The notes under the pieces are model-generated. The model did no database searches. It was not told the DNA's origin and worked only from the letters and a program-made list of their open reading frames with translations. Positions 1 through 64,000 of a DNA stretch of 64,000 nucleotides are shown piece after piece (within the stretch, counting starts at the first letter, position 1; every line of letters starts with the position of its first letter). Source of the stretch: Glycera tridactyla. Its lineage: Eukaryota. The DNA lies in assembly GCA_965644265.1 (NCBI GenBank), contig OZ286468.1, positions 49,910,001 to 49,974,000 on the forward strand, given 5' to 3'. The position numbers and the translations under genes are program-made.

Positions 1-212
1 ATGGAAGCCCCGCTGGTATATGAATGAGAGTCACGACCTTTCACACCTGCCCGAATCGGATAATTAGCAGTGTTTTGGTTATTATCAAAACACATACCAA
101 AGACATGAATGACATATTTATACACATATTAGTGTCCATCAATCGCCAATCAGTTTGAGTAGATGATACATATCCCAGTGACGAAATGATTGATCAATAT
201 TCTTCCCATGGG

Positions 213-316
213 TCATACTCTGATTCCAGGCATATCACGGTCAATAGTGCAAGCTGCCAGAAGGAAACAATGGGCTGATAATGCATAACCGACCGGATAC
301 AGTAGCAGCAGCGTCC
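213..316 (-). CDS. MFS last exon (WTLLLLYPVGYALSAHCFLLAACTIDRDMPGIRV*)
   Basis: Acceptor tttatttccag, phase 1, hydrophobic last TM, TGA at 213-215. Confidence 0.85.
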
Positions 317-3300
317 CTGGAAATAAAGACAGGAACATATCCCTTGCATGCGTATTAACATCCTAAATGATATATTGTGAGAAACTGTGAAGCCTGTATT
401 AAACCATCACTGTATTTAGCAACCACCTGCCTTAAGCAACCACTTTCTGATATCACTCTAGAGGACATTTCATCATTATTTACCAGTATTAAACATTCAC
501 CTATCTTAAGCAACCACATATCATTTCCCAAGGGTGGTTACATAATATAGGTTATACTGTACATTGGATCAAATGGAAACTGGCTTCTTCAAGATCAGTA
601 TATCAAAGAAGATTCCGACCTAATCGTTCGACCATTTAATATAAACATCCCCCTTGGTCATAGGATGTAGACAGTCTGAGATTGGAGGCATTGCGACGTC
701 ACAAAATCTCGTTTTCTATGATCACTGCTTCACTTTTTCACCATATTACTGCCATTTGAGCTTTGCCATCGCCTTTTCACTCACCAGGGATGATCTTCGC
801 GATATTTGTATTTGGGAAGATGTGTCTAAACAATTCCATCGATCTTAGAAGCTGATTACTGCAGCAATTGAGGCCATCTTAACCAAATCTCATCTCGTTT
901 TGTGCTGAACAAGATGGATATCGTGCAATTGCTCATTTGACTTATCCTCCATCATATTCAAATGATTAGGACCCCACGAGGGCCCATGACAGGACCAATA
1001 AGTGGGATATGATTCGATCCCGCCAATCTCCATTCTTGCTTTTATACCACAGATGAAGCATGTGTCGGTATTGGGGCAGCCTCTGAGCAAGCATGATTAC
1101 GGATGACAGGTGTATGAATGAAATGACAATCACTGATGTGCCCGACCTCTGAGTGAGACCAAGAAGGTGATGTCTTGTTTTCAAGCAGCCAACTGACATT
1201 TGGCTCTCTATCATAACCCCTCATCGACCACATTCTCCAGTATACGTTTAAGCGCGCCTGTTTGTTTCCGTTTGCACTATTCTTGTTCGTATACCCTCCT
1301 CAGAATTACCCATTATGCGTTGTGGTGCTCTTGTTTGCATTATTCTTGTTGGTACACCCCTGCCAAATGGTCCCATATCGATATACCCTGATTCTCTCCA
1401 AGGATTCATAACAGAAATACGTGTGTTCATCCGTATTGATATGTTTTCAATCATTCACATTGACTACGGAAGTCAAGATATTGCCGAATCTCACCGCCCA
1501 TAGAATCCATGAGATATTTCCAACACCATGGTATATCTGTCACAATATCTCATGGGTCTGTATCTCACGGATATGGCGCTATCGGTGGTACAAGAACGCA
1601 TGACATACATAATCATTTGGCTTGATACATGATGTTGGACCCCGACCAACCAAACAACCACCCAACCATACAGCCAATGCTTTTGTCTTTGAGAGAAATT
1701 AGGGTGATATGAGAGCTTTGTTTGTTTGTTTGTGGCTTAACGGCATGTATCAACCCAGTGGATTATGAGAGCTCATGGTGTGGTGTGGGACTACCAGAAA
1801 TGACACATTGAGTGTTTTACTAATTTCCACATTGCGTTGAGGACACGGAGAGGGGGGGGGGGGGTTCATGAATGATTCCATCAATGTCCAATGCATGGGC
1901 GTCACAATGCAGCACATATGGCGCTGACGTGACGTCAAACCAGAACCAACCAACCAAATGTGGTGTAGGAGGAATCAGGGAAACTACTTACATTTGAGGG
2001 CGTTGCTGGTAGAGACGCCTATATCGATGAAGGCATTCTCTAGAGGGGTCACACAGAGTGGTCCTAGACCAGCGATATTACTGATGATGAAGAAGTAGAG
2101 AGCTATAGATGATGTACGCAGAGCGGTGGGCACTAGATCTATCACAATCACAAGAGTCACGCCTACCCACACCTCACCTGGAACGAGTGGAGACATAGGG
2201 TAGTGAGGCAATGGTAGGAGAACTGTGGCAGACCCACGCCGTATGTACGAACGTGCAAGTATCCATCTTGGTGTTTGTGAGAATATGTTTATATGTGTAT
2301 GGTGTCTGTCTGTCTGTCTGTCTGTTTGTCGAGATCATGTATTTGGATCCACGTGGCATCTCATCTCGACCCATTGCTTCTACCATCCTCACGGTCTGAT
2401 ACCCTAGTTCAAGTTGTTGCGGCACCCCAGGCCCATGTCTGAAACCCTGATCCAAGGTATTGCCACATCGCAGGCCCCACCCCATAATCTCAGCTGATTC
2501 TGCTGCTGCACCCACGGCCCGAGTCTGAAACCCTAGCCCAACCTGTTGCTACACCGCCAGGCCGCTGTCTGACACACTAGCTTAATCTGTTGCTACAACC
2601 CCACAACTGACATTCTACCTTAAGTTGTTGTTACACCGCCAGGCCCCTGTCTGACACCATATTTCAAGCTGTTGCTGCCCTCAAGGCCCCTGTCTGACAC
2701 ACTAGCTCCGCTACCCTGACACACTAGTTCAAGCATTTGCTACACCCCAGGCCTCTCTTTTTGGAACCAGGCATTTCTACATCTCAGGCCCCTATTTGAC
2801 ACCTCAGCCCAAGCACACGCCCCTGTCTGACACCCTAGCTTAAGCCGTTGGCACACCCCAGACCCCTGTCCGTCACTCCAGATTAAGCTGTCATCACACC
2901 CCAGGCTCCTATCTGACACCTTAGCTTGAGCTGTCGCCACACCCCGGGCCCCTGTCTGACACCTTAGCTTTGAGCTGTTGTTCCTTCCATCTTCGGCACC
3001 TTAGCTCAAGTAGTTGTCACACCCCAGACACCTCACTTCAATCTTAGGCTACACCTCAAGCCCCTTTCTGAGATTATCTGCAGGGAATACATATTGGCAA
3101 CTTGACTTCACATCACATTGAAATACAACAGTACAAAGGACCTACCTATGATATAGGCTGGAATGAGGAAGTAATATGCTGCCGGTGGATTCACCAATAA
3201 TACACAAGCAGTGAAGGGTGCGGCAAGAAACTGAAACAAAATAGATTCATAATTGCGATCAAGGGTGATTCGGAGTTTGAATCTAATCCTCATTTCTTGC

Positions 3301-6300
3301 ATTACTACAAAAACACCAGTCATATATTGAGTCACGCCGTATCTTAACATTCTTATCTGTATGCTGACGTGTGATAAGAAATACATAGATAAGCATAATA
3401 GTCTCTCTACGGATGAACACATATGTGTTGCTAGCGAGGGTGTTTTACCCAAAGGTTCAGGGTTCAACTCCCGTTGGGAAAAAAGGTCGACTTTGGTATT
3501 TGAAACTTTCCACAGGCCTACTGCCCAGACAATGATTACCATCAGAAAGGTGTTGTATTATTTGTTTGTAGCACGCTGGTTTCGAGTTTGGGTGATTTCT
3601 TTATTTGTTTGTTTGGGTTTGACGTCTTTTCAACCACCTTGGGTTAAATCGGACTGGAAAACTTCAAGTGCTGAAGAAAAGAGCCACCGCTTTCGGATGC
3701 CGTCCCCACTCTTTACGAAAGACAGCAGTGGGTCTTCTAGGTTATCACATACACATGTCCGGCTTTTGATATCCCGGTCGGCATGCACTGGGTTGGGTTC
3801 GGGGTTGGGTTGTCACAGGAAGAGACCTAGTCTGAGGCCTTCGGTTCGACCCCAATTAGGAACCCGTTATTGGACATTAGACGCAAGAAATATGAATTAA
3901 TCAAGGGGTCTTCGAGAAATTAGGGGACGTACCAGACTAAAGGCGATGAGCATTATGCGAGTCTGAGGGCCAAGTCTTGAAGCGACCTTGTCTGAGATGA
4001 GACCTCCAACGAGCACGCTGATGACGCCCCCAACTATGGGGATCCAGCCCAGATACTGAGCGATCTCGATGGGTTCTTGTCCTTCCAGCTCGAAATAGAC
4101 CTCAGCATAGTAGGACCACACGTAACCCGCTGAAACAGATCACTCCAATGACTGAGCAAGAAACATCTACTACAAGTGTTAGGATAGTAATATCTATAGC
4201 TTCAGCGATCCTCCAGTGAAGATATCACCCGTGACAACTTGTGTATGTATAAACTAGTCATAAGTGGAGTACCCTAGAGTGCTCTGCTGTACCCTGTAGT
4301 GTGACTGTATAAATGTGGAAGGCAGATCTGTTGCTTGTCTTTGTATGTATACTGCAATGTACCAAGAAGCTATTGCTGAAGTCTCAGAGTCGTTGGACTT
4401 ATTTCCCCAACAAAGCACATCCAAACAACGAGAGCGCTAAGGCGCACCGTGGAGAATTTGCGACCTGTAATAGGCGAAAATGACACTCAAAATTCCAACA
4501 GAAATCAACATGCTGGCTGGAGCGTCTTCAAACACATCCAGCACAATATATCAAGCCCCGCCTCTTGCATGCCAATCCCCGCCCACTCATCTCCTCATCC
4601 AATCATATAACCTCATTTTTTTCTCAAGAAGTATAAAGGGGCGGGACACACCTTTATTGTATTCATAAGCCCATCACCATCAATATTATTCACTACCTCC
4701 GCCCAGTTGAAGTAAGCCTAGAAAAACGGGCCATGCATGATTCGCCTGTGGTATAAAAGCATGGACGCATGGATAATGAGTAGAATAAAGAACATTTTAT
4801 TTACGGATACTCTCGTGCGATCTCACATGCTCTCATTCATGGTCACATTCAAGGTCTCATTTATGGGACCATTTTGTAAGACCAGTGACACTTTTTGGAA
4901 GGTTAACACGATTGATATAATTCATCTGACTCATCGGACTGGATAAAGGTGCTACACGGCCTTAGTGCGGGCCTGCATTTGGAGTGATATGAAGGACTGC
5001 CTACCTGCATTTCTGATTGAGCCCGCCAGACACAGGACCAGTAATGTCGGGTTACAGAAATATTTGCATAACACCATGGCTCTTCTCCACCACGTGACTT
5101 CCTCTCCGCCAATCAGATCGCGGATATCTGCTTCGTCATTGCCGTCCTTCTTGAGACGTTTCTCTGGCTCCCGCACCGTGAAATAGAGGATGATTCCCAC
5201 ACCAACACCGAAAATGCCACTGATGTAGAAGGCCCAACGCCAACCCTACAAGCATGTCAGATGTGAATACAAATACGTGCACATTCATTATGCCANNNNN
5301 NNNNNNNNNNNNNNNNNNNNNNNNNNNNNNNNNNNNNNNNNNNNNNNNNNNNNNNNNNNNNNNNNNNNNNNNNNNNNNNNNNNNNNNNNNNNNNNNNNNN
5401 NNNNNNNNNNNNNNNNNNNNNNNNNNNNNNNNNNNNNNNNNNNNNNNNNNNNNNNNNNNNNNNNNNNNNNNNNNNNNNNNNNNNNNNNNNNNNNNNNNNN
5501 NNNNNNNNNNNNNNNNNNNNNNNNNNNNNNNNNNNNNNNNNNNNNNNNNNNNNNNNNNATCATCCGGCTTGTATATTCGATTGATTTATTGGTCAAAGTT
5601 TGATGGCACGCAACATCCTCAAATGGTACGTGTTTCTAATCTATGAGAGCTAAACACTCTGCTCACAAACCCTGAACACAGGATGATGGGGAATAAGACA
5701 CGTTGTCTCGTGGAAGTAGCTGCCACTCCATAAATGACGGTAGCTTCACAATAATCATTCCCTGTGCTTTGCTTGCATGTCCATGCCACCACACTTACTA
5801 GTGAACCTAGCCACTGCCCATGCAACCCAGAACGGGCATGCCACCCCCTAACTCGCACTCATGCTCACTCATTCATCAACTAATTTCCACAATCACTCAT
5901 TCAATCAAATTCTGACACGTAACACGTATGCTATCAGGTGTTCTCTCACTCACCAGATCGAGTATATCCGCTTCAGTGATGTAATCCCCGACGGCGAAGG
6001 CCAGGCTGTAGCCGATGTAGATGCCCCAGTTATACACCCCGAGGGCAGAGGCTCGCCAATTGGCCGGGAAGTAATCAGCAATGATGGAGGAGGCAAACGG
6101 TGTACAACCAGCCTCACTGCAACAGCCACAAAATGATTGAATCAAAAATGACAAAGGGTGAAAAATGTAATCATCCCCAAAGTGTACCTAACGCTACGAA
6201 GAAGAGTCCGATATTTAGATATTACTCTTCAATTCAAGGGCTACAATTATAGTTCTTCCCCCAGGACCATCAGGGACTATAACAACCCAACGACAGCGAC

Positions 6301-9300
6301 CAAGCAGAGCGAGAGCATCGAAGTCTCCAAGCCATCCTTGCCAACATCTAGTTACTGGCATCGCACTTATCACCAATGACAATTTGTCAAAATTGCATTG
6401 CCATGATAACGATGGAGATTTTGGCGAACATCCTATAGAAACATGAATAGCAAGCCGACGGCCATTGGACATCAATGAATGTCGGAGCGACAAGATTGGA
6501 CGTGCGATGTTCATCTATTTCTGGTCCAATGTCCAGTGGACATCCAGAAGTCGATGCTTGCTTTCGATTGGGTCATTGCAATTGCCCGGACATTCATTAA
6601 GACGTCTGTTGGACGTCAACAAATTGGCATAAGTTTTTCTGATACTAATTCATGTCCATTGAACGTGCAAATTTATCTCCAACGTATCAGACGACTGGGG
6701 ACATCCACTGACGTCTAATGGACGTCGACGTGCTATCAGGGTCGTAGTTTCTTTTCATTTTCTTTCATATTTCAATTCTTCTACTTTCTTATATTTGGGC
6801 CATAGGTTCAAATATAATTGTCAGCATTGTTATCATCGTTGTCATCGTCGTCGCCATCGATCATCAATCATCACCATCACAATCACCATCCATCGTAATA
6901 TCCATCATTCTTCGAGAGGTCTTGAAGCAAGTGATCCAATACTCTCTTCTGAACACGGTCACTCCTATATAGTATAGTAGATGTCTGATTCTTTCCATCT
7001 ACCTTTGCTACCGCCTCCCACAGTCACCCTATTGTCATATTATCTGCCTGTTCTTACTTTTGTCACCATGCCACTTCACCATGCTATCTGTATTCACTCA
7101 TGTTTCTGAATCTCCTTGTTAAGTTTTCATCGTTCATCGTTATGGTTTAACTTAGTATGTTTTAGTCAAGTTTCATTTCCAATTTGACACCATGTAAGCA
7201 ATTGAAATGACATTCGTTCATTGCTTTCCTGAATGAAGTACAGTCGAACCTGTCTATAAAGACCGCCTTCGGTCACATAAAAAAGCGGTCTTTATGGCCA
7301 GGTGGTCTTTATAGAGAGGTAATTTACTGTTGAAAATACTACCATGGTCGCAGCTCAGGTGGTCTTTATAGGGAGGTGGTCTTTATAGAGAGGTGGTCTT
7401 TAGAGCAGGTTCGACTGTATTTACGAACACATACAGACAGTGCCGCCCACGAACTCACAATATGCGAGGTGAAAACAAGAAAGTTCGTCTCATATCCAAA
7501 ATGTGTTCCTACTTACAAGACTCCGAGCCCGAAGCGTAGAAGAGCCAGCTCCCAGTACTCCTGTACAGTGCCAGTCAGGACAGTCATGACTGACCACATG
7601 ATAAGACAGAGAGACAGTATCCTCACACGATTGTAGTAATCCCCGGCGAGACTGAGTGGGATCCCTGAAAAAACAAAGGCAGGATATTGTATATGTTGAG
7701 TCTACCGGTACTAACGTTACATGACGAATACACGTCAAGTAAAACATCGTGAGCTTTTTTTTCAGAACATTTCCTGTACACCCAGGAAAGTTCCTGAAAA
7801 GAAAATCTCACATAGCCAACAATTCATAGTAATTGCGGCCTTGTAAAATCCCTCGGCCAATTCCACCTCGTGGAATATTCCCAGAGCCATCAACTGGCAT
7901 GTTTTTTTTTCCATAATACCAACCAACCAACCAACCCGATAAACCATCATCACCGCCNNNNNNNNNNNNNNNNNNNNNNNNNNNNNNNNNNNNNNNNNNN
8001 NNNNNNNNNNNNNNNNNNNNNNNNNNNNNNNNNNNNNNNNNNNNNNNNNNNNNNNNNNNNNNNNNNNNNNNNNNNNNNNNNNNNNNNNNNCACCACCACC
8101 ACTACTCCTATCATCATCACCATCATCATCACTACCCCACTACATCTACTACCACTACCCCCACCACCACCACCACCGCCAACAACAACATCACCGCAGG
8201 ACACAGAGCTGCTGGTCTGATGCCTGGTGTGTGCATAGGTACAAATCTGGACAACCCACCACCCGATGGACGCCAACCTCTGATGGAATGAAAATAGTAA
8301 TAGGGCCAATTTCAAAGAGTAGCAGTACCAGTTATTACAATGTTATGATCAGAAATATTCTGATTTTCATCCGTGAAATACAAGAATTTAGATCAAAGGG
8401 TAGTTGCTATTCCACATCTCACCTGCCACGGTGTAACAGATGATGAAGATTGGTCCGACGAGCAGATCATACTCGAATCCCGTCCCCGTGTACACCCACT
8501 GACACACAGTGGAATTCGCATAGTTTGTCTTCCGGTAACAACTACAAACAATCAATCAATTTATAGATCCTATGTCACAATGAATTCCGAATTAGTTTAC
8601 TAAATACGTTCAGAATTTCACCAATCCATGGTATTTGCTTTCAATAATACTGGTGATTACCCAAATATATTTCGTGCTGTGTGGAGATACATTGCTGGTA
8701 AAAAGGACATGCTGGCAGTGGCTGGTGAGGATTGTGATCAAACCTTTCGAGAAATGTTCATGCAATTGGAGATGGTTAGAATGAAACTATAATCATGATA
8801 TTCCGTTGAAATGTGCAAGTTATATTTCCAGAAATCATTCACTTTCTTTTTGTGGATTTTAATCTGGATCTCCGGCATGACGTGCCATTTTTTCGTTTGG
8901 TCCTAGGTCAATGGTAGTGCTATAACATATAGATCCAGAGCAGCCACAGAATGTCCCTCTTCAGCGTATATGCATGCACATGAAAGTGCGAGATAAGATA
9001 TTTCAATAGTCATTCGCTGACAGGCTTTCGCCCTGCCGAGAGTAGACATCCCATTTAAGAATAGCTAACAGCAGCATCAGGCGTCGTTCGTGCTACTTGG
9101 CAGAAAAAGTAATCCATCATCAAAAGTAATCCAACAAACAAACAAACCTGATTTCTTCAGTGAAGGATGTACAATCGGTGCCGTTGATTTCGGCCTTGGT
9201 ATAAGAGGAGTTCACTTGACAAGTCTGGTCGCCATAGTCCAGATCTTCAGCCATGGCGACAGTGCAGACGGAGAGCAGGTATCGGTCCAGCTGGTTGGTG

Positions 9301-12300
9301 AGGTAAGTGATGAGCAGGAGGAGGAGCACGTAGAATCTGTACACGTACGAACCCCATCCCGTCGACTTGCTCGGGTTGAACAGCGACGACGTCTCGTCAA
9401 TTTCTTTCAGTTTGGATGGTGGCGGTGTTGATGGTGGTGATGGTGTTAGTGGTGGCTTCTCGTTCTCACTGTCAACAGAGATACCATGTGGATTTTTATA
9501 AGTCATTATTATGGGGAAAATGATCAAAGTGGCGATTTGTTGGCGAGATGGCGCCACTTGGCTTGCAGCGACGGCAGAACAGTCGAGGTCTTCTTCTGCT
9601 GCTGCCGTTACAGATTCTGCCACCGCTGTTGCTACCACTACTACTACTGATGNNNNNNNNNNNNNNNNNNNNNNNNNNNNNNNNNNNNNNNNNNNNNNNN
9701 NNNNNNNNNNNNNNNNNNNNNNNNNNNNNNNNNNNNNNNNNNNNNNNNNNNNNNNNNNNNNNNNNNNNNNNNNNNNNNNNNNNNNNNNNNNNNNNNNNNN
9801 NNNNNNNNNNNNNNNNNNNNNNNNNNNNNNNNNNNNNNCAACAAAAACAACAACTACTTCTTCTACTACTAATACATCTACTTCTACCACGACCACTACC
9901 ACTACTACTTATATCAAAGGCAGAAAGAACCTTATCTAAAAATAATCAGAATGCAGACACGCAAAAAGAGACAAGATGAAGGGAAGCCCGGGCGCATATT
10001 TAGAGAATATGCTCAATCAGGTATCTCAAACTGCCGTGCCAGTTTATTTGGAGGCGGGGTATAGCGCTAGTGATTTTGTATTTATACAACCACTGTCGGT
10101 GCTCTTTCCACTCATTAAAAACATGCCCCCACACGATTTATCTGTGGTGAAAGAGCAAGGTTGCATGGAGATTACTTTTGTTTGTTTGCGGTTTAAGGAC
10201 ATGTATCAACCCTAGAGTTATGTATGCCGTGTGTTCCTGGTTAATGAAAGCTAGATGTTCTCTCTCCTGCAGACATCTCTCTCACAAACCTTGGACACAA
10301 GATGATGGGGAACCTGAAAGCTTGTCAAGTGGAAGTAGCTAACAGTCCAGACACACCTCTGCCTACTCTTCAGCCGGTTGCTGAGTTGAATGTATCATGC
10401 TCCACTTGTTGGTTATGGCATGTGATCTCACAAGGCCTCAAGCATGCGAATATGAGAGGAGATTATCAGTGAACTGAATTGCTTTAATTGCCCATATGCT
10501 CAATTTCCATGATGGGTGGATTTGTTTTGACACACCAGACCAGATACAGGTATCACAAAGATAATTTCACATAGATGAAATGTTCATGACAAAACTCAGA
10601 TGGTGGCAATTTGGCAAAGATCGGATTTGACGATGAGGGCATGAGAGGATTTGCAAGCAAATTCTCAAACAAGGCATAAAATGCACAAAAGGCTCGCATG
10701 CACGCCGCTCGTCAAAAGGGGACACATCTGTGTGTGTATGCCCCAACACCCCACCCTTCCCCCAAACACCCACCTCAATACCCCAACCCACCTCCCAATC
10801 CCACCACCCCCAGCCCCTACCTCCCCAACCCCACCCCACTAATCCCCCACCCCACCCTTCCCCTCTCCCCATCCCACCCATCTCCCCCACCCCTCTCCCC
10901 AACACCTCCCCCTTCCCCCCCATCCCCGGTCTCTACCTCCCCCTACCCCATCCCATACACATACACAAATTTATAACCAAACCCCAACCCCAACCCCAAT
11001 CACCACCCACCAACCCTCACATGCACGTACCCCAAATACACACACACACATGCACACACCCAAACCCCTCCACACCACGCCCCACCCTTACCACCCCACC
11101 CTTCCCCTCACACACCCATCCTTCACCCCCATACCCACAGCCCACCCCATCCACCTTCCCCACCCCAACCCACACCCCAACAATGAAAGGACAGTCGGAG
11201 AATGGTGTACATTTTCTATGGTCTCATGCAACTCAGACAGTTTTTTTTCAACTATATGAGATGGATTATGAAAAAGATTGCTCCCATGTTGTTGTCCAAC
11301 TACTGATGCATATGTATACAGAATATCAAGAATGTAGGTGCAATATTGACTGAGTGAGGCTTCAAAGAAAAATTTTAACCAAAACTTTAACCAAAACCTT
11401 AACCTCAGACCTTCACGCCGGCTGGCCGGCTGGACCAACTGCATGATTACAAAGACTCGCATTTAGCTTTGCATGCGAGCCAAAAATAGAAATGAGACAT
11501 GAGACCAGCTTCTGCATGATACAATGTGATGTTCTATCACACCGACCAACCGAACCATCAAAGTAACTACTGTTGCTTATTGAGAGATTGCATGGTATCA
11601 CACTAGTTCAAGGACATTGCAGACGCTATCCTTATGACGGATCACTAAGATGGTGTAATATATCTATTCACATGCACCCGGAGGTCGCGTATCACATGCT
11701 TCCTACATAGTAGTATCACAATTAGAATTACACTTCTTGACCTGAATTATACCGCATGATTACCATGATGTTCTGCTGATAAAAATCAGTCTTGATTGTG
11801 ATAAGTTGAAAACACAGAAATATCGCATAATCCACCATGCGGACAGAGTCATGATGACCTCATCGATATCATTTTCACTTTGTTTACTGATGATACTGCT
11901 ATCTCTCAAATTGTAATGTTTTTCTTCATGAGTAACTGTATCTGTAGGTATTTCTACACGATATGTTTTGTGTTTGTATAAGAGGTGGAAATGAGTCAGT
12001 TTGGATCATCTAATAAATACTTATGGAGACTTTGTACAGAAATGTCTCGACCCGCCGTTCAAATATAACACTACTATCGGATTCTCGCAATGGAATCGGT
12101 TACCGAATACAAAATTTGCCCTTTCTTACAGAAACATCACCATCACTGAAAACATTATAGTGCAAAGTTTGCTACGTCATGATTGGGTACTAAACAATCC
12201 AAGAGCTACGGGAGATATCAACCTAATTGCTGCATTGAGTTGACACTAAGCGTGTTTACGGGTGGTGGAAAGCATCCATGATGATTGCATATGGGAAGAT

Positions 12301-13118
12301 ACCAAACGCAATTTCATCTTGGAAGGCGCAACAATTAAGCGAACAGAAACGTATGCCAGCCACCACTTGGTTAAGTTGCTACACTGAGAAAATGGAACAA
12401 GGTGTTACATAAGGGGGTAGGGTTATGATCTAAAATGAAAAATATATTGTAAGAATGAACCCCAAAATGAAAACTTTGAAACAAATGAGAGAATCCATCA
12501 CTGGTTGCTTCTAGAGTGCAGGGCGTCAACTGTAGAGAAATATATAACATGCAAAAATTATCCAAGCATCTATATTTTCTACAAAGCAAATACAGTCAAA
12601 CCTGTTCTAAGCATGATCAAGGGGAGGAGTAGAACTCAATTCTTGGAACCAGATCATAATAAGGAAAACAGCCTCTAGTCAAATGGAATATGACAATTGT
12701 TGGTCAGTGAAAGAATTCTACAGCCAGAACATTCTAAGGAATATTACACACTCATATGAGTTGAGACAAATCTTATTGGTGAACCTTGGTGACTATGGAT
12801 CATGCTTAGAGTGAGTTTGAATGCATCCCGCAATAGCAATTAAGTAGTGCCAGTAGGTGCGTCACGAATATGAGGAAACCCACTATACTCAGGGACAACG
12901 TTTGTTGGCAGCGGCAATCTGAGGAATCAAAGAGAGAAAGTAGTCCCTCTTAATGACCCCCCCCCCCACTAGTTGATGACTGGGTATAACCGCAACATCA
13001 ATTGATAGTTCATGTTGGCCATTGGCTGATGGTGGGGGGGGGGGTAATTCAGGGGTAACCAGATGATTGAGTCCATATGTGGAGTGTGTTTGTATGTTTT
13101 TGTGTGTATGTGTGCATG

Positions 13119-13179
<61 letters not shown>

Positions 13180-16100
13180 ATGTGTGTTCCTGTGTAAAGG
13201 ATAGATTAACATCACAGTCATAATGGACTTCATTGTTAGTCCAAAATATAGAATTATGTTTTTCTTTGGTTTGTGTTAGGAAGAAGTGGTAAAACATCTG
13301 AAATTAGCCCACCCGATTCCTGCTTCCAGCTTTGTGTATCAATGAGGATGCCACTGAATAAAAGAAATAGCAAGGTTTTCCTCTCTGGCTGTGATGGCTG
13401 GTAAATCATTGTAAGGGTAGGGGAGTGATGACTCCCATACCCTACACTGAATTACCAGAATACTTGGACTATTTGGCAAGGACTCATCATCCACATGGGC
13501 GGAGGGGTTTTATCACCAGTCATGGCAGTGGGTAATCACAACAATGAAAGTCTATCCCCTTGATTCGCCGCTACCAACTAACGTTGTCCCTGAGTATAGT
13601 ATACAAGTGCGTGTTGATGATTAGTACATTATTATAAGGTGATGTGTCGTACCTAAATGTGAAGTGGTGAATGATACAGCATAGCATTAATATATGCAAA
13701 CAACTTCATTAGTACTTATTTGTTAATCATGCAAGACAACAGAGAAGGCAACTACTCGGGGACGTCGGTTGAACTTCTCCGATGTTCAACAGACTCCAGA
13801 AGCAGCGGATATCTACTGAGAAGTCGAATAAAAAGTACCTTTCAGTTTTGTCTTTCTCCTTTGGGGAACCACTCCGTGGTGTTGTTGGCTTCGGTGGTGA
13901 GGATTTCAGAGGCGTTTCCCTACGTAGAAAAGACCGTATTATGTTATAGATTAGATATCATCCTTGCCCCCGTCACTACCACTAAGAAAAAAGCCTACTC
14001 TGATAAAGACTGAATGAATCAAGATTATTTTGTACTATATACTACATAGAGTAGTGTATATCAATCTTTGTTGGAATGAACAGCACTGCGTGAGGGAGTA
14101 GATTTCAATGTTTGTTAGTCTTTGTCTGGATTATATGAGACCGAGAGATAGGGTCAAATCTCAAATATATTACCGAAACCATGCTCGGGCTGTTGTATCG
14201 CACGGCCAGCATTATACTCTTAGCAAAATTATAGAGTGACCCTTATACGTGTATACTTTACAATTATATTCCGTGGCAGGCATGTTGAAGCTGGAGCCTT
14301 TCCCATCTCCCTGGGGAGTGTACAACCATGAACACAGAATCAATCAATCTACAATCACCATCACTGCTTAGGGCCAAGTACCCATTCACACCTGAGTGAA
14401 GTGGAATGGTGGAGTACGGAGGTTAAACTAAGTCACCTCCACGCTATAAGGTGCCTCTTTGAATAGAAGTGCAGGTATGTGTGATGATGCAGGTCCGGTC
14501 TTGAATTGTGAACCTTGTTCATTTTGGTCGCCCATCCCAGCAAGGGCACTGCTCACAGCCGTGAACAATGCTGTTCAACAGTGAACCAGAGTGACTGCAC
14601 CCAACACGCTTGCCTGAGATGACTGAATGCTTCAGTGAATGTCTAGTCTCGGACTGAATGTGTTGTCATAGTTTGGGAGGAAGTTGCGAGGAAATATTTT
14701 GCTCTATCACCAACGCAGATGAATACCTTTCAGTGGTCGCTTTCTCTTCGGGGGAGTCACTGCGTCGTGGGCTAGCTGGCTTCCGTGGTGGGGTATATTC
14801 GGGTGGCTTCCTGTACAAGAGAATAACCGAATTGTTTCAGAGTGGGACTTCCTCATCTCCACAAGCCCCGGACAAGTGGGAACTACTGAATAGAGGCATC
14901 TGGAGTAGGTTATCAAGATGGGTGTTTTGAACGGATGAGAATATTGATTGATTGGTCGATTTACTTATTGAATTTCAACTGTATGTATCAGCCCAAACAA
15001 TTATACATGACATGGAGTTCTAGAGTATGGGAGCTGAATGTTCGGTCCCCTGCTACATCAAGTGCACTCATCTCACTCTATTACCATTTATATAATCCTG
15101 TGTTACTAATTCATTATATTGAGTTTCGACTTTTAAATATGATACGACTCACGGAAGATATATTTCAATTTGAATTCCACTAATATGCTGCTTGCAACAT
15201 TTACTGGTCTAAGTACAACTTTATTGTCCTGAATAATCCAAATAAGTGTACATGGATTTGATTAGACATGTCTTATGAAAATAAATGTCAAGTGGACGCA
15301 ATCTTATTGCATTGTATCATTGGTTGAAAAGATACTAGAGGAAAATGCTTTGCTGGTTGCGCGAACTGTCCATGGCCACACCAGCGTCTAATCGCACTGC
15401 TCACAAAATCACAAATTGGTTTAATGTTGGTGGTCTTTACTGAGAGGTTCATCACTGATGCCTACCTCGTCTCTCCCTCGGTGTACACGGGACTGGTCGT
15501 ATCATACGGGTTGAATGTACCTGAATACACCGGACTAGAACTGCAATACAACATTAAACAAGTCATTGCACTCATATATTATCTCTTTCATGGCAAATCC
15601 TCCATTCTGGAGAACTGTTTGATACATCTGTATCCATTTAGGCCTCAAACACCATCTCACACCTGACATAAGGTATCTGATTGACAGCATTCATAAGGGG
15701 ACTATTTCCTTGAGAGCACACACTGAAGACACAGTTTTTTTGGCCTGCTGCTGCCCTGAGTGATCAGTGAAAATTGCATGTAAAATGAATGAGGAGTTGC
15801 GCAGCCAAGAAAGTGTGATGGACTGACGGACTGATGAACTGACGGACTGACGGACGGCCACTATTTCAATATCCCTACGCCTTTCGGCGTTGCGCAGCCA
15901 ATAATTCACAAGTAAAATTCAAAAAAAGGCTATAACATCTCAAAAAATAATCTGATCATGAAACCCTGACAATATGCACTGAATAACCTCACGATGATCA
16001 TTCTGTGAAAGTTTGGTGAAAATCGCATGTAAAATGAATGGGAGTTGCGCAGCCAAGAAATTGTGACGGATGGACGGACTGACGGATTGATGGACTGACG

Positions 16101-19100
16101 GACTGACGGACAGCCACTATTTTAATATCCCTATGCCTTTCGGCAAGAGATAAAAAAACAAGTGCAAAACATTGAAGCAAGTCAATGAATGATGGTGGCA
16201 TTCTGGTGATTCAAGAAATCATGGTCTGGCTGAAGATAATACAAAGAAAAAATGTTATATCTGGGAAAATCGACAGAAAATATTCAAATTCGAACTCGAT
16301 CAGCAATACGAATATGCTAGAATGGATAAATAATTCTACTCTTTCAATTACTTCATGGCTATGGACTATAAGCTAGGAGCATCAGAAGAAAATATTTCTC
16401 TCGTAGGAGGCGATGTCTCCCCGACTCTTGGTGATGTTGTATTTATTATTTGTGCAATCCGTGGGCAGGTGTACAATTCACATGTATCAATCCAGTAGAA
16501 GATACTCTCACGAGCGCAGCCCAGTGGGGACAATTGTAGACAGGTGGCCTTTGTATAGAGGTGGTCACTTGAGCAGGTTCGACAATGTAATATGTAAAAT
16601 TGAAAAATCGTGCTCAAAATTGAAGATTTTCTCCACAAATATTCCAAGATTTTGTCCCTCTGCTAATTTCTCCCAGATGGCACATGTTTGGCAATAGCTC
16701 ATATTTTTCCATTCAACCAACTTTTAAATCTTCATAGGTCAGAACGTCTATCGGTAATGGACTTGTAAGATAATGGCACTGACTTCTTTAAGAGTATGAA
16801 CCTATGGTTATCAGTGCTGGCTCTACTCATCTGAATGTGTGATCTGGAACATTTCACACCAGAACCGAAAATGCAAGGTTTGCTAGTTTTATCAGGCATA
16901 GACCCTGATCGACCATGAGGGATACAGAGACGCTGCCTCGATACATAATATTGGATATTTGCATTCGTTGGGCATCATCAGAAGTGTCATCGGTACCCGG
17001 CTGGTTACGTTATATTTGTAGGAGCAGCTGTAGATCGTGGACAGTCACCAGTTGAACTGCGCCATATGGGGTTGTGGGTGGTATTGAATATGTAATATGT
17101 CACATGCATGACCAGCAAATATTACGAACGTGATTTTCTAGGTAATGTGATGGCATTGTACTGCGAGCGCACCCATAACGGTGAAGCAGCGGACAGTTCA
17201 GTGGCAGCAAATGGTCGCTAACGTTTTGTAACATTTTATAACAGAAAACGGGTATCCATTCTCTCTTGTCGCACTTAAGATCAAGGATACTTTATATGGA
17301 ATTTGGCTGACGTTTTCTCTGTTAGCCAAACTCAACAGCCTGCTTGTTTGTAGTTGACCGTCTGTAATTGGACAAACCGCTTAGGTATTGTCTGAACCTG
17401 ATACTTTTCCTTGTTTCAAGTGATGCGCTTTGCTGAAAAAGAAAGGCAATCCTATCAGGCGTAAGCGCTAGCTTCCTGCTAATTATATAGTCATATATGC
17501 CATCATCAGGTTCAATATCTTCATGTTGAGTAGGTAGAGGTGTGTCTGAAATGTCAGTCAGGTGGATATTTTAGATGTCTTTTAGCCCTGCCGTCATATG
17601 AGAGCCACATTACAAAGTAGTGAAGTTAATTTCTCTAATAAAATAATGATCCATTCGCGACTCACATTCAGTGGAAGGCACCATTAAGTATTTGGTGACA
17701 TTCTGTGTTTTTTGTTTGTTTAACGCCATGTACCAACGCATAGGAATAAGTATTCCGTCTGTTTAACATAATGTGGATTCCACATCAGCTGCCGCACAAC
17801 ATTAGTGTGTCCTTAGTGTATCACCTGAAATTCTATATAATTATCATTATCTGAAATGCTTACGTTTGCTATTCAGCGATCGGCACACTGTGCAATGGCA
17901 ATGAGGGCAGCAACCATACCTCACATACGACCCATGTCTGCTACTCGCTACTCCTCCCCTCCTCTTCCTTCTCCTCTCCCTGTTACTCGTGGATCCATGT
18001 CAGAATTAGTGGGATCCACAGACACTCAAGGTATGATGCCTGTGATGGAAACCCCGCTATGCATTTTCGTCAGCTATTCAAATGTCAACGGAGCGTCTTA
18101 CAAAGCGGTATATCTACAAAACTGATATTATTCAGATACACTGCCATCAATGACCTCAAATACCCAATTAGGAACTCTCCTACGTCAGCCTTTATTAAGT
18201 CGGTATCAAATTTGACAAAAAATTGTGAATCACCACCTCATCATCGGCAAGAAAAGCTTTCCATTGAGACTGCATTGTTTTGATTAAAATTGTTGTGATG
18301 AATCTGTGTGGATGGCTCAATCTATGGAATGGCTTGGTTAGTTAGCCGTTAATCACTAAAAGGGCTTAGATACGGAGTCGCCCCTGTAATGGACACGCAA
18401 GTGATCTTTTGAAACTTCTCCTCCAGGGTCTTTAACGGGAGCTGAGAGTTCATTAAACTAACTACAGAATGAACACGGAGACGTCCGTCCGCTGAGACTA
18501 GATAGTGTTCATGGTTTCAGTCGCCGAATTCAATTGTAGATCAACGGCAAATGTTTGCTGATAGATGGCCCCGCTGAATAACTGGTTGAAGCCGCGTTCA
18601 CAATGTAAATAATTGGCTGCACAGCTGTTCAGATAGGGGCTAGTCGAGATCGGAGCCGGGATGGCATATTTGTGCCTGCATATATTATACATTATATGAC
18701 ACATCATGATGTGGGAACCCACGCATTGCACGGACTATGCATGATCGTAAAATGCATTGATGATAGGTGTTTTCTTTCAACACGTATCTTGATTCATTGG
18801 TGATTGAGTAGGGCTTAACGTCTCTTCAGCCCAGGCAGAGTATTTAAGACTTGGGTTATGGTCGGTTTTAAGAAACAGCCCAAATAAATATTTGATTAAA
18901 AAAAAAGAAACTTTTTAGATATTTCTATTCCTAGATTTCTTTTCGGTATATTTCAATTTTTCGTAATGAAAAAAATGACTATTGGCTGAAGAATAGGGCA
19001 CTCCTGTCAGGGAACTGCTCTCTACCATTTGCAAAATAACAGGGTGGATCTTTCATGTGCATCCAGCATAGACACTAACCCACATGGCCGGTCTTCGATA

Positions 19101-22100
19101 ACCCAGTTGGCATGCACTGGATAAATGGGTCCAAGATCCAGATCTTTCGATACAGGCCGATGTCTTTGAATATGCAATGATATTGCAGGTTCCATTCCGT
19201 TCAAACATATCCTTCATACTTCCCAATTTGTAGCTTTGGTCATTATCTTCACTCACATACATTTCGAGCGATGATGTACATTTTGTATAGCTTGTTTGTA
19301 TTTGGATGCTCAATTTCGGAATGTTTCATTTCAAAATATTTTTATTTTACTTATTTGTTTGAGGTTTAACGGCATGTATCAACCCTAGGGTTATGTATGC
19401 CGTGTGTTCCTGCTTAATGAGAGCTAGATGTTCTCTCTCCTGCATACATCACTCTCACAAACCCTGAACACAAGTTGATGGGGAACATACTGGCGTTTAT
19501 AATTTTGGCGTATAGTGACATGCTAGTGGTTATCATGTTAACTGATTGACGGATTGATAGATTGATTGACTGGTTGGAGTTTACTGGCATGTGTCAACAC
19601 AACAGATTGATCATGCCATTTGATCCTGTTATATGGAAGCAGAGTGCCCTATCCCATGCAGGTCAACACTCTGATCAAACATTGAACATAATGTGTGAGG
19701 GAATCAGCGAACAGTTCAGACAGCCCTTAATATGTGTAACAAATAACTGATGTATCTGTTGATGCTACATCTAATCATAACTGGCTAGAAGCCAACACTC
19801 AAGCCTGATGGCCTGATGACATATCTCTTTCATCTCAAGCAAATTACCTGGTGATGGTACATCTAAATATGTAACTGGCTAGAAGCCGACAATCAAGCCT
19901 TATGACATCTCTTTCCTTTCAAGCAAATTACCTGGTGGTGGTACATCTTATCTATGTAACTGGCTAGATGTCGACACTCAAGCCTGGTGACATCTCTTTC
20001 CTTTCAAGCAAATTACCTTGTGATGGTACATCTTAGCTATGTAACTGGCTAGAAGCCGACACTCAAGCATGATGACATCTCTCATGTCAAGCAAATTGCC
20101 TGGTGATGGTACAGCTTATCTATGTAACTGGCTAGAAGCGGACACTCAAGCATGATGACATCTCTCATGTCAAGCAAATTGCCTGGTGATGGTACAGCTT
20201 AGCTATGTAACTGGCTAGAAGCCGACACTCAAGCATGATGACATCTCTCATGTCAAGCAAATTGCCTGGTGATGGTACAGCTTATCTATGTAACTGGCTA
20301 GAAGCGGACACTCAAGCATGATGACATCTCTCATGTCAAGCAAATTACCTGGTGATGGTACAGCTTAGCTATGTAACTGGCTAGAAGCTGACACTCAAGC
20401 ATGATGACATCTCTCATGTCAAGCAAATTGCCTGGTGATGGTACAGCTTATCTATGTAACTGGCTAGAAGCGGACACTCAAGCATGATGACATCTCTCAT
20501 GTCAAGCAAATTGCCTGGTGATGGTACAGCTTAGCTATGTAACTGGCTAGAAGCCGACACTCAAGCATGATGACATCTCTCATGTCAAGTAAATTGCCTG
20601 GTGATGGTACAGCTTATCTATGTAACTGGCTAGAAGCGGACACTCAAGCATGATGACATCTCTCATGTCAAGCAAATTACCTGGTGATGGTACAGCTTAG
20701 CTATGTAACTGGCTAGATGTCGACACTCAAGCCTGGTGACATCTCTTTCCTTTCAAGCAAATTACCTTGTGATGGTACATCTTAGCTATGTAACTGGCTA
20801 GAAGCCGACACTCAAGCATGATGACATCTCTCATGTCAAGCAAATTGCCTGGTGATGGTACAGCTTATCTATGTAACTGGCTAGAAGCGGACACTCAAGC
20901 ATGATGACATCTCTCATGTCAAGCAAATTGCCTGGTGATGGTACAGCTTAGCTATGTAACTGGCTAGAAGCCGACACTCAAGCATGATGACATCTCTCAT
21001 GTCAAGCAAATTGCCTGGTGATGGTACAGCTTATCTATGTAACTGGCTAGAAGCGGACACTCAAGCATGATGACATCTCTCATGTCAAGCAAATTACCTG
21101 GTGATGGTACAGCTTAGCTATGTAACTGGCTAGAAGCTGACACTCAAGCATGATGACATCTCTCATGTCAAGCAAATTGCCTGGTGATGGTACAGCTTAT
21201 CTATGTAACTGGCTAGAAGCGGACACTCAAGCATGATGACATCTCTCATGTCAAGCAAATTGCCTGGTGATGGTACAGCTTAGCTATGTAACTGGCTAGA
21301 AGCCGACACTCAAGCATGATGACATCTCTCATGTCAAGCAAATTGCCTGGTGATGGTACAGCTTATCTATGTAACTGGCTAGAAGCGGACACTCAAGCAT
21401 GATGACATCTCTCATGTCAAGCAAATTACCTGGTGATGGTACAGCTTAGCTATGTGACTGGCTAGAAGCCGACACTCAAGCATGATGACATCTCTCATGT
21501 CAAGCAAATTACCTGGTGATGGTACAGCTTAGCTATGTAACTGGCTAGAAGCCGACACTCAAGCATGATGACATCTCTCATGTCAAGTGAATTGCCTGGT
21601 GATGGTACATCTTGACTATGTAACTGGCTAGAAGCCGACACTCAAGCATGATGACCCTGAACTGGGGGGAAAAAAGCATAGGAAAATCACAGGCACACGT
21701 GGGTAGGGTGGGAGTCCAGGGTCTCTATAGATGGCAGCCACCAATGGGCGCGGGACTTTTACTCTGAAGTGTTGCCATCGGGGATGATGTGGCCTAGGTG
21801 TAGCATCATCCCTTCTCTTCTTCTCAATATCTTTTGGACTGGGGGGTTGAATGAAAACATACCTTCCAAATTTTCTATCATCTATCTTTAGGCATTTTCT
21901 ACCAAAATTGCACTATCACCAGATTTCTTTTTCTTGACCTCTTTCCTATCCCTCTAAGCTATTTCTTATTTCTTCAGTGAAATGGTCTCAGGTGTAGGTG
22001 GCTGATGGTTTGCCTGTAGCAGATATTGTCACTATGCAAAACGCGGGTACCAGGCACACCAGTTCTGGGTCACTAGGGCTGCGACTAGGTTTACTAGGTT

Positions 22101-24095
22101 GTGTGATGGCATTGTACTGCAAGCATAGGGCAAGCCATGATTGTAAAGCTGGTTTGAAGTTGACAGTTCGTAATTGAAGACATTGTTTGAGTATTCTCCG
22201 AACCTAATGCTTTTCCTTGTTTCAAGTACTGCGCTTTGCGTAAAAAAAAAAGCATAGCTATCAGGCTTGAGTGTTAGCTTCCAGCCAGTTACATAGTTAG
22301 ATATGCCATCATCAGGTTCAATATGTCTTTTTTTGTAGAGTTAGAGTTGGTAGGGGTGTGTCTGAACCATCAGCTACTTCCACTTGACAACCTTTCGGGG
22401 AGTTCCCCATCATCTTGTGTTCAGGGTTTGTGAGAGTGATGTCTGCAGGGGAGAGACCATCTAGCTTTCATTAACCAGGGACACATGGCATACATAATCC
22501 TGTGGGTTGATACATGCCGTTAAGCCTTAAACAAACAAACAAACAAACAAATCACAGGCACACAAGGTGTCATGTCAGTTGTTCGTGACTGCATAAATGG
22601 AGTGCATGAAGCGGCATGGAATCGATGCTGCTTTTCGTTAGTGTGAGTGGTCCATGGGTATAACTATTAGCTGAAGAGAGAAGGACCATTGCCAGGGAGC
22701 ATCCTCTTCTGTTATCGTTTGCTTGACTTTTCTTTAGCACCACAGTCGGAGCTCGAAGGTTCTGATCTTCCAAGCACTGGATGACAAGCTTGTTATATCA
22801 CATGCATGCAGAATAGACCCATATATACAAGACTGCCCCCCCCCCCCCAGTCGGTATGCACTGGGAAATCATGTCATCAATTTAGATCTTTCGAATCAGT
22901 CCTATTTCTATGGCATATTTAAACATATTCCTCGTACAGACTTGCTTAGATATGTTTTTCATGTCCCCAACAACATAGTAACCATTACTGGTATGTAGGT
23001 AGGACCGGGTGAGGTGAGTGTGTCCTATTCTCAAACGTGAGTAGGTCTGGGTTGGTTTTGTTCGCTAATCACTTCAACAATAAATGGCATATATCAGGAC
23101 ATCTCGGTCAGCAGGTTACCCTGTGAACATGAGTTCAACCCACATGTCCTTCACCACTATTCGTGGGTCGGTTGTAGTGCTGGTATCACAACCAGAACTA
23201 AAGTCTGTTAAATCCAAACGTGGCGGTACGTTTCACACGCTAAATTTGCCGTTTCTCGTCCGATTTTGATTATAATAGCAAACATAGGCTGTATAGGTGT
23301 TCCGTTGATCATTGAAAATAGTTTTTAGGAAGTATGCAAGCATTTGAAGGCGATACGCCATCATTTCATTGCATTTAATCGGCGAATCCGACGCCATTAT
23401 CTGGGAATCTGTAGGTGTCCAGTTGCAGCTAACAATCGCTAACGTTTTGAAATGGGAAAAGGGTCCCCCGTTCGTTTTTAACAGACTTCAGATAAAGAAT
23501 ATTTGGTAGGGGATTTGGCGATCGTTTTCTCTGTTTGCCCAACTGAACAGCCTGCTGGATTCAAACATTGTGGTTCAATAATTGATTATTTCATTTGTGT
23601 CACCTGCGCTATATTGAGAAGCCCACGCAACAGGCCTATATAGTTGGAGTCACCCCATATTCATCCTGGATCCTGTCAAAATCCATGAAACTTACAGGTA
23701 AATGAACGGTCCACCTTTTCTATGGGCCCTCTGCGCGAGGTGGATACGAAATTCACTCGTATCTCGAAGTCACTCCGGACTGGGGCCATCATGAAGAGAT
23801 AGGTGAAAATATGATTTCATTGAAATCCATGCGTGACCGGGATATTCATGAAGGAATTATTTCAACCAAAATGGATATAGTTCAAATCCACCTGCATGAC
23901 GCAAAAATTGAATACCACTGAAGGAGATAAGAACAAAACCTACACTTCATCGTCGTCATCTTCGTCGAAGGGGTTGGACGAGGCTGGAGGCCCATCTGGA
24001 AAGTCCTCATCGGCATCCTCATCGAAGGGGTTGGGTGGCGCAGAAGGCGGTGGACTTGCCGCAGAGCGATCCGTACTCCCTGCGCCTTCAGACAT
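213..24095 (-). CDS. Spinster-related MFS transporter, spliced gene model, ~651 aa. Minus-strand join: 23944-24095, 15466-15540, 14727-14810, 13839-13919, 9148-9468, 8423-8541, 7517-7664, 5954-6116, 5005-5245, 3933-4129, 3146-3230, 1992-2177, 213-316
   Basis: All introns are GT-AG with matching phases; exons sum to 1956 nt (652 codons). MFS/SPNS-like motifs: TM1 NQLDRYLL, motif-A-like AGDYYNRVR, FEAGCTPFASSIIADYFP, GWRWAFY, GGLISDKV. The nine 3' exons are secure; the four 5' exons are linked by phase and composition only. Confidence 0.85.
1992..2177 (-). CDS. MFS exon (GEVWVGVTLVIVIDLVP...NALK)
   Basis: Acceptor ctcgttccag, donor gtaagt, phase 1-1, TM segments. Confidence 0.92.
2390..3070. 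repeat. Degenerate ~41-43-bp minisatellite (core ggcccctgtctgacac...tagc..aagctgttgc.acacccc)
   Basis: ctgtctgacac core recurs at ~42-bp spacing, roughly 15 copies, inside an MFS intron. Confidence 0.85.
3146..3230 (-). CDS. MFS exon (FLAAPFTACVLLVNPPAAYYFLIPAYII)
   Basis: Acceptor ttttgtttcag, donor gtaggt, phase 0-1. Confidence 0.92.
3590..3900 (-). mobile_element. SINE-like repeat, family B
   Basis: (AAAC)n-type tail, and a central ccagtgcatgcc block shared with 18800-19200. Confidence 0.5.
3933..4129 (-). CDS. MFS exon (GYVWSYYAEVYF...GGLISDKVASRLG...AFSL)
   Basis: Acceptor ctgtttcag, donor gtacgt, phase 1-0. Confidence 0.92.
5005..5245 (-). CDS. MFS exon (GWRWAFYISGIFG...LAGSIRNA)
   Basis: Acceptor atgcttgtag, donor gtaggc, phase 0-1, typical MFS GWRWAF motif. 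Confidence 0.93.
5954..6116 (-). CDS. MFS exon (EAGCTPFASSIIADYFPANWRASALGVYNWGIYIGY...)
   Basis: Acceptor gctgttgcag, donor gtgagt, phase 2-0; aligns by eye to the spinster TM4-TM5 region. Confidence 0.93.
6445..6741. mobile_element. MITE with ~27-bp imperfect TIRs and GACGTC/GGACATC subterminal repeats (CMC/EnSpm-like CCC terminus on the right)
   Basis: Left atagcaagccgacggccattggacatc versus reverse complement of the right end atagcacgtcgacgtccattagacgtc. Confidence 0.55.
7241..7417. mobile_element. Tc1/mariner-pogo-like MITE (CAGTCGAACC TIR, TA TSD)
   Basis: TA-cagtcgaacctg...caggttcgactg-TA; relatives at 37604-37781, 40186-40342, ~50142-50300 and 51250-51410. Confidence 0.85.
7517..7664 (-). 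CDS. MFS exon (IPLSLAGDYYNRVRIL...LLRFGLGV)
   Basis: Acceptor ttgttttttcag, donor gtaagt, phase 1-2, motif-A-like loop. Confidence 0.93.
8423..8541 (-). CDS. MFS exon (CYRKTNYANSTVCQWVYTGTGFEYDLLVGPIFIICYTVA)
   Basis: Acceptor attgtttgtag, donor gtgaga, phase 2-1; needed to bridge the flanking phases. Confidence 0.9.
9148..9468 (-). CDS. MFS exon with TM1 (ENEKPPLTPSPP...NQLDRYLL...FTEEI); alternative in-frame ATG at 9506
   Basis: Acceptor atctctgttgacag (phase 2), donor gtttgt (phase 2). The frame is also open upstream to ATG 9506. Confidence 0.85.
10735..11185. repeat. C-rich (minus-strand G-rich) low-complexity tract
   Basis: Runs of cccc/cccca/cccac for ~450 bp; explains the Pro/Gly-rich spurious ORFs here. 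Confidence 0.9.
12882..13600. mobile_element. Non-autonomous TIR element (~720 bp, ~35-bp TIR) carrying a (TG)n microsatellite
   Basis: actatactcagggacaacgtttgttggcagcggc at 12882 is the reverse complement (2 mismatches) of gccgctaccaactaacgttgtccctgagtatagt ending at 13600; no TSD seen. Confidence 0.7.
13839..13919 (-). CDS. MFS N-tail cassette exon (ETPLKSSPPKPTTPRSGSPKEKDKTE)
   Basis: 81 nt, acceptor tcttttctacgtag, donor gtactt; only the phase 2-2 frame is open. Confidence 0.7.
14727..14810 (-). CDS. MFS N-tail cassette exon (KPPEYTPPRKPASPRRSDSPEEKATTE)
   Basis: 84 nt, acceptor ttctcttgtacag, donor gtattc, phase 2-2; nucleotide-homologous to the 13839-13919 exon. Confidence 0.7.
15466..15540 (-). 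CDS. MFS N-tail cassette exon (SSPVYSGTFNPYDTTSPVYTEGET)
   Basis: 75 nt, acceptor ttgtattgcag, donor gtaggc, phase 2-2. Confidence 0.65.
15765..16160 (+). mobile_element. Helentron/DINE-1-like (HINE) element, two tandem 3' ends
   Basis: (GACG/GACT)n microsatellite, then a short hairpin acgcc-tttc-ggcgt and an A-rich end; ~130-bp block duplicated. Confidence 0.55.
19745..21657. repeat. 83-bp tandem satellite (~23 units) with dimer alternation and a 749-bp higher-order repeat
   Basis: gtaactggctag recurs at 20041, 20124, 20207 and onward. Variant units recur 749 bp apart (19956/20705 and 20373/21122). Confidence 0.97.
21699..22548 (+). mobile_element. Retroposon family A copy (SINE-like or LINE 3' end) with (AAAC)n tail and 15-bp TSD
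   Basis: AAATCACAGGCACAC at 21684-21698 and 22549-22563; (AAAC)n tail; body shared with many other copies in the window. Confidence 0.8.
23944..24095 (-). CDS. Putative MFS first coding exon (MSEGAGSTDRSAASPPPSAPPNPFDEDADEDFPDGPPASSNPFDEDDDDE)
   Basis: ATG in context gcaagATGt, 50 open codons, donor GT|gtaggt in phase 2 matching the next exon; two NPF-acidic motifs. Confidence 0.7.
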
Positions 24096-24437
24096 CTTGC
24101 CGTAATGCCTTCCCGATGGCTCTTGTCGAAATGCCTTCCCGGTGGCTATTCCTTCCGATGATCAACCGTCCTTGTAGTGGTCATTGCAAGTAATGCGGGA
24201 GTCAATGCATATATAACTATCCTAAACTGACTACTCACTGAGTAGCACCAGCAGCAATGCAACCTGTCTCACTATTTGACCCCAATCATGCTGATCTGAT
24301 GTGTGGACGCACATTGACAGTCCGCCCTCATCTACGCTCACTTGTGACACACATACATATACATTGACACAATGATCAGTTTCACGGCTGCGCTGTCTAT
24401 TCACCGACTCAATCCCACAAAGACCGCGCGGACTCAC

Positions 24438-24600
24438 CTATTTATATCACACGACCCAATTTTACCTTGCGAAATTAAATGCATTGTTGTTACAGGCATT
24501 GCACTCGTAATAATAGAACTTTCGTAGGCACTTCAACCGTGATATATTTCATAACCAGCGTTCGCTCTCGGCTGCACCACTGCGTCAAATGACCCAATAT
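24438..24600 (-). promoter_or_regulatory. Candidate non-coding first exon/promoter of the MFS gene
   Basis: Strong donor tag|gtgagt at 24438 in a locally CpG-richer stretch upstream of the ATG exon; the 5' limit is a guess. Confidence 0.4.
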
Positions 24601-27600
24601 CAGTCAGGCCAGTAGGAATGATAAGAACTATGAAAGAAACTTTATTTCAATAGAGCACAAGACCACTAGAATGAAATGTTGCTGGCGTACAAGCAATTTA
24701 TTTCCGGCACCAGAGCAAGTGTTCCCTGTTTCAAGCGTGTTGTCCCTAATTTTGAAATAAGATGGGACAAATGTCCCCAAATAGGCAGGAACCAGGGCGA
24801 ACATTGTCACAACATTGCCTTAACTTAATAGTTCGATTCATATTTCAACTTTTGAATGATCCCACCAATGCCCATTGCATGGGCAACCAATCAAGCTACT
24901 GTCGAGGTGTCTTGATTCGATTGATTGATTGATGTTCAACGGCATGTATCAACCCAGAGGATTATGTATGCCGTGTGTTCCTGGCCAACGAAAGCTAGTA
25001 AGTTCTCTCCCCTGCAGACATCACTCTCACAAACCCTGAACACCAGATGATGGGATTCTAAAAAGCTGTCAAGTGGGTGCAGCTGACAGTTCAAACACGC
25101 CACTACGTACTCAATATGAATAGACAGAACCTCATGATGGCATATCTGACTATGTGGCTGACAAGGAGCTGGCACTCAAGCCGTATAACAATGCTTTATT
25201 TTTTAGCCAAGCGCAGAACTGGAAACAACGAAAAGCACTAGATCAGGAGAATGATTTGATGAAGGATAAACCTAGCGACCTTCAGCTGACCTCCCAGCAT
25301 GACCTCCCTAATAAACAGCATGATATAATTGACATGACCGCACATAACCAGGTCTGACCTCCAGCTAGTAGAACTAGCAATTGATTCTTTCAGTGGGCGG
25401 TCACCGAAAATCCATCAATCACTCCATGTGATGAATCGTTGAATAACTACATGAACTATCCGGGCATAACTCCAGCAATGTGTCCTTCACTTACATTTTG
25501 GGAAGTCTGCAGTGTCTCGTTGTTATTCGAAATTCTTAGGTAACATCACAGCACTCAGAAATAATCGGGAACTTCACTCATAAAAGAGATCCATAGAAAC
25601 TTGATAATAGCTCGTAATAGATGATCGGATGCCAGAAAAGTAGGACTAGCTGACTGGCAGTTCAGACACGCCACTACCAGTATGAAAATACAGATGGACC
25701 TATATAGCTGGCATCCCTAACTTTGTAGCTGGCTTAAAGATGACACCCAAGTCTGATAGTGATGTCTATATTCAAAGCGAAAAATATCGAACAGGAAATG
25801 CAAGAGGTTCGGGGATAACTTAACCAATGTGTTCAATCACGAACCTACACTAAATGTGATATACGTCCTTGCTTTAATCGTGAGCAATCAATTTCAAACC
25901 AACCGTCTTTCCAATAATATATAACAAAATTCCGAATGAGGTGATTTAGTTTAGTTTAGTTTTGTTGGGGGTTTAACGTCACGTCAGCTCCATCTGGGCT
26001 ATATTGTGACGCCCATGCAATGATCTATGATGTATTATATTGTACTATATACCTTTGTTGAGTCAAATTTTCTTTCTTCTCGATTCCTTTCATACAATAA
26101 CTTCAGTAGAAGCAGTATTTTCAGCATACATGAACATATCAAACAGAATCGCAATAGCAATATTACCCTCACTTTCCATTGTATATAGCAATGTCTCGTA
26201 TGGTACATCAATGTGAAGTCCCGTACTGTACCATGTCATGTCACCTTTTTTATAGTTCTTTAATGTTTTTTATTTTTGTCCTTGTTCTATTATGTATGTC
26301 TGTTTATCTGTTCAATGAAGCAATTAACACGAACTTTGCCAACTGTTTTCGTGAATAAAGAGTCATCAAATCAAATTCTACGCCCACAGTACGTTGCCCC
26401 AATATAACACTTACTGATAACCTAAATCTAAGCCATTATATCCAAGAAAACCTTCGTGCATGGTGACAATATCACATCTCTAAACTGCTTCAAAACTGAC
26501 ACACTCTTTCATTAGACAGGCATTTGGATAAATTCACCACCAAAACAAAGTGGGTTGTGCCGGTTTACTCGGAGGTGGGGCATGAAACTCGTAGGTTTTG
26601 ACACCCACGGAGAGAACCGTGTTCATTCAAAAAGGTGTTCATAAAAAATTGCCCACATACGGCATATCGCCGATAAAACAGCGATAATGCATGGAGGTTG
26701 AGTGGAATAAATCATATTTACTTGGTGATCCTGCCACATGATCCCACAAATCCCTAATCATGCAGATACTAGGGGATTATTGTGTATGAGCAATGACACT
26801 ATTTGGCGAAGCCGCTTTGGTAAGCAGCACCAAAAACGAGATGACCACTGGATTTGATTGCTTTCATTGCCCATTCGTGTACTTTCCATCATGGATATTT
26901 GTTTGACACCATTTACCACAGGGGCAGAGATCATTTCACAATGATGACATGTTCATGATAGCACTCAGCCGATGGTAATTTTGCAAACAACATATTTGAC
27001 TATGAGTGCATGAGAGAATTCGCAAGCAAATTCTCCAAAAAAGAAAAAAGAATGATCGAACACACGTGCCATAGTATCTGCAATTGCGATACAAATGTGC
27101 TATGGCGGTTGGTTGGTTGGTTGTTGGTTATCCATATATTACCAAGATGACAGCCTGATCGCATTCTAGTAATGAACTGAAGGTTGAACTTCACTTGCTG
27201 TTATGATTGTGTAAGATTGGATCATTGTCGGGAATGGTGGATCATATTTCACTTGGTCACATGTCAGGCACTTGGAACTTCTGCTAAGTGACTGAATGTT
27301 TTGGGAGAGTGAAAAGTATACATCTGGTATGACATTTTAAATTCTGCAGGCAGACACATTGATTGAGTGGAGGAGTGTTCTCGCTACGCATGCCGATTGC
27401 ATATGCCTAGCAGTATGGAAGTGTGGCTTCTTTCCTTTGGAGTGCCCAAGCTTCCATGTCGCAACATGACTATGCAGTGTAGCATGGTTGGTGGGTTCGT
27501 AGGTGTACATTTCATGAACACCACCTGGGCTATATTGAGACGCCAATGCAACGAGCATTGGTGAGATCATTTAAACTCCTTGTGAGTCCCAAACAGAAGG

Positions 27601-30218
27601 TGAAAGTTATGCGATTCACACAAATGGCTCTTTTTGTAATACAAAAATGTATCGGTTGGTCTGTGATGACATAGGTGAATATAGATGCAAACTTTAAGGT
27701 CAAAAATCAAGAATAACGATGTCAGTATTGGCAATGATCAAATGGGAGAATGTTATACGTAAAATGCCTAGATTTGGATCCAAGAGCAATCATTACCCCC
27801 AAATCATAATGGTTGGCATCTCTGGACCCATCCTGATGAGTTTATCGTTGCCGTGATAGCGACAGCCACTTTTCCAATTCCTGGACACCGCTACACTTAG
27901 GAACATGAGTTTCTACCATAACCAATCAGACCAAATTCATCTATTATTTGATGGAATCAATATTATTCAAATTGAAGGGTGTTACACGGTTATCATAGCT
28001 TGATGTGTATTCAGTGTTTGAAGTGGATTGACAAGAATTAGCACAGCTGTGCAAATAATGATGAGTGACTGCTAGACAATTCACTCAAACTTACCTGTAT
28101 CTATCTATCTGAGGTTGCATCCAGGGTTTTCAGAATTGGGGGCATATGCCAGCTAAAGTTCAAAAAGAGGCATCTATTCGCAAAATGGGTTCACTCAAAA
28201 TAGATTAAGTACAAACCTTTGACTGATTCAAGTGGCACTGTGGCCTCCGTTTGCCTCGAGATGGGGCCATCAAACAAAAAACGTGTGACCCCCATCTGCA
28301 GACGACCCTGTCTATCTATCTGTCTATTTCTGGGCGGGATCATTCAAGACTCCTTCTTCTGGGTCCCCAACAGAAGGCGAAAATTTTCAAAATTCACAGA
28401 CACAAAAGGTGTCATTTCTGTCAGTGTTTCGGGTCCGATTTTCATGATCCAAAAGTCAAATCAATCAGTATAAAATGCTCTTTTCTGTCATATGCATGAC
28501 TTTCAGTATTTGTCATTAGAAGACGGAAATCCCTGAAAGACTCACATCCCTGATTGGTTATTTGTTTTATGTCCCATGAGTACCAGCTGCGAGATAACCA
28601 TGCAATACATGGATTAGGTCATTCATCACTCCTCTTTGTGGCTTCCTAACAGGAAAGGGGGGGGGGGATGTATGGAATTCAAACCCTTACCCAAGGCAAA
28701 TCTCAACATCAGGCAAAAATGTTGAATCAACTGCATATTCTCACTGTGTTGTCCAGTTTTGTTTGTCTAAAACCCACATACTCAGTATGAAATGCCTTCT
28801 TCTAGATTGATTGGTTAAGCTTTGATGGCGTGTATCAAACCCAAAGGATTATGCATGCCGTGTGTTCCTAACGAATGAAAGCTAGATTTTCATCCCCTGC
28901 AGACATCACTTACACAATCCTTCAGCACAGGATGATGAGGAAGCTGAAAGGTTTTCAAGTGGAATTAGCTGACGATCAAAACACGCCGCTACCTACTCTT
29001 TTTCCATATGTATAGCTAGCTGCTTATGTTATGTCTTTGGGAAGGCGGGAAATCTGCTCACATGCGGGACAGTCATGTCCTTGCTCTAATATCACATTTC
29101 TTGGGAATTTCAGGGTGAATTTTGTTACCTAACATGAACAGAAGTATGCATCAAGATGCAGATTTCAGTTGATAGTGAAGTACCTCGATGACAATATCCA
29201 TCATCTAAATTCTCCAAGACAAACGATGTCCAAAGCGATCTTGATATTTATGAAGGGATATTCCTGGAGATGTCTGTTTGTTTGAGGTTTAATGGCATTG
29301 TATGCTGTGTGTTCCTGGTCGATGAAAGCCAGATGTTCTCCCCTGCAGACATCATTCTCACAAACGTTGAACACAAAATGATGGAGAAGCTGAAAGCTTG
29401 TCAAGTGGAAGTAGCTGACACTTCAGACACACCTCTTAGTCTAACTACACAATACGGAAGAGTAAACCTGACGATGGCATATCTAACTATGTAACTGGCT
29501 GGAAGCTAACACTCAAGCCTGATAGCTATGCTTTTTTACGCAAAGCGCAGTACTTGAAACAATTAAAAGAATACTTGACCAATGTCTTCAATTACGAACT
29601 GTCAACTTCAAACCAGCTTTACAATAATGGGTGCCCTAGGACAGTGAGAGGGGTGGAGGAGGGACTCTCTCAAATGTCCCATTTGTCTGGGATAACTCGG
29701 GACAAATTGCAGGGATGCGATTGGCTGACAACCAAAAAACCTGAGAACCTGACGGGAGGCAATTTTCAGCAAGATTTTGTGGAGCAGCAAACCCCATCAA
29801 CTGCTGACTGCTGACTACTGTAACTCCATGCAGACTTTGTGCTCTCGCTCCGCTAATTCTGGTCCGATTTTTATGATCTAAACGCCAAAATGATCAGCAT
29901 AAATGCTATCTCTGTCATAAGTATGATATTGTCCCGATTGCTCTGATGGGGGTCCAATGGCTGCCAGAATTTGATTTTCTGCCCGGTGTACTTATTATTG
30001 TTAGTTCACTGTGAGAATCCTCAGTCTGAAGTTTTCTTTCACGGAGTAGACTGTACATGTGTAGTATGAAACATCCAGCACTTTGTGCCTGATGAGTGAG
30101 ATATTGTCTCATAAATGATCAACAGGGATGTCATTGGCTCACAACCAAAAACCTTGTAAAACCTGACCGAGATAGATCAAACAAAGCTGCACAGGGGCAA
30201 TATACCCCGCACACAGGA

Positions 30219-30761
30219 TTGTTTTGTTTGAGGTTCAACGGCATGTATCAACCCAAAGGATTATTTATGCCGTGTGTTCCTGGTTAATGAAAGCTAAATG
30301 TTCTCTCCCCTGCAGACATCACTCTCACAAACCCTGAACACAAGATGATGGGGAACCTGAAAGGTTGTCAAGTGGAAGTAGCTGACAGTTCCAACACATC
30401 TCTACCTAATCTGAACATATACACAATAAACCTAGGATGGCATATCTAACTATATAGCTGGCTGGAAGCTAACACCAAAGCCTGATAGCAATGCACTTTT
30501 TTCTTTTGCAAAGTGCATCACCTGACACATGGAAAAGCATTAGGTTAGAATACTCAACCAAAGTGTTCAATTAAAAACTACCAACTTCAAACCAGCTTTA
30601 CAATATGGTTTGCCCTATTCTCGCAGTACGATGCCATCATACATCCTAGCAACCTAGTCATCAGCCCTAGTAACCCAGAACTGGTGTGCTTGGTACCCGC
30701 TTTTTGCAGTGACAAGATCTGCAACAGGCAAACCATTAGCTACCTACACCTGTGACCATTT
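30219..30761 (-). mobile_element. Retroposon family A copy, reverse orientation
   Basis: Reverse-complement homologue of 21980-22550 over ~550 bp. Shorter copies lie near 5640-5790, 10177-10380, 17140-17570, 19352-19490, 24915-25250, 28803-28995, 29277-29620 and 57875-57965. Confidence 0.8.
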
Positions 30762-30839
30762 GAGACCCAGAGTGTGTGCATTGAGTTGTTTGGTTGGCTA
30801 AGCAATCCTAGCTTGTCACGGTGTAAAATGTGGGAATCT

Positions 30840-31470
30840 TAAAATAGCACCTGTGATCTTGAACTTTGATCTAGGGCCATATGCACCTAAAGGGAGATGT
30901 TGCACCATTGATTGATCTTCCCAGATCAGTTTGATCTATATCCCACAATACTATTCTGACTTACTGTGTGAAATGTGAATACCTAAAAATAGCTCATGTG
31001 AACTTAATCTTTGTCCCATTAGGTTATTATTCTGTATTAGATTGCCCCAAATCCGTTAATGCTGCCCTGAGTCTTCATGTGGAATAAGATAATCTATCAA
31101 TAGCTCCTGTGACCTTGAACTTTGACCTAGGGTCACTTGCATCGAAAGAAAGATATTCAACCATCAGGTAATTATTCTGTATCAAGTTTGGTCAAAATCC
31201 ATCAATGCTAACCTGATTGATTGTATAATATAAGTCTTATATTATATAGTCTTAAAGAACATATATAAATAGCTCCTATGCCATTGACTTTTGGGCACAC
31301 AAATCAAATTTTGAAATACAATTTTCTTGAATAGCAAAGTTATGAAGATCTATGGCTATTGGACCAGCCGATCAAAAGAAATCAGATGAAATGTGGATGG
31401 ACGGATAGACAGAACGACGACGGAGGTGAAACTATAATACCTTGCTTTTTCCAAAGAGGGGTATAAACAA
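30840..31470 (+). mobile_element. HINE/pearl-like element with internal tandem repeats
   Basis: Recurring aaatagctcctgtgaccttgaactttgacctaggg block (3-4 copies), then ggacggatagacag microsatellite-like segment and a terminal hairpin-like end. Confidence 0.5.
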
Positions 31471-31575
31471 CTGGATGGAAATAGAAAGATAATCATGACC
31501 TGAAGAATATTGTGGGTCATCTGAAATAGTGAAGCTGTTTCAAGCAGAGAACAAACACGACTAACAATCAACAAA

Positions 31576-31581
31576 TTTATT
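31576..31581 (-). terminator. Candidate BRCA1 polyadenylation signal (AATAAA)
   Basis: AATAAA on the minus strand ~1.1 kb past the stop, followed by GT-rich sequence (tgattgttagtcgtgtttgtt). Confidence 0.5.
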
Positions 31582-32042
31582 TCATTACATATGGGTCATT
31601 CATAAAGGACATACAACAATTCATATCTATAACTCAAAAAATGGCTTTGCACGCCACACCCTTAAAACCAGTATTTCAGGAAGTATCCAACATGCCCAAA
31701 GATAGGAAAATTTGTATATTAAGTCCTAAAATTATCCAATTCACTACTGTAGTGGAAATGAGCAGGCAATATTTTTTTTTTGAAAATTTGAGAAATTCCA
31801 TGGACACATCCTCTCATTTTCAAAAGGTCACACTTCTGAACAGTTAGCAACATCGAGATGATCTTTTTGACAGTGAATATCTTGAATTCAGGATGTTTTC
31901 TGAAACCTGTGAAGACTACAACAGTGAAACCTGCAATGAGAGACCACCTCTACTGAGAGCAAATTCTGATGGCATTTTGGCTGGCTTCCTATCATAGGTT
32001 TCACTGCATGCTGATGGCAGGCATAAATCAGCATTCATATGA

Positions 32043-32213
32043 CAGTAAAACCTGCTTGAGTGTAAACCTGTGCTAGGCAAAATCCTGTCTTAAGCACATA
32101 CCCCACGGTCTGCCCGGATGTTTTTTCTCACTAATTGTCCTGCGCTAAGCAAAATCCTGGAAGTGGAGGAAAAATTTGGTCCCGTGACTTTTCACTTAAG
32201 ACAGGTTTTACTG
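32043..32213. mobile_element. MITE (CAGTAAAACCTG TIR) in the putative BRCA1 3' UTR
   Basis: cagtaaaacctg...caggttttactg; relative at 52621-52781. Confidence 0.8.
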
Positions 32214-32707
32214 TATGTCATGAACTTTCAGAAAATCTCACACACATCAGGGAATTGACCAAGAGGAATGAATATTTCCATAACTAACAAATGGGTACAC
32301 CAAGTCAATCGATTAGAAAACTGCAATTCTCACAAATAAAACGCCATGAACTATAAAAGTGGTACATGCATGAGAAACCACATGCATACCATAACACATA
32401 CATATCCTCATAATTCACATTATAAAAGTCAGATATACACATATCAGGTGATTGAGGAGTACTGTAAAAAGACCAGCTTTCAACATCTGAAGGCAAGAAA
32501 TCTCCTAATATAGAGACAAGATGCATTGACTACATTACAAGCCAAATGCTAATGTCCTCAGAGTACAATGCTCTATCTCAACACATATTCCCCACCTGGG
32601 TGAGGATGGTGAGGGGATTTGGCAGGCACAAGTTCAACCCACAAATGGAGAACTATATATACACGCATTATGGCAAAATTCAAATGACTATTTCGGCGAT
32701 TTCACCA

Positions 32708-32850
32708 CTATAAGAGGTAATTATGGCGCGGAGGTGTTTCCACAGACAAGTCAACCGCCCAATCAGCTACACGCTGAATCCCGTAACATCCAATGGTATC
32801 CAACAACCAGTCTTTCGCCACAACTGTCACGTTATAGGTGCGATTGATTT
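32708..32850 (-). CDS. BRCA1: BRCA1 last exon, end of BRCT2 (INRTYNVTVVAKDWLLDTIGCY...NYLL*)
   Basis: Acceptor tttgttacag, phase 1, VVxxxWLLD motif equivalent to human VVTREWVLD; TAG at 32708. Confidence 0.92.
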
Positions 32851-35800
32851 CTGTAACAAACAAACAAACAGACAAAATCAATGCCGATAATCCTACATTG
32901 GACATAACCAGACTGTCTACTGGCTAAATGGTGCTTCATGTAATAGAAATATACCCAGGGTTGCATCCAGGATTTTCTGAAATGGGGACATTGGGCCCCT
33001 TAAATTCGAGAAAAGGGGGCATTTCTCCATAGAATGTCCCAAAATGGGTTCACTTAACATGGCAAAGTGCAAACCTGTCGTTGATTCAGGGGGCATCGTG
33101 GCCCATGATTGCCTCGAAAAGGGGCCCACACAGGAAATATGTGTGAAATGCCCCCATGCCCCTCTCTGGATGCAACCCTGTATACCTGATTAATTCAGAA
33201 AAAAAAAACAAGATCCGAGGAGCAATGAGTACAAGATACATTGGAACCTGTGAAGAGAGGCACCCCCAGATATAGACCACCTCTGACGGGACACCACATT
33301 CTCAGGGCAGGTTCTCTATTTGACAATATTCCTCTGACCAGAGACTATCTCTTCAGAGACAGCAATTCGGTGAAATTTAGGGCAGTCTCTAGTTGTAGGT
33401 TTCACAGTATGGTGCAAACTCAAGTGACTCAGTTGATTTCACTCGGACAGTGTTTCAAAAATTATCAACATAACCATAACTAGAAACATAATTCTCTATC
33501 TCTTTTCGAACTTGGCGATAAGAAATATACATCAGTACCAGTAACTGTCAAGCTATGTGGAATCTATTTCAGAGAAACCTGCAACTACTTTGAAAGTGTA
33601 ATGGCTTTGATTTTAGGCAAACCAATTATCTACGGCATCTTATCATTTCTCGTCTAACATGCAAGTCACTGTCTCAAGTGGACCGACACTCCCCCCCCCC
33701 CAAAAAAAAAACCCCTGCTAACTGAAAGCTACTTTGCATTCATACAGACTCCAGGCTTTATCTCCACTGATTCTGGGCAACTTTCATGATCTTAAATGAA
33801 AAATTATCAGCACAGAATCTTCTCTTCTTCCATAGGCATGGACTGATGCCACCAGAATCACAGAACAATCAGATCTCTTTTAATTTGAAATGAATGCAAC
33901 ACTTGAGAGACATCATGGCTCCTAGCTGTCTCAAATGAGCTTAATTTGTGTAAGAGTTCATATCATACTTACTACGCAATGTTAAGATATCCTTGTTATC
34001 ATCTTCCTCCACAAGAACAATTGGTCTCTGACTTGGATCGAACGAGAAGAGGGACGGTTCTTGAATGATGCTCGCACCACACATCTGCACAAGACCATGA
34101 ATCTCATCTGCAAACAATCATCGAAATGTAAAATAAAAGGATATCGCATCTATGTAAAGAGCAACCCCCCCCCCCCCATCAAAAAGTCTGCCATAGATGA
34201 ATAGCATCTGAAGTACAGTGAAACCTGTGATGAGACCCCTGATGAAAGACCACCTCTAATGGAAAACCACTTTTGCAGGGCAGCTTTTCTTTTTGACATA
34301 GTCAAATATATCCACGGCAGAGACCATCTATTTTGAGGAATCCGCCATTTCTATCATGGAAATGATCAATGATCTAGATCTATATTCATGAAAGTAAGAA
34401 TGCTTTCAAAGATATTGCAGTGAAATGATTCAGACATCTGACAACACCCCAAATTAAAGACTCACCAGAGATATTCAAAGAGAATTATTCATGTCTCAGC
34501 AAACTGCATGCGGCCAGCACAGGAGAGTCTTATCCCCACAGAACAGACTGTAATCAGTGATTTTAATGACAAAAACTTGTATCAACTGGGCACATTCCCA
34601 AATTATCTTTGACCACTAGTTTGGTTATTGTACCAAGGACAGTCTAGGAATGTCCTGGCTTGACTGACATTTTGATTCTTACCTTTCTTGAGATCATTGA
34701 ACTGTCCAAAGCAGCATATCTCGTAGCCAGCAAGGAGCGGTGTGGCAGCAGTTCTTGACCGGCGTGGAGCATCATATTTGCCCTTCACTGAGTCACCAGC
34801 CATCTCATAGTCCTCCTGATACATGAACAGTATTAAATATATTCATTATTGATGACATGATCAACACATTTTACATGTGCCAACTGAACTAAAGTGAGTC
34901 AACTGACCCTTCACTCGCAACCAAAACTTCCATTTCTTTCATATTACCAGAGCTCAACATTTTTTTCTTCAGCTGTCAGGCATGTGAAGTGGGATTTTCA
35001 TCTGCCCTTCTAAAATTGTCATCATTGGGCAGGAAAACAAATATTCAAAAGTTACCTACACTGATATGTGATCCGCATATTTGTGCCAGTTGGGCAGGTC
35101 TTTGCATAATGTCCTGATTAAGATTTGCTTTTTCTTGACAAGCGTGTTCTAGAGCTCTCGATATTTGAGTTCTAACTGAATCAAGCATTACATCATGGAA
35201 GCAATATTTATATTTGCATTATGAAAAAATAAAATGAGCAAAATTTAGATGTCCCCTCCCCCCAAGAAAAAAATGTTGAAGGAATCCAAATTGATGCTGA
35301 TTCACGAATGCACAGAAGCTCAAAAATGATATCTATTTCAGTAAGTAAGTAGCTATTTTGCCACATTGGAAATTGATAAACCAAAGAGAAAAGGAACGTT
35401 CATTTGTTTGCTTTTCACAGATGTGCCAAAGTCACCATATATTCCCTGGTGTGGCTGGCAAGGTTTAAATCACTGAGCAATTCACCTCATATTGTTCTGG
35501 GGTTGATCTTTTTGACTCATTATTACTGTACTGAATATGATTATTCATCCTGTAGTTTCCTCTATACTCACCTCTGGAAATCATTCAGTTACCCGATGGC
35601 CTCAATTAGTTTTATTCACATAACACTGAGCAACATATAATTTTCATGTGGTCATTGGTCTCTGGGATAAAGGAACTGCGGCTTCAGAAAAACAGGTCAA
35701 GTAATCATAGCTGCAATGCTAGCCCAAGAGATGAAGAGATGATGATTTGATTCCAAGATGATTCTATCTTGAAATCCTGCCACTCACCTCGGGGAAGATC

Positions 35801-38800
35801 TGTCCTTTCTTGAGGCAGTCGAGAATCCATTGAAAGCTGATGAGCCAACACTTCCCAGCAACAGCCTGGAAGTACTTCAAGGTACGAGAACACACCGAAG
35901 GATCACCAAAGTCTGGGTCTGAAATTGAAATGGCTCAGGGTAATTGTAGCTCATGAAAAGATTCTGATGCTAAGATTCCAAGATACCACTGATATCAAAG
36001 AAGCAGGGTATGGGTTGAGTGTAGGGACAATAATATGTGAGCTCAACAAGTAAAAGTAGGGATTCCTGTAATGAAATGTTTCTAGAATGCAAGAAGCTTG
36101 CATCACATACAAACTGCAGCAAACAAATGAGACAGAAAAATACCTATTTTTTGTAAAGTTAAAACTGGATTTGAAGGGAGCTTCTGGCTAGAAGCTTTGA
36201 AAATGAAAGGATTTGTGATACTATAAAGATGGACATAGAACCTCATTCATTGTCGACCCATCAAAGAAAATTGATAATATGATGAAATTCCTCCCAACAC
36301 CTTACAAACACAAAAGCTTGGTTCACTAACAGCATGTATTATCTGGACACCCACTGGGTTCTTTGTGTGCTACATATTCTCTTACCTGGTGGGACGATAA
36401 CATGAGTTATGCTTGGGTTGAAGCGTGGTACGACTCGACAACCAAGCATCTCCGCGAACTGAGCAACTCGAACCTGAAATGAAAATGATGTATTATGATA
36501 GCAAAGTTCTTCGCTGGCATGTAGGAATATGCATGAAGCAATCTTGAAAAGCATGTATCCAACAATATGTCCTAAGCAGCCATTGTATCAAGCAGCCACC
36601 TGCCTTAAGCAGCCACTTTTGGATATCCAGATGGGAGTTTTTTCTCACTATAATTCACCAGTCCTCAGCAGGCCACTTTTTGCCCTCCCAAGGGTGGTTG
36701 CTCAGGACGGGTTTGACTGTATTTGTTAAATGATGCTGATTTTCTCACTCTTGAGATTTCCCTCACATGAATGAAGATAAAACCTGGATATCATTGAGGG
36801 CAACTTCATCAGATATTAAGTTTCAGTATCACTGTATCACACTTCATGAAAATACCTATGGGCATGAGAGATTCAACATATATATATATAAGCATACAAT
36901 TTTGATTTTCACACCAAAATATGAATTGAAAAGAAGAGAGCTGATGTACACATGAGACTGACTCTTAACAAATGGGGAATGATGATGACAATAATCAACC
37001 TCACAGATCCTAATTACTCACGAAATGCCCGAAATACAGTTAAAAAAGTAAATAGATAGTGCCTAAAGTACATATGTAGACTTTAATTGCATGTGTGTTG
37101 ATTGTTTTTGAGAGGACCATGACATTTTTGCCATGACCATGATGAGTCAGATGAGTTCCCAACTTCTCCTGATATTATTGATTGCAAAAACTACTGGAAA
37201 CAAGAAGTGCACCTCACCTTCACTTTCCCGGATTTGATCCCAGACGTTGTGAACAACCAATTTGGACGTTTCGGGAAGTCTATATCACTGCAGATGCTCG
37301 GAGATGAAAACGGCGTTGCGGGTGATGATAACGTTTTCTGCATTTGCGGTGTTTTTTGTAGTTGAAATGTCCTCTGCTGTTGAGGTGTGGTGTTCATTTC
37401 TTGCAGGACTGACCCAGCTAGACGAGATTCCCTGATTGGAGTGTGCGCCATATTAGGCGAGACCCTGCTGAACAATCATCGAAACATAATTCATCAAACA
37501 AGATTATAGATTTCAAATTCATCGATGAAGTTTTGTAGTACCAAAATTTGATGGAAAAACCCACCTCAATACTAACTTTTCAATCAAACACGTAATATAA
37601 ATACAGTCGAACCCCCTCTAAAGACCACCTCTCTATAAAAACCACCTCTCTATAAAGACCGCCCAGAACTGCGACCGTGGTAGTACTTTCAAAAGTAAAT
37701 GACCTCTCTATAAAGACCACCTCCCTATAAAGGCCATGTTTTGATGCAACCGAAGGTGGTCTTTATAGGGAGGTTCGACTGTACAAGAAAACCACTTTGA
37801 AAGGATCCTGCCATGTGTTCTTTTAACTGCTTCGGCTGAATATAAGAGATATATCCTGGACTAGATAATTTCCTTGTACAGTGAAACCTGCAACGGGAGA
37901 CCCCCTGATGAGACCACCCTCAATGAGAGACCGCTTCTGCAGAGCAGCATTTCTATTCGACATAGTCAAATATACCTCCAACGAGAGATCACCTCTTTTT
38001 AGAGACCACTTTTTGGTGACATTTAGGGAGGTCTCTTGTCACGATATTCACTGTATGAAGTTCTGTTTTGTCGAGAATTGCCCCCGGAGTTGAACACCAG
38101 CTTTTAGCCGTTCACAAATTCAGGTAAGTTGTGAGTATATTAATAAATTCTAAGGAATGTATGCAGAGGTGTGTATGAACTGCCATAACTTCTGTCTAAA
38201 GTGTACCACGTGAAGATGTGCAGTCTCTGGTTTCTCACTCTCAAGTGAAATACTTGTTACGCAAGATGCGGTATATAACAAATTTACTCACCTTTTAGCC
38301 TTATTCAATGCAGCATTGCCAATGATCCGTGAGCTGTCAACAGATGATGTAGAGCTCATAGGATGCGTGCCTGGCTCAGTTTTAATTTGTGGTGCACCAC
38401 TCTCTCCAGTTGAACTACTTGAGCTTGTATGGGTCTCAGTACCAGTCTGTGTCCTCGATAATGGCGAGTCTCTATTCATCTGGGAGCTACTGACAGCTTT
38501 AGCTTTACCCAAATGTAAAAACTCCAACCGTGGCGTCCTGCAACTGGCTAGACTTGGATCCTCTGGATTTGCAGCTCTAGGTGGTGAACTTTCATCGATA
38601 TTTGGTGGTGTTTCCATTCTGATAGGTGGTGGGATGCGTTTTGGGGTGGTTTGTGGAAGCAGGTCTGGTGTTGGAACTGTTGGTGAAGTTTCTTTCGATC
38701 TTGGTCTCCTCGGTGCGATATCAATTGATGGTAATACTTCTTCAGGGGGTTCGCTCTCCACTTCAAATGGTGGAATTTTTTCACTGTTACTACTATCTAG

Positions 38801-41800
38801 CTGTGTTGAAGTAGCAAAACTTCCTTTAACTTTCTTCACTTTCTGTTCCGCTTTGTCACTCTCCTTTCCCCGCTTCCGTTTACCAGACAAGCTTCTCTTT
38901 TCGGTCTCAGTGTCAATTTCTTGGCTTGCGAGAGGTGAAAGCGTAGGAGTCATCTTATACTTTTTGAGGACATTCAACGCCGCGGCTAATTCATTCGGAA
39001 GCTGTACCTGCGATGCAGATTTGGCCCCTCTTGAACTGACATCTGTTGGTGGTGATGGGGACCTTGGGCTCTGTGCAAATGGGATTTCAGTCTCACTCTC
39101 ATTCAACGTCATATCTCCAGCTTTACGTTTCCTCAATGACCTGCTCTGTCTCCCAGTGACCACGTCACATTCTTCCGGCGATTTCTTCGTCTCTTCTTTT
39201 TGAGATCTCCCTCTACGCCTCCCAGATGTACCTGATGTATTTGACTGGTTTTGCTGACGTGCACGACTAAGCCTTCTCGACGATAACAAATGCAGTGTAG
39301 AGTTGTTATCATTGGAGTTGGGAATCATGTCAGAGTCCTCAGCATCCGAGCCTTCATCTGGAATGGGCATCTCTGAATCACCTTCCTCATCCGCGTTGCC
39401 ATCATCAACTATTGCTGCTGCTACCTCCTCATCTTCATTTGCTCCATCTTCATCCTTTCCTATCTCCTCATCTTCATCTTTATCATCATCTGGTTTTGCA
39501 GAATCTTCAGCTTCATCATCTTTGTTTACATCAATATCAGGCAGATCAGCATCATCCTCATCTTCATCATTTGGCTGCATAGGTAGAGCATCTTGGACCG
39601 GGCGTGTCACTGTAGGTTTCTTGGCACTCAGTTTGGCTTCCAGTGCAGCAATCTCTTTCATGATGTTGCCAACATCATCTTTCAAGTCATCACCATACTG
39701 AAATCATTAAATCAACAGATGCCATAAATGACTACAATGATGAGAGTGACCCCTACGACCAATTTCTCGAAGCGCTCTTTGTGACAGAGTCAAATATAAC
39801 TCTGATGAGACCTTCTCTATTGATAGAATTATTTTAGGCCACATCAATGATGGTCTCTAATAACAGAATTCACTGTATGAAATCAGGCCAAAATCCTTTT
39901 CAGCAAATACTACCATATATTTGAGGATCCAGTCAATTTCATTCATTAGAAATTCAAAATTCCATCCAAGAGATCTAAGTTTAAAGATAAGTAAGGGAAC
40001 CAGTGTACACTGTAGTTGAGCAAGACACAGTCATTTAGTTGTGTCATATCTGGGTTGAAAGTCACAGAACATCTGCCAAATATTTTGTAGCAAATTTGGC
40101 TGAGATTACAATTTTATCTTAAGCCACAGATTACCGATTTTAGCCAGAACTTTTATTAGTGTGACATACATATATTCTTCACATACAGTTGAACCTCTCT
40201 ATGAAGACCCCCTTCGGTTGCATACAAAAATGGTCTTTATGGGGAGGTGGTCTTGAGAGGTCATTTACTGTTGAAAATAATACCACTGTGAACGCTCAGG
40301 CTGGCCTTTATAGAAAGGTGGTCTTTAGAGGAGGTTTGACTGTGATCCAAAACTTCACCCATTTGGAATCTGTGATTGAAGCACACTTTCAAGGCCGTAA
40401 AGCTCCAACATCAGGCTTCCAAACCAGAATATTGATGGATAAAGATGCAGTGCGTAGATGAGACTAATATTGAGAGGAATGGGCGACAAATATCTCTCGG
40501 CCAGTTTGACTAGAAATGAGTAAATTCCTTTAGCCAGATGGGGAAAGCATTAGCCTATGACTACATATGCTTTCTGGCTAATGGCTAGTGCTGGCCCAGC
40601 ATAGCTTACCTGGGTATCGACTGCTTCACTCATACTGGAGACAGCACTAGAGTTCATCCCACGACTGGAGCTACCATCATCAGCTGCAATAAACAGATGG
40701 TAAGATCACTGAATCAGAACACGATTTTGATTTCTCCCTTGTGTTAAAAAGATGGTTGATGAATAAATAGATAATTAAATAAGATGAAATGAATAATCAG
40801 TGTCACCCGAGGCAGGATTCAGGGTTCTATATTGTGGACTGCCCCATGGCACAGACACTCTGACAGGCAATATTTATGTATTAGGGCAGGTGAATTGTTG
40901 AGAGTACCAGCCCAATGGGCACGTCCATAAGCATGATTTAGCCTATGATTTGTGAAGGAGAGTAGGCAGAAATGATGAAGGCAGGTGAAATTCCGTGCCC
41001 ACCTGCCCATAGAGCACTGGGGTAGCCAACTTTTGGCGACCGGAATTAGTGATGATGCTGCAGATTTCCATGAGTAATGATGACAGTATTCGCAATGATT
41101 GAAAACGAGATTTTGAATTTCTTGGAGTAATGATACACGTAGAATGCAAAATAATTGCTTGGAAAAGAGTAATCATTATTCCAAAATGGTTGCATCTCTG
41201 CCTGAAGATCTGAATGTGAATAAGACATATGATTTGATGCCCTATCTCAGGATTTCCAGAATCCTGGGTATTCTGCCCCGAGGTTTGAGACAAAGAGGCC
41301 ATTCTTCACTAAATACTTCAAAATGGGTTCACTAAATGTGAAATAATGAGGGAGTATAACAGATCCAGGCTGCTAAAGAGGGGCCACACTTGTGTAAATT
41401 GTGTAAAATGCCCATGCAACCATCTGGATGTACACCAGTTTAGGTACAAATCTAAGTAATATAGTCCAGATCCATTGTCAAATCCGCCAAGAGCAATATC
41501 ATGCAATAGATGCGGAAGATCTAGCTCAAAAACATATCCATTACTCCTAAATTGTGATGATTGGCTACTAATACCAATAACAGAATCAATGTTGAAATTC
41601 TCCACATGGAACTTATCCCCCGCTCTTCTGTGCCCAGGGATGTGATTGGCTAACAACCAAAAAACACTGAAAACCTGACCAGGAGCACTTAAACCACAAA
41701 TTTGTCAATCAACAAACCCAAACAACTGGTGACTGGAGGCTACTGGAACTCCATACAAACATCGTGCTCTATCTTCACTGATACTGGCCCGATTTTCATG

Positions 41801-44800
41801 ATCTAAAAGCCAAAATAATCAGTAGAGAATGTTTGTATTCTGAGAGCAAAAAGACGGAAATCCGCGGATCTGTGCAGGGTTGCATCCAGGATTTTCCGAA
41901 TTGGGGGCATTTGCCCCCTAATGTTCAAGAAAAGGGGGCATTTTTCACAAAAATGTGTTTGCTTGATATGGAGTAAGTGCAAGCTTTTTGCTCATTCAGG
42001 GGGCATTGTGGCCCCTAATTTCTCTGAAAAGAGGCCACCACTCAACAAAACGTGTGAAATGCCCCCATGCCCCCCTCTGGATGCAACCCTGTCTGTGGAA
42101 CAATCACATCCCTGTGTGCCTTTACTTTTGATACCAATCTGTAATTTCTGACGATAATAATTACGGTACACTCACATTCTTCATCTGAGTCATGAATGAT
42201 TGGTTTTCTTGGTCTCCCATAGATGTCATAATCGTCTTCCTCATCATCACTGCCTTTAGCAGAAGCTGTGGTGATCACAGTTGAATCCTTCGAACCTAAG
42301 CATTTCTCACCCTGCTCACCCCGACTGTCCTCATCTGTGAATGCAAAAGACCATATGCTACAAACACTGTTCAATACTGCATCAAACCAATTCACAAATG
42401 AACTGAAAACTATCAGTAAAGACGAAATTATTTTTCATGAAACGATCAAATTTACGGAAGGTACTGCTCATACATTTCCAAATGAACCTCATTCAGTGAA
42501 AATTTCACGGAATGTGAAATGATTAGATGAAACTATGTTTCACAATACAGGTTCAAATCCACAAGAAATCAGATGATTTTTGAAAATGTAATTTGTACAT
42601 TTCAATGGTGTATGTTTCATAAAAGCTCATTTCTTTTGAGAGTACAGCATTATTTACATTTATTTCTTCTGAAACTAGGATAAATTCCTGAATAGGGGCA
42701 TAATTCCCCTGTGTGAACAAAGAATACCTAGTGCCACTAGGAGGGCAAAAATCATCCAGTAAAAATTCAACTATGATGCATTCCTCGTCCTGACTGGGAT
42801 AGCCTTCAAAACATGGAAAAAGCTAGGAGTGGAAACATGCTCCTGCCCATGCATGTAAAATGAGTTTGAAATTGTCAAATTGATTTTGGATTTCCGGTTT
42901 TTGTGACTGAAGCCTGAGAAACCTGGAACATTCAAAGGATGACAAACACAAGCAGGAACTGTTCACTGCACCATGAAATAACAGGCCTGCCTGACGAGAG
43001 TGAATCACATAGATCTTTTATGTAGCTTGTCTTAAAAAGATTTGATAGGAGGTACAGATATGAAAAATATAAAGCTTGCCAGGGCCCATAAAATTATATG
43101 AGAGCCAGTTCATCTCAATCCAAATTCAAATAGAATATTGACAAGTTGACAACTGCCGATGGTCAGTGAACAAATCTCGAAATCTCACCCTTCCCGGTAT
43201 TTTAAACCAGATGAAACAATGAGTCACATTATGGTGGGATTTTATGTTAATCCTGATCACTGAGTACTCCAATGAACCACACCTGACAAAATGTATCACT
43301 ATCTTTGACCTCACAGAATCAAGACCCCATTTTGAAAATATGGAGAAATTTCCACACCATTTTCGCTTGCACTCTCAATTGAGCCTTTCACTCTGACAGC
43401 TGCTCTTAATATGAAACTCTTAGTTTTTTCTATAATCAAGTTTGTCATAATCTCTCATGAATGGTGACATGGAGCTTGCTTAAGTACTCAAAGCTGGCCT
43501 GCAATTAGATACTAATTGGCATCAATATATGCACAAAAAATTCAAACATCAAAATCGGCATTAATTGGCATTAAAATCAATGGAAAAAAGTCAATTTAGA
43601 ATCTCCAATCAAGGAAAAAAGGCAAAACATCAGTGAATTAGATTAACTGGTGAATGTTTAACTTCAAATTATTATATCAAGAAACAGGATAAGAAAGCAG
43701 GCCTGTCATAACACATGATGAAATGCACAGTTCCTCACCTGAGTCATCCAGATTGATGGGATGAGCTTTATCTCCCTCATCAATGTAGCCATCCTCATCA
43801 CCAGCAGCATCCCTGCTCTCCTCCTCATCATGTGCTTGCTTCCTCTTCCTTGAGGCCTCCTCTTCTTGGTCTTCTTCTGTTGTGAATATACTCTTATCAA
43901 GAGAATCAATGAGATATGGCGACGATGACTCATGAATACGTCGATATCTCCGAGATACAACTGATGACTCATGTTGTTTCCTTGACTTATGACTCTCCGA
44001 AGATGCTTGCGATGATTCACGACTTTTCTGCGAGCTGTGCTCTGGAGACAGTGGCATTATTCCTGAAATTTCTAACTCGCCACCAATCAAACTTTCGCTA
44101 TGAGCCGACTGCATCGATGATTCGATGACAGATATCTGAGAATCTCTCTGGCTTCTTCGAAGAGAAGTACTCTTAGCTTTTGAGCTTTGACTGCTTTGGC
44201 TACCTTTCTGGGAGCAAATGCTCATATGAGTCTTCAATCTGGCATGAGTCTGGCTTCCCAAAGTAGGAGATTGACCTTTGATACTTTGACTAAGTCTCTG
44301 AGAATTCAATGGCGCATGCGGAATTTTGAACATATTCTGCTGTCTGGCACACTGTGACTGAGACAATAGCTGTGACTGGCTCATAGATTTCATAGTTGGT
44401 GGAGTGGGTGGCACAACATCTGTATCATCCTCTTCCTCCTCCTCCTCCTCCTCCTCTTCTTCTTCTTCTTCTTCTTCTTCTTCTTCTTCTTCCCCCTCTT
44501 CCTCCTCTCCATCATCTTTGTCTTTATTATCATTAGCTTCCAAGTCACCATCATTATCAAGATTTATCACTCTAATATCATTAACATCAACTGTATCATC
44601 TGATCCTCTTGATATGGGCCTAGTTGCTACGGTGAAATTGGACAAAATTCTCGAATTTGCGGTTGATACACCACCTCCATGTTTACTGTCCAGAATAAGT
44701 GTTTCATCTGATGTACTAGTCCGAATCTGGCTAAAATTGTTCTGTGACTGACTGCAGTCATCATCGTCATCATTATAATCATCAGGTAGGACCGAGTCCA

Positions 44801-47800
44801 TACATTCCAAGGTGCGTGCTATGCGTGAATCGGCCAGATTTTCTCGGTCTTCCTCATCCTCGGAATCTGATTCCTCAGTGAGAGTGTTCACCATCTCCGA
44901 GTCCTGCGAATGCACTGATTCTGCATCTTCATCATCTTGACCCACAATCTCTGTGGTACATATCGTGGCTGAACGAGAGTCAGCAGTCGTATCTTCAGCA
45001 CTGCATGCAGTAACAGTCTCGTGCACATCATGGCAATCATCATCGTTACTCAACCGACGAGATAACGGTGTACGCTGCTTCACTGGTATTGAAGACTCAC
45101 TGAACTCAACTGATTCCTGACACATGCTTGATACAGGTTCATTGTTTCTATTCGACATAGTATTTTTTTCTACACCAACATCTTCAGTACTGTGCAGATC
45201 TGAATGACTTCTTTCGACATCATGAACATCCTTGGCTTCAGGATCATCACCCTGACTTGCTGATGCCTCCCCCCCGATAGCATATTCATTACCATAACTA
45301 CCAGCTGCATCTTCAGAATTAATCAAGTCTATCGTAATGTTGCTGTTCTTCGGTTTAGTTGCTGATGGTGTCAAACTGTACAATAACTGAGTTGATTTTG
45401 GTGCAGTTCTAGCTGATTTTGGAGCAGGTGATAATAGAGATTGTGACTCCATTTCCGAGTTCAAATCCTGCATGGAATTCAAGCCATTGTTATCCTCTTG
45501 TGGTATCCCATATTGAGACACCGGCCGATGAAGATGGGCAGCGAACGGCGAATGTGAAGCCAACCCACGTACTGTTCTACGTGATCTTCTCTTCCTACTT
45601 GAATCACTCTCAGATTCTGAATCACTTGTATCTTCATTAGATCTGTTCTTTGTATCGATACCTTTTGGGCTTTTGGTTTTAGGACCTATTTTTCTTCTTT
45701 TCGAAGGATCAGTTTTCTGCCTAGGAGAAAGTTTGTGATCTATCCCACAAAGCTCCCCATTTGCAACTGGATCTCTCTCATAATCGGAATCTGTTGCTTT
45801 GGCAAGTTTCTCTCTGCTTCTAAGAGATTTTTTCCTTTGGCTGTCACCAATTTGTGTGGTTAATTGTTCACACGTTTCGGAACTATCAACAGACTGTGAT
45901 CGACGAGTTTTGCTACGTCTTATGGAAGACGCTGAATCTCCTTCAATCTCATTACGTTTCAATTGAGAACTGTCAGGTTTACTTCCTGTTGAGTCATCAA
46001 TTATTTCATATGACTGGCTACGCTGACTTTTGGATCGGGTCGTCCGCCTTGGGGCCTTTCTTTTCTTGGCTGATTCTGAAAGGATATCTCGCAGCTCCTG
46101 TTGAATGTTCTCATCTATTGTATCATTGTCTTCTACTCTATCTTGTAGCTCGGAATTTGCAATTTGCTCTGCTTCCTGCACAGATGACGGTGTAGTATCG
46201 AGGGAGATGACAGGCGTACCACGGATTGGTAATGATGCACCACCCATTACATCGATTGTGGCTGCAGCAGCTGCTGCTACAGATTGTCCCACATTCCCGC
46301 TTACAGCACCATCCTGCTCAGTTTTAGACGAAGATTCCACCAGCTGACTATCCACCAGTCGAAAACTTCTCCGCAACGGTTTTGACGCATTTCGCTTCCT
46401 CTTGTGCACATCTTCATTTTGTAGAGTACTGCTGATCGGGGGTTGACTGTCTAGATCACATGTCTCTTCCTGTCTGATGTTATCCACTTCCCTATTCTGA
46501 CTAGCAGCAAACGCTGATGAATCCTGGCCAATCTGATTTTTTATCTCCAAATTTTGTGGATCGACAGAATCTGGGATACAAACAACAGAAGATCCTGAGG
46601 AGTCTTTGATTGAAATTACACTTCCTTGACTGGAGCTTTGAGATCTTCGTCTCATTACAGATTTAGGAATCTGATCGTGAATGGATTCTGTAGCTGGAGT
46701 GTGTAGTTTTGAAGTCAAACTGTCTGCCACACGATCACACTGACTCAACACAACCTGACACTCCTTCAGGGCACAGCCGATACTATTTGACTCTGAATAT
46801 AAAGCAGTCTCGGCAGAAGGGGCGCTGTCTTCATATGTTGCTGGAACAAGCACTTTCAATGCAGATTTCGTACAAGGCTCTTTGAATTCCACGTCACATC
46901 CAGTAGTGGCAACACTAATCTTGGCATCACCTAAAGGAGTGCCGCATTCACTATCAAATAGCTGTGAGCTCTTTTTGCTTCCATTTCTAATGGCACTTCC
47001 ATCATTGGTGAGCTGGGAACTTTCGGCAGCTCTTACGGCAGCATTTTTGGCAGATCTCCGCTCAACCACAGTATCAATGCCCATATTTTCACTTGGAAAC
47101 AACTGTGAGCTTTTATCGAGTTCTCTCTTTGCCCGAACCCCCTCTGAAGTTTTTACTTGAGAGTTCTTACAGGCTCTATTTTTCGTTGTGGTACATTCAT
47201 GAGTGAACAGTTCTGAGCTTTTATCATGTGTGTCAGGAATCATTTCATTTCCATTCAGTATTTGTGAGTGCTTCTTGACTTCATCAATTACTGTACTTTC
47301 AACAGGCTGCCTATCTCGAGGACACCTATTCACCTCTTTCCCTGCCATCTTGTCACTATTCAATGCTAGCTGCGCTTCTTCATTTACTATTTCTACGTCT
47401 TCTAGCAGTTCAGTATCTGCTTTTTGCACACCATCATCAAATCTTGTGGGTGACCTCAACTGACTATCGGATAATCTTTCGAGAACAACCTCTGCTTTCG
47501 TCATTTTTGCAAGCCCATCATCTACTTTGGCGGGATGCTGTCTCTCCTTTGATCTAGTCTTTCGTGATGGTGCCGGACTCGTGTCTGGTATCATGACCGT
47601 ACTCTGGGAGCTAAAGTCGGACAGACCAGCATCATCTGGCCCAACATCGACGGAAAAAGCGCCACTTTTCTGGCTCCTGTGCTCATTCACATCATCATCT
47701 GCATTGTGATTTTTCTCCCTCTCGAGCTGTTTTGCCTGTTGCAATGAATTCCGACCAGACCTCTGTTTCCTGAGCTTTGGCGATCTATTATTTTCATTTA

Positions 47801-50800
47801 CCTCCGTAGGTGGTATCATGCTGTTCAGATTGCCTTCTCTCGTTATAGAACCTACACCGATTTCAGTACTGAACAAACTAACACTATCTTGCACATTTTC
47901 ATCAGTCTTGGTCTTCTCAAGTTTATGTCTTTGAAGCTGCTCAAGTTTTGATTTGTCATTTGAAATAGATACGTGGTCTGTAGGTGGGATCATGATGTTC
48001 GAATCAGTACTTCTATTGTGCAGCCCACTCTTCTGCTTTCTGAGTTTACCACGATTTGATTGACCAGGAGCAGGGTGTGTATTCTCGGTTGGAGGGATGA
48101 CCCCAGTGAGATCACTGATAGTACCAGCTATATTTATCGAAGCAGATGGTGAAGAATCTATTTTCGCTTCTTGTGTGTTCTGCTGCTGCTGTTGCTGTTG
48201 AGATGATATATCAATACGGTCTTGCATGTTACGACCAATGCTAGCATAATTCTCCTGTGATCCCTTGCCATCTGCAGTCTTACATTCGACTCCGTTACCT
48301 TCATCAGTCTCAGCATCCGGCTGATTCGGAGTGTTTCCCTCTGATTTTGACATCACATGTTCCTGACTGATATGACCAGATGAATTGAGCTGCTCCTCCC
48401 CATCCTCGACGGAATCAGCAATCAATCTCACCTCGTTATCATCCATGCCTTCATCATCACAAACAATTACAGGATCGTTAAAAGTTTCCGAATGAGACCG
48501 TATTCGTTCTTTCCTCGATACTCTATCCGCTTTCGAAGCTGGTCCTCCTGACAATTTCAGTGGGTCCAAACGATCAGCGGACATTATACTGTGCTCAGTT
48601 TGCCCTGAAGATTCAAACTCAAAATCACCCATGCAAGGCTGGAATTCACCAGTGCACAGCATCTCAGGCTCCTTCACATCGACTGTCTCAGGCACATAAA
48701 CTTCAGAATTATTCAAAGTATCGATCCGAGTTTCTGGAATCTTGTCAACACCATTAGAGTATAAACTTGTTGTGAATTCTCCGGTGCATTGAATGGGCTC
48801 CTCTGTATCATCCACTGTGATTAGATCATCTCTGTATTTCTCAAACAACTTGGCAATCATCCCACTTGCTGCGGCGGCTGTTGATCTGCAGCCTGATATG
48901 ATCTCACTACTCTTATCTTTCGATTTATTCTGAGAAGTGTCCAATGTTGATGTATCAATCCTCTCATCGACTGGCTCCACATGGTCTGTAGATGTCTCAT
49001 GGCTCTGTAGAATTTGTGCCGATGCTGATACTGAAGGAGGTCCTGTCTCTTGTATGGTCGTAAGAGATGGTGTGCTGGATGAAGAATCAATTGATTTCAC
49101 TGAATATTGTGACAAATCCTTCCCAGTATCTTCTTTCTGTCTGCCAAACTCCTGTGTCCCTGGTCCATCCACATTTTCGTGTTCTCTACACTCGTGATTG
49201 TCCATTGTTGATTCTGGCACACAACTCACTGACACGATCCCATCTGAAAGAAATCCAGAAATATACGATCACAAAGTGCACTATCATTAATTCAAGCATG
49301 AAGATTTCTATTATTATATCTGTCATAGACTGCCTTCAATGAAGTTTACATTTCAATCTGAAATAATCAGTAATGTGAGAGAGCAGCAAAAACTCCTGGA
49401 AATGAGGGAGCAATGAATACAGCCACATCCCCTTTGTACTCCCAAAAGTTGCATATTTGAGCAGCTAGCACCCAATCCACAACACTATAAATATTTCATG
49501 TCTTTCTGAAATCAGTGAATTTCCTGAGAACTTGCTCCATAGAACTTTATATTGTAGTGAATCCACTCTTTGCCTGATAGCAAAGACCTTACATGATAGT
49601 CATTTCAAAATCAGGCTTTTATCAAGCCACATGTTCTTGAGCCACTCCAGCTACAACTTATTGGTGTCGCCAAGGGTGAAACATACCTGACACCGAATAC
49701 ACAAATCATGATTGCACGCTCTGGGATTCTTGAGAGTTCAAGCCGTTTCCTACACATGAAGGATATCGGTCAGTAAGCTTCTCATAATATCCCTCATGCA
49801 GGGATAATTTTACGATGTGCTCTGCGGCAAATGGCACATATAGTTGTGAATGGGCACATTAAACCATATTATATCTTGTGCCCAGAAGGCACATGGAATT
49901 TTCCATACTTTGATATGATTACATGGTTTGAAGCACACACAAAACTGAAATGGCACATGAAATCTGCATCAATGTGCCCGAAAGACCCATACATATTCCC
50001 GAGAAAGAAAATCCCTGCTCATGTCTTGACACATGTATTCTCTTGTACCATGAAATTGATGATGAAGTATCAACACAATGAGATGTGCTGCTCATTCACA
50101 GCAGTTCCATCAATATAGCCATATATTTTTGTCACAAGGTAAAGTCAAACTTGTCTATAAAGAATGCTATCAGTCGCATCAAACAGTGGCCTTTATAGGT
50201 AGGTGGTCTTTATAGAGAGGTCATTCACTGTTTATTGTCAAAAAACGACGGTCACAGCTCAGGGTGGTCTTTACAGAGAGATGGTCTTTAGAGCAAGTAG
50301 CCCACTATAGCAGAGCTCCAGGTTTTTGGTGAGGTGAGGGGGTACTGGTAGCTGATGGACTTCATGGGACATATCTCAAGATGATGGGAAATTTCCTATT
50401 TATCTCTCATGAGGTAGAAAAACTGAGCGCCACTGACCCATAGGAGATATTGGTGGGCCAGTGGAAATAAGGGTCAAGTGCCTGGGCCCACCATGAATCT
50501 GCGCTACAATTTGCCATGTCTAAATGTGATGGTAATGCCTCACATGCTTAGATCGCATAGGTGCCAACTAGGGCTGGGACGAAACACTTTGGTCACGATA
50601 CAAAACATTTCTAGAAACACACCTCATGAAATGAATGACGAAACGAAATGCCATACAACCCTCTTTCAGGAGCCGGGCATGATCCTCCCGGTTGCCAATC
50701 ACATAAGCAAGCCTACCAAATTAGGGTTGGCCTTGAAATATTGCTAATTACTATAGAATATAAAGACATTTCTAGTAAAAAGTTCATCAAATCTCCATCA

Positions 50801-53800
50801 TTCGGGCTCTACACAATGTTTTTTTAACAAGGTGCATTTTCTGTATTTATTGGCATATGTGAGTACTCATCAGCCATGTTTCTCTTCATTTCGAAACACT
50901 TCTAAACACACCTCCTAGTTTCGAAAAGATTGTTTCTTTTGCAAACGATCGATATTATCGAAATTTCGGTGAATTGTCCCACCCCTAGTGCCAACCTCTG
51001 ATGGTCGAAAATGGTAGCAGTGCCAATTTCAAAGAGTAGCAGTGCCAGTATTTGCGATGGAATAATAAGAAAAATCTTGATTTTCCAGAGTAGCATTACC
51101 TGTAAAATGCAAGAATTTTGGTCTAAAAAGAGTAGCTGCTACTCCAAAATCATAGCAGTTGGTATCTCTGAGATCGTCGTTTCTCATGGCATGACTTGAT
51201 TATGTATGGCATGTCTTCAGATGATCAGCAATTCCGTGAGATATACATACAGTCAGACCTCCTCTAATTACCACCTCTCTATGATAACTACCCTGATCTG
51301 CGGCCATGGTAGAATTTTCAACAGTCAATGAGTTCTCTATGAAGATCACCTGCTTATAAAGGCCATTTTTTTATGTGACCGAAAGCGGTCTGTATAGAGA
51401 GGTTCCACTGCATTTGGCACGCTGGGACAGAATGTACAAATGATTATTTTTGAGATCACATTCCTAGTCGCTAGAGATGTCAACAATGTCTGCCAGTGAG
51501 TTCCATTTCCATCAGAAGTCAATTTGCAATGCTATTGTTGAAAATGTACTCATCATTTTTGGCCAGATTTTAATTGGCTAGGCTGAACAAGCACACAGGC
51601 ATTTTTTATCGACTATGTTCAAAATACTACAATATTGAAGAGATAATTAGGGTGGTTGAATATACTTGTTTATAGTGAAGAAGTGTTGAATATTGTGCAA
51701 AAATACATTGAATTACACATTATCATGGTTATGGGTTCAGGGTGAAGGGCTGTCCCATTTGAAAATGGGAAAGGGGGTTGCAAAAGAAGTCAAAATGGAT
51801 TTGAGGGTTGAGTGTTGAGTGTTTGCCAAAAATTGACCTATGGATTAGGAGGCAGGGCTCTACGTTGCTACCTGTGGGTAGCCAATTGCTACCAAATTTA
51901 CCCTCTGGCTAACATATTTCAAAAGTTAGGAGCCAGCCGCCCCTAAAATTTTGAAAGGTTGTAATTGGAAATGTATTGACTGGCTACCAAAATTTTCTAC
52001 CCAGGAGCCAGCTGGTTCCTGAATATTTTGGCCAACGTAGAGCCCTGGGAGGTGCTGAATGAAATCAGACTGGGGGTGGAGTTGACTATTTGGAATTCAG
52101 ATGGGTATTCGGCACTCAGATATAGAGTCAAACATGCTTGAGAGACCACCACTATTCAAAGACCACCTGTCAATTACAAGAAATGGTCTCACAAAGCAGG
52201 TGGTCTACTCCATCGTGAAACAAAATAGGCTCCCACAATATAGTGTCTCATCACACGTTCCATAGTACATATGCAGAATGAGGAGATTGAAATTATTATT
52301 ATTATGCACAGATCCTGAAAATTTTTGACTAATTTCGTCTTGAATAGTGGAATCATTAATCCAAATTCATGATTACTGGCATCAGCCATTCAGCACCAAA
52401 CCACTACAGTGAAACCTGTCTTGGGAGACCCCTCTTTTGGGAGACCACCCTCTAATGGGAGACCCCTCTTTCGGGAGACCACCCTCTGATGGGAGACCCC
52501 TCTTTATCCGCTGTTCTCTATTTGACATAGTCAAATATACCTCCAATGAGAGACCACCTGTCTTGAGAGACCACTTTTCGTTGACGTTTGGGGCAGTCTC
52601 CCAAGACAGGTTTTACTGTGCAGTAAAACCTGTCCATAGTGAAAAGTCACAGGCCAGATTTTTCTTTACACTGTAGACAGGATTTCACTATATACAGGTC
52701 AATTATATTGGGGAAAAAAAACGTTCGGGCCAGATTTTTCTTCTCACTGTAGACAGGATTACACTATAGCAGGGTTTACTGTACTTTGAAAACTACAGAC
52801 CATCATCATCTACACCACTACTGTTAGTCACATCACAGTAAAAATTGTCCTAAGCATGCGGGCATGGGAAGACATGAAAGTGCATGCTTGAAATAGGGTG
52901 CATGCATAGTAGAGGTGAATCAAGGTGAAAATACCATGGTGAGATTAGTGTAGATTAGTAGTAGATTTTCACTTAGTGCAGTGCATGCTTAGGGCAGGTT
53001 CAACAGTATTTGGGGGAGTTTGCACTACTTCTCAGCTACTGTTGTGATTTTGTGTCATATTCTACTATAGGGTGGCATCCAAGATTCCCAAAATTGGTGA
53101 CATTTGCCCCCTCAAGTACAGTGAAACCTCTTTTAAGAGACGCCTCTTTTGACAGACTGCTTCTCATCAGCTCATTTCTATTTGGCATAATCAAATAAAC
53201 CTCCAATGAGAGATCACCTCTCTTGAGACCACTTTTGGTTGACATTTGGGGGCGGTCTCCCAAAAGAGGTTTTACTGTACAAGAAAAGGGGGCAACATTT
53301 CACAACATTTCCAAAAATGGGTTCACTTGATATCATAAAGAACAGTCTTGTTGATTTAGGGGGCATTGTGACCCCTGATTACCTTGAAAAGGGGCCCACA
53401 GTGTGTGAAATGCCCTCATGCCCCCCCCCCCCCCAAGGATGCAACCCTACAATGATTAAAGATGCAAGCACAACTACACAGCAAGCCAAGAACAATGATG
53501 GGTGTACCTATACTGAAAGAGTCATTGAGCAATTTAGTGTTTTGCCCAGAATCACTCTCCTCGTCACTGTCTGCATACTTCCTCACCAGCCAACGCTGGC
53601 TCACTGAAAACAACACATACATTCATCCACATCATTTGTTGGTACATATTAAAGCACTTGATCTCCAATTCATCATCTAGTAGAAAAGAAATTACAATAT
53701 TACTGGCTTCTTTGAAACCTGATCCTATTCTAACAATCTTTTTGTCATCATTTCATTGAGTTTGTGAGTCAGATCTGCCAACAATACGGAAAATCATCAG

Positions 53801-56800
53801 CAATAAAATTAAGTGATATACAGTGAAACCTGCAACGAGAGACCGCCTTAAATGTAACCAAAAGGCGGTCTCTCAAAAGAGGGGGTCTCTCATCAGAGGT
53901 ATATTTGATTAGGTCAGATAGAAAAGTTGCTCTGGAAGAGCGGTCTCCCGTCGGAGATGTTCTCTTGTGAGGGGTCTCTCATCGCAGATTTCATTTTGAC
54001 GTTATTGTTTTAGTTTGTTTTGAAGGACAGTAAAACCTGTATTCAGAATTAATAGATGAATAATCAATGAACTGACCTTGAATGTCACTGTCTTGACTTC
54101 GATCAGTAATGTGGCACTCTTCATCTTCCTCCGTCCACTTCTCCGAGGTGATGATTTCATCTGTGGAAGCCACTTTCCGGGATCTCACTTTCCGTCTCTT
54201 CACTTTCTCGATGTCCAGCGACTGTTTCCTGCTGTTCGTGACAAGGTCAAGCTGCATCTCTTCTGTCACCTTCCACTCCTGTTGTGGGTCAATATTTCTT
54301 GGATTCTTTTTATCGAGCCCATGTAATACTTTTTCTTTATCTGGTAACACTAGCAATTTCTTGCCTTTCTTCCTTCCAACTTGTGTATTTTTCATATTCT
54401 GTTCACTATTTTGGGATGTCACCTCAGTTTGATTACTCATACTGTCATTCCTCTGCAAAGTTCTTGACTTTGCACTTTTAGATTGCAACTTTGATTGTGC
54501 TTTTTCTCTAACATTCACCACTTTGCTGTCTTCTTCATAGTGCATTTCCGCTCCTGAGATTACTGGAACCTGACTGTCGTGTGTTCCTCTAGTACTCGCT
54601 CTTGGGTTACGATCGTTGCCACGCTGCCTAGTTTCCATTCTCCTGAATGGTGGGACATCTTCCATGATCTGCTCTCTTGCTTCTACTTCCATGTCCCGCA
54701 CTTGCTGACTGAACACAAATTCAAATTCTTCAGCTTCCGCAAAGTGAGCGGACATGGTATCAATTTCTTGTTGTGTTAGAGATATTTCAGCATCAGCTCC
54801 CACAGTATTCTCCTGTTCATGACCAGGAGGCACATCTTCAACCAAATCGACAGTTTCTGTGGGAAGCGTAAAATTTCCCTGAGATATGTCCGTAACTTCA
54901 AGTGTTTCATTACTTTCATCGATCTCAATGACAGGTTCAAGAATTCTCGACCCATTCTTTCCACTTATCTGTGAAGTATTCACTGAAGTGCTTTCATCAC
55001 TTTCTACCTCATAACTGCGGTCAAATACTTTGATTTTACGCTTCCTTCCTCCTTTGCGTCCTTTCTTCTTGGGTGTTCTTTGACTGGGTTTGAAAGCAAA
55101 TGGATCTTCTTCAGAGGGTGAACCTATCATGCTGCGCCTCATTTTGGCACCTTTCGGAGTTTTAACCAGTCTGCCTTTGTATTTCAGCAACATTCTCCTC
55201 TTCAGTGGCGTCTTCTGAACCCTTTTGTTGATGGTAGATGGGGCAATCATATCTTCTTCCGAAGTTGGGCCTTTCACAGAATCAGACGACAAATTGAAGA
55301 CACTCATATCCGGAGTTGGTCCTTTGACACTCACAGATGGAGGACTCCTGTTTTTGATCAAACCCACTTTTTTGTATTTCAAATTTTTGTTTCTGTTCAG
55401 TCCTAATTTAGTTTTGGTGAGTAAGAATTTTGCTCTACTTAGTGATTTTCTGACCTGGGTAGAAGTTTCTGGTTCACTCTCCTTCTGGCATGTAGGACCT
55501 ATGATTGAATCAGAGGAGATATTCACCCGGGGAGCTCTATGTGTCGAATCTTGCCCAGATTCACCTTGACAGTGAGTAGCATCAGTGTCTTGCACAGAAT
55601 AAAGTTCATGTGATACATCAACTGCAGGAGCTGGACTCTGGATCTGGGGAGATATTTCCTTGTCTGGATTACCAGTCACACCAACAGGTTCTCTTACACC
55701 CAGTTCGACCTCAGAGACCGAATCATCAATGTTATCTACCTTCCGTGTATTCCTCAAAGGTCTTTTCTTTTTTCTATTTTCATGCACTGTTTTCTTTTGG
55801 GTGGCAGATACATTTTCATTTTTTCCATCACCAATAATCTCAGCAGTTGGCGTCGCACTTACAGAACCACCAGGCTGACTGGGAGCAACAGCAGGTTTGG
55901 TTTTAGGCTGCTTTCCTGACGGGATCTCAGCATCTGGGTGCTTTGGAACAATTTTCTCGACAACAACATGCAACTTTTGTACGGTGTCCAGCGATACATA
56001 TTCGAGCATTCCTACAGGCTCGGTGCTGAATGGTTGGGAGCATGCAGCAAGGCTCCTTTGTGAGAGCAGCTCGTCTTCGCCAGGTAAGACTGGTATTTGA
56101 TTAGTACTTGGGATATGATCATTATCGGTACCTCCGGACACGCCCATCTGTTCTAACGGAGTCTCATCAACAAGATTCACATCATCCCCATTTTTTTTTC
56201 CAGTCATTGCCGGATCCCCAATAACACGATCATCAACCATTATTTCCTTATTCTCAACATCCTGTACTCTTCCTGCAGTTTCAGAAACTACATTCTCATC
56301 GGTGTCCACTAGAATTATGTTATCACGAGGATGAGGATCGATCGTCTTTCTCTTTTTGTTCTCACCCGTTTGCTTTTTGGGCTGATGCTGCTTTAGGTAG
56401 GATTTATACTGCGATGGTTGTGGGTCATCAGCAACATCTATATCGCATGACTGATGCCCTACATTGGTTTCTGTCTGATCTATGGTACATGTCATCTGTT
56501 GCCCGTTTTTCTCAACCACTCCCTGCAGATACTCATCACTATCATCCACCCAAACAAACTGACCAGGTTTCGGCAATCGTTGCATCTTTCTCAGACCATC
56601 TTCTGGAATTTTCTTCTCTACATGCTTTTTCCATGTGCCTTTCGATCCTTTTTTGGAGTACTGTTTTCCAAAGACTTTATCAACAAGTGCCTCTCTTTTG
56701 TGAATGACTGGAGTTTTGAAAAGTATACCACCGCTACTTTCTGGTGTTTTTCGAACATCTGAATGTTTCTGTGTTGATGAAGTTTCTTCCTCCATTAGTC

Positions 56801-58823
56801 TATTCTTGCTTCGTGTCCGCCTGCCACCTCTGTTCTGTGGAGGACTTACTGGAATCTCTTCATGTCCAGCAGAATGCGTGTCAATTTGGTGACTTGGATT
56901 GTCACCCGCCTCAGAATTATCTGATGGAATTTCACAATCGAGAGGTACTTTATTGTTTTCACATCTATCTTCACACTTTTCACTCTCCTCATCACTGTCA
57001 TCCATATCATCTGCACTATATGTCTTCCGTTTCCCCATCCTAACCCTTGTCTTGGATAGAACTTTCGGACGAACATTGATTCCTTTCATTTTCTGGGGAA
57101 GTATCTTCGTTTCTTGAAGACGCTTTGTGCAGTCTTCCTTTGCCTTTTGGATATAGTTTGTGCAATCTAAGATAATACTGTCAAGTTCAGCATCATTCAA
57201 AACAGGCATTTCATCTATTTCTTCACACTCGATATTGTATACTTTATCTTGTGGGTGTCGAATTTGACTCGGAGGTGTGAGACTGGTACCATCGGTGCCA
57301 AGTGTTGATGCCGAGCTTGCCAAATGCAGAGATTCAGGGCCAAGTGTCGAGGGAGTGCGAGCCTCCTGCAGCCAGCTCTGAACCTTGGTATGAGCCTTCA
57401 CCCTCGGAAGAATTTCAATCCCATCCACAGGCTCCTTCTCCACCAAATTATTCCCACCTTCTACGTAGTCCACACATTCAGCTACTCTGGTATTCTCCTT
57501 GTCTTCTTGAGATGCATTTCTCACGCGGCTGGTCCTATTCTGATGTTTCCCAATATTCGGTGCCACAATGACAGTCGTCTCAATTTTCTTTCTTGTCGTT
57601 TGTGGGATAGACTTTCTCTCTCTGTCATGACCATGATGTCCGGACTTTGCAGGAATGCCATTTTGCACTTGCCGATGTGTTTTGGAATGTTCAAGGTTAG
57701 CTGATATGTGATGTTCACCAGTTTGTCCTCCACCATCCTCACTAATCCTACGCCCCGACTTTGGATGCTTACCTTTCTTCTCTCTTAGTTCTGCATTCGG
57801 GAACGAGGAGCTGAAAATCAAATTGGTAGAATTATTGTCAGAGAATTTGGCTTGGATTGGTGGGAGTTTCATGACAGGATTATGTATGCTGTATGTTTCT
57901 ATGACAGCTGGATGTTGTCCTCTGCATGCATCACTCATAAACCCTAAACACAAGATAATGGGGATCTGCCCCCTAAAACATCAGGAAAAAGGGCATTCTT
58001 CCACAAAATCAATTGAATATGGGTTTGCACTGAAATTTCCCAAGACGCGGTTGTTCCTTACAGAGGTTGGATGGAAAACATCCTGATTTTGCAGAGTAGA
58101 ATCACTCACAAACTGCCTGTTTCATGCAACTTTTCAACAACTTTCGAAGGTATCATTTTCAAGGCCCTGCCAACAATGGGTGAAAAGGTAATATATAATT
58201 CACTATTATGGTAATCCGATACCACATTGATTAATCCAATAAAACTTTGTCCATAATACAGTGAAACCTGCGACAAGAGACCTCCCCATGAGAGACCACC
58301 TCTGACGGGAGACCACTTTTCCAGGGCAGCTTTTCTATTTGACGCAGTCAAATATACCTCTGACGAGAGACCACCTCTTTTGAGAGACCGCTTTTCGGTG
58401 GCATATAGGGCGGTCTCTCATCGCAGGTTTCACTGTAATAATGATAATCAGATATGTCAAATTCCATACTTTTTCCAGACAAAAATGGCATTTCACAAGA
58501 TTCCATAATTTTTCCACGCATAGCTGCATCCAGGATTTTTCAAAATGGGGCCAATTGGCCCCCTCCTCACTCAGAAGGGGGCCAATGGTTGTCAAAAAGG
58601 GGCCAATATCACCGAGCACCTGAACTGCCTAAAATCACTATGCTGAAAAGGAAAAAGGTCCAACTTCAGGCATCCCACCTTCGCACAATTCAGTGGCACT
58701 ATCCCCATTCCCAGTGGCATCAGTTACAAGCCCTCTTCCAGGCTCCTTGCCCTTGGGCATTTCTTCACCATTCTGGCTGGAATTGGAATTCTTGAAGAAG
58801 CAAGTGATTCTTCTCTGGGCCAT
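32708..58823 (-). CDS. BRCA1: BRCA1 orthologue, spliced model from Met 58823, ~3,992 aa. Minus-strand join: 58679-58823, 54077-57790, 53508-53603, 43739-49243, 42176-42334, 40610-40683, 38292-39697, 37218-37467, 36386-36473, 35788-35918, 34683-34815, 33973-34107, 32708-32850. May extend 5' via 60417-60471, 60940-61012, 61446-61510 and beyond the window
   Basis: Exons sum to 11,979 nt with consistent phases. Tandem BRCT (TTSG, [31 protein letters not shown]), coiled coil DTQ|YGDDLKDDVGNIMKEIAALEAKL, KVQSW and DKVFGKQYSKK, resembling human KVNEW and DKIFGKTYRKK (recalled human sequence). Confidence 0.9.
32956..33180. mobile_element. hAT-like MITE, 15-bp TIR CAGGGTTGCATCCAG, 6-bp TSD
   Basis: TSD tatacc on both sides; sister copies 41875-42091 (TSD tctgtg), 28110-28310 (TSD tctatc), degenerate 53068-53449. 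Confidence 0.85.
33973..34107 (-). CDS. BRCA1: BRCA1 BRCT2 exon (EIHGLVQMCGASIIQEP...)
   Basis: Acceptor gtttgcag, donor gtaagt, phase 1-1; matches human WMVQLCGAS. Confidence 0.92.
34683..34815 (-). CDS. BRCA1: BRCA1 BRCT linker/BRCT2 exon (EDYEMAGDSV...[14 protein letters not shown])
   Basis: Acceptor catgtatcag, donor gtaaga, phase 0-1; matches human DFEVRGD...LEICCYGPF. Confidence 0.93.
35788..35918 (-). CDS. BRCA1: BRCA1 BRCT1 exon ([26 protein letters not shown]...)
   Basis: Acceptor aatttcag, donor gtgagt, phase 1-0; matches human [23 protein letters not shown]. Confidence 0.95.
36386..36473 (-). CDS. BRCA1: BRCA1 BRCT1 exon (VRVAQFAEMLGCRVVPRFNPSITHVIVPP)
   Basis: Acceptor ttttcatttcag, donor gtaaga, phase 0-1; BRCT THVI motif. 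Confidence 0.93.
37218..37467 (-). CDS. BRCA1: BRCA1 exon with start of BRCT1 (...PKRPNWLFTTSGIKSGKVK)
   Basis: Tandem cagcag acceptor, donor gtgagg, phase 2-0; SG of the phosphate pocket. Confidence 0.9.
37879..38053. mobile_element. Tc1/mariner-pogo-like MITE (CAGTGAAACCTG TIR, TA TSD)
   Basis: TA-cagtgaaacc...ttcactg-TA; relatives at 31922-32006, 52407-52618, 53119-53277, 53821-53995, 58259-58435, 59665-59841, 59906-60055 and 62779-62955. Confidence 0.85.
38292..39697 (-). CDS. BRCA1: BRCA1 exon with PALB2-type coiled coil followed by an acidic/Ser-Pro region
   Basis: Acceptor atgatttcag, donor gtgagt, phase 0-2; overlaps track ORF 38288..39685. Confidence 0.92.
40610..40683 (-). CDS. 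BRCA1: BRCA1 small exon (DDGSSSRGMNSSAVSSMSEAVDTQ)
   Basis: Acceptor tgtttattgcag, donor gtaagc, phase 1-0; ends in TQ like the human exon preceding the coiled coil. Confidence 0.85.
42176..42334 (-). CDS. BRCA1: BRCA1 exon (EDSRGEQGEKC...IHDSDEE)
   Basis: Acceptor tttgcattcacag, donor gtgagt, phase 1-1. Confidence 0.85.
43739..49243 (-). CDS. BRCA1: BRCA1 giant exon B (5,505 nt), Ser/Gln/acidic low-complexity with SQ clusters, poly-Q and poly-E
   Basis: Acceptor atttctttcag at 49243, donor gtgagg at 43739, phase 1-1; overlaps track ORF 43677..49235. Confidence 0.92.
51853..52047. mobile_element. hAT-like MITE, perfect 15-bp TIR CAGGGCTCTACGTTG, 5-bp TSD
   Basis: TSD ggagg at 51848-51852 and 52048-52052. 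Confidence 0.85.
53508..53603 (-). CDS. BRCA1: BRCA1 exon (SQRWLVRKYADSDEESDSGQNTKLLNDSFSI)
   Basis: Acceptor ttgttttcag, donor gtacac, phase 1-1. Confidence 0.75.
54077..57790 (-). CDS. BRCA1: BRCA1 giant exon A (3,714 nt) with KVQSW and DKVFGKQY motifs and basic NLS-like clusters
   Basis: Acceptor ctcgttcccgaatgcag (phase 1; an alternative cag at 57811 gives phase 2), donor gtcagt; overlaps track ORF 53991..57953. Confidence 0.9.
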
Positions 58824-58824
58824 T
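58679..58824 (-). CDS. BRCA1: BRCA1 exon beginning (R)MAQRRITCFFK, PIP-box-like
   Basis: Acceptor tctgtgacag|A-ATG, donor ag|gtggga; phase 1 joins giant exon A. The donor is only moderately strong. Confidence 0.65.
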
Positions 58825-58899
58825 CTGTCACAGACACACTTTTTCAGCCAATCATGGATCGTTGACACAAAGAGTAGAGCAAAGAATAGTATTCACCGA

Positions 58900-59390
58900 A
58901 TGACATTCACACTTCACGCTCGATTCACCATGCTCAACTCTCGACACGAGGCGCAGAAAACCGCGAACCCCATTCCAACTGACCGTCACTAGTCGCTATT
59001 TGGCCATTAGAAATACGATCGCGAGAAACCGGGTTATCGGGTATGGGGTATCAGAAACTGCGAGAACGCTTTTGCATCGCGGCCGCTGATTGGCCGAGAG
59101 CTGCCAGTTTCGATTCCATTGGCCAATCAGAATCGAGATTACAGCAGGGCTTCGTCTCCGAACGCAGCCGGGCGATATTAGAGGAATCGCCAAAATGGCG
59201 ATCTTTCTTCTCGTTTCTCCATGATAAATACCAATGATACAGGTTTCTGGCGCGGCCCATCGCTCAATTTGCGTGAGTTTTTCTATATTCGCGTATGGCT
59301 TGGCGCCCCAGCCTTCCGATTTCGCGCCCAGTTGTCATTTATTCGCGTAAATCCCGCACTCCCGCGGCCTGGATGCAGCTCTGTCCACGC
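58900..59390 (-). promoter_or_regulatory. CpG-rich promoter-like module P2
   Basis: GATCGCGAGA 59017, CCAAT/ATTGG boxes at 59089, 59118 and 59123, CAAAATGGCG (YY1-like) 59191, TTTCGCGC (E2F) 59320; CpG density far above the window background. Confidence 0.7.
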
Positions 59391-60416
59391 CTGGAAAATT
59401 GAATTGAATTGAATTGAAAAACTTTATTTTGTTTCATCACATATCGATGGCTCAGCGCAATACTAGGCTAACTCCCTTCTTTGTCCATAGTGAGTTAGCC
59501 TAGTATTGCTTTGAGTCATCGATATACAATATGATTACCCAAGGATGGGGCTTTTCTGGTGTGGACGAATGCTATAACTAAATAAAAACAAATCAATGTA
59601 AATCTTTGAACAAAATTCTATGCTTTTTCCAGGATCCCAGGCTGGCTAGGACCACAAAGTGATACAGTAAAACCTGTCTTGGGAGACCGCCCCAAATGCC
59701 AACAAAAAGCGGTCTCTCAAGACAGGTGGTCTCCCATTGGAGGTATATTCGAATACGCCAAATAGAGAAGAGCCGATAAAGAGTGGTCTCTCATTAGAGG
59801 GTGGTCTCCCAAAAGAGGGGCTCCCAAGACAGATTTCACTGTACTTTAATTGTGCACTTTCAGTGAGTTATGACTAATCAGCCCCTTCTGTCACATTTTA
59901 AGGTACAATAAAACCTGTCTTGGGAGACTGCCCCAAATGCCAACGAAAAGTGGTCTCTCAAGACAGGTGGTCTCTCATTGGTATATTTGACTATAGAGAA
60001 GAGCCAATAAAGAGCAGTCTCCCATTAGAGGGGTCTCTCAAGACAGGTTTCACTGTACATGCTCAACCTGAGTGACGTTGCAGCGAACATTCATCTCAAG
60101 GCCCTCTCAGCTTTGATGCTGCTAAAATTGTTGACCTTACATGGACTTTTCAAGTCAGTCATTTTCAAGGACTTTTCAAGGCCAAGGGTCAACCCTGTTG
60201 GCCTGAAAAGTGTGGTCACTACTCCAAAATCATATCCAGATAGATTCATGGGTGACTGCCATGAGGTGAAGGCGATTATACCATTCACTTCAAACTTGAA
60301 TATGGTTTCCTTGAAACTCCATGATTTTTGGCAGATGACATGTTTGATACAAAACTGCATATTTGTTTGATATTTTCTTCACAAGTTCCCATTTATAGAG
60401 CTGGAATATAACATAC

Positions 60417-61510
60417 CTTATGTTTGTGTTGGTCTTCACACATGGAGCTGGTTTAGACTGTTCTGCAACATCTGAAAATCATGGACAAAAATATATCTAA
60501 TCAAAATGACCATACTCTGAACTAAAAACAATACAATCACAGAAGGCAAGAAATGAAAAGCTATTTATCAGCCGGGATGGAACCCATGTGACCTCTGACA
60601 TTGAAGATGGGACGAACGTCCCCACTCAGCCAAGATTAAGAGTGAACAAAGCCATATACTATGCACTAACACTGCATGATTGTTACTGGGGCATGCAAAG
60701 GACATGGGTCGGGATCATTCAGGAATTGCTATCTTATCTATATGCAAGGCATTGTATTGATAAGGGCTTTCCCATTGTCTTTGTCAAGAAGGATTAGGGC
60801 GATCAAATTGGTTGGGCAGAAAATCAGGAATTTCACTTGTCCACATGGAACAATTGACTTAGAAGCCTAATGACATGTCTGGATTATGATTTCATATCAA
60901 AACAAGAGTTAGTTACGCATTCTGTTAACTTTTACTTACCTTCTATATAGATTTGACATTCTCTGATTTTATTTGATGGCTGACTGTCATTAGAAGATGG
61001 TTCTTTCTTTTCCTATTGCAAAATAAAAAAGAGCTCTACATAAATTTATGAATTTTTGTACATTCTGTACAAGTTTCTTCAATAAATGAAACAGAAGTAT
61101 TCGGCCACATACATCACCCTGATATGGAATATCATACAAATTCGAGAGGACTTCCTGATTCAATTTTGCAGCACATTTCCAGTAATCTGAGTTGGCATTT
61201 CTCAAGTTGGGTATATTTCAATCACTCCCTGATCTGAAATCCAATTTTGGGACTAATAGTCGCCAGATTTGACATCTCAGACTGGTTTTCAACACAAATG
61301 CCGCCCCTCCTCCACTTCTCGATTTTGCGATCATCATCCACCCCCCTTTTTCACTGAGCATTCAGACTCCCCGACAATCTAATGAATGGAATAGCCCTAA
61401 GGGAAACTTGGTAAATAACCAGACCTACCAATTGCATTTCCTTACCTCTTTTTTCGACTTCTTTGCAGGAGTCAGAGCAGACAGAGTTGTACTGTTTGGT
61501 GTTGATGAGA
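60417..61510 (-). CDS. Three small upstream exons (61446-61510, 60940-61012, 60417-60471): SSTPNSTTLSALTPAKKSKKE|EKKEPSSNDSQPSNKIRECQIYIE|DVAEQSKPAPCVKTNTNI
   Basis: Strong splice sites (ttttgtag/gtaagg, ttttgcaatag/gtaagt, ttttcag/gtatgt). Phases 1-0, 0-1 and 1-2 chain in frame into the 58824 acceptor. No Met in this frame. Confidence 0.55.
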
Positions 61511-61659
61511 CTACAAAACAGAAAATTTTCATGTAAAAGCATTAGCATCTCAGTCTTAGTGTGAATGTATGATGCATATATTATATTTTCTGTTGGACAC
61601 AAGCGGTTGACAGATTTACAAAACATGTCGCCATATACTCCTCTAATTCACATATCTAC

Positions 61660-62330
61660 AGCAGACCCAGGGATAGTGATCGACCCCGGCCTCGCGCCAT
61701 TGTCGCATCAAACGAACGAAACCCGCGCGTTTTTTGCAGCGTGCGCCCACCGTGGCGCATTAAAATCACACAATCTGGCATGGAAACGTCTAAAACTCAC
61801 TGAAACTGGCGAAAATCCGGACCAAATCGATCAATTTGGTGATATTTCGGGGTTAAAAGAGATGTTTATTCCAATTCATCTTCGAAAATTTCAAGATGGC
61901 GCCCAAATCCCGCGCGAACTCTCGCGATCGCGAGAGTATGATGAGATTTCGGCCGGTCTAGTTCACGGACCATCCGTTAGATGTCAAATTTGTCGGTGCG
62001 CCACACTCCGCCATCTGACGGCTCGGACGGGAACCAGACTAACCAGGCACGTGATCAGCCCAAAATGGCGGGATGCTCTCGAATGCTTATACCTGATGAA
62101 TGTTTTCATCACGTTTATGGCGAAAACATCGTGCTTTCCTCAAAAACGAACATGGATTACGCAAATAGGATCACTTTTCGCGCATTTTGTACAGTCTACT
62201 GACACCCGGCTGTATTTTTAGCATCTCGATAGCGATCGAAAATCGTGAGAAACATCGTTCAAACATAACTGATTTGGGCACATAGAATCGCCGACAGGCG
62301 CATCAAACGTCACCTTGGGCGCACAAATTT
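61660..62330 (-). promoter_or_regulatory. CpG-rich promoter-like module P1 with candidate non-coding exon ending at 61801
   Basis: 20-bp palindrome 61918-61937, YY1-like motifs at 61892 and 62061, E-box CACGTG 62048, TTTCGCGC 62176, minus-strand donor ca|gtgagt at 61801. Confidence 0.65.
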
Positions 62331-64000
62331 TTTTTCCAAAATTATCTCTGCAGACCTGCCAACCTTGGAAGCAGTGAATCAGTAATCAGGAAGACCATTT
62401 AAAGTAATTTGACCCTCTTTTCAGTAATGAAATTCCTCGTTTTCAGTAAGACATCAGTAATCGTGTCGGAATCACGGGTTCGGTCCAAGAATATGATTAA
62501 TTCATATAGAACATCATGAAACTAAATAAACATGAAGAATAAGGCACGGAATGTCATCTTTTCAAGTCAAAATTAGGCTTGTCTCCATCTCTCAATGCAA
62601 GAACTGTAGCCGGTCTGTATGTGTTATCTGACAGCAAGCTGAAACCACTCATCCACACTATTTTTAGCATTCTAAAAAATTGCTTCATCACTGTTGGAAA
62701 AATTTTGACACCTTGCTTTGGTTGGCTGGCTAACATCATGTCTGTTTCTTCAATAGCTACAGGGGGCAGTACCAACAACAGTGAAACCTGCGACAAGAGA
62801 CCAACAGACAAGAGACCACCTCTGACGGGAGACCCCTTTTTCTGGGCAGCATTTTTATTTGACATAGTCAAATATACCTCCGATGAGAGACCACCTCTTA
62901 TGAGAGACCGCTTTTTGCTGACATTTAGGGCGGTCTCTCGTCGCAGGTTTCACTGCATCTCCTGCCTGATAAAAGCATGAATGTTCAGTGAAGCCAGTCT
63001 GTGTGCAGAGCGATTGATTGCAACTTCTGTGAAATGATCTTCATTACCTTCAATTTGAGACACTATAAAGTATTTAGCTACATGTATATGAAAAAGTCAA
63101 ATAAGAAACTTCACTTAACACTTCACACATCACAGAGAAATTTCACTTAATAGACAAATATGAATATAACAAATATTCCTTGACTAGAGGGGTGAGGGTG
63201 AGGGGTTGGGGGATATGGTGAGTGCATGGTGCCAGGGATGGGTGTGTTGCTGGCAAGTGGTTGTCATGGGGATGACAGGAGCCCCTTGCTCAACAGGAGC
63301 CCCTTGACTGTTTACCTATAGTTGGTTCCATTCACAGTTGGTATAGTGTCCATCGAGGTATGTCCAAATGATGCCAATGCTGTGACTTGGCACAATGCAT
63401 TAGGAAGCCACATTATGAATCTGGGATGGACTGTAGCAGGATGCAGTACCAGTCCCCTCCTAAAAGCGTAATAATTGACTACCAGGCCGTAATGGCGTAA
63501 TAGAGGGGTGAAAATCGTAATCATTATGCTTAAATTGGAATGGTTGGCAACTCTGTTACAGTTGAGACACAATACAGATGTCTACCACTAGTAGTTGATA
63601 CTCAGATTCCATGCTCTTCATCCCACAAAATCAAAGAATCAGATCAATGTGAATTGGATATGTGAAAGAGTGAATTGGTACATGATTTTTTTTATGTGCC
63701 TAAAATAGCTTTATGTAACCAATCACCTACCCGAACAATACCAAGGGTAGCAATATGCGAATTTTTCTCTGGTGACAACAAATCTTGGAAGAATATGAAA
63801 TTGTTAAAATCATTTGGCAGTGATGGGGTGAGTGGCCGAATAGTGATGAATACAGTACCAAGAACCTCTCAGAATCATATCAGGTGGTCTCATACTGGAG
63901 GTATAGGACTACAGTATAGGACAAATGGTTTCTCTCATACAGCTTCTCTGCAGGAGTCAAATCTCCATGCTTGATGCAGCTATAACATCACCAAATTCAA

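Follow-up and report, generated by a model that had tools for sequence, protein, structure and literature searches.

Why should a gene for a membrane transporter have, far upstream of its first transmembrane segment (TM1), a start exon that carries two copies of the kind of motif bound by EH-domain proteins, and does this exon belong to the transporter at all? These questions are raised by a locus of the annelid Glycera tridactyla, analysed here in a window of 64 kb (contig OZ286468.1, 49,910,001-49,974,000). Positions below are those of the window, and the whole gene model lies on its minus strand. Taken as a whole, the locus is best explained by one transporter gene in which a distal NPF-acidic tail would serve as an EH-domain trafficking code, with a short isoform made alongside; this we hold to be somewhat on the probable side, the splicing link, the cytosolic exposure of the tail, EH/EHD binding, isoform switching and combinatorial splicing being what we infer.

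The transporter core and its family

The membrane core was located by tblastn with the Mytilus protein P0063 and others. It extends over 213..8541 in eight exons with a continuous frame (8541-8423, 7664-7517, 6116-5954, 5245-5005, 4129-3933, 3230-3146, 2177-1992, and 316-213 with the stop codon). No core exon is missing or breaks the frame, and the assembly gaps at 7958-8090 and 5296-5558 are intronic, the P0063 alignment being contiguous across both. Upstream of the core, exon 5 (9148..9468) has a phase-2 acceptor and encodes a P/S/T-rich tail end, TM1 with the sequence NQLDR, and the start of a Cys/N-glycan loop. Compared with P0063, the TM-core exons are 29-59% identical, or about 48-52% over all aligned exons.

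Four separate exon pieces give matches to Pfam MFS_1, all of them, as fragments, under the cut-off for a whole protein, and full-length relatives carry PF07690. The family profile (A4) matches HnSpns (6e8j) with an E value of 2.7e-46, SPNS1 with 7e-28 and SPNS2 with 4e-27, nearly over the full length; DgoT follows at 5e-24, almost as good as SPNS1/2, and a single exon alone matches 6e8j at 8e-9. On these matches the gene is an MFS transporter, and the “Spinster-like” label of the initial annotation is borne out in a broad sense, SPNS1/2 being no closer to the family than the bacterial homologue. In the databases the relatives go under several names (“spinster homolog 1-like,” “MSMEG_3705-like,” “D-galactonate transporter”). 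By its features the gene is a member of the metazoan “MSMEG_3705-like / spinster homolog 1-like” family (with, for example, Mytilus P0063 and Owenia P0171), whose nearest counterpart is bacterial HnSpns: it has the core motifs EAGCTPFA, GVYNWGIY and GWRWA, NQLDR in TM1, and the Cys-rich glycosylated TM1-TM2 loop (YGDxxC ... CxWxYxGxGxEY), with a total core length similar to that of its relatives. In contrast, the Cys-rich loop and the N-tail of this family are not features of SPNS1/SPNS2 (SLC63). Among the 120 matches listed, the family ranges from sponges to the coelacanth, with no tetrapod.

The N-terminus is where this gene departs from its relatives. NQLDR is preceded by 17-92 residues in 120 of them (median 45), whereas in the long model proposed here it stands at about 190, the difference being spread over four extra exons.

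A start exon with twin NPF-acidic motifs

The coding part of exon 1 lies at 23944..24095. Its ATG at 24095 has an A at -3 and an upstream in-frame TGA at 24164-24162, and the frame stays open for 152 nt (50 codons and 2 nt) up to the donor AGT/GTAGGT after 23944, in phase 2. The initial annotation had described an upstream ATG exon encoding NPFDEDADED and NPFDEDDDDE, and it is confirmed at these coordinates, with the first motif at 24003..24032 and the second at 23946..23975. On the 5′ side, the stretch 24396..24545, which includes TATAAATA at 24446-24439, is promoter-like in that its CpG observed/expected ratio of 1.53 falls at the 99th percentile, and it may be the distal promoter.

Could two such motifs arise by chance? 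A degenerate NPFDED pattern has only two matches in the 64 kb, both of them the exon-1 motifs (0.02 expected), and the same two sites are the only ones in a six-frame translation where NPF is followed by at least three acidic residues in the next four. When the 50-aa exon-1 peptide was shuffled with its composition preserved, two NPF appeared in 2e-4 of the shuffles, and none of 20000 had a pair of NPF with three acidic residues after each. The Rabenosyn-5 NPF repeat of Pfam (PF16601) gives a weak match to exon 1 (E 0.005, 17.7 bits, against a cut-off of 27.6).

The sole relative of exon 1 among 5.8 billion proteins is P0293, encoded on a contig (L005) of the metagenome sample ERZ23486739. It is identical at 35/50 residues, with pS at 0.89 (synonymous sites saturated) and pN at 0.16. 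P0293 keeps the ATG, both NPF-acidic motifs (as NPFDEDDDDE and NPFDEDDEEE), the linker between them including the PDGPPAS that precedes the second, the donor column and phase 2; the exon measures 161 nt there as against 152 nt here, with indels of 3 and 6 nt. Because the ATG, the motifs and the donor phase are kept despite saturated synonymous sites, exon 1 is, on this comparison, a real coding exon under selection and maintained in a second species. A PSAP in exon 1 was dropped as a motif, since it is absent from the relative and is probably due to chance.

When exon 1 and exon 5 were each used to scan metagenomes, there was no match. No protein or transcript of Glycera tridactyla was found in the protein sets searched, and the sequencing runs matched to 14300-24299 shared 0.05-0.09 of the sampled words per run.

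Three proposed small exons between the motifs and the membrane core

Between exon 1 and exon 5, three small exons are proposed: exon 2 (15466..15540, 75 nt), exon 3 (14727..14810, 84 nt), and exon 4 (13839..13919, 81 nt), each bounded by AG on the acceptor side and by GTA on the donor side. That all three are of phase 2-2, so that any subset can be skipped in frame, had been claimed beforehand; the coordinates agree, and a check of the split codons by hand found the frame kept in every skipping combination. A TG microsatellite (13085-13191) was masked in the exon-finding, coding-score and BLAST runs.

Ranked by codon log-odds against open non-coding segments, exon 1 is in the top 0.2% (0.34 per codon), exon 2 in the top 2% (0.13 per codon, the weakest of the four), exon 3 in the top 0.5%, and exon 4 at 0% (0.43 per codon, reached by 0/1601 null segments). 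In each of them the proposed frame outscores the other two, and an unbiased scan of 25500-9469 by total score placed exon 1 first, exon 4 second and exon 3 fifth. By synonymous-codon bias alone the four are not separable from the null; it is the composition in amino acids and codons that gives the coding signal.

Exons 3 and 4 are paralogues. Over a 70-nt stretch that ends at the donor they are 74% identical, with a 3-nt indel and dissimilar flanks, and their local alignment score of 44 compares with 15.2 +/- 2.7 in shuffles (0/500 reach it). To judge by this confinement of the similarity to the exon, they are old duplicates. Exon 5, with its 5′ end, was rejected as the source of both, the DNA similarity being not significant and reached by 57 and 49 of 500 shuffles.

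Are exons 1-4 nothing but functionless open frames thrown up by chance? In favour of this, the exons are short and of low complexity. Against it stand the conservation of exon 1, with its saturated synonymous sites and low pN, the restriction of the exon 3/4 likeness to the exon itself, and the high coding scores. The exon-1 conservation and the exon 3/4 duplication thus nearly refute a chance origin, which we regard as highly improbable.

What the small exons encode was said to be rich in S/T-P-x-K/R sites and tyrosine motifs. This holds for TPPR and SPRR in exon 3 and for SPVY (twice) and FNPY in the Tyr-rich exon 2, while the TPRS named with them is only a minimal T-P site; exon 4 has SPPK, TPR and SPKEK. 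Exon 3 also contains a PPEY, whose shuffle odds are only 0.06.

Whether the three exons form a set of alternatively spliced cassettes is evenly balanced. They may instead be constitutive, or some of them may not be exons, with the symmetric phase a product of duplication and chance and no combinatorial splicing at all. The common phase of exons 3 and 4 follows by descent, as they are duplicates. Open AG..GT segments of phase 2-2 number 19 in the 14.5 kb as against 22 +/- 5.6 in shuffles, which is the chance level, so phase symmetry alone proves nothing. Exon 2, moreover, combines the weakest coding score with the weakest acceptor (polypyrimidine tract 8/14). Combinatorial splicing is favoured, on the other hand, by the openness of all skipping combinations and by a scallop relative with in-frame N-tail cassette isoforms.

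Is the distal exon spliced to the transporter?

As no Met precedes TM1 in exon 5, the start codon must be supplied either by an upstream exon or by the in-frame ATG at 9504..9506, which lies 38 nt before the exon-5 acceptor. ERZ23486739 is also the source of the nearest relative of exon 5 (P0001 on contig L001; 64% identity, pS 0.83, pN 0.25). This relative has the donor in the same place and a strong acceptor, likewise of phase 2; upstream of this acceptor there is a stop in frame and no ATG that could be used. By this comparison exon 5 is an internal exon. The phase of its acceptor fits that of the exon-1 donor in both species; the contigs of the two relatives are short (505 bp, and 796 bp for the exon-5 relative), and no linkage is visible on either.

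What else might exon 1 be joined to? The interval that separates exon 1 from exon 5 yielded no other gene, no Pfam domain and no coding-like TM segment, nor did it yield a terminal exon that would follow exon 1 ahead of the transporter. A SCAMP or other gene hidden in the introns was rejected, as neither exons 2-4 nor any long open frame has a Pfam match. The putative intron between exons 4 and 5 contains an assembly gap (9653..9838) which begins 185 nt upstream of the acceptor at 9468, has GTA/GTG-type microsatellite on both sides and is crossed by no frame of the model; it may hide a promoter or an exon.

If the BRCA1-like 5′ islands are set aside, the 64 kb has its densest CpG windows at exon 1 and exon 5, and the latter, a CpG-dense island at 9.0-9.6 kb, covers the ATG at 9506. 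Starting there would give a protein of about 533 aa with NQLDR at about 70, within the family range. Because of this family-typical length and the island, a short isoform from ATG 9506 probably coexists with the long form. The same facts suit another arrangement, in which the transporter would start at ATG 9506 only and exon 1, with or without exons 2-4, would be a separate transcription unit, either a small disordered NPF protein or one with some other downstream partner. The gap beside 9506 could hide a promoter for the transporter, and the relatives examined have no NPF tail. This arrangement has to contend with the empty interval just described, with the strong acceptor of the exon-5 relative and the stop before it, with the matching donor and acceptor phases in two species, and with exons 3 and 4 being in the exon-5 phase. 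We judge separate units to be improbable, and the splicing of exon 1 to the transporter exons to be likely.

N-tails among the relatives

The initial annotation had found the N-tail architecture unfamiliar from vertebrate SPNS proteins, and it is absent from all of the roughly 290 relatives examined, whose N-tails are short and among which there is no N-terminal or acidic NPF. Likewise, the 10 kb preceding the family genes in Owenia, Capitella and Paralvinella contains no NPF-acidic frame. Long and short N-terminal isoforms occur in many relatives, including molluscs, Daphnia and a hemichordate, and the long ones often carry an acidic dileucine-like [DE]xxPL[LI] in place of NPF. The N-tails of the family look like a sorting code that is evolving and is switched between isoforms.

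Which partner would read the tail?

EHD/RME-1 proteins are thought to contact their cargo by way of soluble NPF adaptors (MICAL-L1, Rabenosyn-5, syndapin). In yeast, the NPF-type cargo signal has its own reader in the SHD1 domain of Sla1, which is fungal and is not known from metazoans.

For the motifs to be read by any of these proteins they must face the cytosol. Such exposure is predicted here from the N-in topology of MFS transporters, together with the N-glycosylation sequons and Cys in the TM1-TM2 loop. The preference of EHD EH domains for NPF with acidic residues next, on which the initial annotation relied, is correctly stated (PMC13282721). What exon 1 shares with known EHD ligands (MICAL-L1 with NPFEEEEED, Rabenosyn-5, Rab11-FIP2, Rabankyrin-5) is NPF directly followed by at least three acidic residues, here twice. 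Those ligands are, however, soluble or peripheral adaptors, whereas here the motif would be on polytopic cargo itself. For membrane cargo such as GLUT4, KCa2.3 and Cx43, no NPF motif is listed in the partner table (PMC13282721). SCAMP1 comes nearer, as a membrane protein whose N-terminal NPF repeats bind EH domains and gamma-synergin (PMC8927860). Like SCAMP1, the transporter would be an integral membrane protein with repeated NPF at a presumably cytosolic N-terminus; unlike it, it has a 12-TM MFS core, strongly acidic NPF flanks and, in the frames tested, no SCAMP domain.

The tail may also be real and its partner not an EHD protein. EH proteins of the N-terminal type (Eps15, intersectin, Reps, or gamma-synergin as for SCAMP1) would then direct internalisation or TGN-endosome sorting instead of recycling, perhaps with a contribution from Nedd4-type ubiquitination through the PPEY of exon 3. 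NPF is bound by all EH domains (PMC13282721), gamma-synergin takes the SCAMP1 repeats, and NPFDED fits the NPFX(1,2)D endocytic signal that yeast cargo carries on its own cytosolic tail and Sla1p reads (PMC2199253). The long acidic run after both NPF, kept in two species, speaks instead for EH domains of the EHD type (PMC13282721), the fungal confinement of SHD1 counts against a reader like Sla1p, and the shuffle odds of PPEY against its part in the process. We think a partner outside the EHD group unlikely. The most specific form of the EHD reading, in which the transporter is itself a direct EHD/RME-1 ligand by way of two conserved NPF-acidic motifs on a lineage-specific N-terminal exon, in which two promoters, perhaps with cassette exons bearing PPEY and phospho-sites, switch the recycling code, and in which the endosomal fission machinery is recruited adaptor-free, is put forward only tentatively, as doubtful.

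A proposed model for the long and short isoforms

How would the parts work together? In the one-gene reading preferred here, the long mRNA would be transcribed from a distal promoter that lies about 14.6 kb before the TM1 exon. From exon 1 would come the start codon and, on the cytosolic side, an acidic and disordered tail bearing the two NPF-acidic motifs, exons 2-4 would contribute about 80 residues rich in Pro, Ser, Thr and Tyr, with the one PPEY and several proline-directed sites, and exon 5 would join in the same phase and run into TM1. The twin motifs would most likely be ligands of an EH-domain protein, and the acidic flank after NPF makes the EHD/RME-1 type the best guess. The tail would then be a trafficking code that sets endosomal recycling or sorting of the transporter, a role that may fall to the acidic dileucine-like motif where relatives make a long isoform. 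The short isoform, from a proximal promoter and ATG 9506, would be made without the NPF code.

Were exon 1 unlinked to the transporter, the locus would comprise a small conserved NPF peptide gene beside an ordinary MFS gene. If the one-gene reading is true, it would provide a natural example of cargo coupled to the EH network without an adaptor, for which the SCAMPs are the only close precedent. The finding opens a handle on an unstudied family of animal Spinster-like transporters.

A conserved NPF-acidic exon upstream of the transporter

The proposed exon 1 of this Spinster-like transporter gene runs on the minus strand from an ATG at 24095 to a donor (AGT/GTAGGT) after 23944, a coding part of 152 nt (24095-23944); the ATG is preceded by a TGA in frame and has A at position -3. 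It encodes two NPF-acidic motifs, NPFDEDADED (24032-24003, minus strand) and NPFDEDDDDE (23975-23946, minus strand). A degenerate NPFDED pattern has only two sites in the whole window, both in this exon, against 0.02 expected. When the exon-1 peptide is shuffled with its composition preserved, two NPF arise in 2e-4 of the shuffles, and two NPF each with three acidic residues in 0/20000.

The sole relative of this exon in a set of 5.8 billion proteins is P0293, a 74-residue protein on the 505-bp contig L005, identical at 35/50 residues. L005 keeps the ATG, likewise with an in-frame stop upstream, the PDGPPAS linker and each of the two NPF-acidic motifs; the PSAP of exon 1 is absent from it and hence not conserved. 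The indels measure 3 and 6 nt, and similarity stops at the GT, in the same column in both sequences. With 161 nt in L005 against 152 nt here, the exon ends in phase 2 in both. Synonymous sites are saturated (pS 0.89, pN 0.16), and the constraint is tighter than in exon 5, the TM1 exon, compared with L001, the contig of its closest relative (pS 0.83, pN 0.25). L005 and L001 have one metagenome sample in common, ERZ23486739. What the initial annotation had described as an upstream ATG exon with NPF-acidic motifs is thus confirmed, and upgraded to a conserved coding exon; its wider observation of an NPF exon, three phase 2-2 segments and a TM1 exon on the minus strand also held on re-reading the window.

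A 26-bp tandem duplication (24095-24147) lies directly 5' of the ATG and overlaps it: the ATG is in the second copy, and the first has AGC there. L005 also shares with this species a short GGAAGG..AGATG stretch ahead of the ATG.

The motifs as probable EH-domain ligands

Acidic residues around NPF are favoured by the C-terminal EH domains of EHD proteins, as the initial annotation stated, and the ligands cited include MICAL-L1 (NPFEEEEED), Rabenosyn-5, Rab11-FIP2 and Rabankyrin-5 (PMC13282721). The match of exon 1 to the Rabenosyn-5 NPF repeat family falls below threshold. Among known systems, SCAMP1 is an integral membrane protein whose N-terminal NPF repeats bind an EH domain (PMC8927860), and yeast cargo carries an NPFX(1,2)D signal (PMC2199253). 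That both motifs persist, acidic runs included, despite saturated divergence is an argument for the twin motifs being functional ligands. Within the collection of papers searched, none joins "spinster" with "NPF motif". The architecture and its novelty are likely, and the earlier interpretation as a whole is partly supported; its splicing link, EHD specificity and combinatorial splicing are putative.

A probable link of exon 1 to the transporter exons

Is exon 1 really part of the transporter gene? Exon 5 (9468-9148, minus strand) begins at 9468 behind tctctgttgacag and leads into TM1 without a preceding Met, so that the start must come from upstream. In L001 the acceptor, a cag behind a long T-rich tract, is strong and likewise in phase 2; 5' of it the frame meets a stop, and no ATG there is usable. 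In both species the phases of the exon-1 donor and the exon-5 acceptor match despite unequal exon lengths, and between the two exons neither another gene nor a coding-like run nor a Pfam domain was found. Taken together, these features make splicing of exon 1 to the transporter exons a distinctly probable arrangement.

The 8.4-kb first intron holds a minisatellite (19826-21655; 22 copies of an 83-bp unit, 94% matches). Sequencing runs recovered for this region contain only 5-9% of the sampled words, part of which may come from this array. A dispersed repeat occurs in four copies, some intronic and some 5' of the gene, in both orientations (22340-22035 and 17570-17325, minus; 25124-25354 and 29440-29811, plus), with a common translated core ..PDDGISNYVTGWKLTLKPDSYAF..; it resembles a SINE or MITE. 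Farther upstream, a very acidic 471-codon open frame without Pfam match (39703-38291, minus) and coding-like windows near 34.0-34.8 kb (34045, minus) are probably the 3' part of one or more upstream genes, in which case the intergenic distance to exon 1 would be about 10 kb.

Downstream, the whole TM core is present with an unbroken frame on the minus strand (8541-8423, 7664-7517, 6116-5954, 5245-5005, 4129-3933, 3230-3146, 2177-1992 and 316-213), and the predicted product has about 651 residues in the long model versus about 533 from ATG 9506. The exons were searched one at a time, never as a joined spliced model. The assembly gaps at 7958-8090 and 5296-5558 are taken as intronic because relatives align contiguously across both. 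A third (9653-9838) starts 185 nt 5' of the exon-5 acceptor, in the putative intron, and is crossed by no frame of the gene model; its microsatellite flanks (9839-9945 and 9540-9652) consist of GTA/GTG/GAA-type triplet repeats. Just before ATG 9506, 9540-9600 is CpG-rich, and this gap probably sits in a microsatellite adjoining a possible proximal promoter. Just before TM1, K[ED][IL]DE[TL]SSL is conserved between 9405-9379 and L001 (about 118-144), and could be a further sorting signal of ExxxL type.

The exons in between

Exons 2 (15540-15466), 3 (14810-14727) and 4 (13919-13839), all on the minus strand, are open in phase 2-2 with AG and GTA borders. A hand check of the split codons bore out the proposal that any subset can be skipped in frame: the frame stays open in all combinations of inclusion and skipping. 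Phase symmetry alone is no evidence for exons 1-4: shuffles give 22 +/- 5.6 open AG..GT segments of phase 2-2, and the interval between exons 1 and 5 has 19.

Exons 3 and 4 share 74% identity over 70 nt up to the donor, with one 3-nt indel (local score 44 versus 15.2 +/- 2.7 in shuffles), and their flanks are no more similar than chance. By this alignment the two are paralogues, as expected of an exon that was duplicated long ago and has stayed under constraint. A codon log-odds score, trained on about 4100 codons from sure exons of the window, gives 0.34, 0.13, 0.23 and 0.43 per codon for exons 1 to 4, against -0.21 +/- 0.17 in 1601 null segments (tail fractions 0.002, 0.02, 0.005 and 0 of 1601), a signal that is compositional, synonymous bias alone not being significant. 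Positions 13085-13191 were masked for the coding scores and the later exon-finding and BLAST steps. In each exon the proposed frame outscores the other two, and in an unbiased scan of 25500-9469 by total coding score exon 1 ranks first, exon 4 second and exon 3 fifth. Of the four, exon 2 is the least well supported.

Exon 3 also encodes PPEY, a WW-domain-type motif missing from the initial list (shuffle odds 0.06). Two further AG..GT intron segments (18024-17952 and 11923-11836, minus) are coding-like, with total log-odds of 7.0 and 8.1 and lengths not divisible by three; they could be alternative exons that went unrecognised, or chance.

Family, isoforms and N-terminal tails

Exon pieces match Pfam MFS_1, and exon 5 retrieves 132 relatives, mostly single-exon fragments, from 1.84 billion representatives. 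Searching from the closest full-length relative, Mytilus P0063, recovers a family with source names such as "MFS-type efflux pump MSMEG_3705-like" and "protein spinster homolog 1-like"; neither protein search found a Glycera tridactyla protein. The 120 best matches listed span sponges, placozoans and cnidarians to sharks, sturgeon, gar, tarpon and coelacanth, with no tetrapod among them, and the family may have been lost in tetrapods. A 25-member profile matches bacterial HnSpns (6e8j, 2.7e-46), SPNS1 (7e-28), SPNS2 (4e-27) and DgoT (5e-24), and the label "Spinster-like" is therefore fair, in a broad sense that does not extend to orthology with SPNS1-3.

Long and short N-terminal isoforms, differing by an upstream coding exon, occur in Mytilus, Dreissena, Crassostrea, Gigantopelta, Daphnia and Ptychodera, and the scallop Ylistrum has three isoforms differing in in-frame N-tail cassettes or inserts. 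In Glycera, the densest CpG windows of the 64 kb are at exon 1 (23.7-24.3 kb), at exon 5 (9.0-9.6 kb) and at the BRCA1-like 5' islands, and TATAAATA lies at 24446-24439 within a stretch of CpG o/e 1.53. Such a pair in Glycera, long from exon 1 and short from ATG 9506, would be in keeping with the isoform habit of the family.

The TM1 landmark NQLDR falls at residue 17-92 (median 45) in the 120 listed relatives, none of which has an NPF anywhere in its sequence. The isoform set has none either, a single one of the 132 exon-5 matches contains one NPF, non-acidic and C-terminal to TM1, and no NPF-acidic frame was found within 10 kb upstream of family genes in three other annelids. The search for such tails in these relatives came back empty, making the NPF tail lineage-restricted. 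Several long isoforms carry instead an acidic dileucine-like [DE]xxPL[LI] (EREPLL, DRPLL, TEPLI), missing from the short forms (compared in P0267/P0266, P0269, P0160/P0274, P0288/P0284, P0292/P0187 and P0265/P0144/P0264). The NPF tail may replace one sorting code with another.

What the first reader, a model, noticed from the sequence alone, without database searches (positions are those of the whole stretch)
58794..58824. Canonical PCNA-binding PIP box at a potential BRCA1 N-terminus
Seen: M-A-Q-R-R-I-T-C-F-F-K is an exact Q-x-x-[ILM]-x-x-F-F match, followed by a basic residue, and starts at the first in-frame Met downstream of both promoter modules. Known: DNA ligase I begins with the same type of N-terminal PIP (MQRSIMSFF), and I know of no canonical PIP in vertebrate BRCA1. 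Inference: direct tethering of this BRCA1 to the replication clamp, possibly replacing RING/BARD1-based chromatin recruitment.
Basis: partly seen in the sequence, partly recalled or inferred. Interest (0 to 1): 0.72.

Follow-up and report, generated by a model that had tools for sequence, protein, structure and literature searches.

The report
PIP-box start of BRCA1-like gene
A textbook PCNA-clamp-binding motif sits at the first start codon of a very large BRCA1-like gene in an annelid-like animal, and the exon looks coding and splices in frame, but no RNA, relative or binding evidence could be obtained, so it is a good lead and not a result.

Summary
The motif is real.

In favour:
- The 48-codon exon ends at donor AAG|GT (58679/58678, phase 1).
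- Exon 2 then joins exon 3 (54077>49243) in frame. My four-exon model gives 3174 residues without a stop.
- Downstream exons carry a coiled-coil-like stretch and BRCT pieces whose best solved-structure matches are human BRCA1.
- Exon 1 has the codon usage of the giant exons. None of 1500 stop-free non-coding windows scores as high.
- It holds the only PIP-type match in this phenylalanine-poor protein (chance within the first six residues about 1e-4).

Against or untested:
- The public contigs run unspliced through the donor.
- No run that holds the exon is on record as RNA.
- No homologue of exon 1, 2 or 3 was found, so conservation could not be tested.
- A closer AG at 57811 would break the frame.
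- A RING-like C-x-H-x2-C-x2-C mini-exon (49728-49687) lies in intron 2, so "RING-less" holds at most for this long form.

Verdict: a plausible N-terminal PIP box on a BRCA1-like protein, probability about 0.4. It is not a PIP degron.

The parts
58794..58823 (-). Met1 plus PIP-type motif M-A-Q-R-R-I-T-C-F-F (Q3, I6, F9, F10). Lys11 follows at 58793-58791.
   Evidence: Read directly. It is the only PIP-type match in the 3174-residue model. Start context gacagaATGg.
58679..58823 (-). Coding part of proposed exon 1: 48 codons plus 1 base, donor GAAG|GTGGGA, phase 1.
   Evidence: Codon-usage score is +7.4 bits (+7.2 when trained without exon 2). None of 1500 stop-free non-coding windows reaches it, and it matches the first windows of exon 2.
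57791..58678 (-). Proposed intron 1 (888 bases), largely repeats. It contains a competing out-of-frame AG at 57812-57811 and a possible branch point ttgAt at 57818.
   Evidence: repeat copy 58258-58435; 58525-58562 matches two other places in the window. The ORF stretch 57980-57837 scores as non-coding, -16.3 bits.
54077..57790 (-). Giant exon 2 (about 1238 codons), polar and presumably disordered. It ends at consensus donor CAAG|GTCAGT, phase 1, 28 codons before the ORF's stop.
   Evidence: No Pfam family above its cut-off. No homologue.
43739..49243 (-). Giant exon 3 (about 1835 codons). Acceptor tttcag|A at 49244/49243 (phase 1), donor CAG|GTGAGG at 43739/43738 (phase 1).
   Evidence: in frame with exon 2, no stop. 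No homologue.
42176..42334 (-). Exon 4, acidic (DEDSRGEQ...DSDEE). Acceptor cacag|A, donor T|GTGAGT, phase 1 at both ends.
40610..40683 (-). Candidate exon 5 (DDGSSSRGMNSSAVSSMSEAVDTQ). It bridges phase 1 to phase 0. Donor cag|GTAAGC.
   Evidence: It is the only candidate there with a consensus GTAAG donor in the right phases.
38292..39697 (-). Exon 6, with a coiled-coil-like stretch NIMKEIAALEAKLSAKK followed by acidic and Ser/Pro-rich sequence.
   Evidence: The coiled-coil reading is by eye only.
32711..37475 (-). C-terminal tandem BRCT region in at least six exons. The open-frame limits are 37475-37194, 36587-36342, 35934-35767, 34842-34606, 34117-33944 and 32923-32711. These are frame limits, not exact exon borders.
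   Evidence: translations. (best solved-structure matches are human BRCA1 BRCT). (Pfam BRCT in two pieces, one above and one just below the gathering score).
58824..59400 (-). Presumed 5'UTR and CpG-island promoter. Two CCAAT boxes lie at about 59123 and 59094, with a TCTCGCGA-like element at about 59020. Five upstream ATGs lie at 59007-58855.
   Evidence: sequence. (CpG observed/expected 1.2-1.4 against 0.53 for the whole window). (upstream ATGs).
49687..49728 (-). RING-like mini-exon in intron 2: caag|NPRACNHDLCIRCQ|GTATGT, 42 bases, phase 0 at both ends.
   Evidence: By dinucleotide shuffles, chance is 0.04 in the whole intron and 0.003 in its last 520 bases.
49814..49859 (-). ATG-led stretch MCPFTTICAICRRAH with donor C|GTAAAA, 85 bases above the mini-exon but one base out of frame with it.
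   Evidence: The joined peptide's only solved-structure matches are the TRIM2 RING, and they are not significant (E 2.7). No Pfam RING family matched.

Best explanation
Bases 58823-58679 (minus strand) are the first coding exon of a long transcript of a very large BRCA1-like gene. The transcript would start from the CpG-island promoter at about 59.0-59.3 kb.

The exon splices 58679>57790 into a 3.7 kb exon, which splices 54077>49243 into a 5.5 kb exon. The transcript then continues through a coiled-coil-like exon to a BRCA1-type tandem BRCT.

The protein would begin M-A-Q-R-R-I-T-C-F-F-K, a canonical PIP box at the extreme N-terminus of a polar, presumably disordered region. The inferred mechanism is the usual one for such motifs. 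Gln3 and the Ile6/Phe9/Phe10 plug would dock on PCNA under its interdomain connecting loop, so this form of the protein would be tethered to loaded clamps at replication or repair-synthesis sites.

Shown here: the sequence, the frames, the coding character of the exon and the BRCA1-type C-terminus. Inferred: transcription, splicing, use of this ATG and PCNA binding.
For: - Motif and start context.
- In-frame phase-1 junctions 58679>57790, 54077>49243 and 43739>42334, giving 3174 residues without a stop.
- The exon 2 donor is a consensus CAAG|GTCAGT only 28 codons before the ORF's stop.
- No AATAAA or ATTAAA follows on this strand for 2.4 kb, and no CpG island lies between exons 2 and 3. Exons 1-2 therefore belong with the BRCA1-like body.
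- Exon 1 scores +7.4 bits by codon usage in the proposed frame and -3.6 and -19.6 bits in the other two. Stop-free non-coding windows average -16.5 (sd 8.9), and 0 of 1500 reach its score. Coding windows average 13.5 (sd 6.9).
- With training that leaves exon 2 out, exon 1 scores 7.2 and the first exon 2 windows 5.9-9.4. The ORF stretch above the acceptor scores -16.3.
- It is the only PIP-type match in the protein. Residue shuffles give P = 0.003 for the strict motif anywhere and 1e-4 for a canonical motif within the first six residues.
- The sequence meets the signature Q-x-x-psi-x-x-theta-theta and carries the Thr at position 5 that raises PCNA affinity in Cdt1 (PMC3973308).
- BRCA1-type BRCT exons.
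- Contigs from two studies cover the motif, and no difference from the window is listed inside it.
Against: - No spliced product was seen. Contigs of runs X2 and X6 run on from exon 1 through the donor to 58659, and no 58679>57790 joint was among those listed.
- None of the runs that hold exon 1 is on record as RNA.
- No homologue of exon 1, exon 2 or exon 3 exists in the protein collections searched, so the motif's conservation is untested.
- An AG at 57812-57811, preceded by a T-rich stretch (ttgattttcag), lies 20 bases above the proposed acceptor. It would shift the frame into a stop after 8 codons.
- Up to five upstream ATGs lie in the likely 5'UTR.
- The alternative allele in X2 and X6 differs by two amino-acid changes and a 6-base deletion within 145 bases. 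That speaks for weak constraint on the rest of the exon.
- A weak acceptor tgtgacag|A directly before the ATG is in frame with a candidate upstream exon ending at 60417. The motif could therefore be internal rather than N-terminal.
- Across thousands of genes, a few N-terminal PIP look-alikes are expected by chance.
Confidence: 0.4

Rival explanations
1. Exon 1 is not part of the mature coding sequence. The ORF is a chance open frame or an upstream ORF in a 5'UTR or promoter-proximal region. The BRCA1-like protein starts elsewhere: at the RING-like exons near 49.86-49.69 kb, at an exon outside the window, or at an internal Met.
For: - Contigs are unspliced across the donor, and none of the holding runs is on record as RNA.
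- A competing AG at 57811, preceded by a T-rich stretch, breaks the frame.
- Five upstream ATGs.
- A RING-like C-x-H-x2-C-x2-C mini-exon with consensus splice sites, and an ATG-led C-x2-C stretch, lie just above exon 3, where a canonical BRCA1 start would be expected.
- Six-frame counts of the motif are near chance.
Against: - Exon 1 has clear coding-type codon usage in exactly this frame.
- It is in frame with a 3174-residue ORF.
- The RING-like pieces cannot be joined in frame by canonical splicing. R1 and R2 are one base out of frame, and the candidate third piece (~49484-49394) has a weak acceptor and weak donors.
- They match no RING family in Pfam.
- Exon 2 has no in-frame Met for about 250 codons after its acceptor, so it needs an upstream start.
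Confidence: 0.28
2. Exon 1 is real and coding, but the motif does not bind PCNA in a useful way. It would be a chance short linear motif in a fast-evolving polar protein, possibly internal if upstream exons at 61.5-60.4 kb feed into the acceptor at 58825/58824.
For: - The rest of the exon varies freely between alleles (M22V, V33A and a two-residue deletion).
- Exons 2 and 3 have no detectable relatives, so the protein evolves fast.
- The candidate upstream exon ending at 60417 is in frame with an acceptor directly before the ATG, and the upstream mini-exons score as coding.
Against: - Two adjacent Phe in a protein with 1.3% Phe, in full register with Q and I, at residues 3-10, is unlikely by chance (P about 1e-4).
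- No difference from the window is listed inside the motif in contigs from two studies.
- The position and flanks (RR inside, Thr at position 5, Lys after) resemble working N-terminal PIP boxes (PMC3973308; my recollection of ligase I and Cdt1).
Confidence: 0.15
3. Exons 1 and 2 form a separate orphan gene encoding a polar protein of about 1314 residues with an N-terminal PIP box. It lies upstream of a conventional BRCA1 whose RING exons start near 49.86 kb.
For: - The exon 2 ORF has its own stop at 53993-53991.
- RING-like pieces with an ATG lie between exon 2 and exon 3.
- Exon 2 has no similarity to any BRCA1 or to anything else.
Against: - A consensus donor lies 28 codons before that stop, in frame with the exon 3 acceptor.
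- There is no polyadenylation hexamer for 2.4 kb after the stop.
- There is no CpG island before exon 3, whereas both upstream promoter-like regions (about 59 kb and 62 kb) are CpG islands.
- The RING-like pieces do not assemble in frame.
Confidence: 0.1
4. The motif is a PIP degron. It would dock on chromatin-bound PCNA to recruit CRL4-Cdt2 and destroy the protein in S phase or after damage, rather than to tether it.
For: Thr at motif position 5 and the Q-R-R-[IV]-T core are shared with the Cdt1 degron (signature from PMC3973308; the Cdt1 sequence is from my memory).
Against: The degron signature needs Asp at position 6 and Lys or Arg four residues after the aromatic pair (PMC3973308). Here position 6 is Cys and +4 is Asn14. 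The only nearby basic residue is Lys at +1.
Confidence: 0.04

Closest known systems
N-terminal canonical PIP boxes of replication and repair proteins (DNA ligase I, Cdt1, MSH6, UNG2)
   Same: Q-x-x-[ILV]-x-x-F-F within the first ten residues, directly after the initiator Met, followed by a basic residue and a polar tail. The signature is as defined in PMC3973308. The comparison sequences are from my own knowledge, apart from the ligase I string QRSIMSFF, which occurs in PMC10672205.
   Different: Here the motif is attached to a BRCA1-like protein. I found no canonical PIP box reported for BRCA1 among the titles and abstracts listed by a search of papers holding BRCA1, PIP box and PCNA. Binding is untested.
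PIP degron of CRL4-Cdt2 substrates (Cdt1, p21, Set8)
   Same: The Q-R-R-I-T core and the Thr at position 5, which confers high PCNA affinity (PMC3973308).
   Different: It lacks Asp at position 6 and the basic residue at +4 that define the degron, so it should tether rather than destroy.
Canonical BRCA1 (RING-BARD1 heterodimer, large central exon, coiled coil, tandem BRCT)
   Same: Tandem BRCT exons most similar to human BRCA1, a coiled-coil-like stretch before them, and very large central exons.
   Different: - Two giant exons, for a model protein above 3500 residues.
- No intact RING in the window.
- The long form would start with a PIP box instead.
- In vertebrates, recruitment to post-replicative chromatin runs through BARD1 reading H4K20me0 (PMC6548474), and the RING contributes to damage-site recruitment (10.1101/2021.07.21.452958).
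RNF168 degenerate PIP box
   Same: A double-strand-break response factor brought to replication factories by direct PCNA binding (PMC11602139).
   Different: RNF168's motif is degenerate and internal. This one is canonical and N-terminal, and it sits on a different protein.

Membership tests
Canonical PIP box (PCNA-interacting peptide) | Gln (or Asn) at motif position 1 | tested here: met
   Q3, codon 58817-58815. Signature from PMC3973308.
Canonical PIP box (PCNA-interacting peptide) | Aliphatic residue (M, L, V or I) at position 4 | tested here: met
   I6, codon 58808-58806.
Canonical PIP box (PCNA-interacting peptide) | Two aromatic residues (F or Y) at positions 7 and 8 | tested here: met
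   F9 and F10, 58799-58794.
Canonical PIP box (PCNA-interacting peptide) | Lies in an accessible, disordered segment or terminus of an expressed protein | tested here: inconclusive
   It sits at residues 3-10 of a polar, low-complexity exon with no Pfam domain and coding-type codon usage. Transcription, splicing and use of this ATG were not shown.
Canonical PIP box (PCNA-interacting peptide) | Conserved in orthologues | tested here: inconclusive
   No homologue of exon 1, 2 or 3 was found in any protein search. A degenerate DNA pattern found only unrelated AT-rich contigs.
Canonical PIP box (PCNA-interacting peptide) | Physical binding to PCNA that is lost on mutating the aromatic pair | not testable with these tools
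   Needs ITC or pull-down with the species' PCNA, or a complex prediction. The structure tool takes single chains only.
PIP degron (CRL4-Cdt2 substrates) | Thr-Asp at positions 5-6 | tested here: not met
   Thr7 is present, but position 6 is Cys8 (PMC3973308).
PIP degron (CRL4-Cdt2 substrates) | Lys or Arg four residues after the aromatic pair | tested here: not met
   +4 is Asn14. Only +1 is Lys.
BRCA1 | C-terminal tandem BRCT closest to BRCA1 | tested here: met
   Best solved-structure matches are human BRCA1 BRCT (E 1.9e-6 and 2.1e-4). BARD1 is weaker for one piece and absent for the inter-BRCT piece. Pfam BRCT scored 22.2 and 20.8 bits against a cut-off of 21.3.
BRCA1 | N-terminal C3HC4 RING with flanking helices that pair with BARD1 | tested here: inconclusive
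   No full RING pattern in any frame of the window. A central C-x-H-x2-C-x2-C mini-exon and a C-x2-C stretch lie in intron 2, but they are out of frame with each other, lack the flanking helices and hit no RING family. Sequence above base 64000 was not available.
BRCA1 | Coiled coil (PALB2-binding region) before the BRCTs | tested here: inconclusive
   NIMKEIAALEAKLSAKK at the start of exon 39697-38292 was read by eye. No program or alignment was applied.

The most novel reading that the evidence does not exclude
In this annelid-like lineage the main BRCA1 product has exchanged its RING/BARD1 module for a new 5' extension of about 1290 residues that begins with a canonical PIP box. The ancestral RING exons are left stranded and decaying in intron 2. 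BRCA1 would then be coupled to replication by riding on PCNA directly, instead of through BARD1's reading of new histones.
Probability: 0.18. Interest if true: 0.8.

Novelty: new variant of a known kind. Interest (0 to 1): 0.48.

Why it matters
In vertebrates BRCA1 reaches newly replicated chromatin indirectly. Its RING pairs with BARD1, which reads unmethylated H4K20 and ubiquitylated H2A. A natural BRCA1 that carries a clamp-binding motif at its own N-terminus, and whose long form skips the RING, would be an evolutionary experiment showing a second way to couple homologous recombination to the replication fork. It would also give a simple handle (FF>AA) for testing what replication-coupled recruitment alone achieves. 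If the exon proves not to be spliced in, the finding reduces to a chance motif next to a promoter.

Tried and rejected
- **Public reads.** All four runs are contigs dominated by repeats. No splice joint at the exon was listed. X2 and X6 contigs run through the donor unspliced. The runs may be DNA or open-chromatin libraries. Both CpG islands stand at 10-50 times the depth of their flanks, which I could not explain.
- **Second run search, on exon 1 plus 5'UTR.** Holders in two studies, none on record as RNA.
- **Protein searches.** Exon 2 (the second against 1.84 billion representatives), exon 3 and the exon 1 peptide all returned nothing. No orthologue and no annotated product of this genome was available.
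- **Degenerate DNA pattern for M-x-QRRITCFF in metagenome contigs.** Three AT-rich contigs with a stop right after the motif. Irrelevant.
- **Solved-structure search with the N-terminal 31 residues.** No match.
- **Pfam on exons 1, 2 and 3.** Nothing above cut-off.
- **My first frame count was wrong.** I took the ATG as 58824 and favoured acceptor 57810.
- **In-frame acceptor at 57944/57943.** Rejected, because 57980-57837 scores as non-coding.
- **A helix-plus-C-x2-C stretch at 51531-51409 as RING exon.** Its donor falls inside a repeat copy, and the joined peptide hits nothing.
- **'Twin promoter modules' as copies of one another.** Their alignment shows no evident sequence similarity. Neither has another copy in the window or an Rfam match reaching a family's gathering score.
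- **Housekeeping.** No N stretch was filled, and no contig was taken for human.
Full report
**Observation.** On the minus strand the window reads atg gcc cag aga aga atc act tgc ttc ttc aag. Gln3, Ile6, Phe9 and Phe10 fall at 58817-58794, and Lys11 follows. The start context gacagaATGg is strong.

The frame stays open for 48 codons: MAQRRITCFFKNSNSSQNGEEMPKGKEPGRGLVTDATGNGDSATELCE. It ends at a donor GAAG|GTGGGA at 58679/58678, with one base carried over.

**What the gene is.** Downstream on the same strand lie two enormous open frames, 57980-53994 and 49268-43680, and a 471-codon one at 39703-38291. Below them is a series of short open frames at 37.5-32.7 kb.

- Two of the short pieces, searched against solved structures, hit human BRCA1 BRCT best (E 1.9e-6 and 2.1e-4).
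- BARD1 comes second for one piece and is absent for the piece that covers the stretch between the two BRCT repeats.
- Pfam BRCT matched two pieces, at 22.2 and 20.8 bits against a cut-off of 21.3.
- The 471-codon exon opens with NIMKEIAALEAKLSAKK, a coiled-coil-like stretch at the position where BRCA1 has its PALB2-binding coil. This was read by eye.

The locus is therefore BRCA1-like. I did not check that.

**Gene model.**

- Exon 1 ends in phase 1.
- Exon 2 ends at a consensus donor CAAG|GTCAGT at 54077/54076, also phase 1, only 28 codons before the frame's stop.
- The acceptor tttcag|A at 49244/49243 takes it up in frame.
- Exon 3 ends at CAG|GTGAGG (43739) and exon 4 is 42334-42176.
- These four exons give 3174 residues without a stop.
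- A 74-base exon at 40683-40610 bridges the phases to the coiled-coil exon.

Three observations tie exons 1-2 to the BRCA1-like body rather than to a separate gene:

- There is no AATAAA or ATTAAA on this strand between the exon 2 stop and 51574.
- There is no CpG island between exons 2 and 3. Islands stand at 58.8-59.6 kb and 61.4-62.6 kb.
- The exon 2 donor is well placed and in frame with exon 3.

**Is exon 1 coding?** I scored codon usage against the giant exons.

- Exon 1 scores +7.4 bits in the proposed frame, and -3.6 and -19.6 bits in the other two.
- Stop-free non-coding windows of the same length average -16.5 (sd 8.9), and none of 1500 reaches +7.4.
- True coding windows average 13.5 (sd 6.9), and 18% of them score lower than exon 1.
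- With exon 2 left out of training, exon 1 scores 7.2 and the first exon 2 windows score 5.9-9.4.
- The open frame above the acceptor (57980-57837) scores -16.3.

This favours an exon 2 start near 57790. It argues against a second in-frame acceptor at 57944/57943.

**Is the motif more than chance?**

- In the six-frame translation of the window the strict motif occurs 3 times against 1.45 expected. Met-proximal matches occur 2 times against 0.6 expected. Without context the motif means little.
- Within the modelled protein it is the only match, even to a relaxed pattern. The protein has 1.3% Phe and 1.0% Tyr.
- Residue shuffles give 0.003 for the strict motif anywhere and 1e-4 for a canonical motif starting in the first six residues.
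- The sequence meets the published signature Q/N-x-x-psi-x-x-theta-theta and has the Thr at position 5 that gives Cdt1 its high PCNA affinity.
- It lacks the Asp at position 6 and the basic residue at +4 that define a PIP degron (PMC3973308).

**What could not be shown.**

- Contigs from runs X2 and X6 cover 58902-58659, so they run through the donor unspliced. They carry an allele with M22V, V33A and a 6-base in-frame deletion. No difference from the window is listed inside the motif.
- No 58679>57790 joint was among the joints listed, and many joints were not shown.
- A second run search found five runs from two studies holding 41-73% of the sampled words of exon 1 plus 5'UTR. None is on record as RNA.
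- Exon 2 found no homologue among 1.84 billion representatives or in the word search. The same was true of exon 3 and the exon 1 peptide.
- A degenerate DNA pattern found only unrelated contigs.

**Weak points of the model.**

- An AG at 57812-57811, preceded by a T-rich stretch (ttgattttcag), lies 20 bases above the proposed acceptor. It would shift the frame to a stop after 8 codons.
- That AG could be skipped if the branch point is the ttgAt seven bases before it. This is inference, not evidence.
- Five upstream ATGs between 59007 and 58855 open ORFs of 3-20 codons.
- A weak acceptor tgtgacag|A lies directly before the ATG.
- Candidate mini-exons on the same strand at 61510-61446, 61012-60940 and 60471-60417 score as coding. 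The last one ends in a phase that would read into the ATG in frame. The motif could therefore be internal in some transcript.
- The same mini-exons also join a strong acceptor at 59390, which leads to a stop overlapping AATAAA at 59343. That looks like the end of a small upstream gene, and I favour that reading.

**The RING question.**

- No complete C3HC4 pattern exists in any frame of the window.
- One of only two C-x-H-x2-C-x2-C matches in the window lies on the coding strand in intron 2, 444 bases above exon 3. It reads caag|NPRACNHDLCIRCQ|GTATGT, a 42-base unit with consensus splice sites.
- Dinucleotide shuffles give it a chance of 0.04 in the whole intron and 0.003 in its last 520 bases.
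- Eighty-five bases above it, an ATG opens MCPFTTICAICRRAH with a GTAAAA donor, but one base out of frame with the mini-exon.
- Joined with an X at the break, the only solved-structure matches are the TRIM2 RING, and they are not significant (E 2.7).
- Pfam finds no RING family.
- Candidate third pieces have weak splice sites or lack the last Cys pair.
- Exon 2 cannot enter any of these pieces in frame. It can enter only exon 3.

My reading is that these are either relics of the ancestral RING exons or alternative first exons of a RING-bearing form that the assembly renders imperfectly. Either way, "RING-less" applies at most to the long form. RING exons above base 64000 cannot be excluded.

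**Mechanism proposed.** If the long form is made, its first ten residues would dock on PCNA like the N-terminal PIP boxes of ligase I or Cdt1. They would bring a BRCA1-type coiled coil and BRCT pair to loaded clamps.

- In vertebrates, coupling to new chromatin runs through BARD1 reading H4K20me0 (PMC6548474).
- The RING contributes to recruitment at damage sites (10.1101/2021.07.21.452958).
- RNF168 is a precedent for a break-response factor that binds PCNA directly (PMC11602139).

I put the probability that this exon is used and binds PCNA at about 0.4.

**Verdict.** It is unsupported by RNA, conservation or binding data. If true, this is a new variant of a known kind of motif on an unexpected protein.

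Noticed in passing
window 49687-49859 (minus strand), intron between the two giant exons: RING-like pieces. A 42-base unit encodes NPRACNHDLCIRCQ between caag| and |GTATGT. An ATG-led MCPFTTICAICRRAH lies 85 bases above it, one base out of frame. These could be relics or alternative first exons of the BRCA1 RING.
   Followed up: partly
window 58959-59384 and 61668-62300: Both CpG islands stand at roughly 10-50 times the contig depth of their unique flanks in runs from two studies. In a poly(A) metatranscriptome, a 1196-base contig carries 58959-59384 at 99% identity between unlike flanks. Neither block has another copy in the window or an Rfam match reaching a gathering score. Possible readings are open-chromatin libraries or a dispersed element. 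Unexplained.
   Followed up: partly
window 59339-61510 (minus strand): Candidate small gene between the two CpG islands. Mini-exons lie at 61510-61446, 61012-60940 and 60471-60417, and a last exon from 59390 ends at a TAA (59341-59339) that overlaps AATAAA at 59343. The peptide is Ser/Lys/Glu-rich and scores as coding. A possible start is ATG 61700. No read coverage was seen on the mini-exons.
   Followed up: partly
window 58258-58435, 62778-62955, 59663-60057, 51249-51416, 37627-37781, 40180-40343, 7241-7394: A short interspersed repeat whose copies begin around ACAGTGAAACCTG and contain GAGAGACC-type motifs occurs many times on both strands. It reaches contig depths above 10,000 in the public runs and accounts for most of the spurious joints.
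   Followed up: no
window 58726, 58745-58750, 58760: Runs X2 and X6 share an allele of exon 1 with M22V, V33A and an in-frame 6-base deletion in the KGKE stretch. They also have an insertion of about 120 bases in the intron between 58659 and 58640. M22V removes the only other Met of the exon.
   Followed up: no
window 43739-58679: Exons 2, 3 and 4 all begin and end in phase 1, so each could be skipped or added without breaking the frame. This fits with exon 2 being a lineage-specific addition.
   Followed up: no

Follow-up and report, generated by a model that had tools for sequence, protein, structure and literature searches.

Two candidate CpG-island promoters in the 5' region of a BRCA1 orthologue from Glycera tridactyla

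We analysed a 64,000-nt stretch of the Glycera tridactyla genome (assembly GCA_965644265.1, contig OZ286468.1, forward-strand positions 49,910,001 to 49,974,000; hereafter the window, in which all positions are counted) and found on its minus strand a BRCA1 gene that appears to be cut off at its 5' end and whose visible 5' region holds two CpG islands, P1 and P2. Our preferred reading, held at about even confidence, is a BRCA1 5' region with two independent CpG-island promoters and with its RING exons upstream of the window. On this reading, three mini-exons (A, B, and C) and an exon that encodes MAQRRITCFF (the MAQRR exon) would be structural equivalents of human exons 7–10, and the counterparts of human exons 2–6, for the RING and its C-terminal helix, would be expected upstream of exon A, outside the 2.5 kb still visible there. 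P1 and P2 would act as independent housekeeping or cell-cycle promoters inside this region, each with a CGCG/BANP-type element, a YY1-like site, and an E2F-type site, and P2 also with NF-Y boxes. Promoter activity, transcription direction, and the existence of upstream RING exons are all points that we infer.

If this ordinary reading holds, the locus is a routine 5' gene region, i.e., two common-motif CpG-island promoters in BRCA1 with the first exons outside the window. It would nevertheless place the vocabulary known from vertebrate housekeeping promoters (CGCG, YY1-like, and E2F) in use in Glycera tridactyla and extend the conservation of BRCA1 exon phases from human down to the small exons 7–10. 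Clearly less probable, and put forward only tentatively, is a natural RING-less BRCA1, either as the sole form (RING lost, gene start at P1) or as a dedicated isoform from P2 as an intronic NF-Y/E2F/CGCG promoter.

The BRCA1 gene and its 5' mini-exons

By its exon content and intron positions, the minus-strand gene is an invertebrate BRCA1 orthologue, as the original prediction had proposed. Six BRCT-coding exons (e1–e6, 32711–37475, minus strand) matched Pfam BRCT, the domain being found on two of them, and their best PDB match was human BRCA1 (E 1.9e-6 and 2e-4), with BARD1 weaker or absent, such that the tandem C-terminal BRCT domains are closest to those of BRCA1. All five BRCT-region introns share position and phase with human introns 16, 17, 19, 21, and 23, and many BRCA1 proteins gave collinear tblastn matches to the window. 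The exon–intron structure is as in human BRCA1, and this extends to a giant central exon. The gene has giant exons, one of 1320 and one of 1852 codons. The first giant exon, the exon-11 equivalent (53991–57972, minus strand), can be entered in frame at either of two acceptors, whose first bases are 57972 and 57943. Its motif AEAEEFEFVFSQQVRDMEVEA (54806–54663) also occurs in the giant exon of the closest relative fetched (E 3e-8). A word search of a protein collection with the 1320-codon exon returned no match, self-match included.

Upstream of the giant exon on the minus strand, the well-spliced mini-exons A, B, and C sit between the two islands. Exon A (65 nt, 61446–61510; acceptor ttttgtag/T, donor GAG/gtaagg) has phase 1 in and 0 out, exon B (73 nt, 60940–61012; acceptor tgcaatag/G, donor AAG/gtaagt) ends in phase 1, and exon C (55 nt, 60417–60471; acceptor gattttcag/A, donor AAG/gtatgt) ends in phase 2. 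The MAQRR exon follows (58769–58824, 56 nt if internal; ATG at 58823), with a weak acceptor (gtgacag/A), a donor ATG/gtgaag, and phases 2 in and 1 out, which by phase make it the equivalent of human exon 10. A candidate mini-exon D (57 nt, 58110–58166, minus strand; acceptor ttggcag/G, donor TTT/gtgagt) links C in frame to the giant exon at 57972, leaving out the MAQRR exon.

Joined together, A, B, and C stay open for 64 codons, in the reading phase of the MAQRR ATG (P 0.014 against shuffled exons), and they contain four out-of-frame ATGs, which is normal for coding exons and awkward in a 5'UTR. The 5' junction phases (1, 0, 1, 2, 1) equal those of human c.301, c.441, c.547, c.593, and c.670, i.e., exons 6/7 to 10/11, the human exon ends including c.593 and c.670 being as published (PMC4231409); the chance of such agreement is ~0.012, counted over four path-independent junctions. 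Exons A–C showed no sequence similarity to any BRCA1, and their proposed equivalence to the human exons from 7 onward is one of structure. Mini-exon B matched no solved RING chain, and the PDB matches of mini-exon C included no BRCA1 or RING chain. Given the open frame through A–C and the human exon 7–10 phases, the MAQRR exon is most likely internal, with RING exons expected beyond base 64000.

Two CpG islands with a common motif vocabulary

Island P2 (58801–59400) lies directly 5' of the MAQRR exon, in the intron between exons C and MAQRR, and island P1 (61601–62450) lies directly upstream of mini-exon A, 2.9 kb away, both in CpG-dense, TATA-less DNA. CpG observed/expected ratios, for which high values were used as a proxy for absent germline methylation, were 1.07–1.42 in P2 (58801–59400) and 1.15–1.80 in P1 (61601–62400), as compared to 0.53 in the whole window. 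The original prediction had described two CpG-rich islands (here 1.1–1.8 vs. 0.53) with the same three motifs in the same order, and these were recovered at the positions given for them, all on the plus strand: GATCGCGAGA at 59017 and 61926, CAAAATGGCG at 59191 and 62061, and TTTCGCGC at 59320 and 62176. Its statements on splicing and frame, including a stop-containing minus-strand exon at P1, stood on re-reading of the donors, ATG, and stop, and so did its CCAAT boxes in P2, at 58848(+), 59093(−), 59122(−), 59123(+), and 59231(+).

Both islands carry a TCTCGCGAGA-type palindrome. In P1, it is a perfect 16-nt palindrome, TCTCGCGATCGCGAGA (61920–61935; self-match 61918–61937), which holds GATCGCGAGA and both CGCG-consensus halves, and in P2 it is the imperfect CGCG (BANP-type) element GATCGCGAGA (59017–59026). 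Each island has a plus-strand YY1-like site CAAAATGGCG (59191–59200 in P2, 62061–62070 in P1), with further YY1-like sites in P1 at 61893 (AAGATGGCG, plus strand) and 62016 (minus strand). The E2F-type site TTTCGCGC of P2 (59320–59327, plus strand) is ~500 nt upstream of the MAQRR ATG, across the island from it, and that of P1 (62176–62183, plus strand) is ~300 nt upstream of a candidate first exon (ex1). P2 adds an NF-Y type CCAAT cluster (59087–59127), in which a minus-strand CCAATCA ends at 59093 and ATTGG and CCAAT overlap at 59118–59127. With this CGCG, YY1-like, E2F-like, and NF-Y vocabulary, P1 and P2 look like real promoter-type CpG islands.

The three cores TCGCGAGA, AANATGGCG, and TTTSGCGC, which are literature consensus cores picked after sight of the motif words of the original prediction, fall together in one island with P ~3e-4 per island (dinucleotide-preserving shuffles). 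They occur in both islands and nowhere else in the 64 kb, and by simple arithmetic the shared motif order plus the orientation of the two oriented motifs has a chance of ~1 in 24. Generic comparison of P1 with P2 gave little: nine common 8-mers vs. 6.2 expected (P 0.17, not significant), a collinear chain of four vs. 3.0 expected (P 0.30), two shared words of at least 10 letters (P 0.07), and a best local alignment of 26 vs. 20 ± 2 in shuffles (maximum 27). Blastn within the window found no cross-match between the islands and no second copy of either. A duplicated regulatory module was accordingly set aside, as alignment, 8-mers, and blastn all lack similarity past the short motifs, and the notion of "twin modules" as related units falls with it. 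Since extended similarity is absent, we read P1 and P2 as two promoters with a common vocabulary rather than copies, their likeness reflecting an arrangement that such promoters would favour.

Two tandem copies of a MITE-like repeat (59663–60058; families D1–D4, inverted repeats I2–I12) lie between the islands and in neither promoter, with a depth of ~10^4 in the public libraries. A repeated hairpin at 59441–59525, with weak miRNA-like scores, was the sole such signal in the structured-RNA check.

Direction of transcription, RING-less alternatives, and library depth

YY1 sites of human promoters are sense-oriented and found no more than ~30 bp downstream of the start site (PMC11160661). The YY1-like site CAAAATGGCG, the one strongly oriented motif, faces the plus strand in both islands, antisense to BRCA1, and if this rule from human data applies here, the main start sites of P1 and P2 are probably antisense or divergent to BRCA1. 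A plus-strand consensus donor in P2 (GTGAGT, 59273–59278; inverted repeat I17), 82 nt after the YY1-like site, may be the end of a plus-strand first exon. Imperfect palindromes such as TATCGCGAGA still give bidirectional reporter activity in human cells (PMC6192621), and with such a palindromic CGCG element, BRCA1-sense initiation would be possible too.

No run catalogued as RNA contained this stretch. Depth was read from contigs of four public libraries (runs X1–X4) of unspecified type, in which start sites and strands are unreadable. Both islands were 30–100× deeper than flanking unique DNA. P2 was represented by a 399-nt contig (58959–59357) with a depth of 95–165 in all four libraries, vs. 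0–4 on flanking unique DNA; it had the same ends in two runs, and one or the other end recurred in the remaining two. P1 was represented by several contigs (up to six per run, 2.5–9.5% diverged), with a summed depth of 52–86 in X1 and X2 and 2–48 in X3 and X4.

The alternative that survives best, though unlikely, is a longer RING-bearing mRNA from upstream accompanied by BRCA1-sense firing of P2, with the MAQRRITCFF exon as first exon and a RING-less, PIP-box-first BRCA1 as product. Such an isoform beside a longer one, which the original prediction had offered as its second alternative, would be compatible with everything seen. P2 lies 130–200 nt upstream of the MAQRR ATG, which has a strong context (A at −3, G at +4), and the donor of this exon reaches the giant exon in frame at 57943. 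The enrichment of P2 is strong and equal across the four libraries, contigs of two of them stop at 58899–58902 on an initiator-like TCATTC, and human assays show bidirectional activity of the CGCG element (PMC6192621). However, the YY1-like orientation and the consensus donor at 59273 favour the plus strand, a short uORF with its ATG at 58856 comes before the main one, and a P2 transcript must skip the well-formed exon D to keep its frame. In addition, contigs across the MAQRR exon are unspliced, and no relative shows a comparable exon or PIP motif. Upstream RING exons and two independent promoters stay our preferred reading. The isoform, if real, would matter more, and its first residues would form a PCNA-binding PIP box.

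Somewhat less likely again is true loss of the RING, in which the gene starts at P1 with a non-coding first exon (61879–61801 region), A–B–C serve as a leader, translation begins at the MAQRR or exon D Met, P2 is a second promoter, and all isoforms lack a RING. Searches of the full 64 kb with 39 RING queries, a profile HMM, and exon peptides of the relative itself found no encoded RING. Neither a RING nor exon-6-like sequence was seen in the 6 kb upstream of the giant exon, whereas in the relative both lie within 2.9 kb, its RING exon being 2.8 kb upstream of its giant exon. As a positive control, the same searches detected the RING exon in this closest relative fetched (tblastn E 2e-18, HMM E 3.5e-16), which retains both the RING exon and an 89-nt exon-6 equivalent with human boundaries. 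Further upstream in the relative, the next called genes gave no translation under the standard code. The candidate first exon ex1 (61801–61879, minus strand) fits a gene start at P1 as well, as the CpG island with its CGCG palindrome and, ~120 nt on, a consensus minus-strand donor (TCA/gtgagt; last exon base 61801, gtgagt at 61800–61795) stand exactly where a first exon for A–B–C would be. Ex1 ends in phase 1, matching exon A, and its in-frame ATG (61879) is closed by a TAA (61855–61853) after eight codons; public-library contigs read through its donor without splicing. An annotated BRCA1-like protein of Owenia fusiformis also lacks a RING, but that model may simply be truncated. Exact look-ups of this protein and of ORFs from the window returned no record.

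Against loss, no other part of BRCA1 is as conserved as the RING, which molluscs, echinoderms, amphioxus, and the closest relative fetched all have, and most of the animal relatives found begin with it. The open frame and the out-of-frame ATGs of A–C also suit coding exons over a leader. The BARD1-binding module, a C3HC4 RING at the N-terminus flanked by helices, was not seen within the 64 kb, and the window reaches no more than 2.5 kb past exon A, with much of that being repeats. Because coding exons appear to run on upstream, past its end, the window does not establish RING loss, and the RING-less BRCA1 of the original prediction stays unproven by a stretch that ends so close to in-phase coding exons, while a relative keeps the domain.

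Decayed remnants were considered separately. A decayed RING in exons B and C (IRECQIYIE resembles ILECPICLE) was backed by neither PDB nor HMM matches, and the intron is placed differently from human. By eye, ex1 made an appealing exon-6 helix gone to decay, its TAA replacing a Glu codon, but no profile matched it, its BLOSUM scores did not exceed those of shuffles (maximum score P 0.29, top-10 mean P 0.07), and an 89-nt exon-6 equivalent is also impossible there. CYSC at 63987 as the last zinc-ligand pair was rejected, with a stop just upstream and no usable acceptor.

We consider it improbable that the islands are unrelated to BRCA1, with P1 in a repeated or highly polymorphic segment (61668 to ~63050) and the P2 depth coming from an abundant small RNA or multi-copy element: the divergent P1 contigs, two of which leave the reference exactly at 61668, the stretch 62408–63045, which behaves like dispersed repeats, and the recurring P2 contig ends at a depth far above BRCA1 exons point that way, but neither island has a second copy in the window, the motif content far exceeds composition expectation, and P1 depth differs up to 40-fold between runs where repeat depth is constant, unlike copy number (such variation could also arise if divergent haplotypes fell under the 90% cut-off). 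Neither island has an Rfam family, ORFs around and across them have no Pfam domain, and a small structured RNA in P2 was dismissed for want of an Rfam match.

Comparison with known promoters and RING-deficient BRCA1

Human BRCA1 uses two alternative first exons, of which one carries upstream AUGs. The human BRCA1/NBR2 promoter is a TATA-less, E2F-regulated, divergent CpG island with a few hundred bp between start sites (PMC2206725, PMC6789141), and P1 and P2 resemble it in being TATA-less CpG islands with E2F-type sites. They differ in being two islands 2.9 kb apart with no neighbouring gene visible in the window, and in their place: the human promoter is upstream of the RING-coding exon 2, whereas P1 and P2 would be downstream of the expected RING exons, beside the exon-7 and exon-10 equivalents. 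A second likeness is to TCTCGCGAGA BANP/ZBTB33-type CpG-island promoters, whose CGCG element drives divergent, methylation-sensitive transcription in human cells (PMC6192621, PMC2920758); P1 has the perfect palindromic consensus and P2 an imperfect variant. That element has been characterised in vertebrates, mostly in genes for ribosomal proteins and in housekeeping genes, whereas here candidate elements are seen in an invertebrate.

For a candidate P2 isoform, a parallel is LEF1 promoter 2, which is intronic and is reported to yield dnLEF-1 without an N-terminal interaction domain (PMC2965227). As a candidate intronic promoter, P2 would likewise give a product without such a domain. To our knowledge, no internal promoter of this kind is known for BRCA1, and a wild-type, promoter-encoded split of the BRCA1 RING from the remaining protein has not been described so far. 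Human BRCA1 185delAG alleles give RING-deficient proteins from downstream start codons, and the candidate RING-less BRCA1 would resemble these products in keeping the central region and BRCT domains. Those products, however, come from mutant alleles by downstream initiation rather than from a dedicated promoter or a wild-type gene; if a RING-less BRCA1 is made in Glycera tridactyla, promoter choice would uncouple scaffold functions from BARD1-dependent ubiquitin ligase activity.

Gene identity and its small 5' exons

The minus strand carries two giant open exons (57953-53991 and 49235-43677), an open piece of 471 codons from stop to stop (39703-38291, listed as a 465-aa ORF) that by eye starts with a coiled-coil-like stretch, and six small exons (37475-32711) encoding tandem BRCT domains. 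Two of these six exons gave Pfam BRCT matches, the top solved-structure matches were human BRCA1 (E 1.9e-6 and 2e-4) with BARD1 weaker or absent, and many BRCA1 proteins yielded collinear tblastn matches to the region. The five introns of this BRCT region (32711-37475) all sit at human positions and phases (introns 16, 17, 19, 21, and 23), and nothing corresponds to human introns 18, 20, and 22. The gene is a BRCA1 orthologue, as the original prediction had it. Among the human exon limits used for the intron comparison, c.4987, c.5075, and c.5278 are published (PMC4231409). Separately, the second giant exon encodes a run of ~30 Glu between Asp-rich stretches (EEEEGEEEEEEEE...DDTD; 44404-44751, minus strand).

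Upstream of the giant exons, two CpG-rich islands, P2 (58801-59400) and P1 (61601-62450), enclose the mini-exons A (61510-61446), B (61012-60940), and C (60471-60417), which are on the minus strand and have good splice sites. These mini-exons are followed by the exon encoding MAQRRITCFF, a PIP-box-like start (58824-58769, ATG 58823, weak acceptor gtgacag/A), and by exon D (58166-58110, good splice sites), both also on the minus strand. P1 holds a candidate minus-strand first exon, ex1 (ATG 61879, in-frame TAA 61855-61853, last base 61801, donor TCA/gtgagt), which is the stop-containing exon with a gtgagt donor that had been predicted there. Two routes from C stay in frame, one through the MAQRR exon to the giant-exon acceptor at 57943 and the other through exon D to the acceptor at 57972, so that MAQRRITCFF, proposed as the first in-frame Met, keeps that role on the former and loses it on the latter, where the first in-frame Met lies in D.

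Read in phase with the MAQRR ATG, A-C have no stop in any of their 64 codons (P 0.014, exons shuffled), and the same exons contain four out-of-frame ATGs. The junction phases upstream/A, A/B, B/C, C/MAQRR, and MAQRR/giant are 1, 0, 1, 2, and 1, equal to those at the ends of human exons 6, 7, 8, 9, and 10 (c.301, c.441, c.547, c.593, and c.670; PMC4231409), with a chance of ~0.012 for the four route-independent junctions. Together these two features, the open frame among out-of-frame ATGs and the human phases, favour a coding role for A-C over that of a leader. Since intron positions are kept elsewhere in the gene and in its closest fetchable homologue (hereafter, the relative), we infer from exon structure that A, B, C, and the MAQRR exon are counterparts of human exons 7-10, to which they have no sequence similarity. 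An internal promoter giving a PIP-first isoform beside the long form is unlikely. Structural polymorphism is seen in the intron that follows the MAQRR exon (58640-58660): one library contig is longer than the window by ~120 bases between 58640 and 58659, and a 6-base indel lies between 58659 and 58808.

The RING exon in relatives and the search for it in the window

One BRCT exon was searched against 1.84 billion representatives. Most full-length relatives begin with a RING (NLECPICL...), including the molluscs Lottia, Haliotis, Argopecten, and Batillaria, amphioxus, sea urchin, and crinoid. In the annelid Owenia fusiformis, the BRCA1-like protein as annotated (2206-2210 aa; P0027/P0158, CAH1790277.1, CAH1790276.1) starts without one, as do several other long relatives (P0082, P0090, P0123, and P0044); these may be truncated gene models or real losses.

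At 62% identity, the closest match was an ORF from a 2-Mb contig in an ENA assembly. Followed upstream along this contig (stretches L001 to L003), the gene is organised as in the window, again with two giant exons. Common to the giant exons of both genes is the acidic motif AEAEE[FY]..VFSQQ[IV]RDM (E 3e-8), seen in the first giant exon here as AEAEEFEFVFSQQVRDMEVEA (54663-54806, minus strand) versus AEAEEYDLVFSQQIRDMQEEA in the relative (L003:8245-8388). This motif and, near it, GSPSEEDPFAF versus GSPSSTDPYAF are the only detectable similarity between window and relative outside the BRCT region, and they may mark a binding site. In the relative, a single 149-codon ORF (P0001) covers the counterparts of the third and fourth BRCT exons, which means that one more intron is either absent or in frame. 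The relative's BRCA1 5' introns contain copies of an ORF-bearing repeat (L003:1877-2287 and L003:2023-2112; ..PLGTNFSEMLIEIQT.. and MANISQTTFSSVFSSMKVFEFRL..), where the assembly gene caller reads through three in-frame stop codons; some called genes on this contig therefore do not translate with the standard code.

In the relative, a clear RING exon (tblastn E 2e-18, HMM E 3.5e-16) precedes the first giant exon by ~2.8 kb; it is bounded as by human introns 2 and 5 and followed by an 89-nt exon-6 equivalent of human length and phases. Searched with these queries, with the profile, and with peptides from the relative itself, the 64-kb window gave no match, so a RING is also lacking from the 6 kb that precede the giant exon. 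Because the window ends 2.5 kb beyond exon A, in a stretch that is mostly P1 and repeats, this absence does not show loss. The proposal that the islands drive a RING-less BRCA1 was not supported. A true loss from the gene, to which the empty searches and the RING-less Owenia model would correspond, is improbable, somewhat more so than the PIP-first isoform. The more likely situation, and our main reading, is that the RING exons lie beyond the window and that P1 and P2 are two intragenic CpG-island promoters, a reading to which we give about an even chance.

Two promoter-like islands

Both regions are true CpG islands, with CpG observed/expected ratios of 1.07-1.42 (58801-59400) and 1.15-1.80 (61601-62400) versus 0.53 for the whole window. 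The three words said to be common to them are present on the + strand of each, namely GATCGCGAGA at 59017 (P2) and 61926 (P1), CAAAATGGCG, a YY1-like site, at 59191 and 62061, and TTTCGCGC at 59320 and 62176. The CCAAT boxes reported for P2 are also present (58848, 59093(-), 59122(-), 59123, and 59231). In P1, GATCGCGAGA lies within a perfect 16-nt palindrome, TCTCGCGATCGCGAGA (61920-61935). A 218-codon + strand ORF spanning P1 (61565-62221) has no Pfam match, is absent from the protein collection, and is probably a by-product of few stop codons in CpG-rich DNA.

Tests of kinship spoke against twin modules. In a factor-blind comparison, the islands had nine exact 8-mers in common versus 6.2 expected (P 0.17), their longest collinear chain was 4 versus 3.0 expected (P 0.30), and two common words had at least 10 letters (P 0.07); the best local alignment scored 26 versus 20 +/- 2 in shuffles, and blastn found neither a cross-match nor a further copy of either island inside the window. 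Lacking alignment and cross-match, neither was copied from the other. A second test, with dinucleotide-preserving shuffles, used literature cores for the CGCG element (TCGCGAGA), the YY1 site (AANATGGCG), and the E2F site (TTTSGCGC). Within the 64 kb these cores are confined to P1 and P2, and finding all three in one island has a chance of ~3e-4 per island and identical order and orientation ~1 in 24, figures that are generous as the cores were picked post hoc, after the original prediction was read. Both islands look like genuine promoter-type DNA with one common vocabulary; the promoter-motif observation is real, and P1 and P2 are promoter-like, not twins by descent.

Among public runs, none recorded as RNA contained this stretch. 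Four small public libraries from one study, of unspecified type and available as contigs only, were mapped on 57401-63400. Unique flanking DNA had a depth of 0-4 and exons A-C had zero coverage. Over P2 there was a single contig of 99% identity (58959-59357), whose depth was 95-165 in each of the four runs. P1 was covered by several contigs 2.5-9.5% diverged; their summed depth was 52-86 in one pair of runs and 2-48 in the remaining pair, a difference that haplotypes below the 90% identity cut-off could mimic. Contigs cross the donors at 61800 and 58769 unspliced. This pattern suggests enrichment of open or promoter chromatin, a better fit than mRNA or copy number.

A MITE-like family with terminal inverted repeats (TACAGTAAAACCTGTCTTGGGAGACC...) is scattered in the BRCA1 introns, with two tandem copies between the islands (59663-60058), others at 58200-58440 and 62800-62960 and, by translations, near 33200-33450, 34150-34350, and 37700-38100; its depth of ~10^4, equal in all four runs, implies thousands of copies. 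Just right of P2, an ~85-nt hairpin (59441-59525, 37-nt arms 89% complementary) with raised depth (230-340) and miRNA-family scores far below gathering thresholds is probably another small repeat. The idea that P1 and P2 are a repeat or small RNA unrelated to BRCA1 is the least probable of all, and very unlikely.

Orientation relative to known promoters

In both islands, CAAAATGGCG is oriented to the + strand and so runs antisense to BRCA1, and P2 has a consensus + strand donor at 59273, 82 nt after it; P1 further contains a YY1-like site in minus orientation (62016) and, at 61800, a consensus donor for the minus strand. Given this orientation and donor, the common motif order may be the arrangement typical of + strand starts, and the main direction of the intragenic promoters may be antisense to BRCA1. 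BRCA1-sense starts at both islands are possible. Among promoter motifs, only YY1 is strongly tied to one orientation; in human PRO-cap data it lies in sense orientation within ~30 bp downstream of the start site (PMC11160661), and the CGCG element, which is palindromic, gives divergent transcription in human cells, as do its imperfect variants (PMC6192621).
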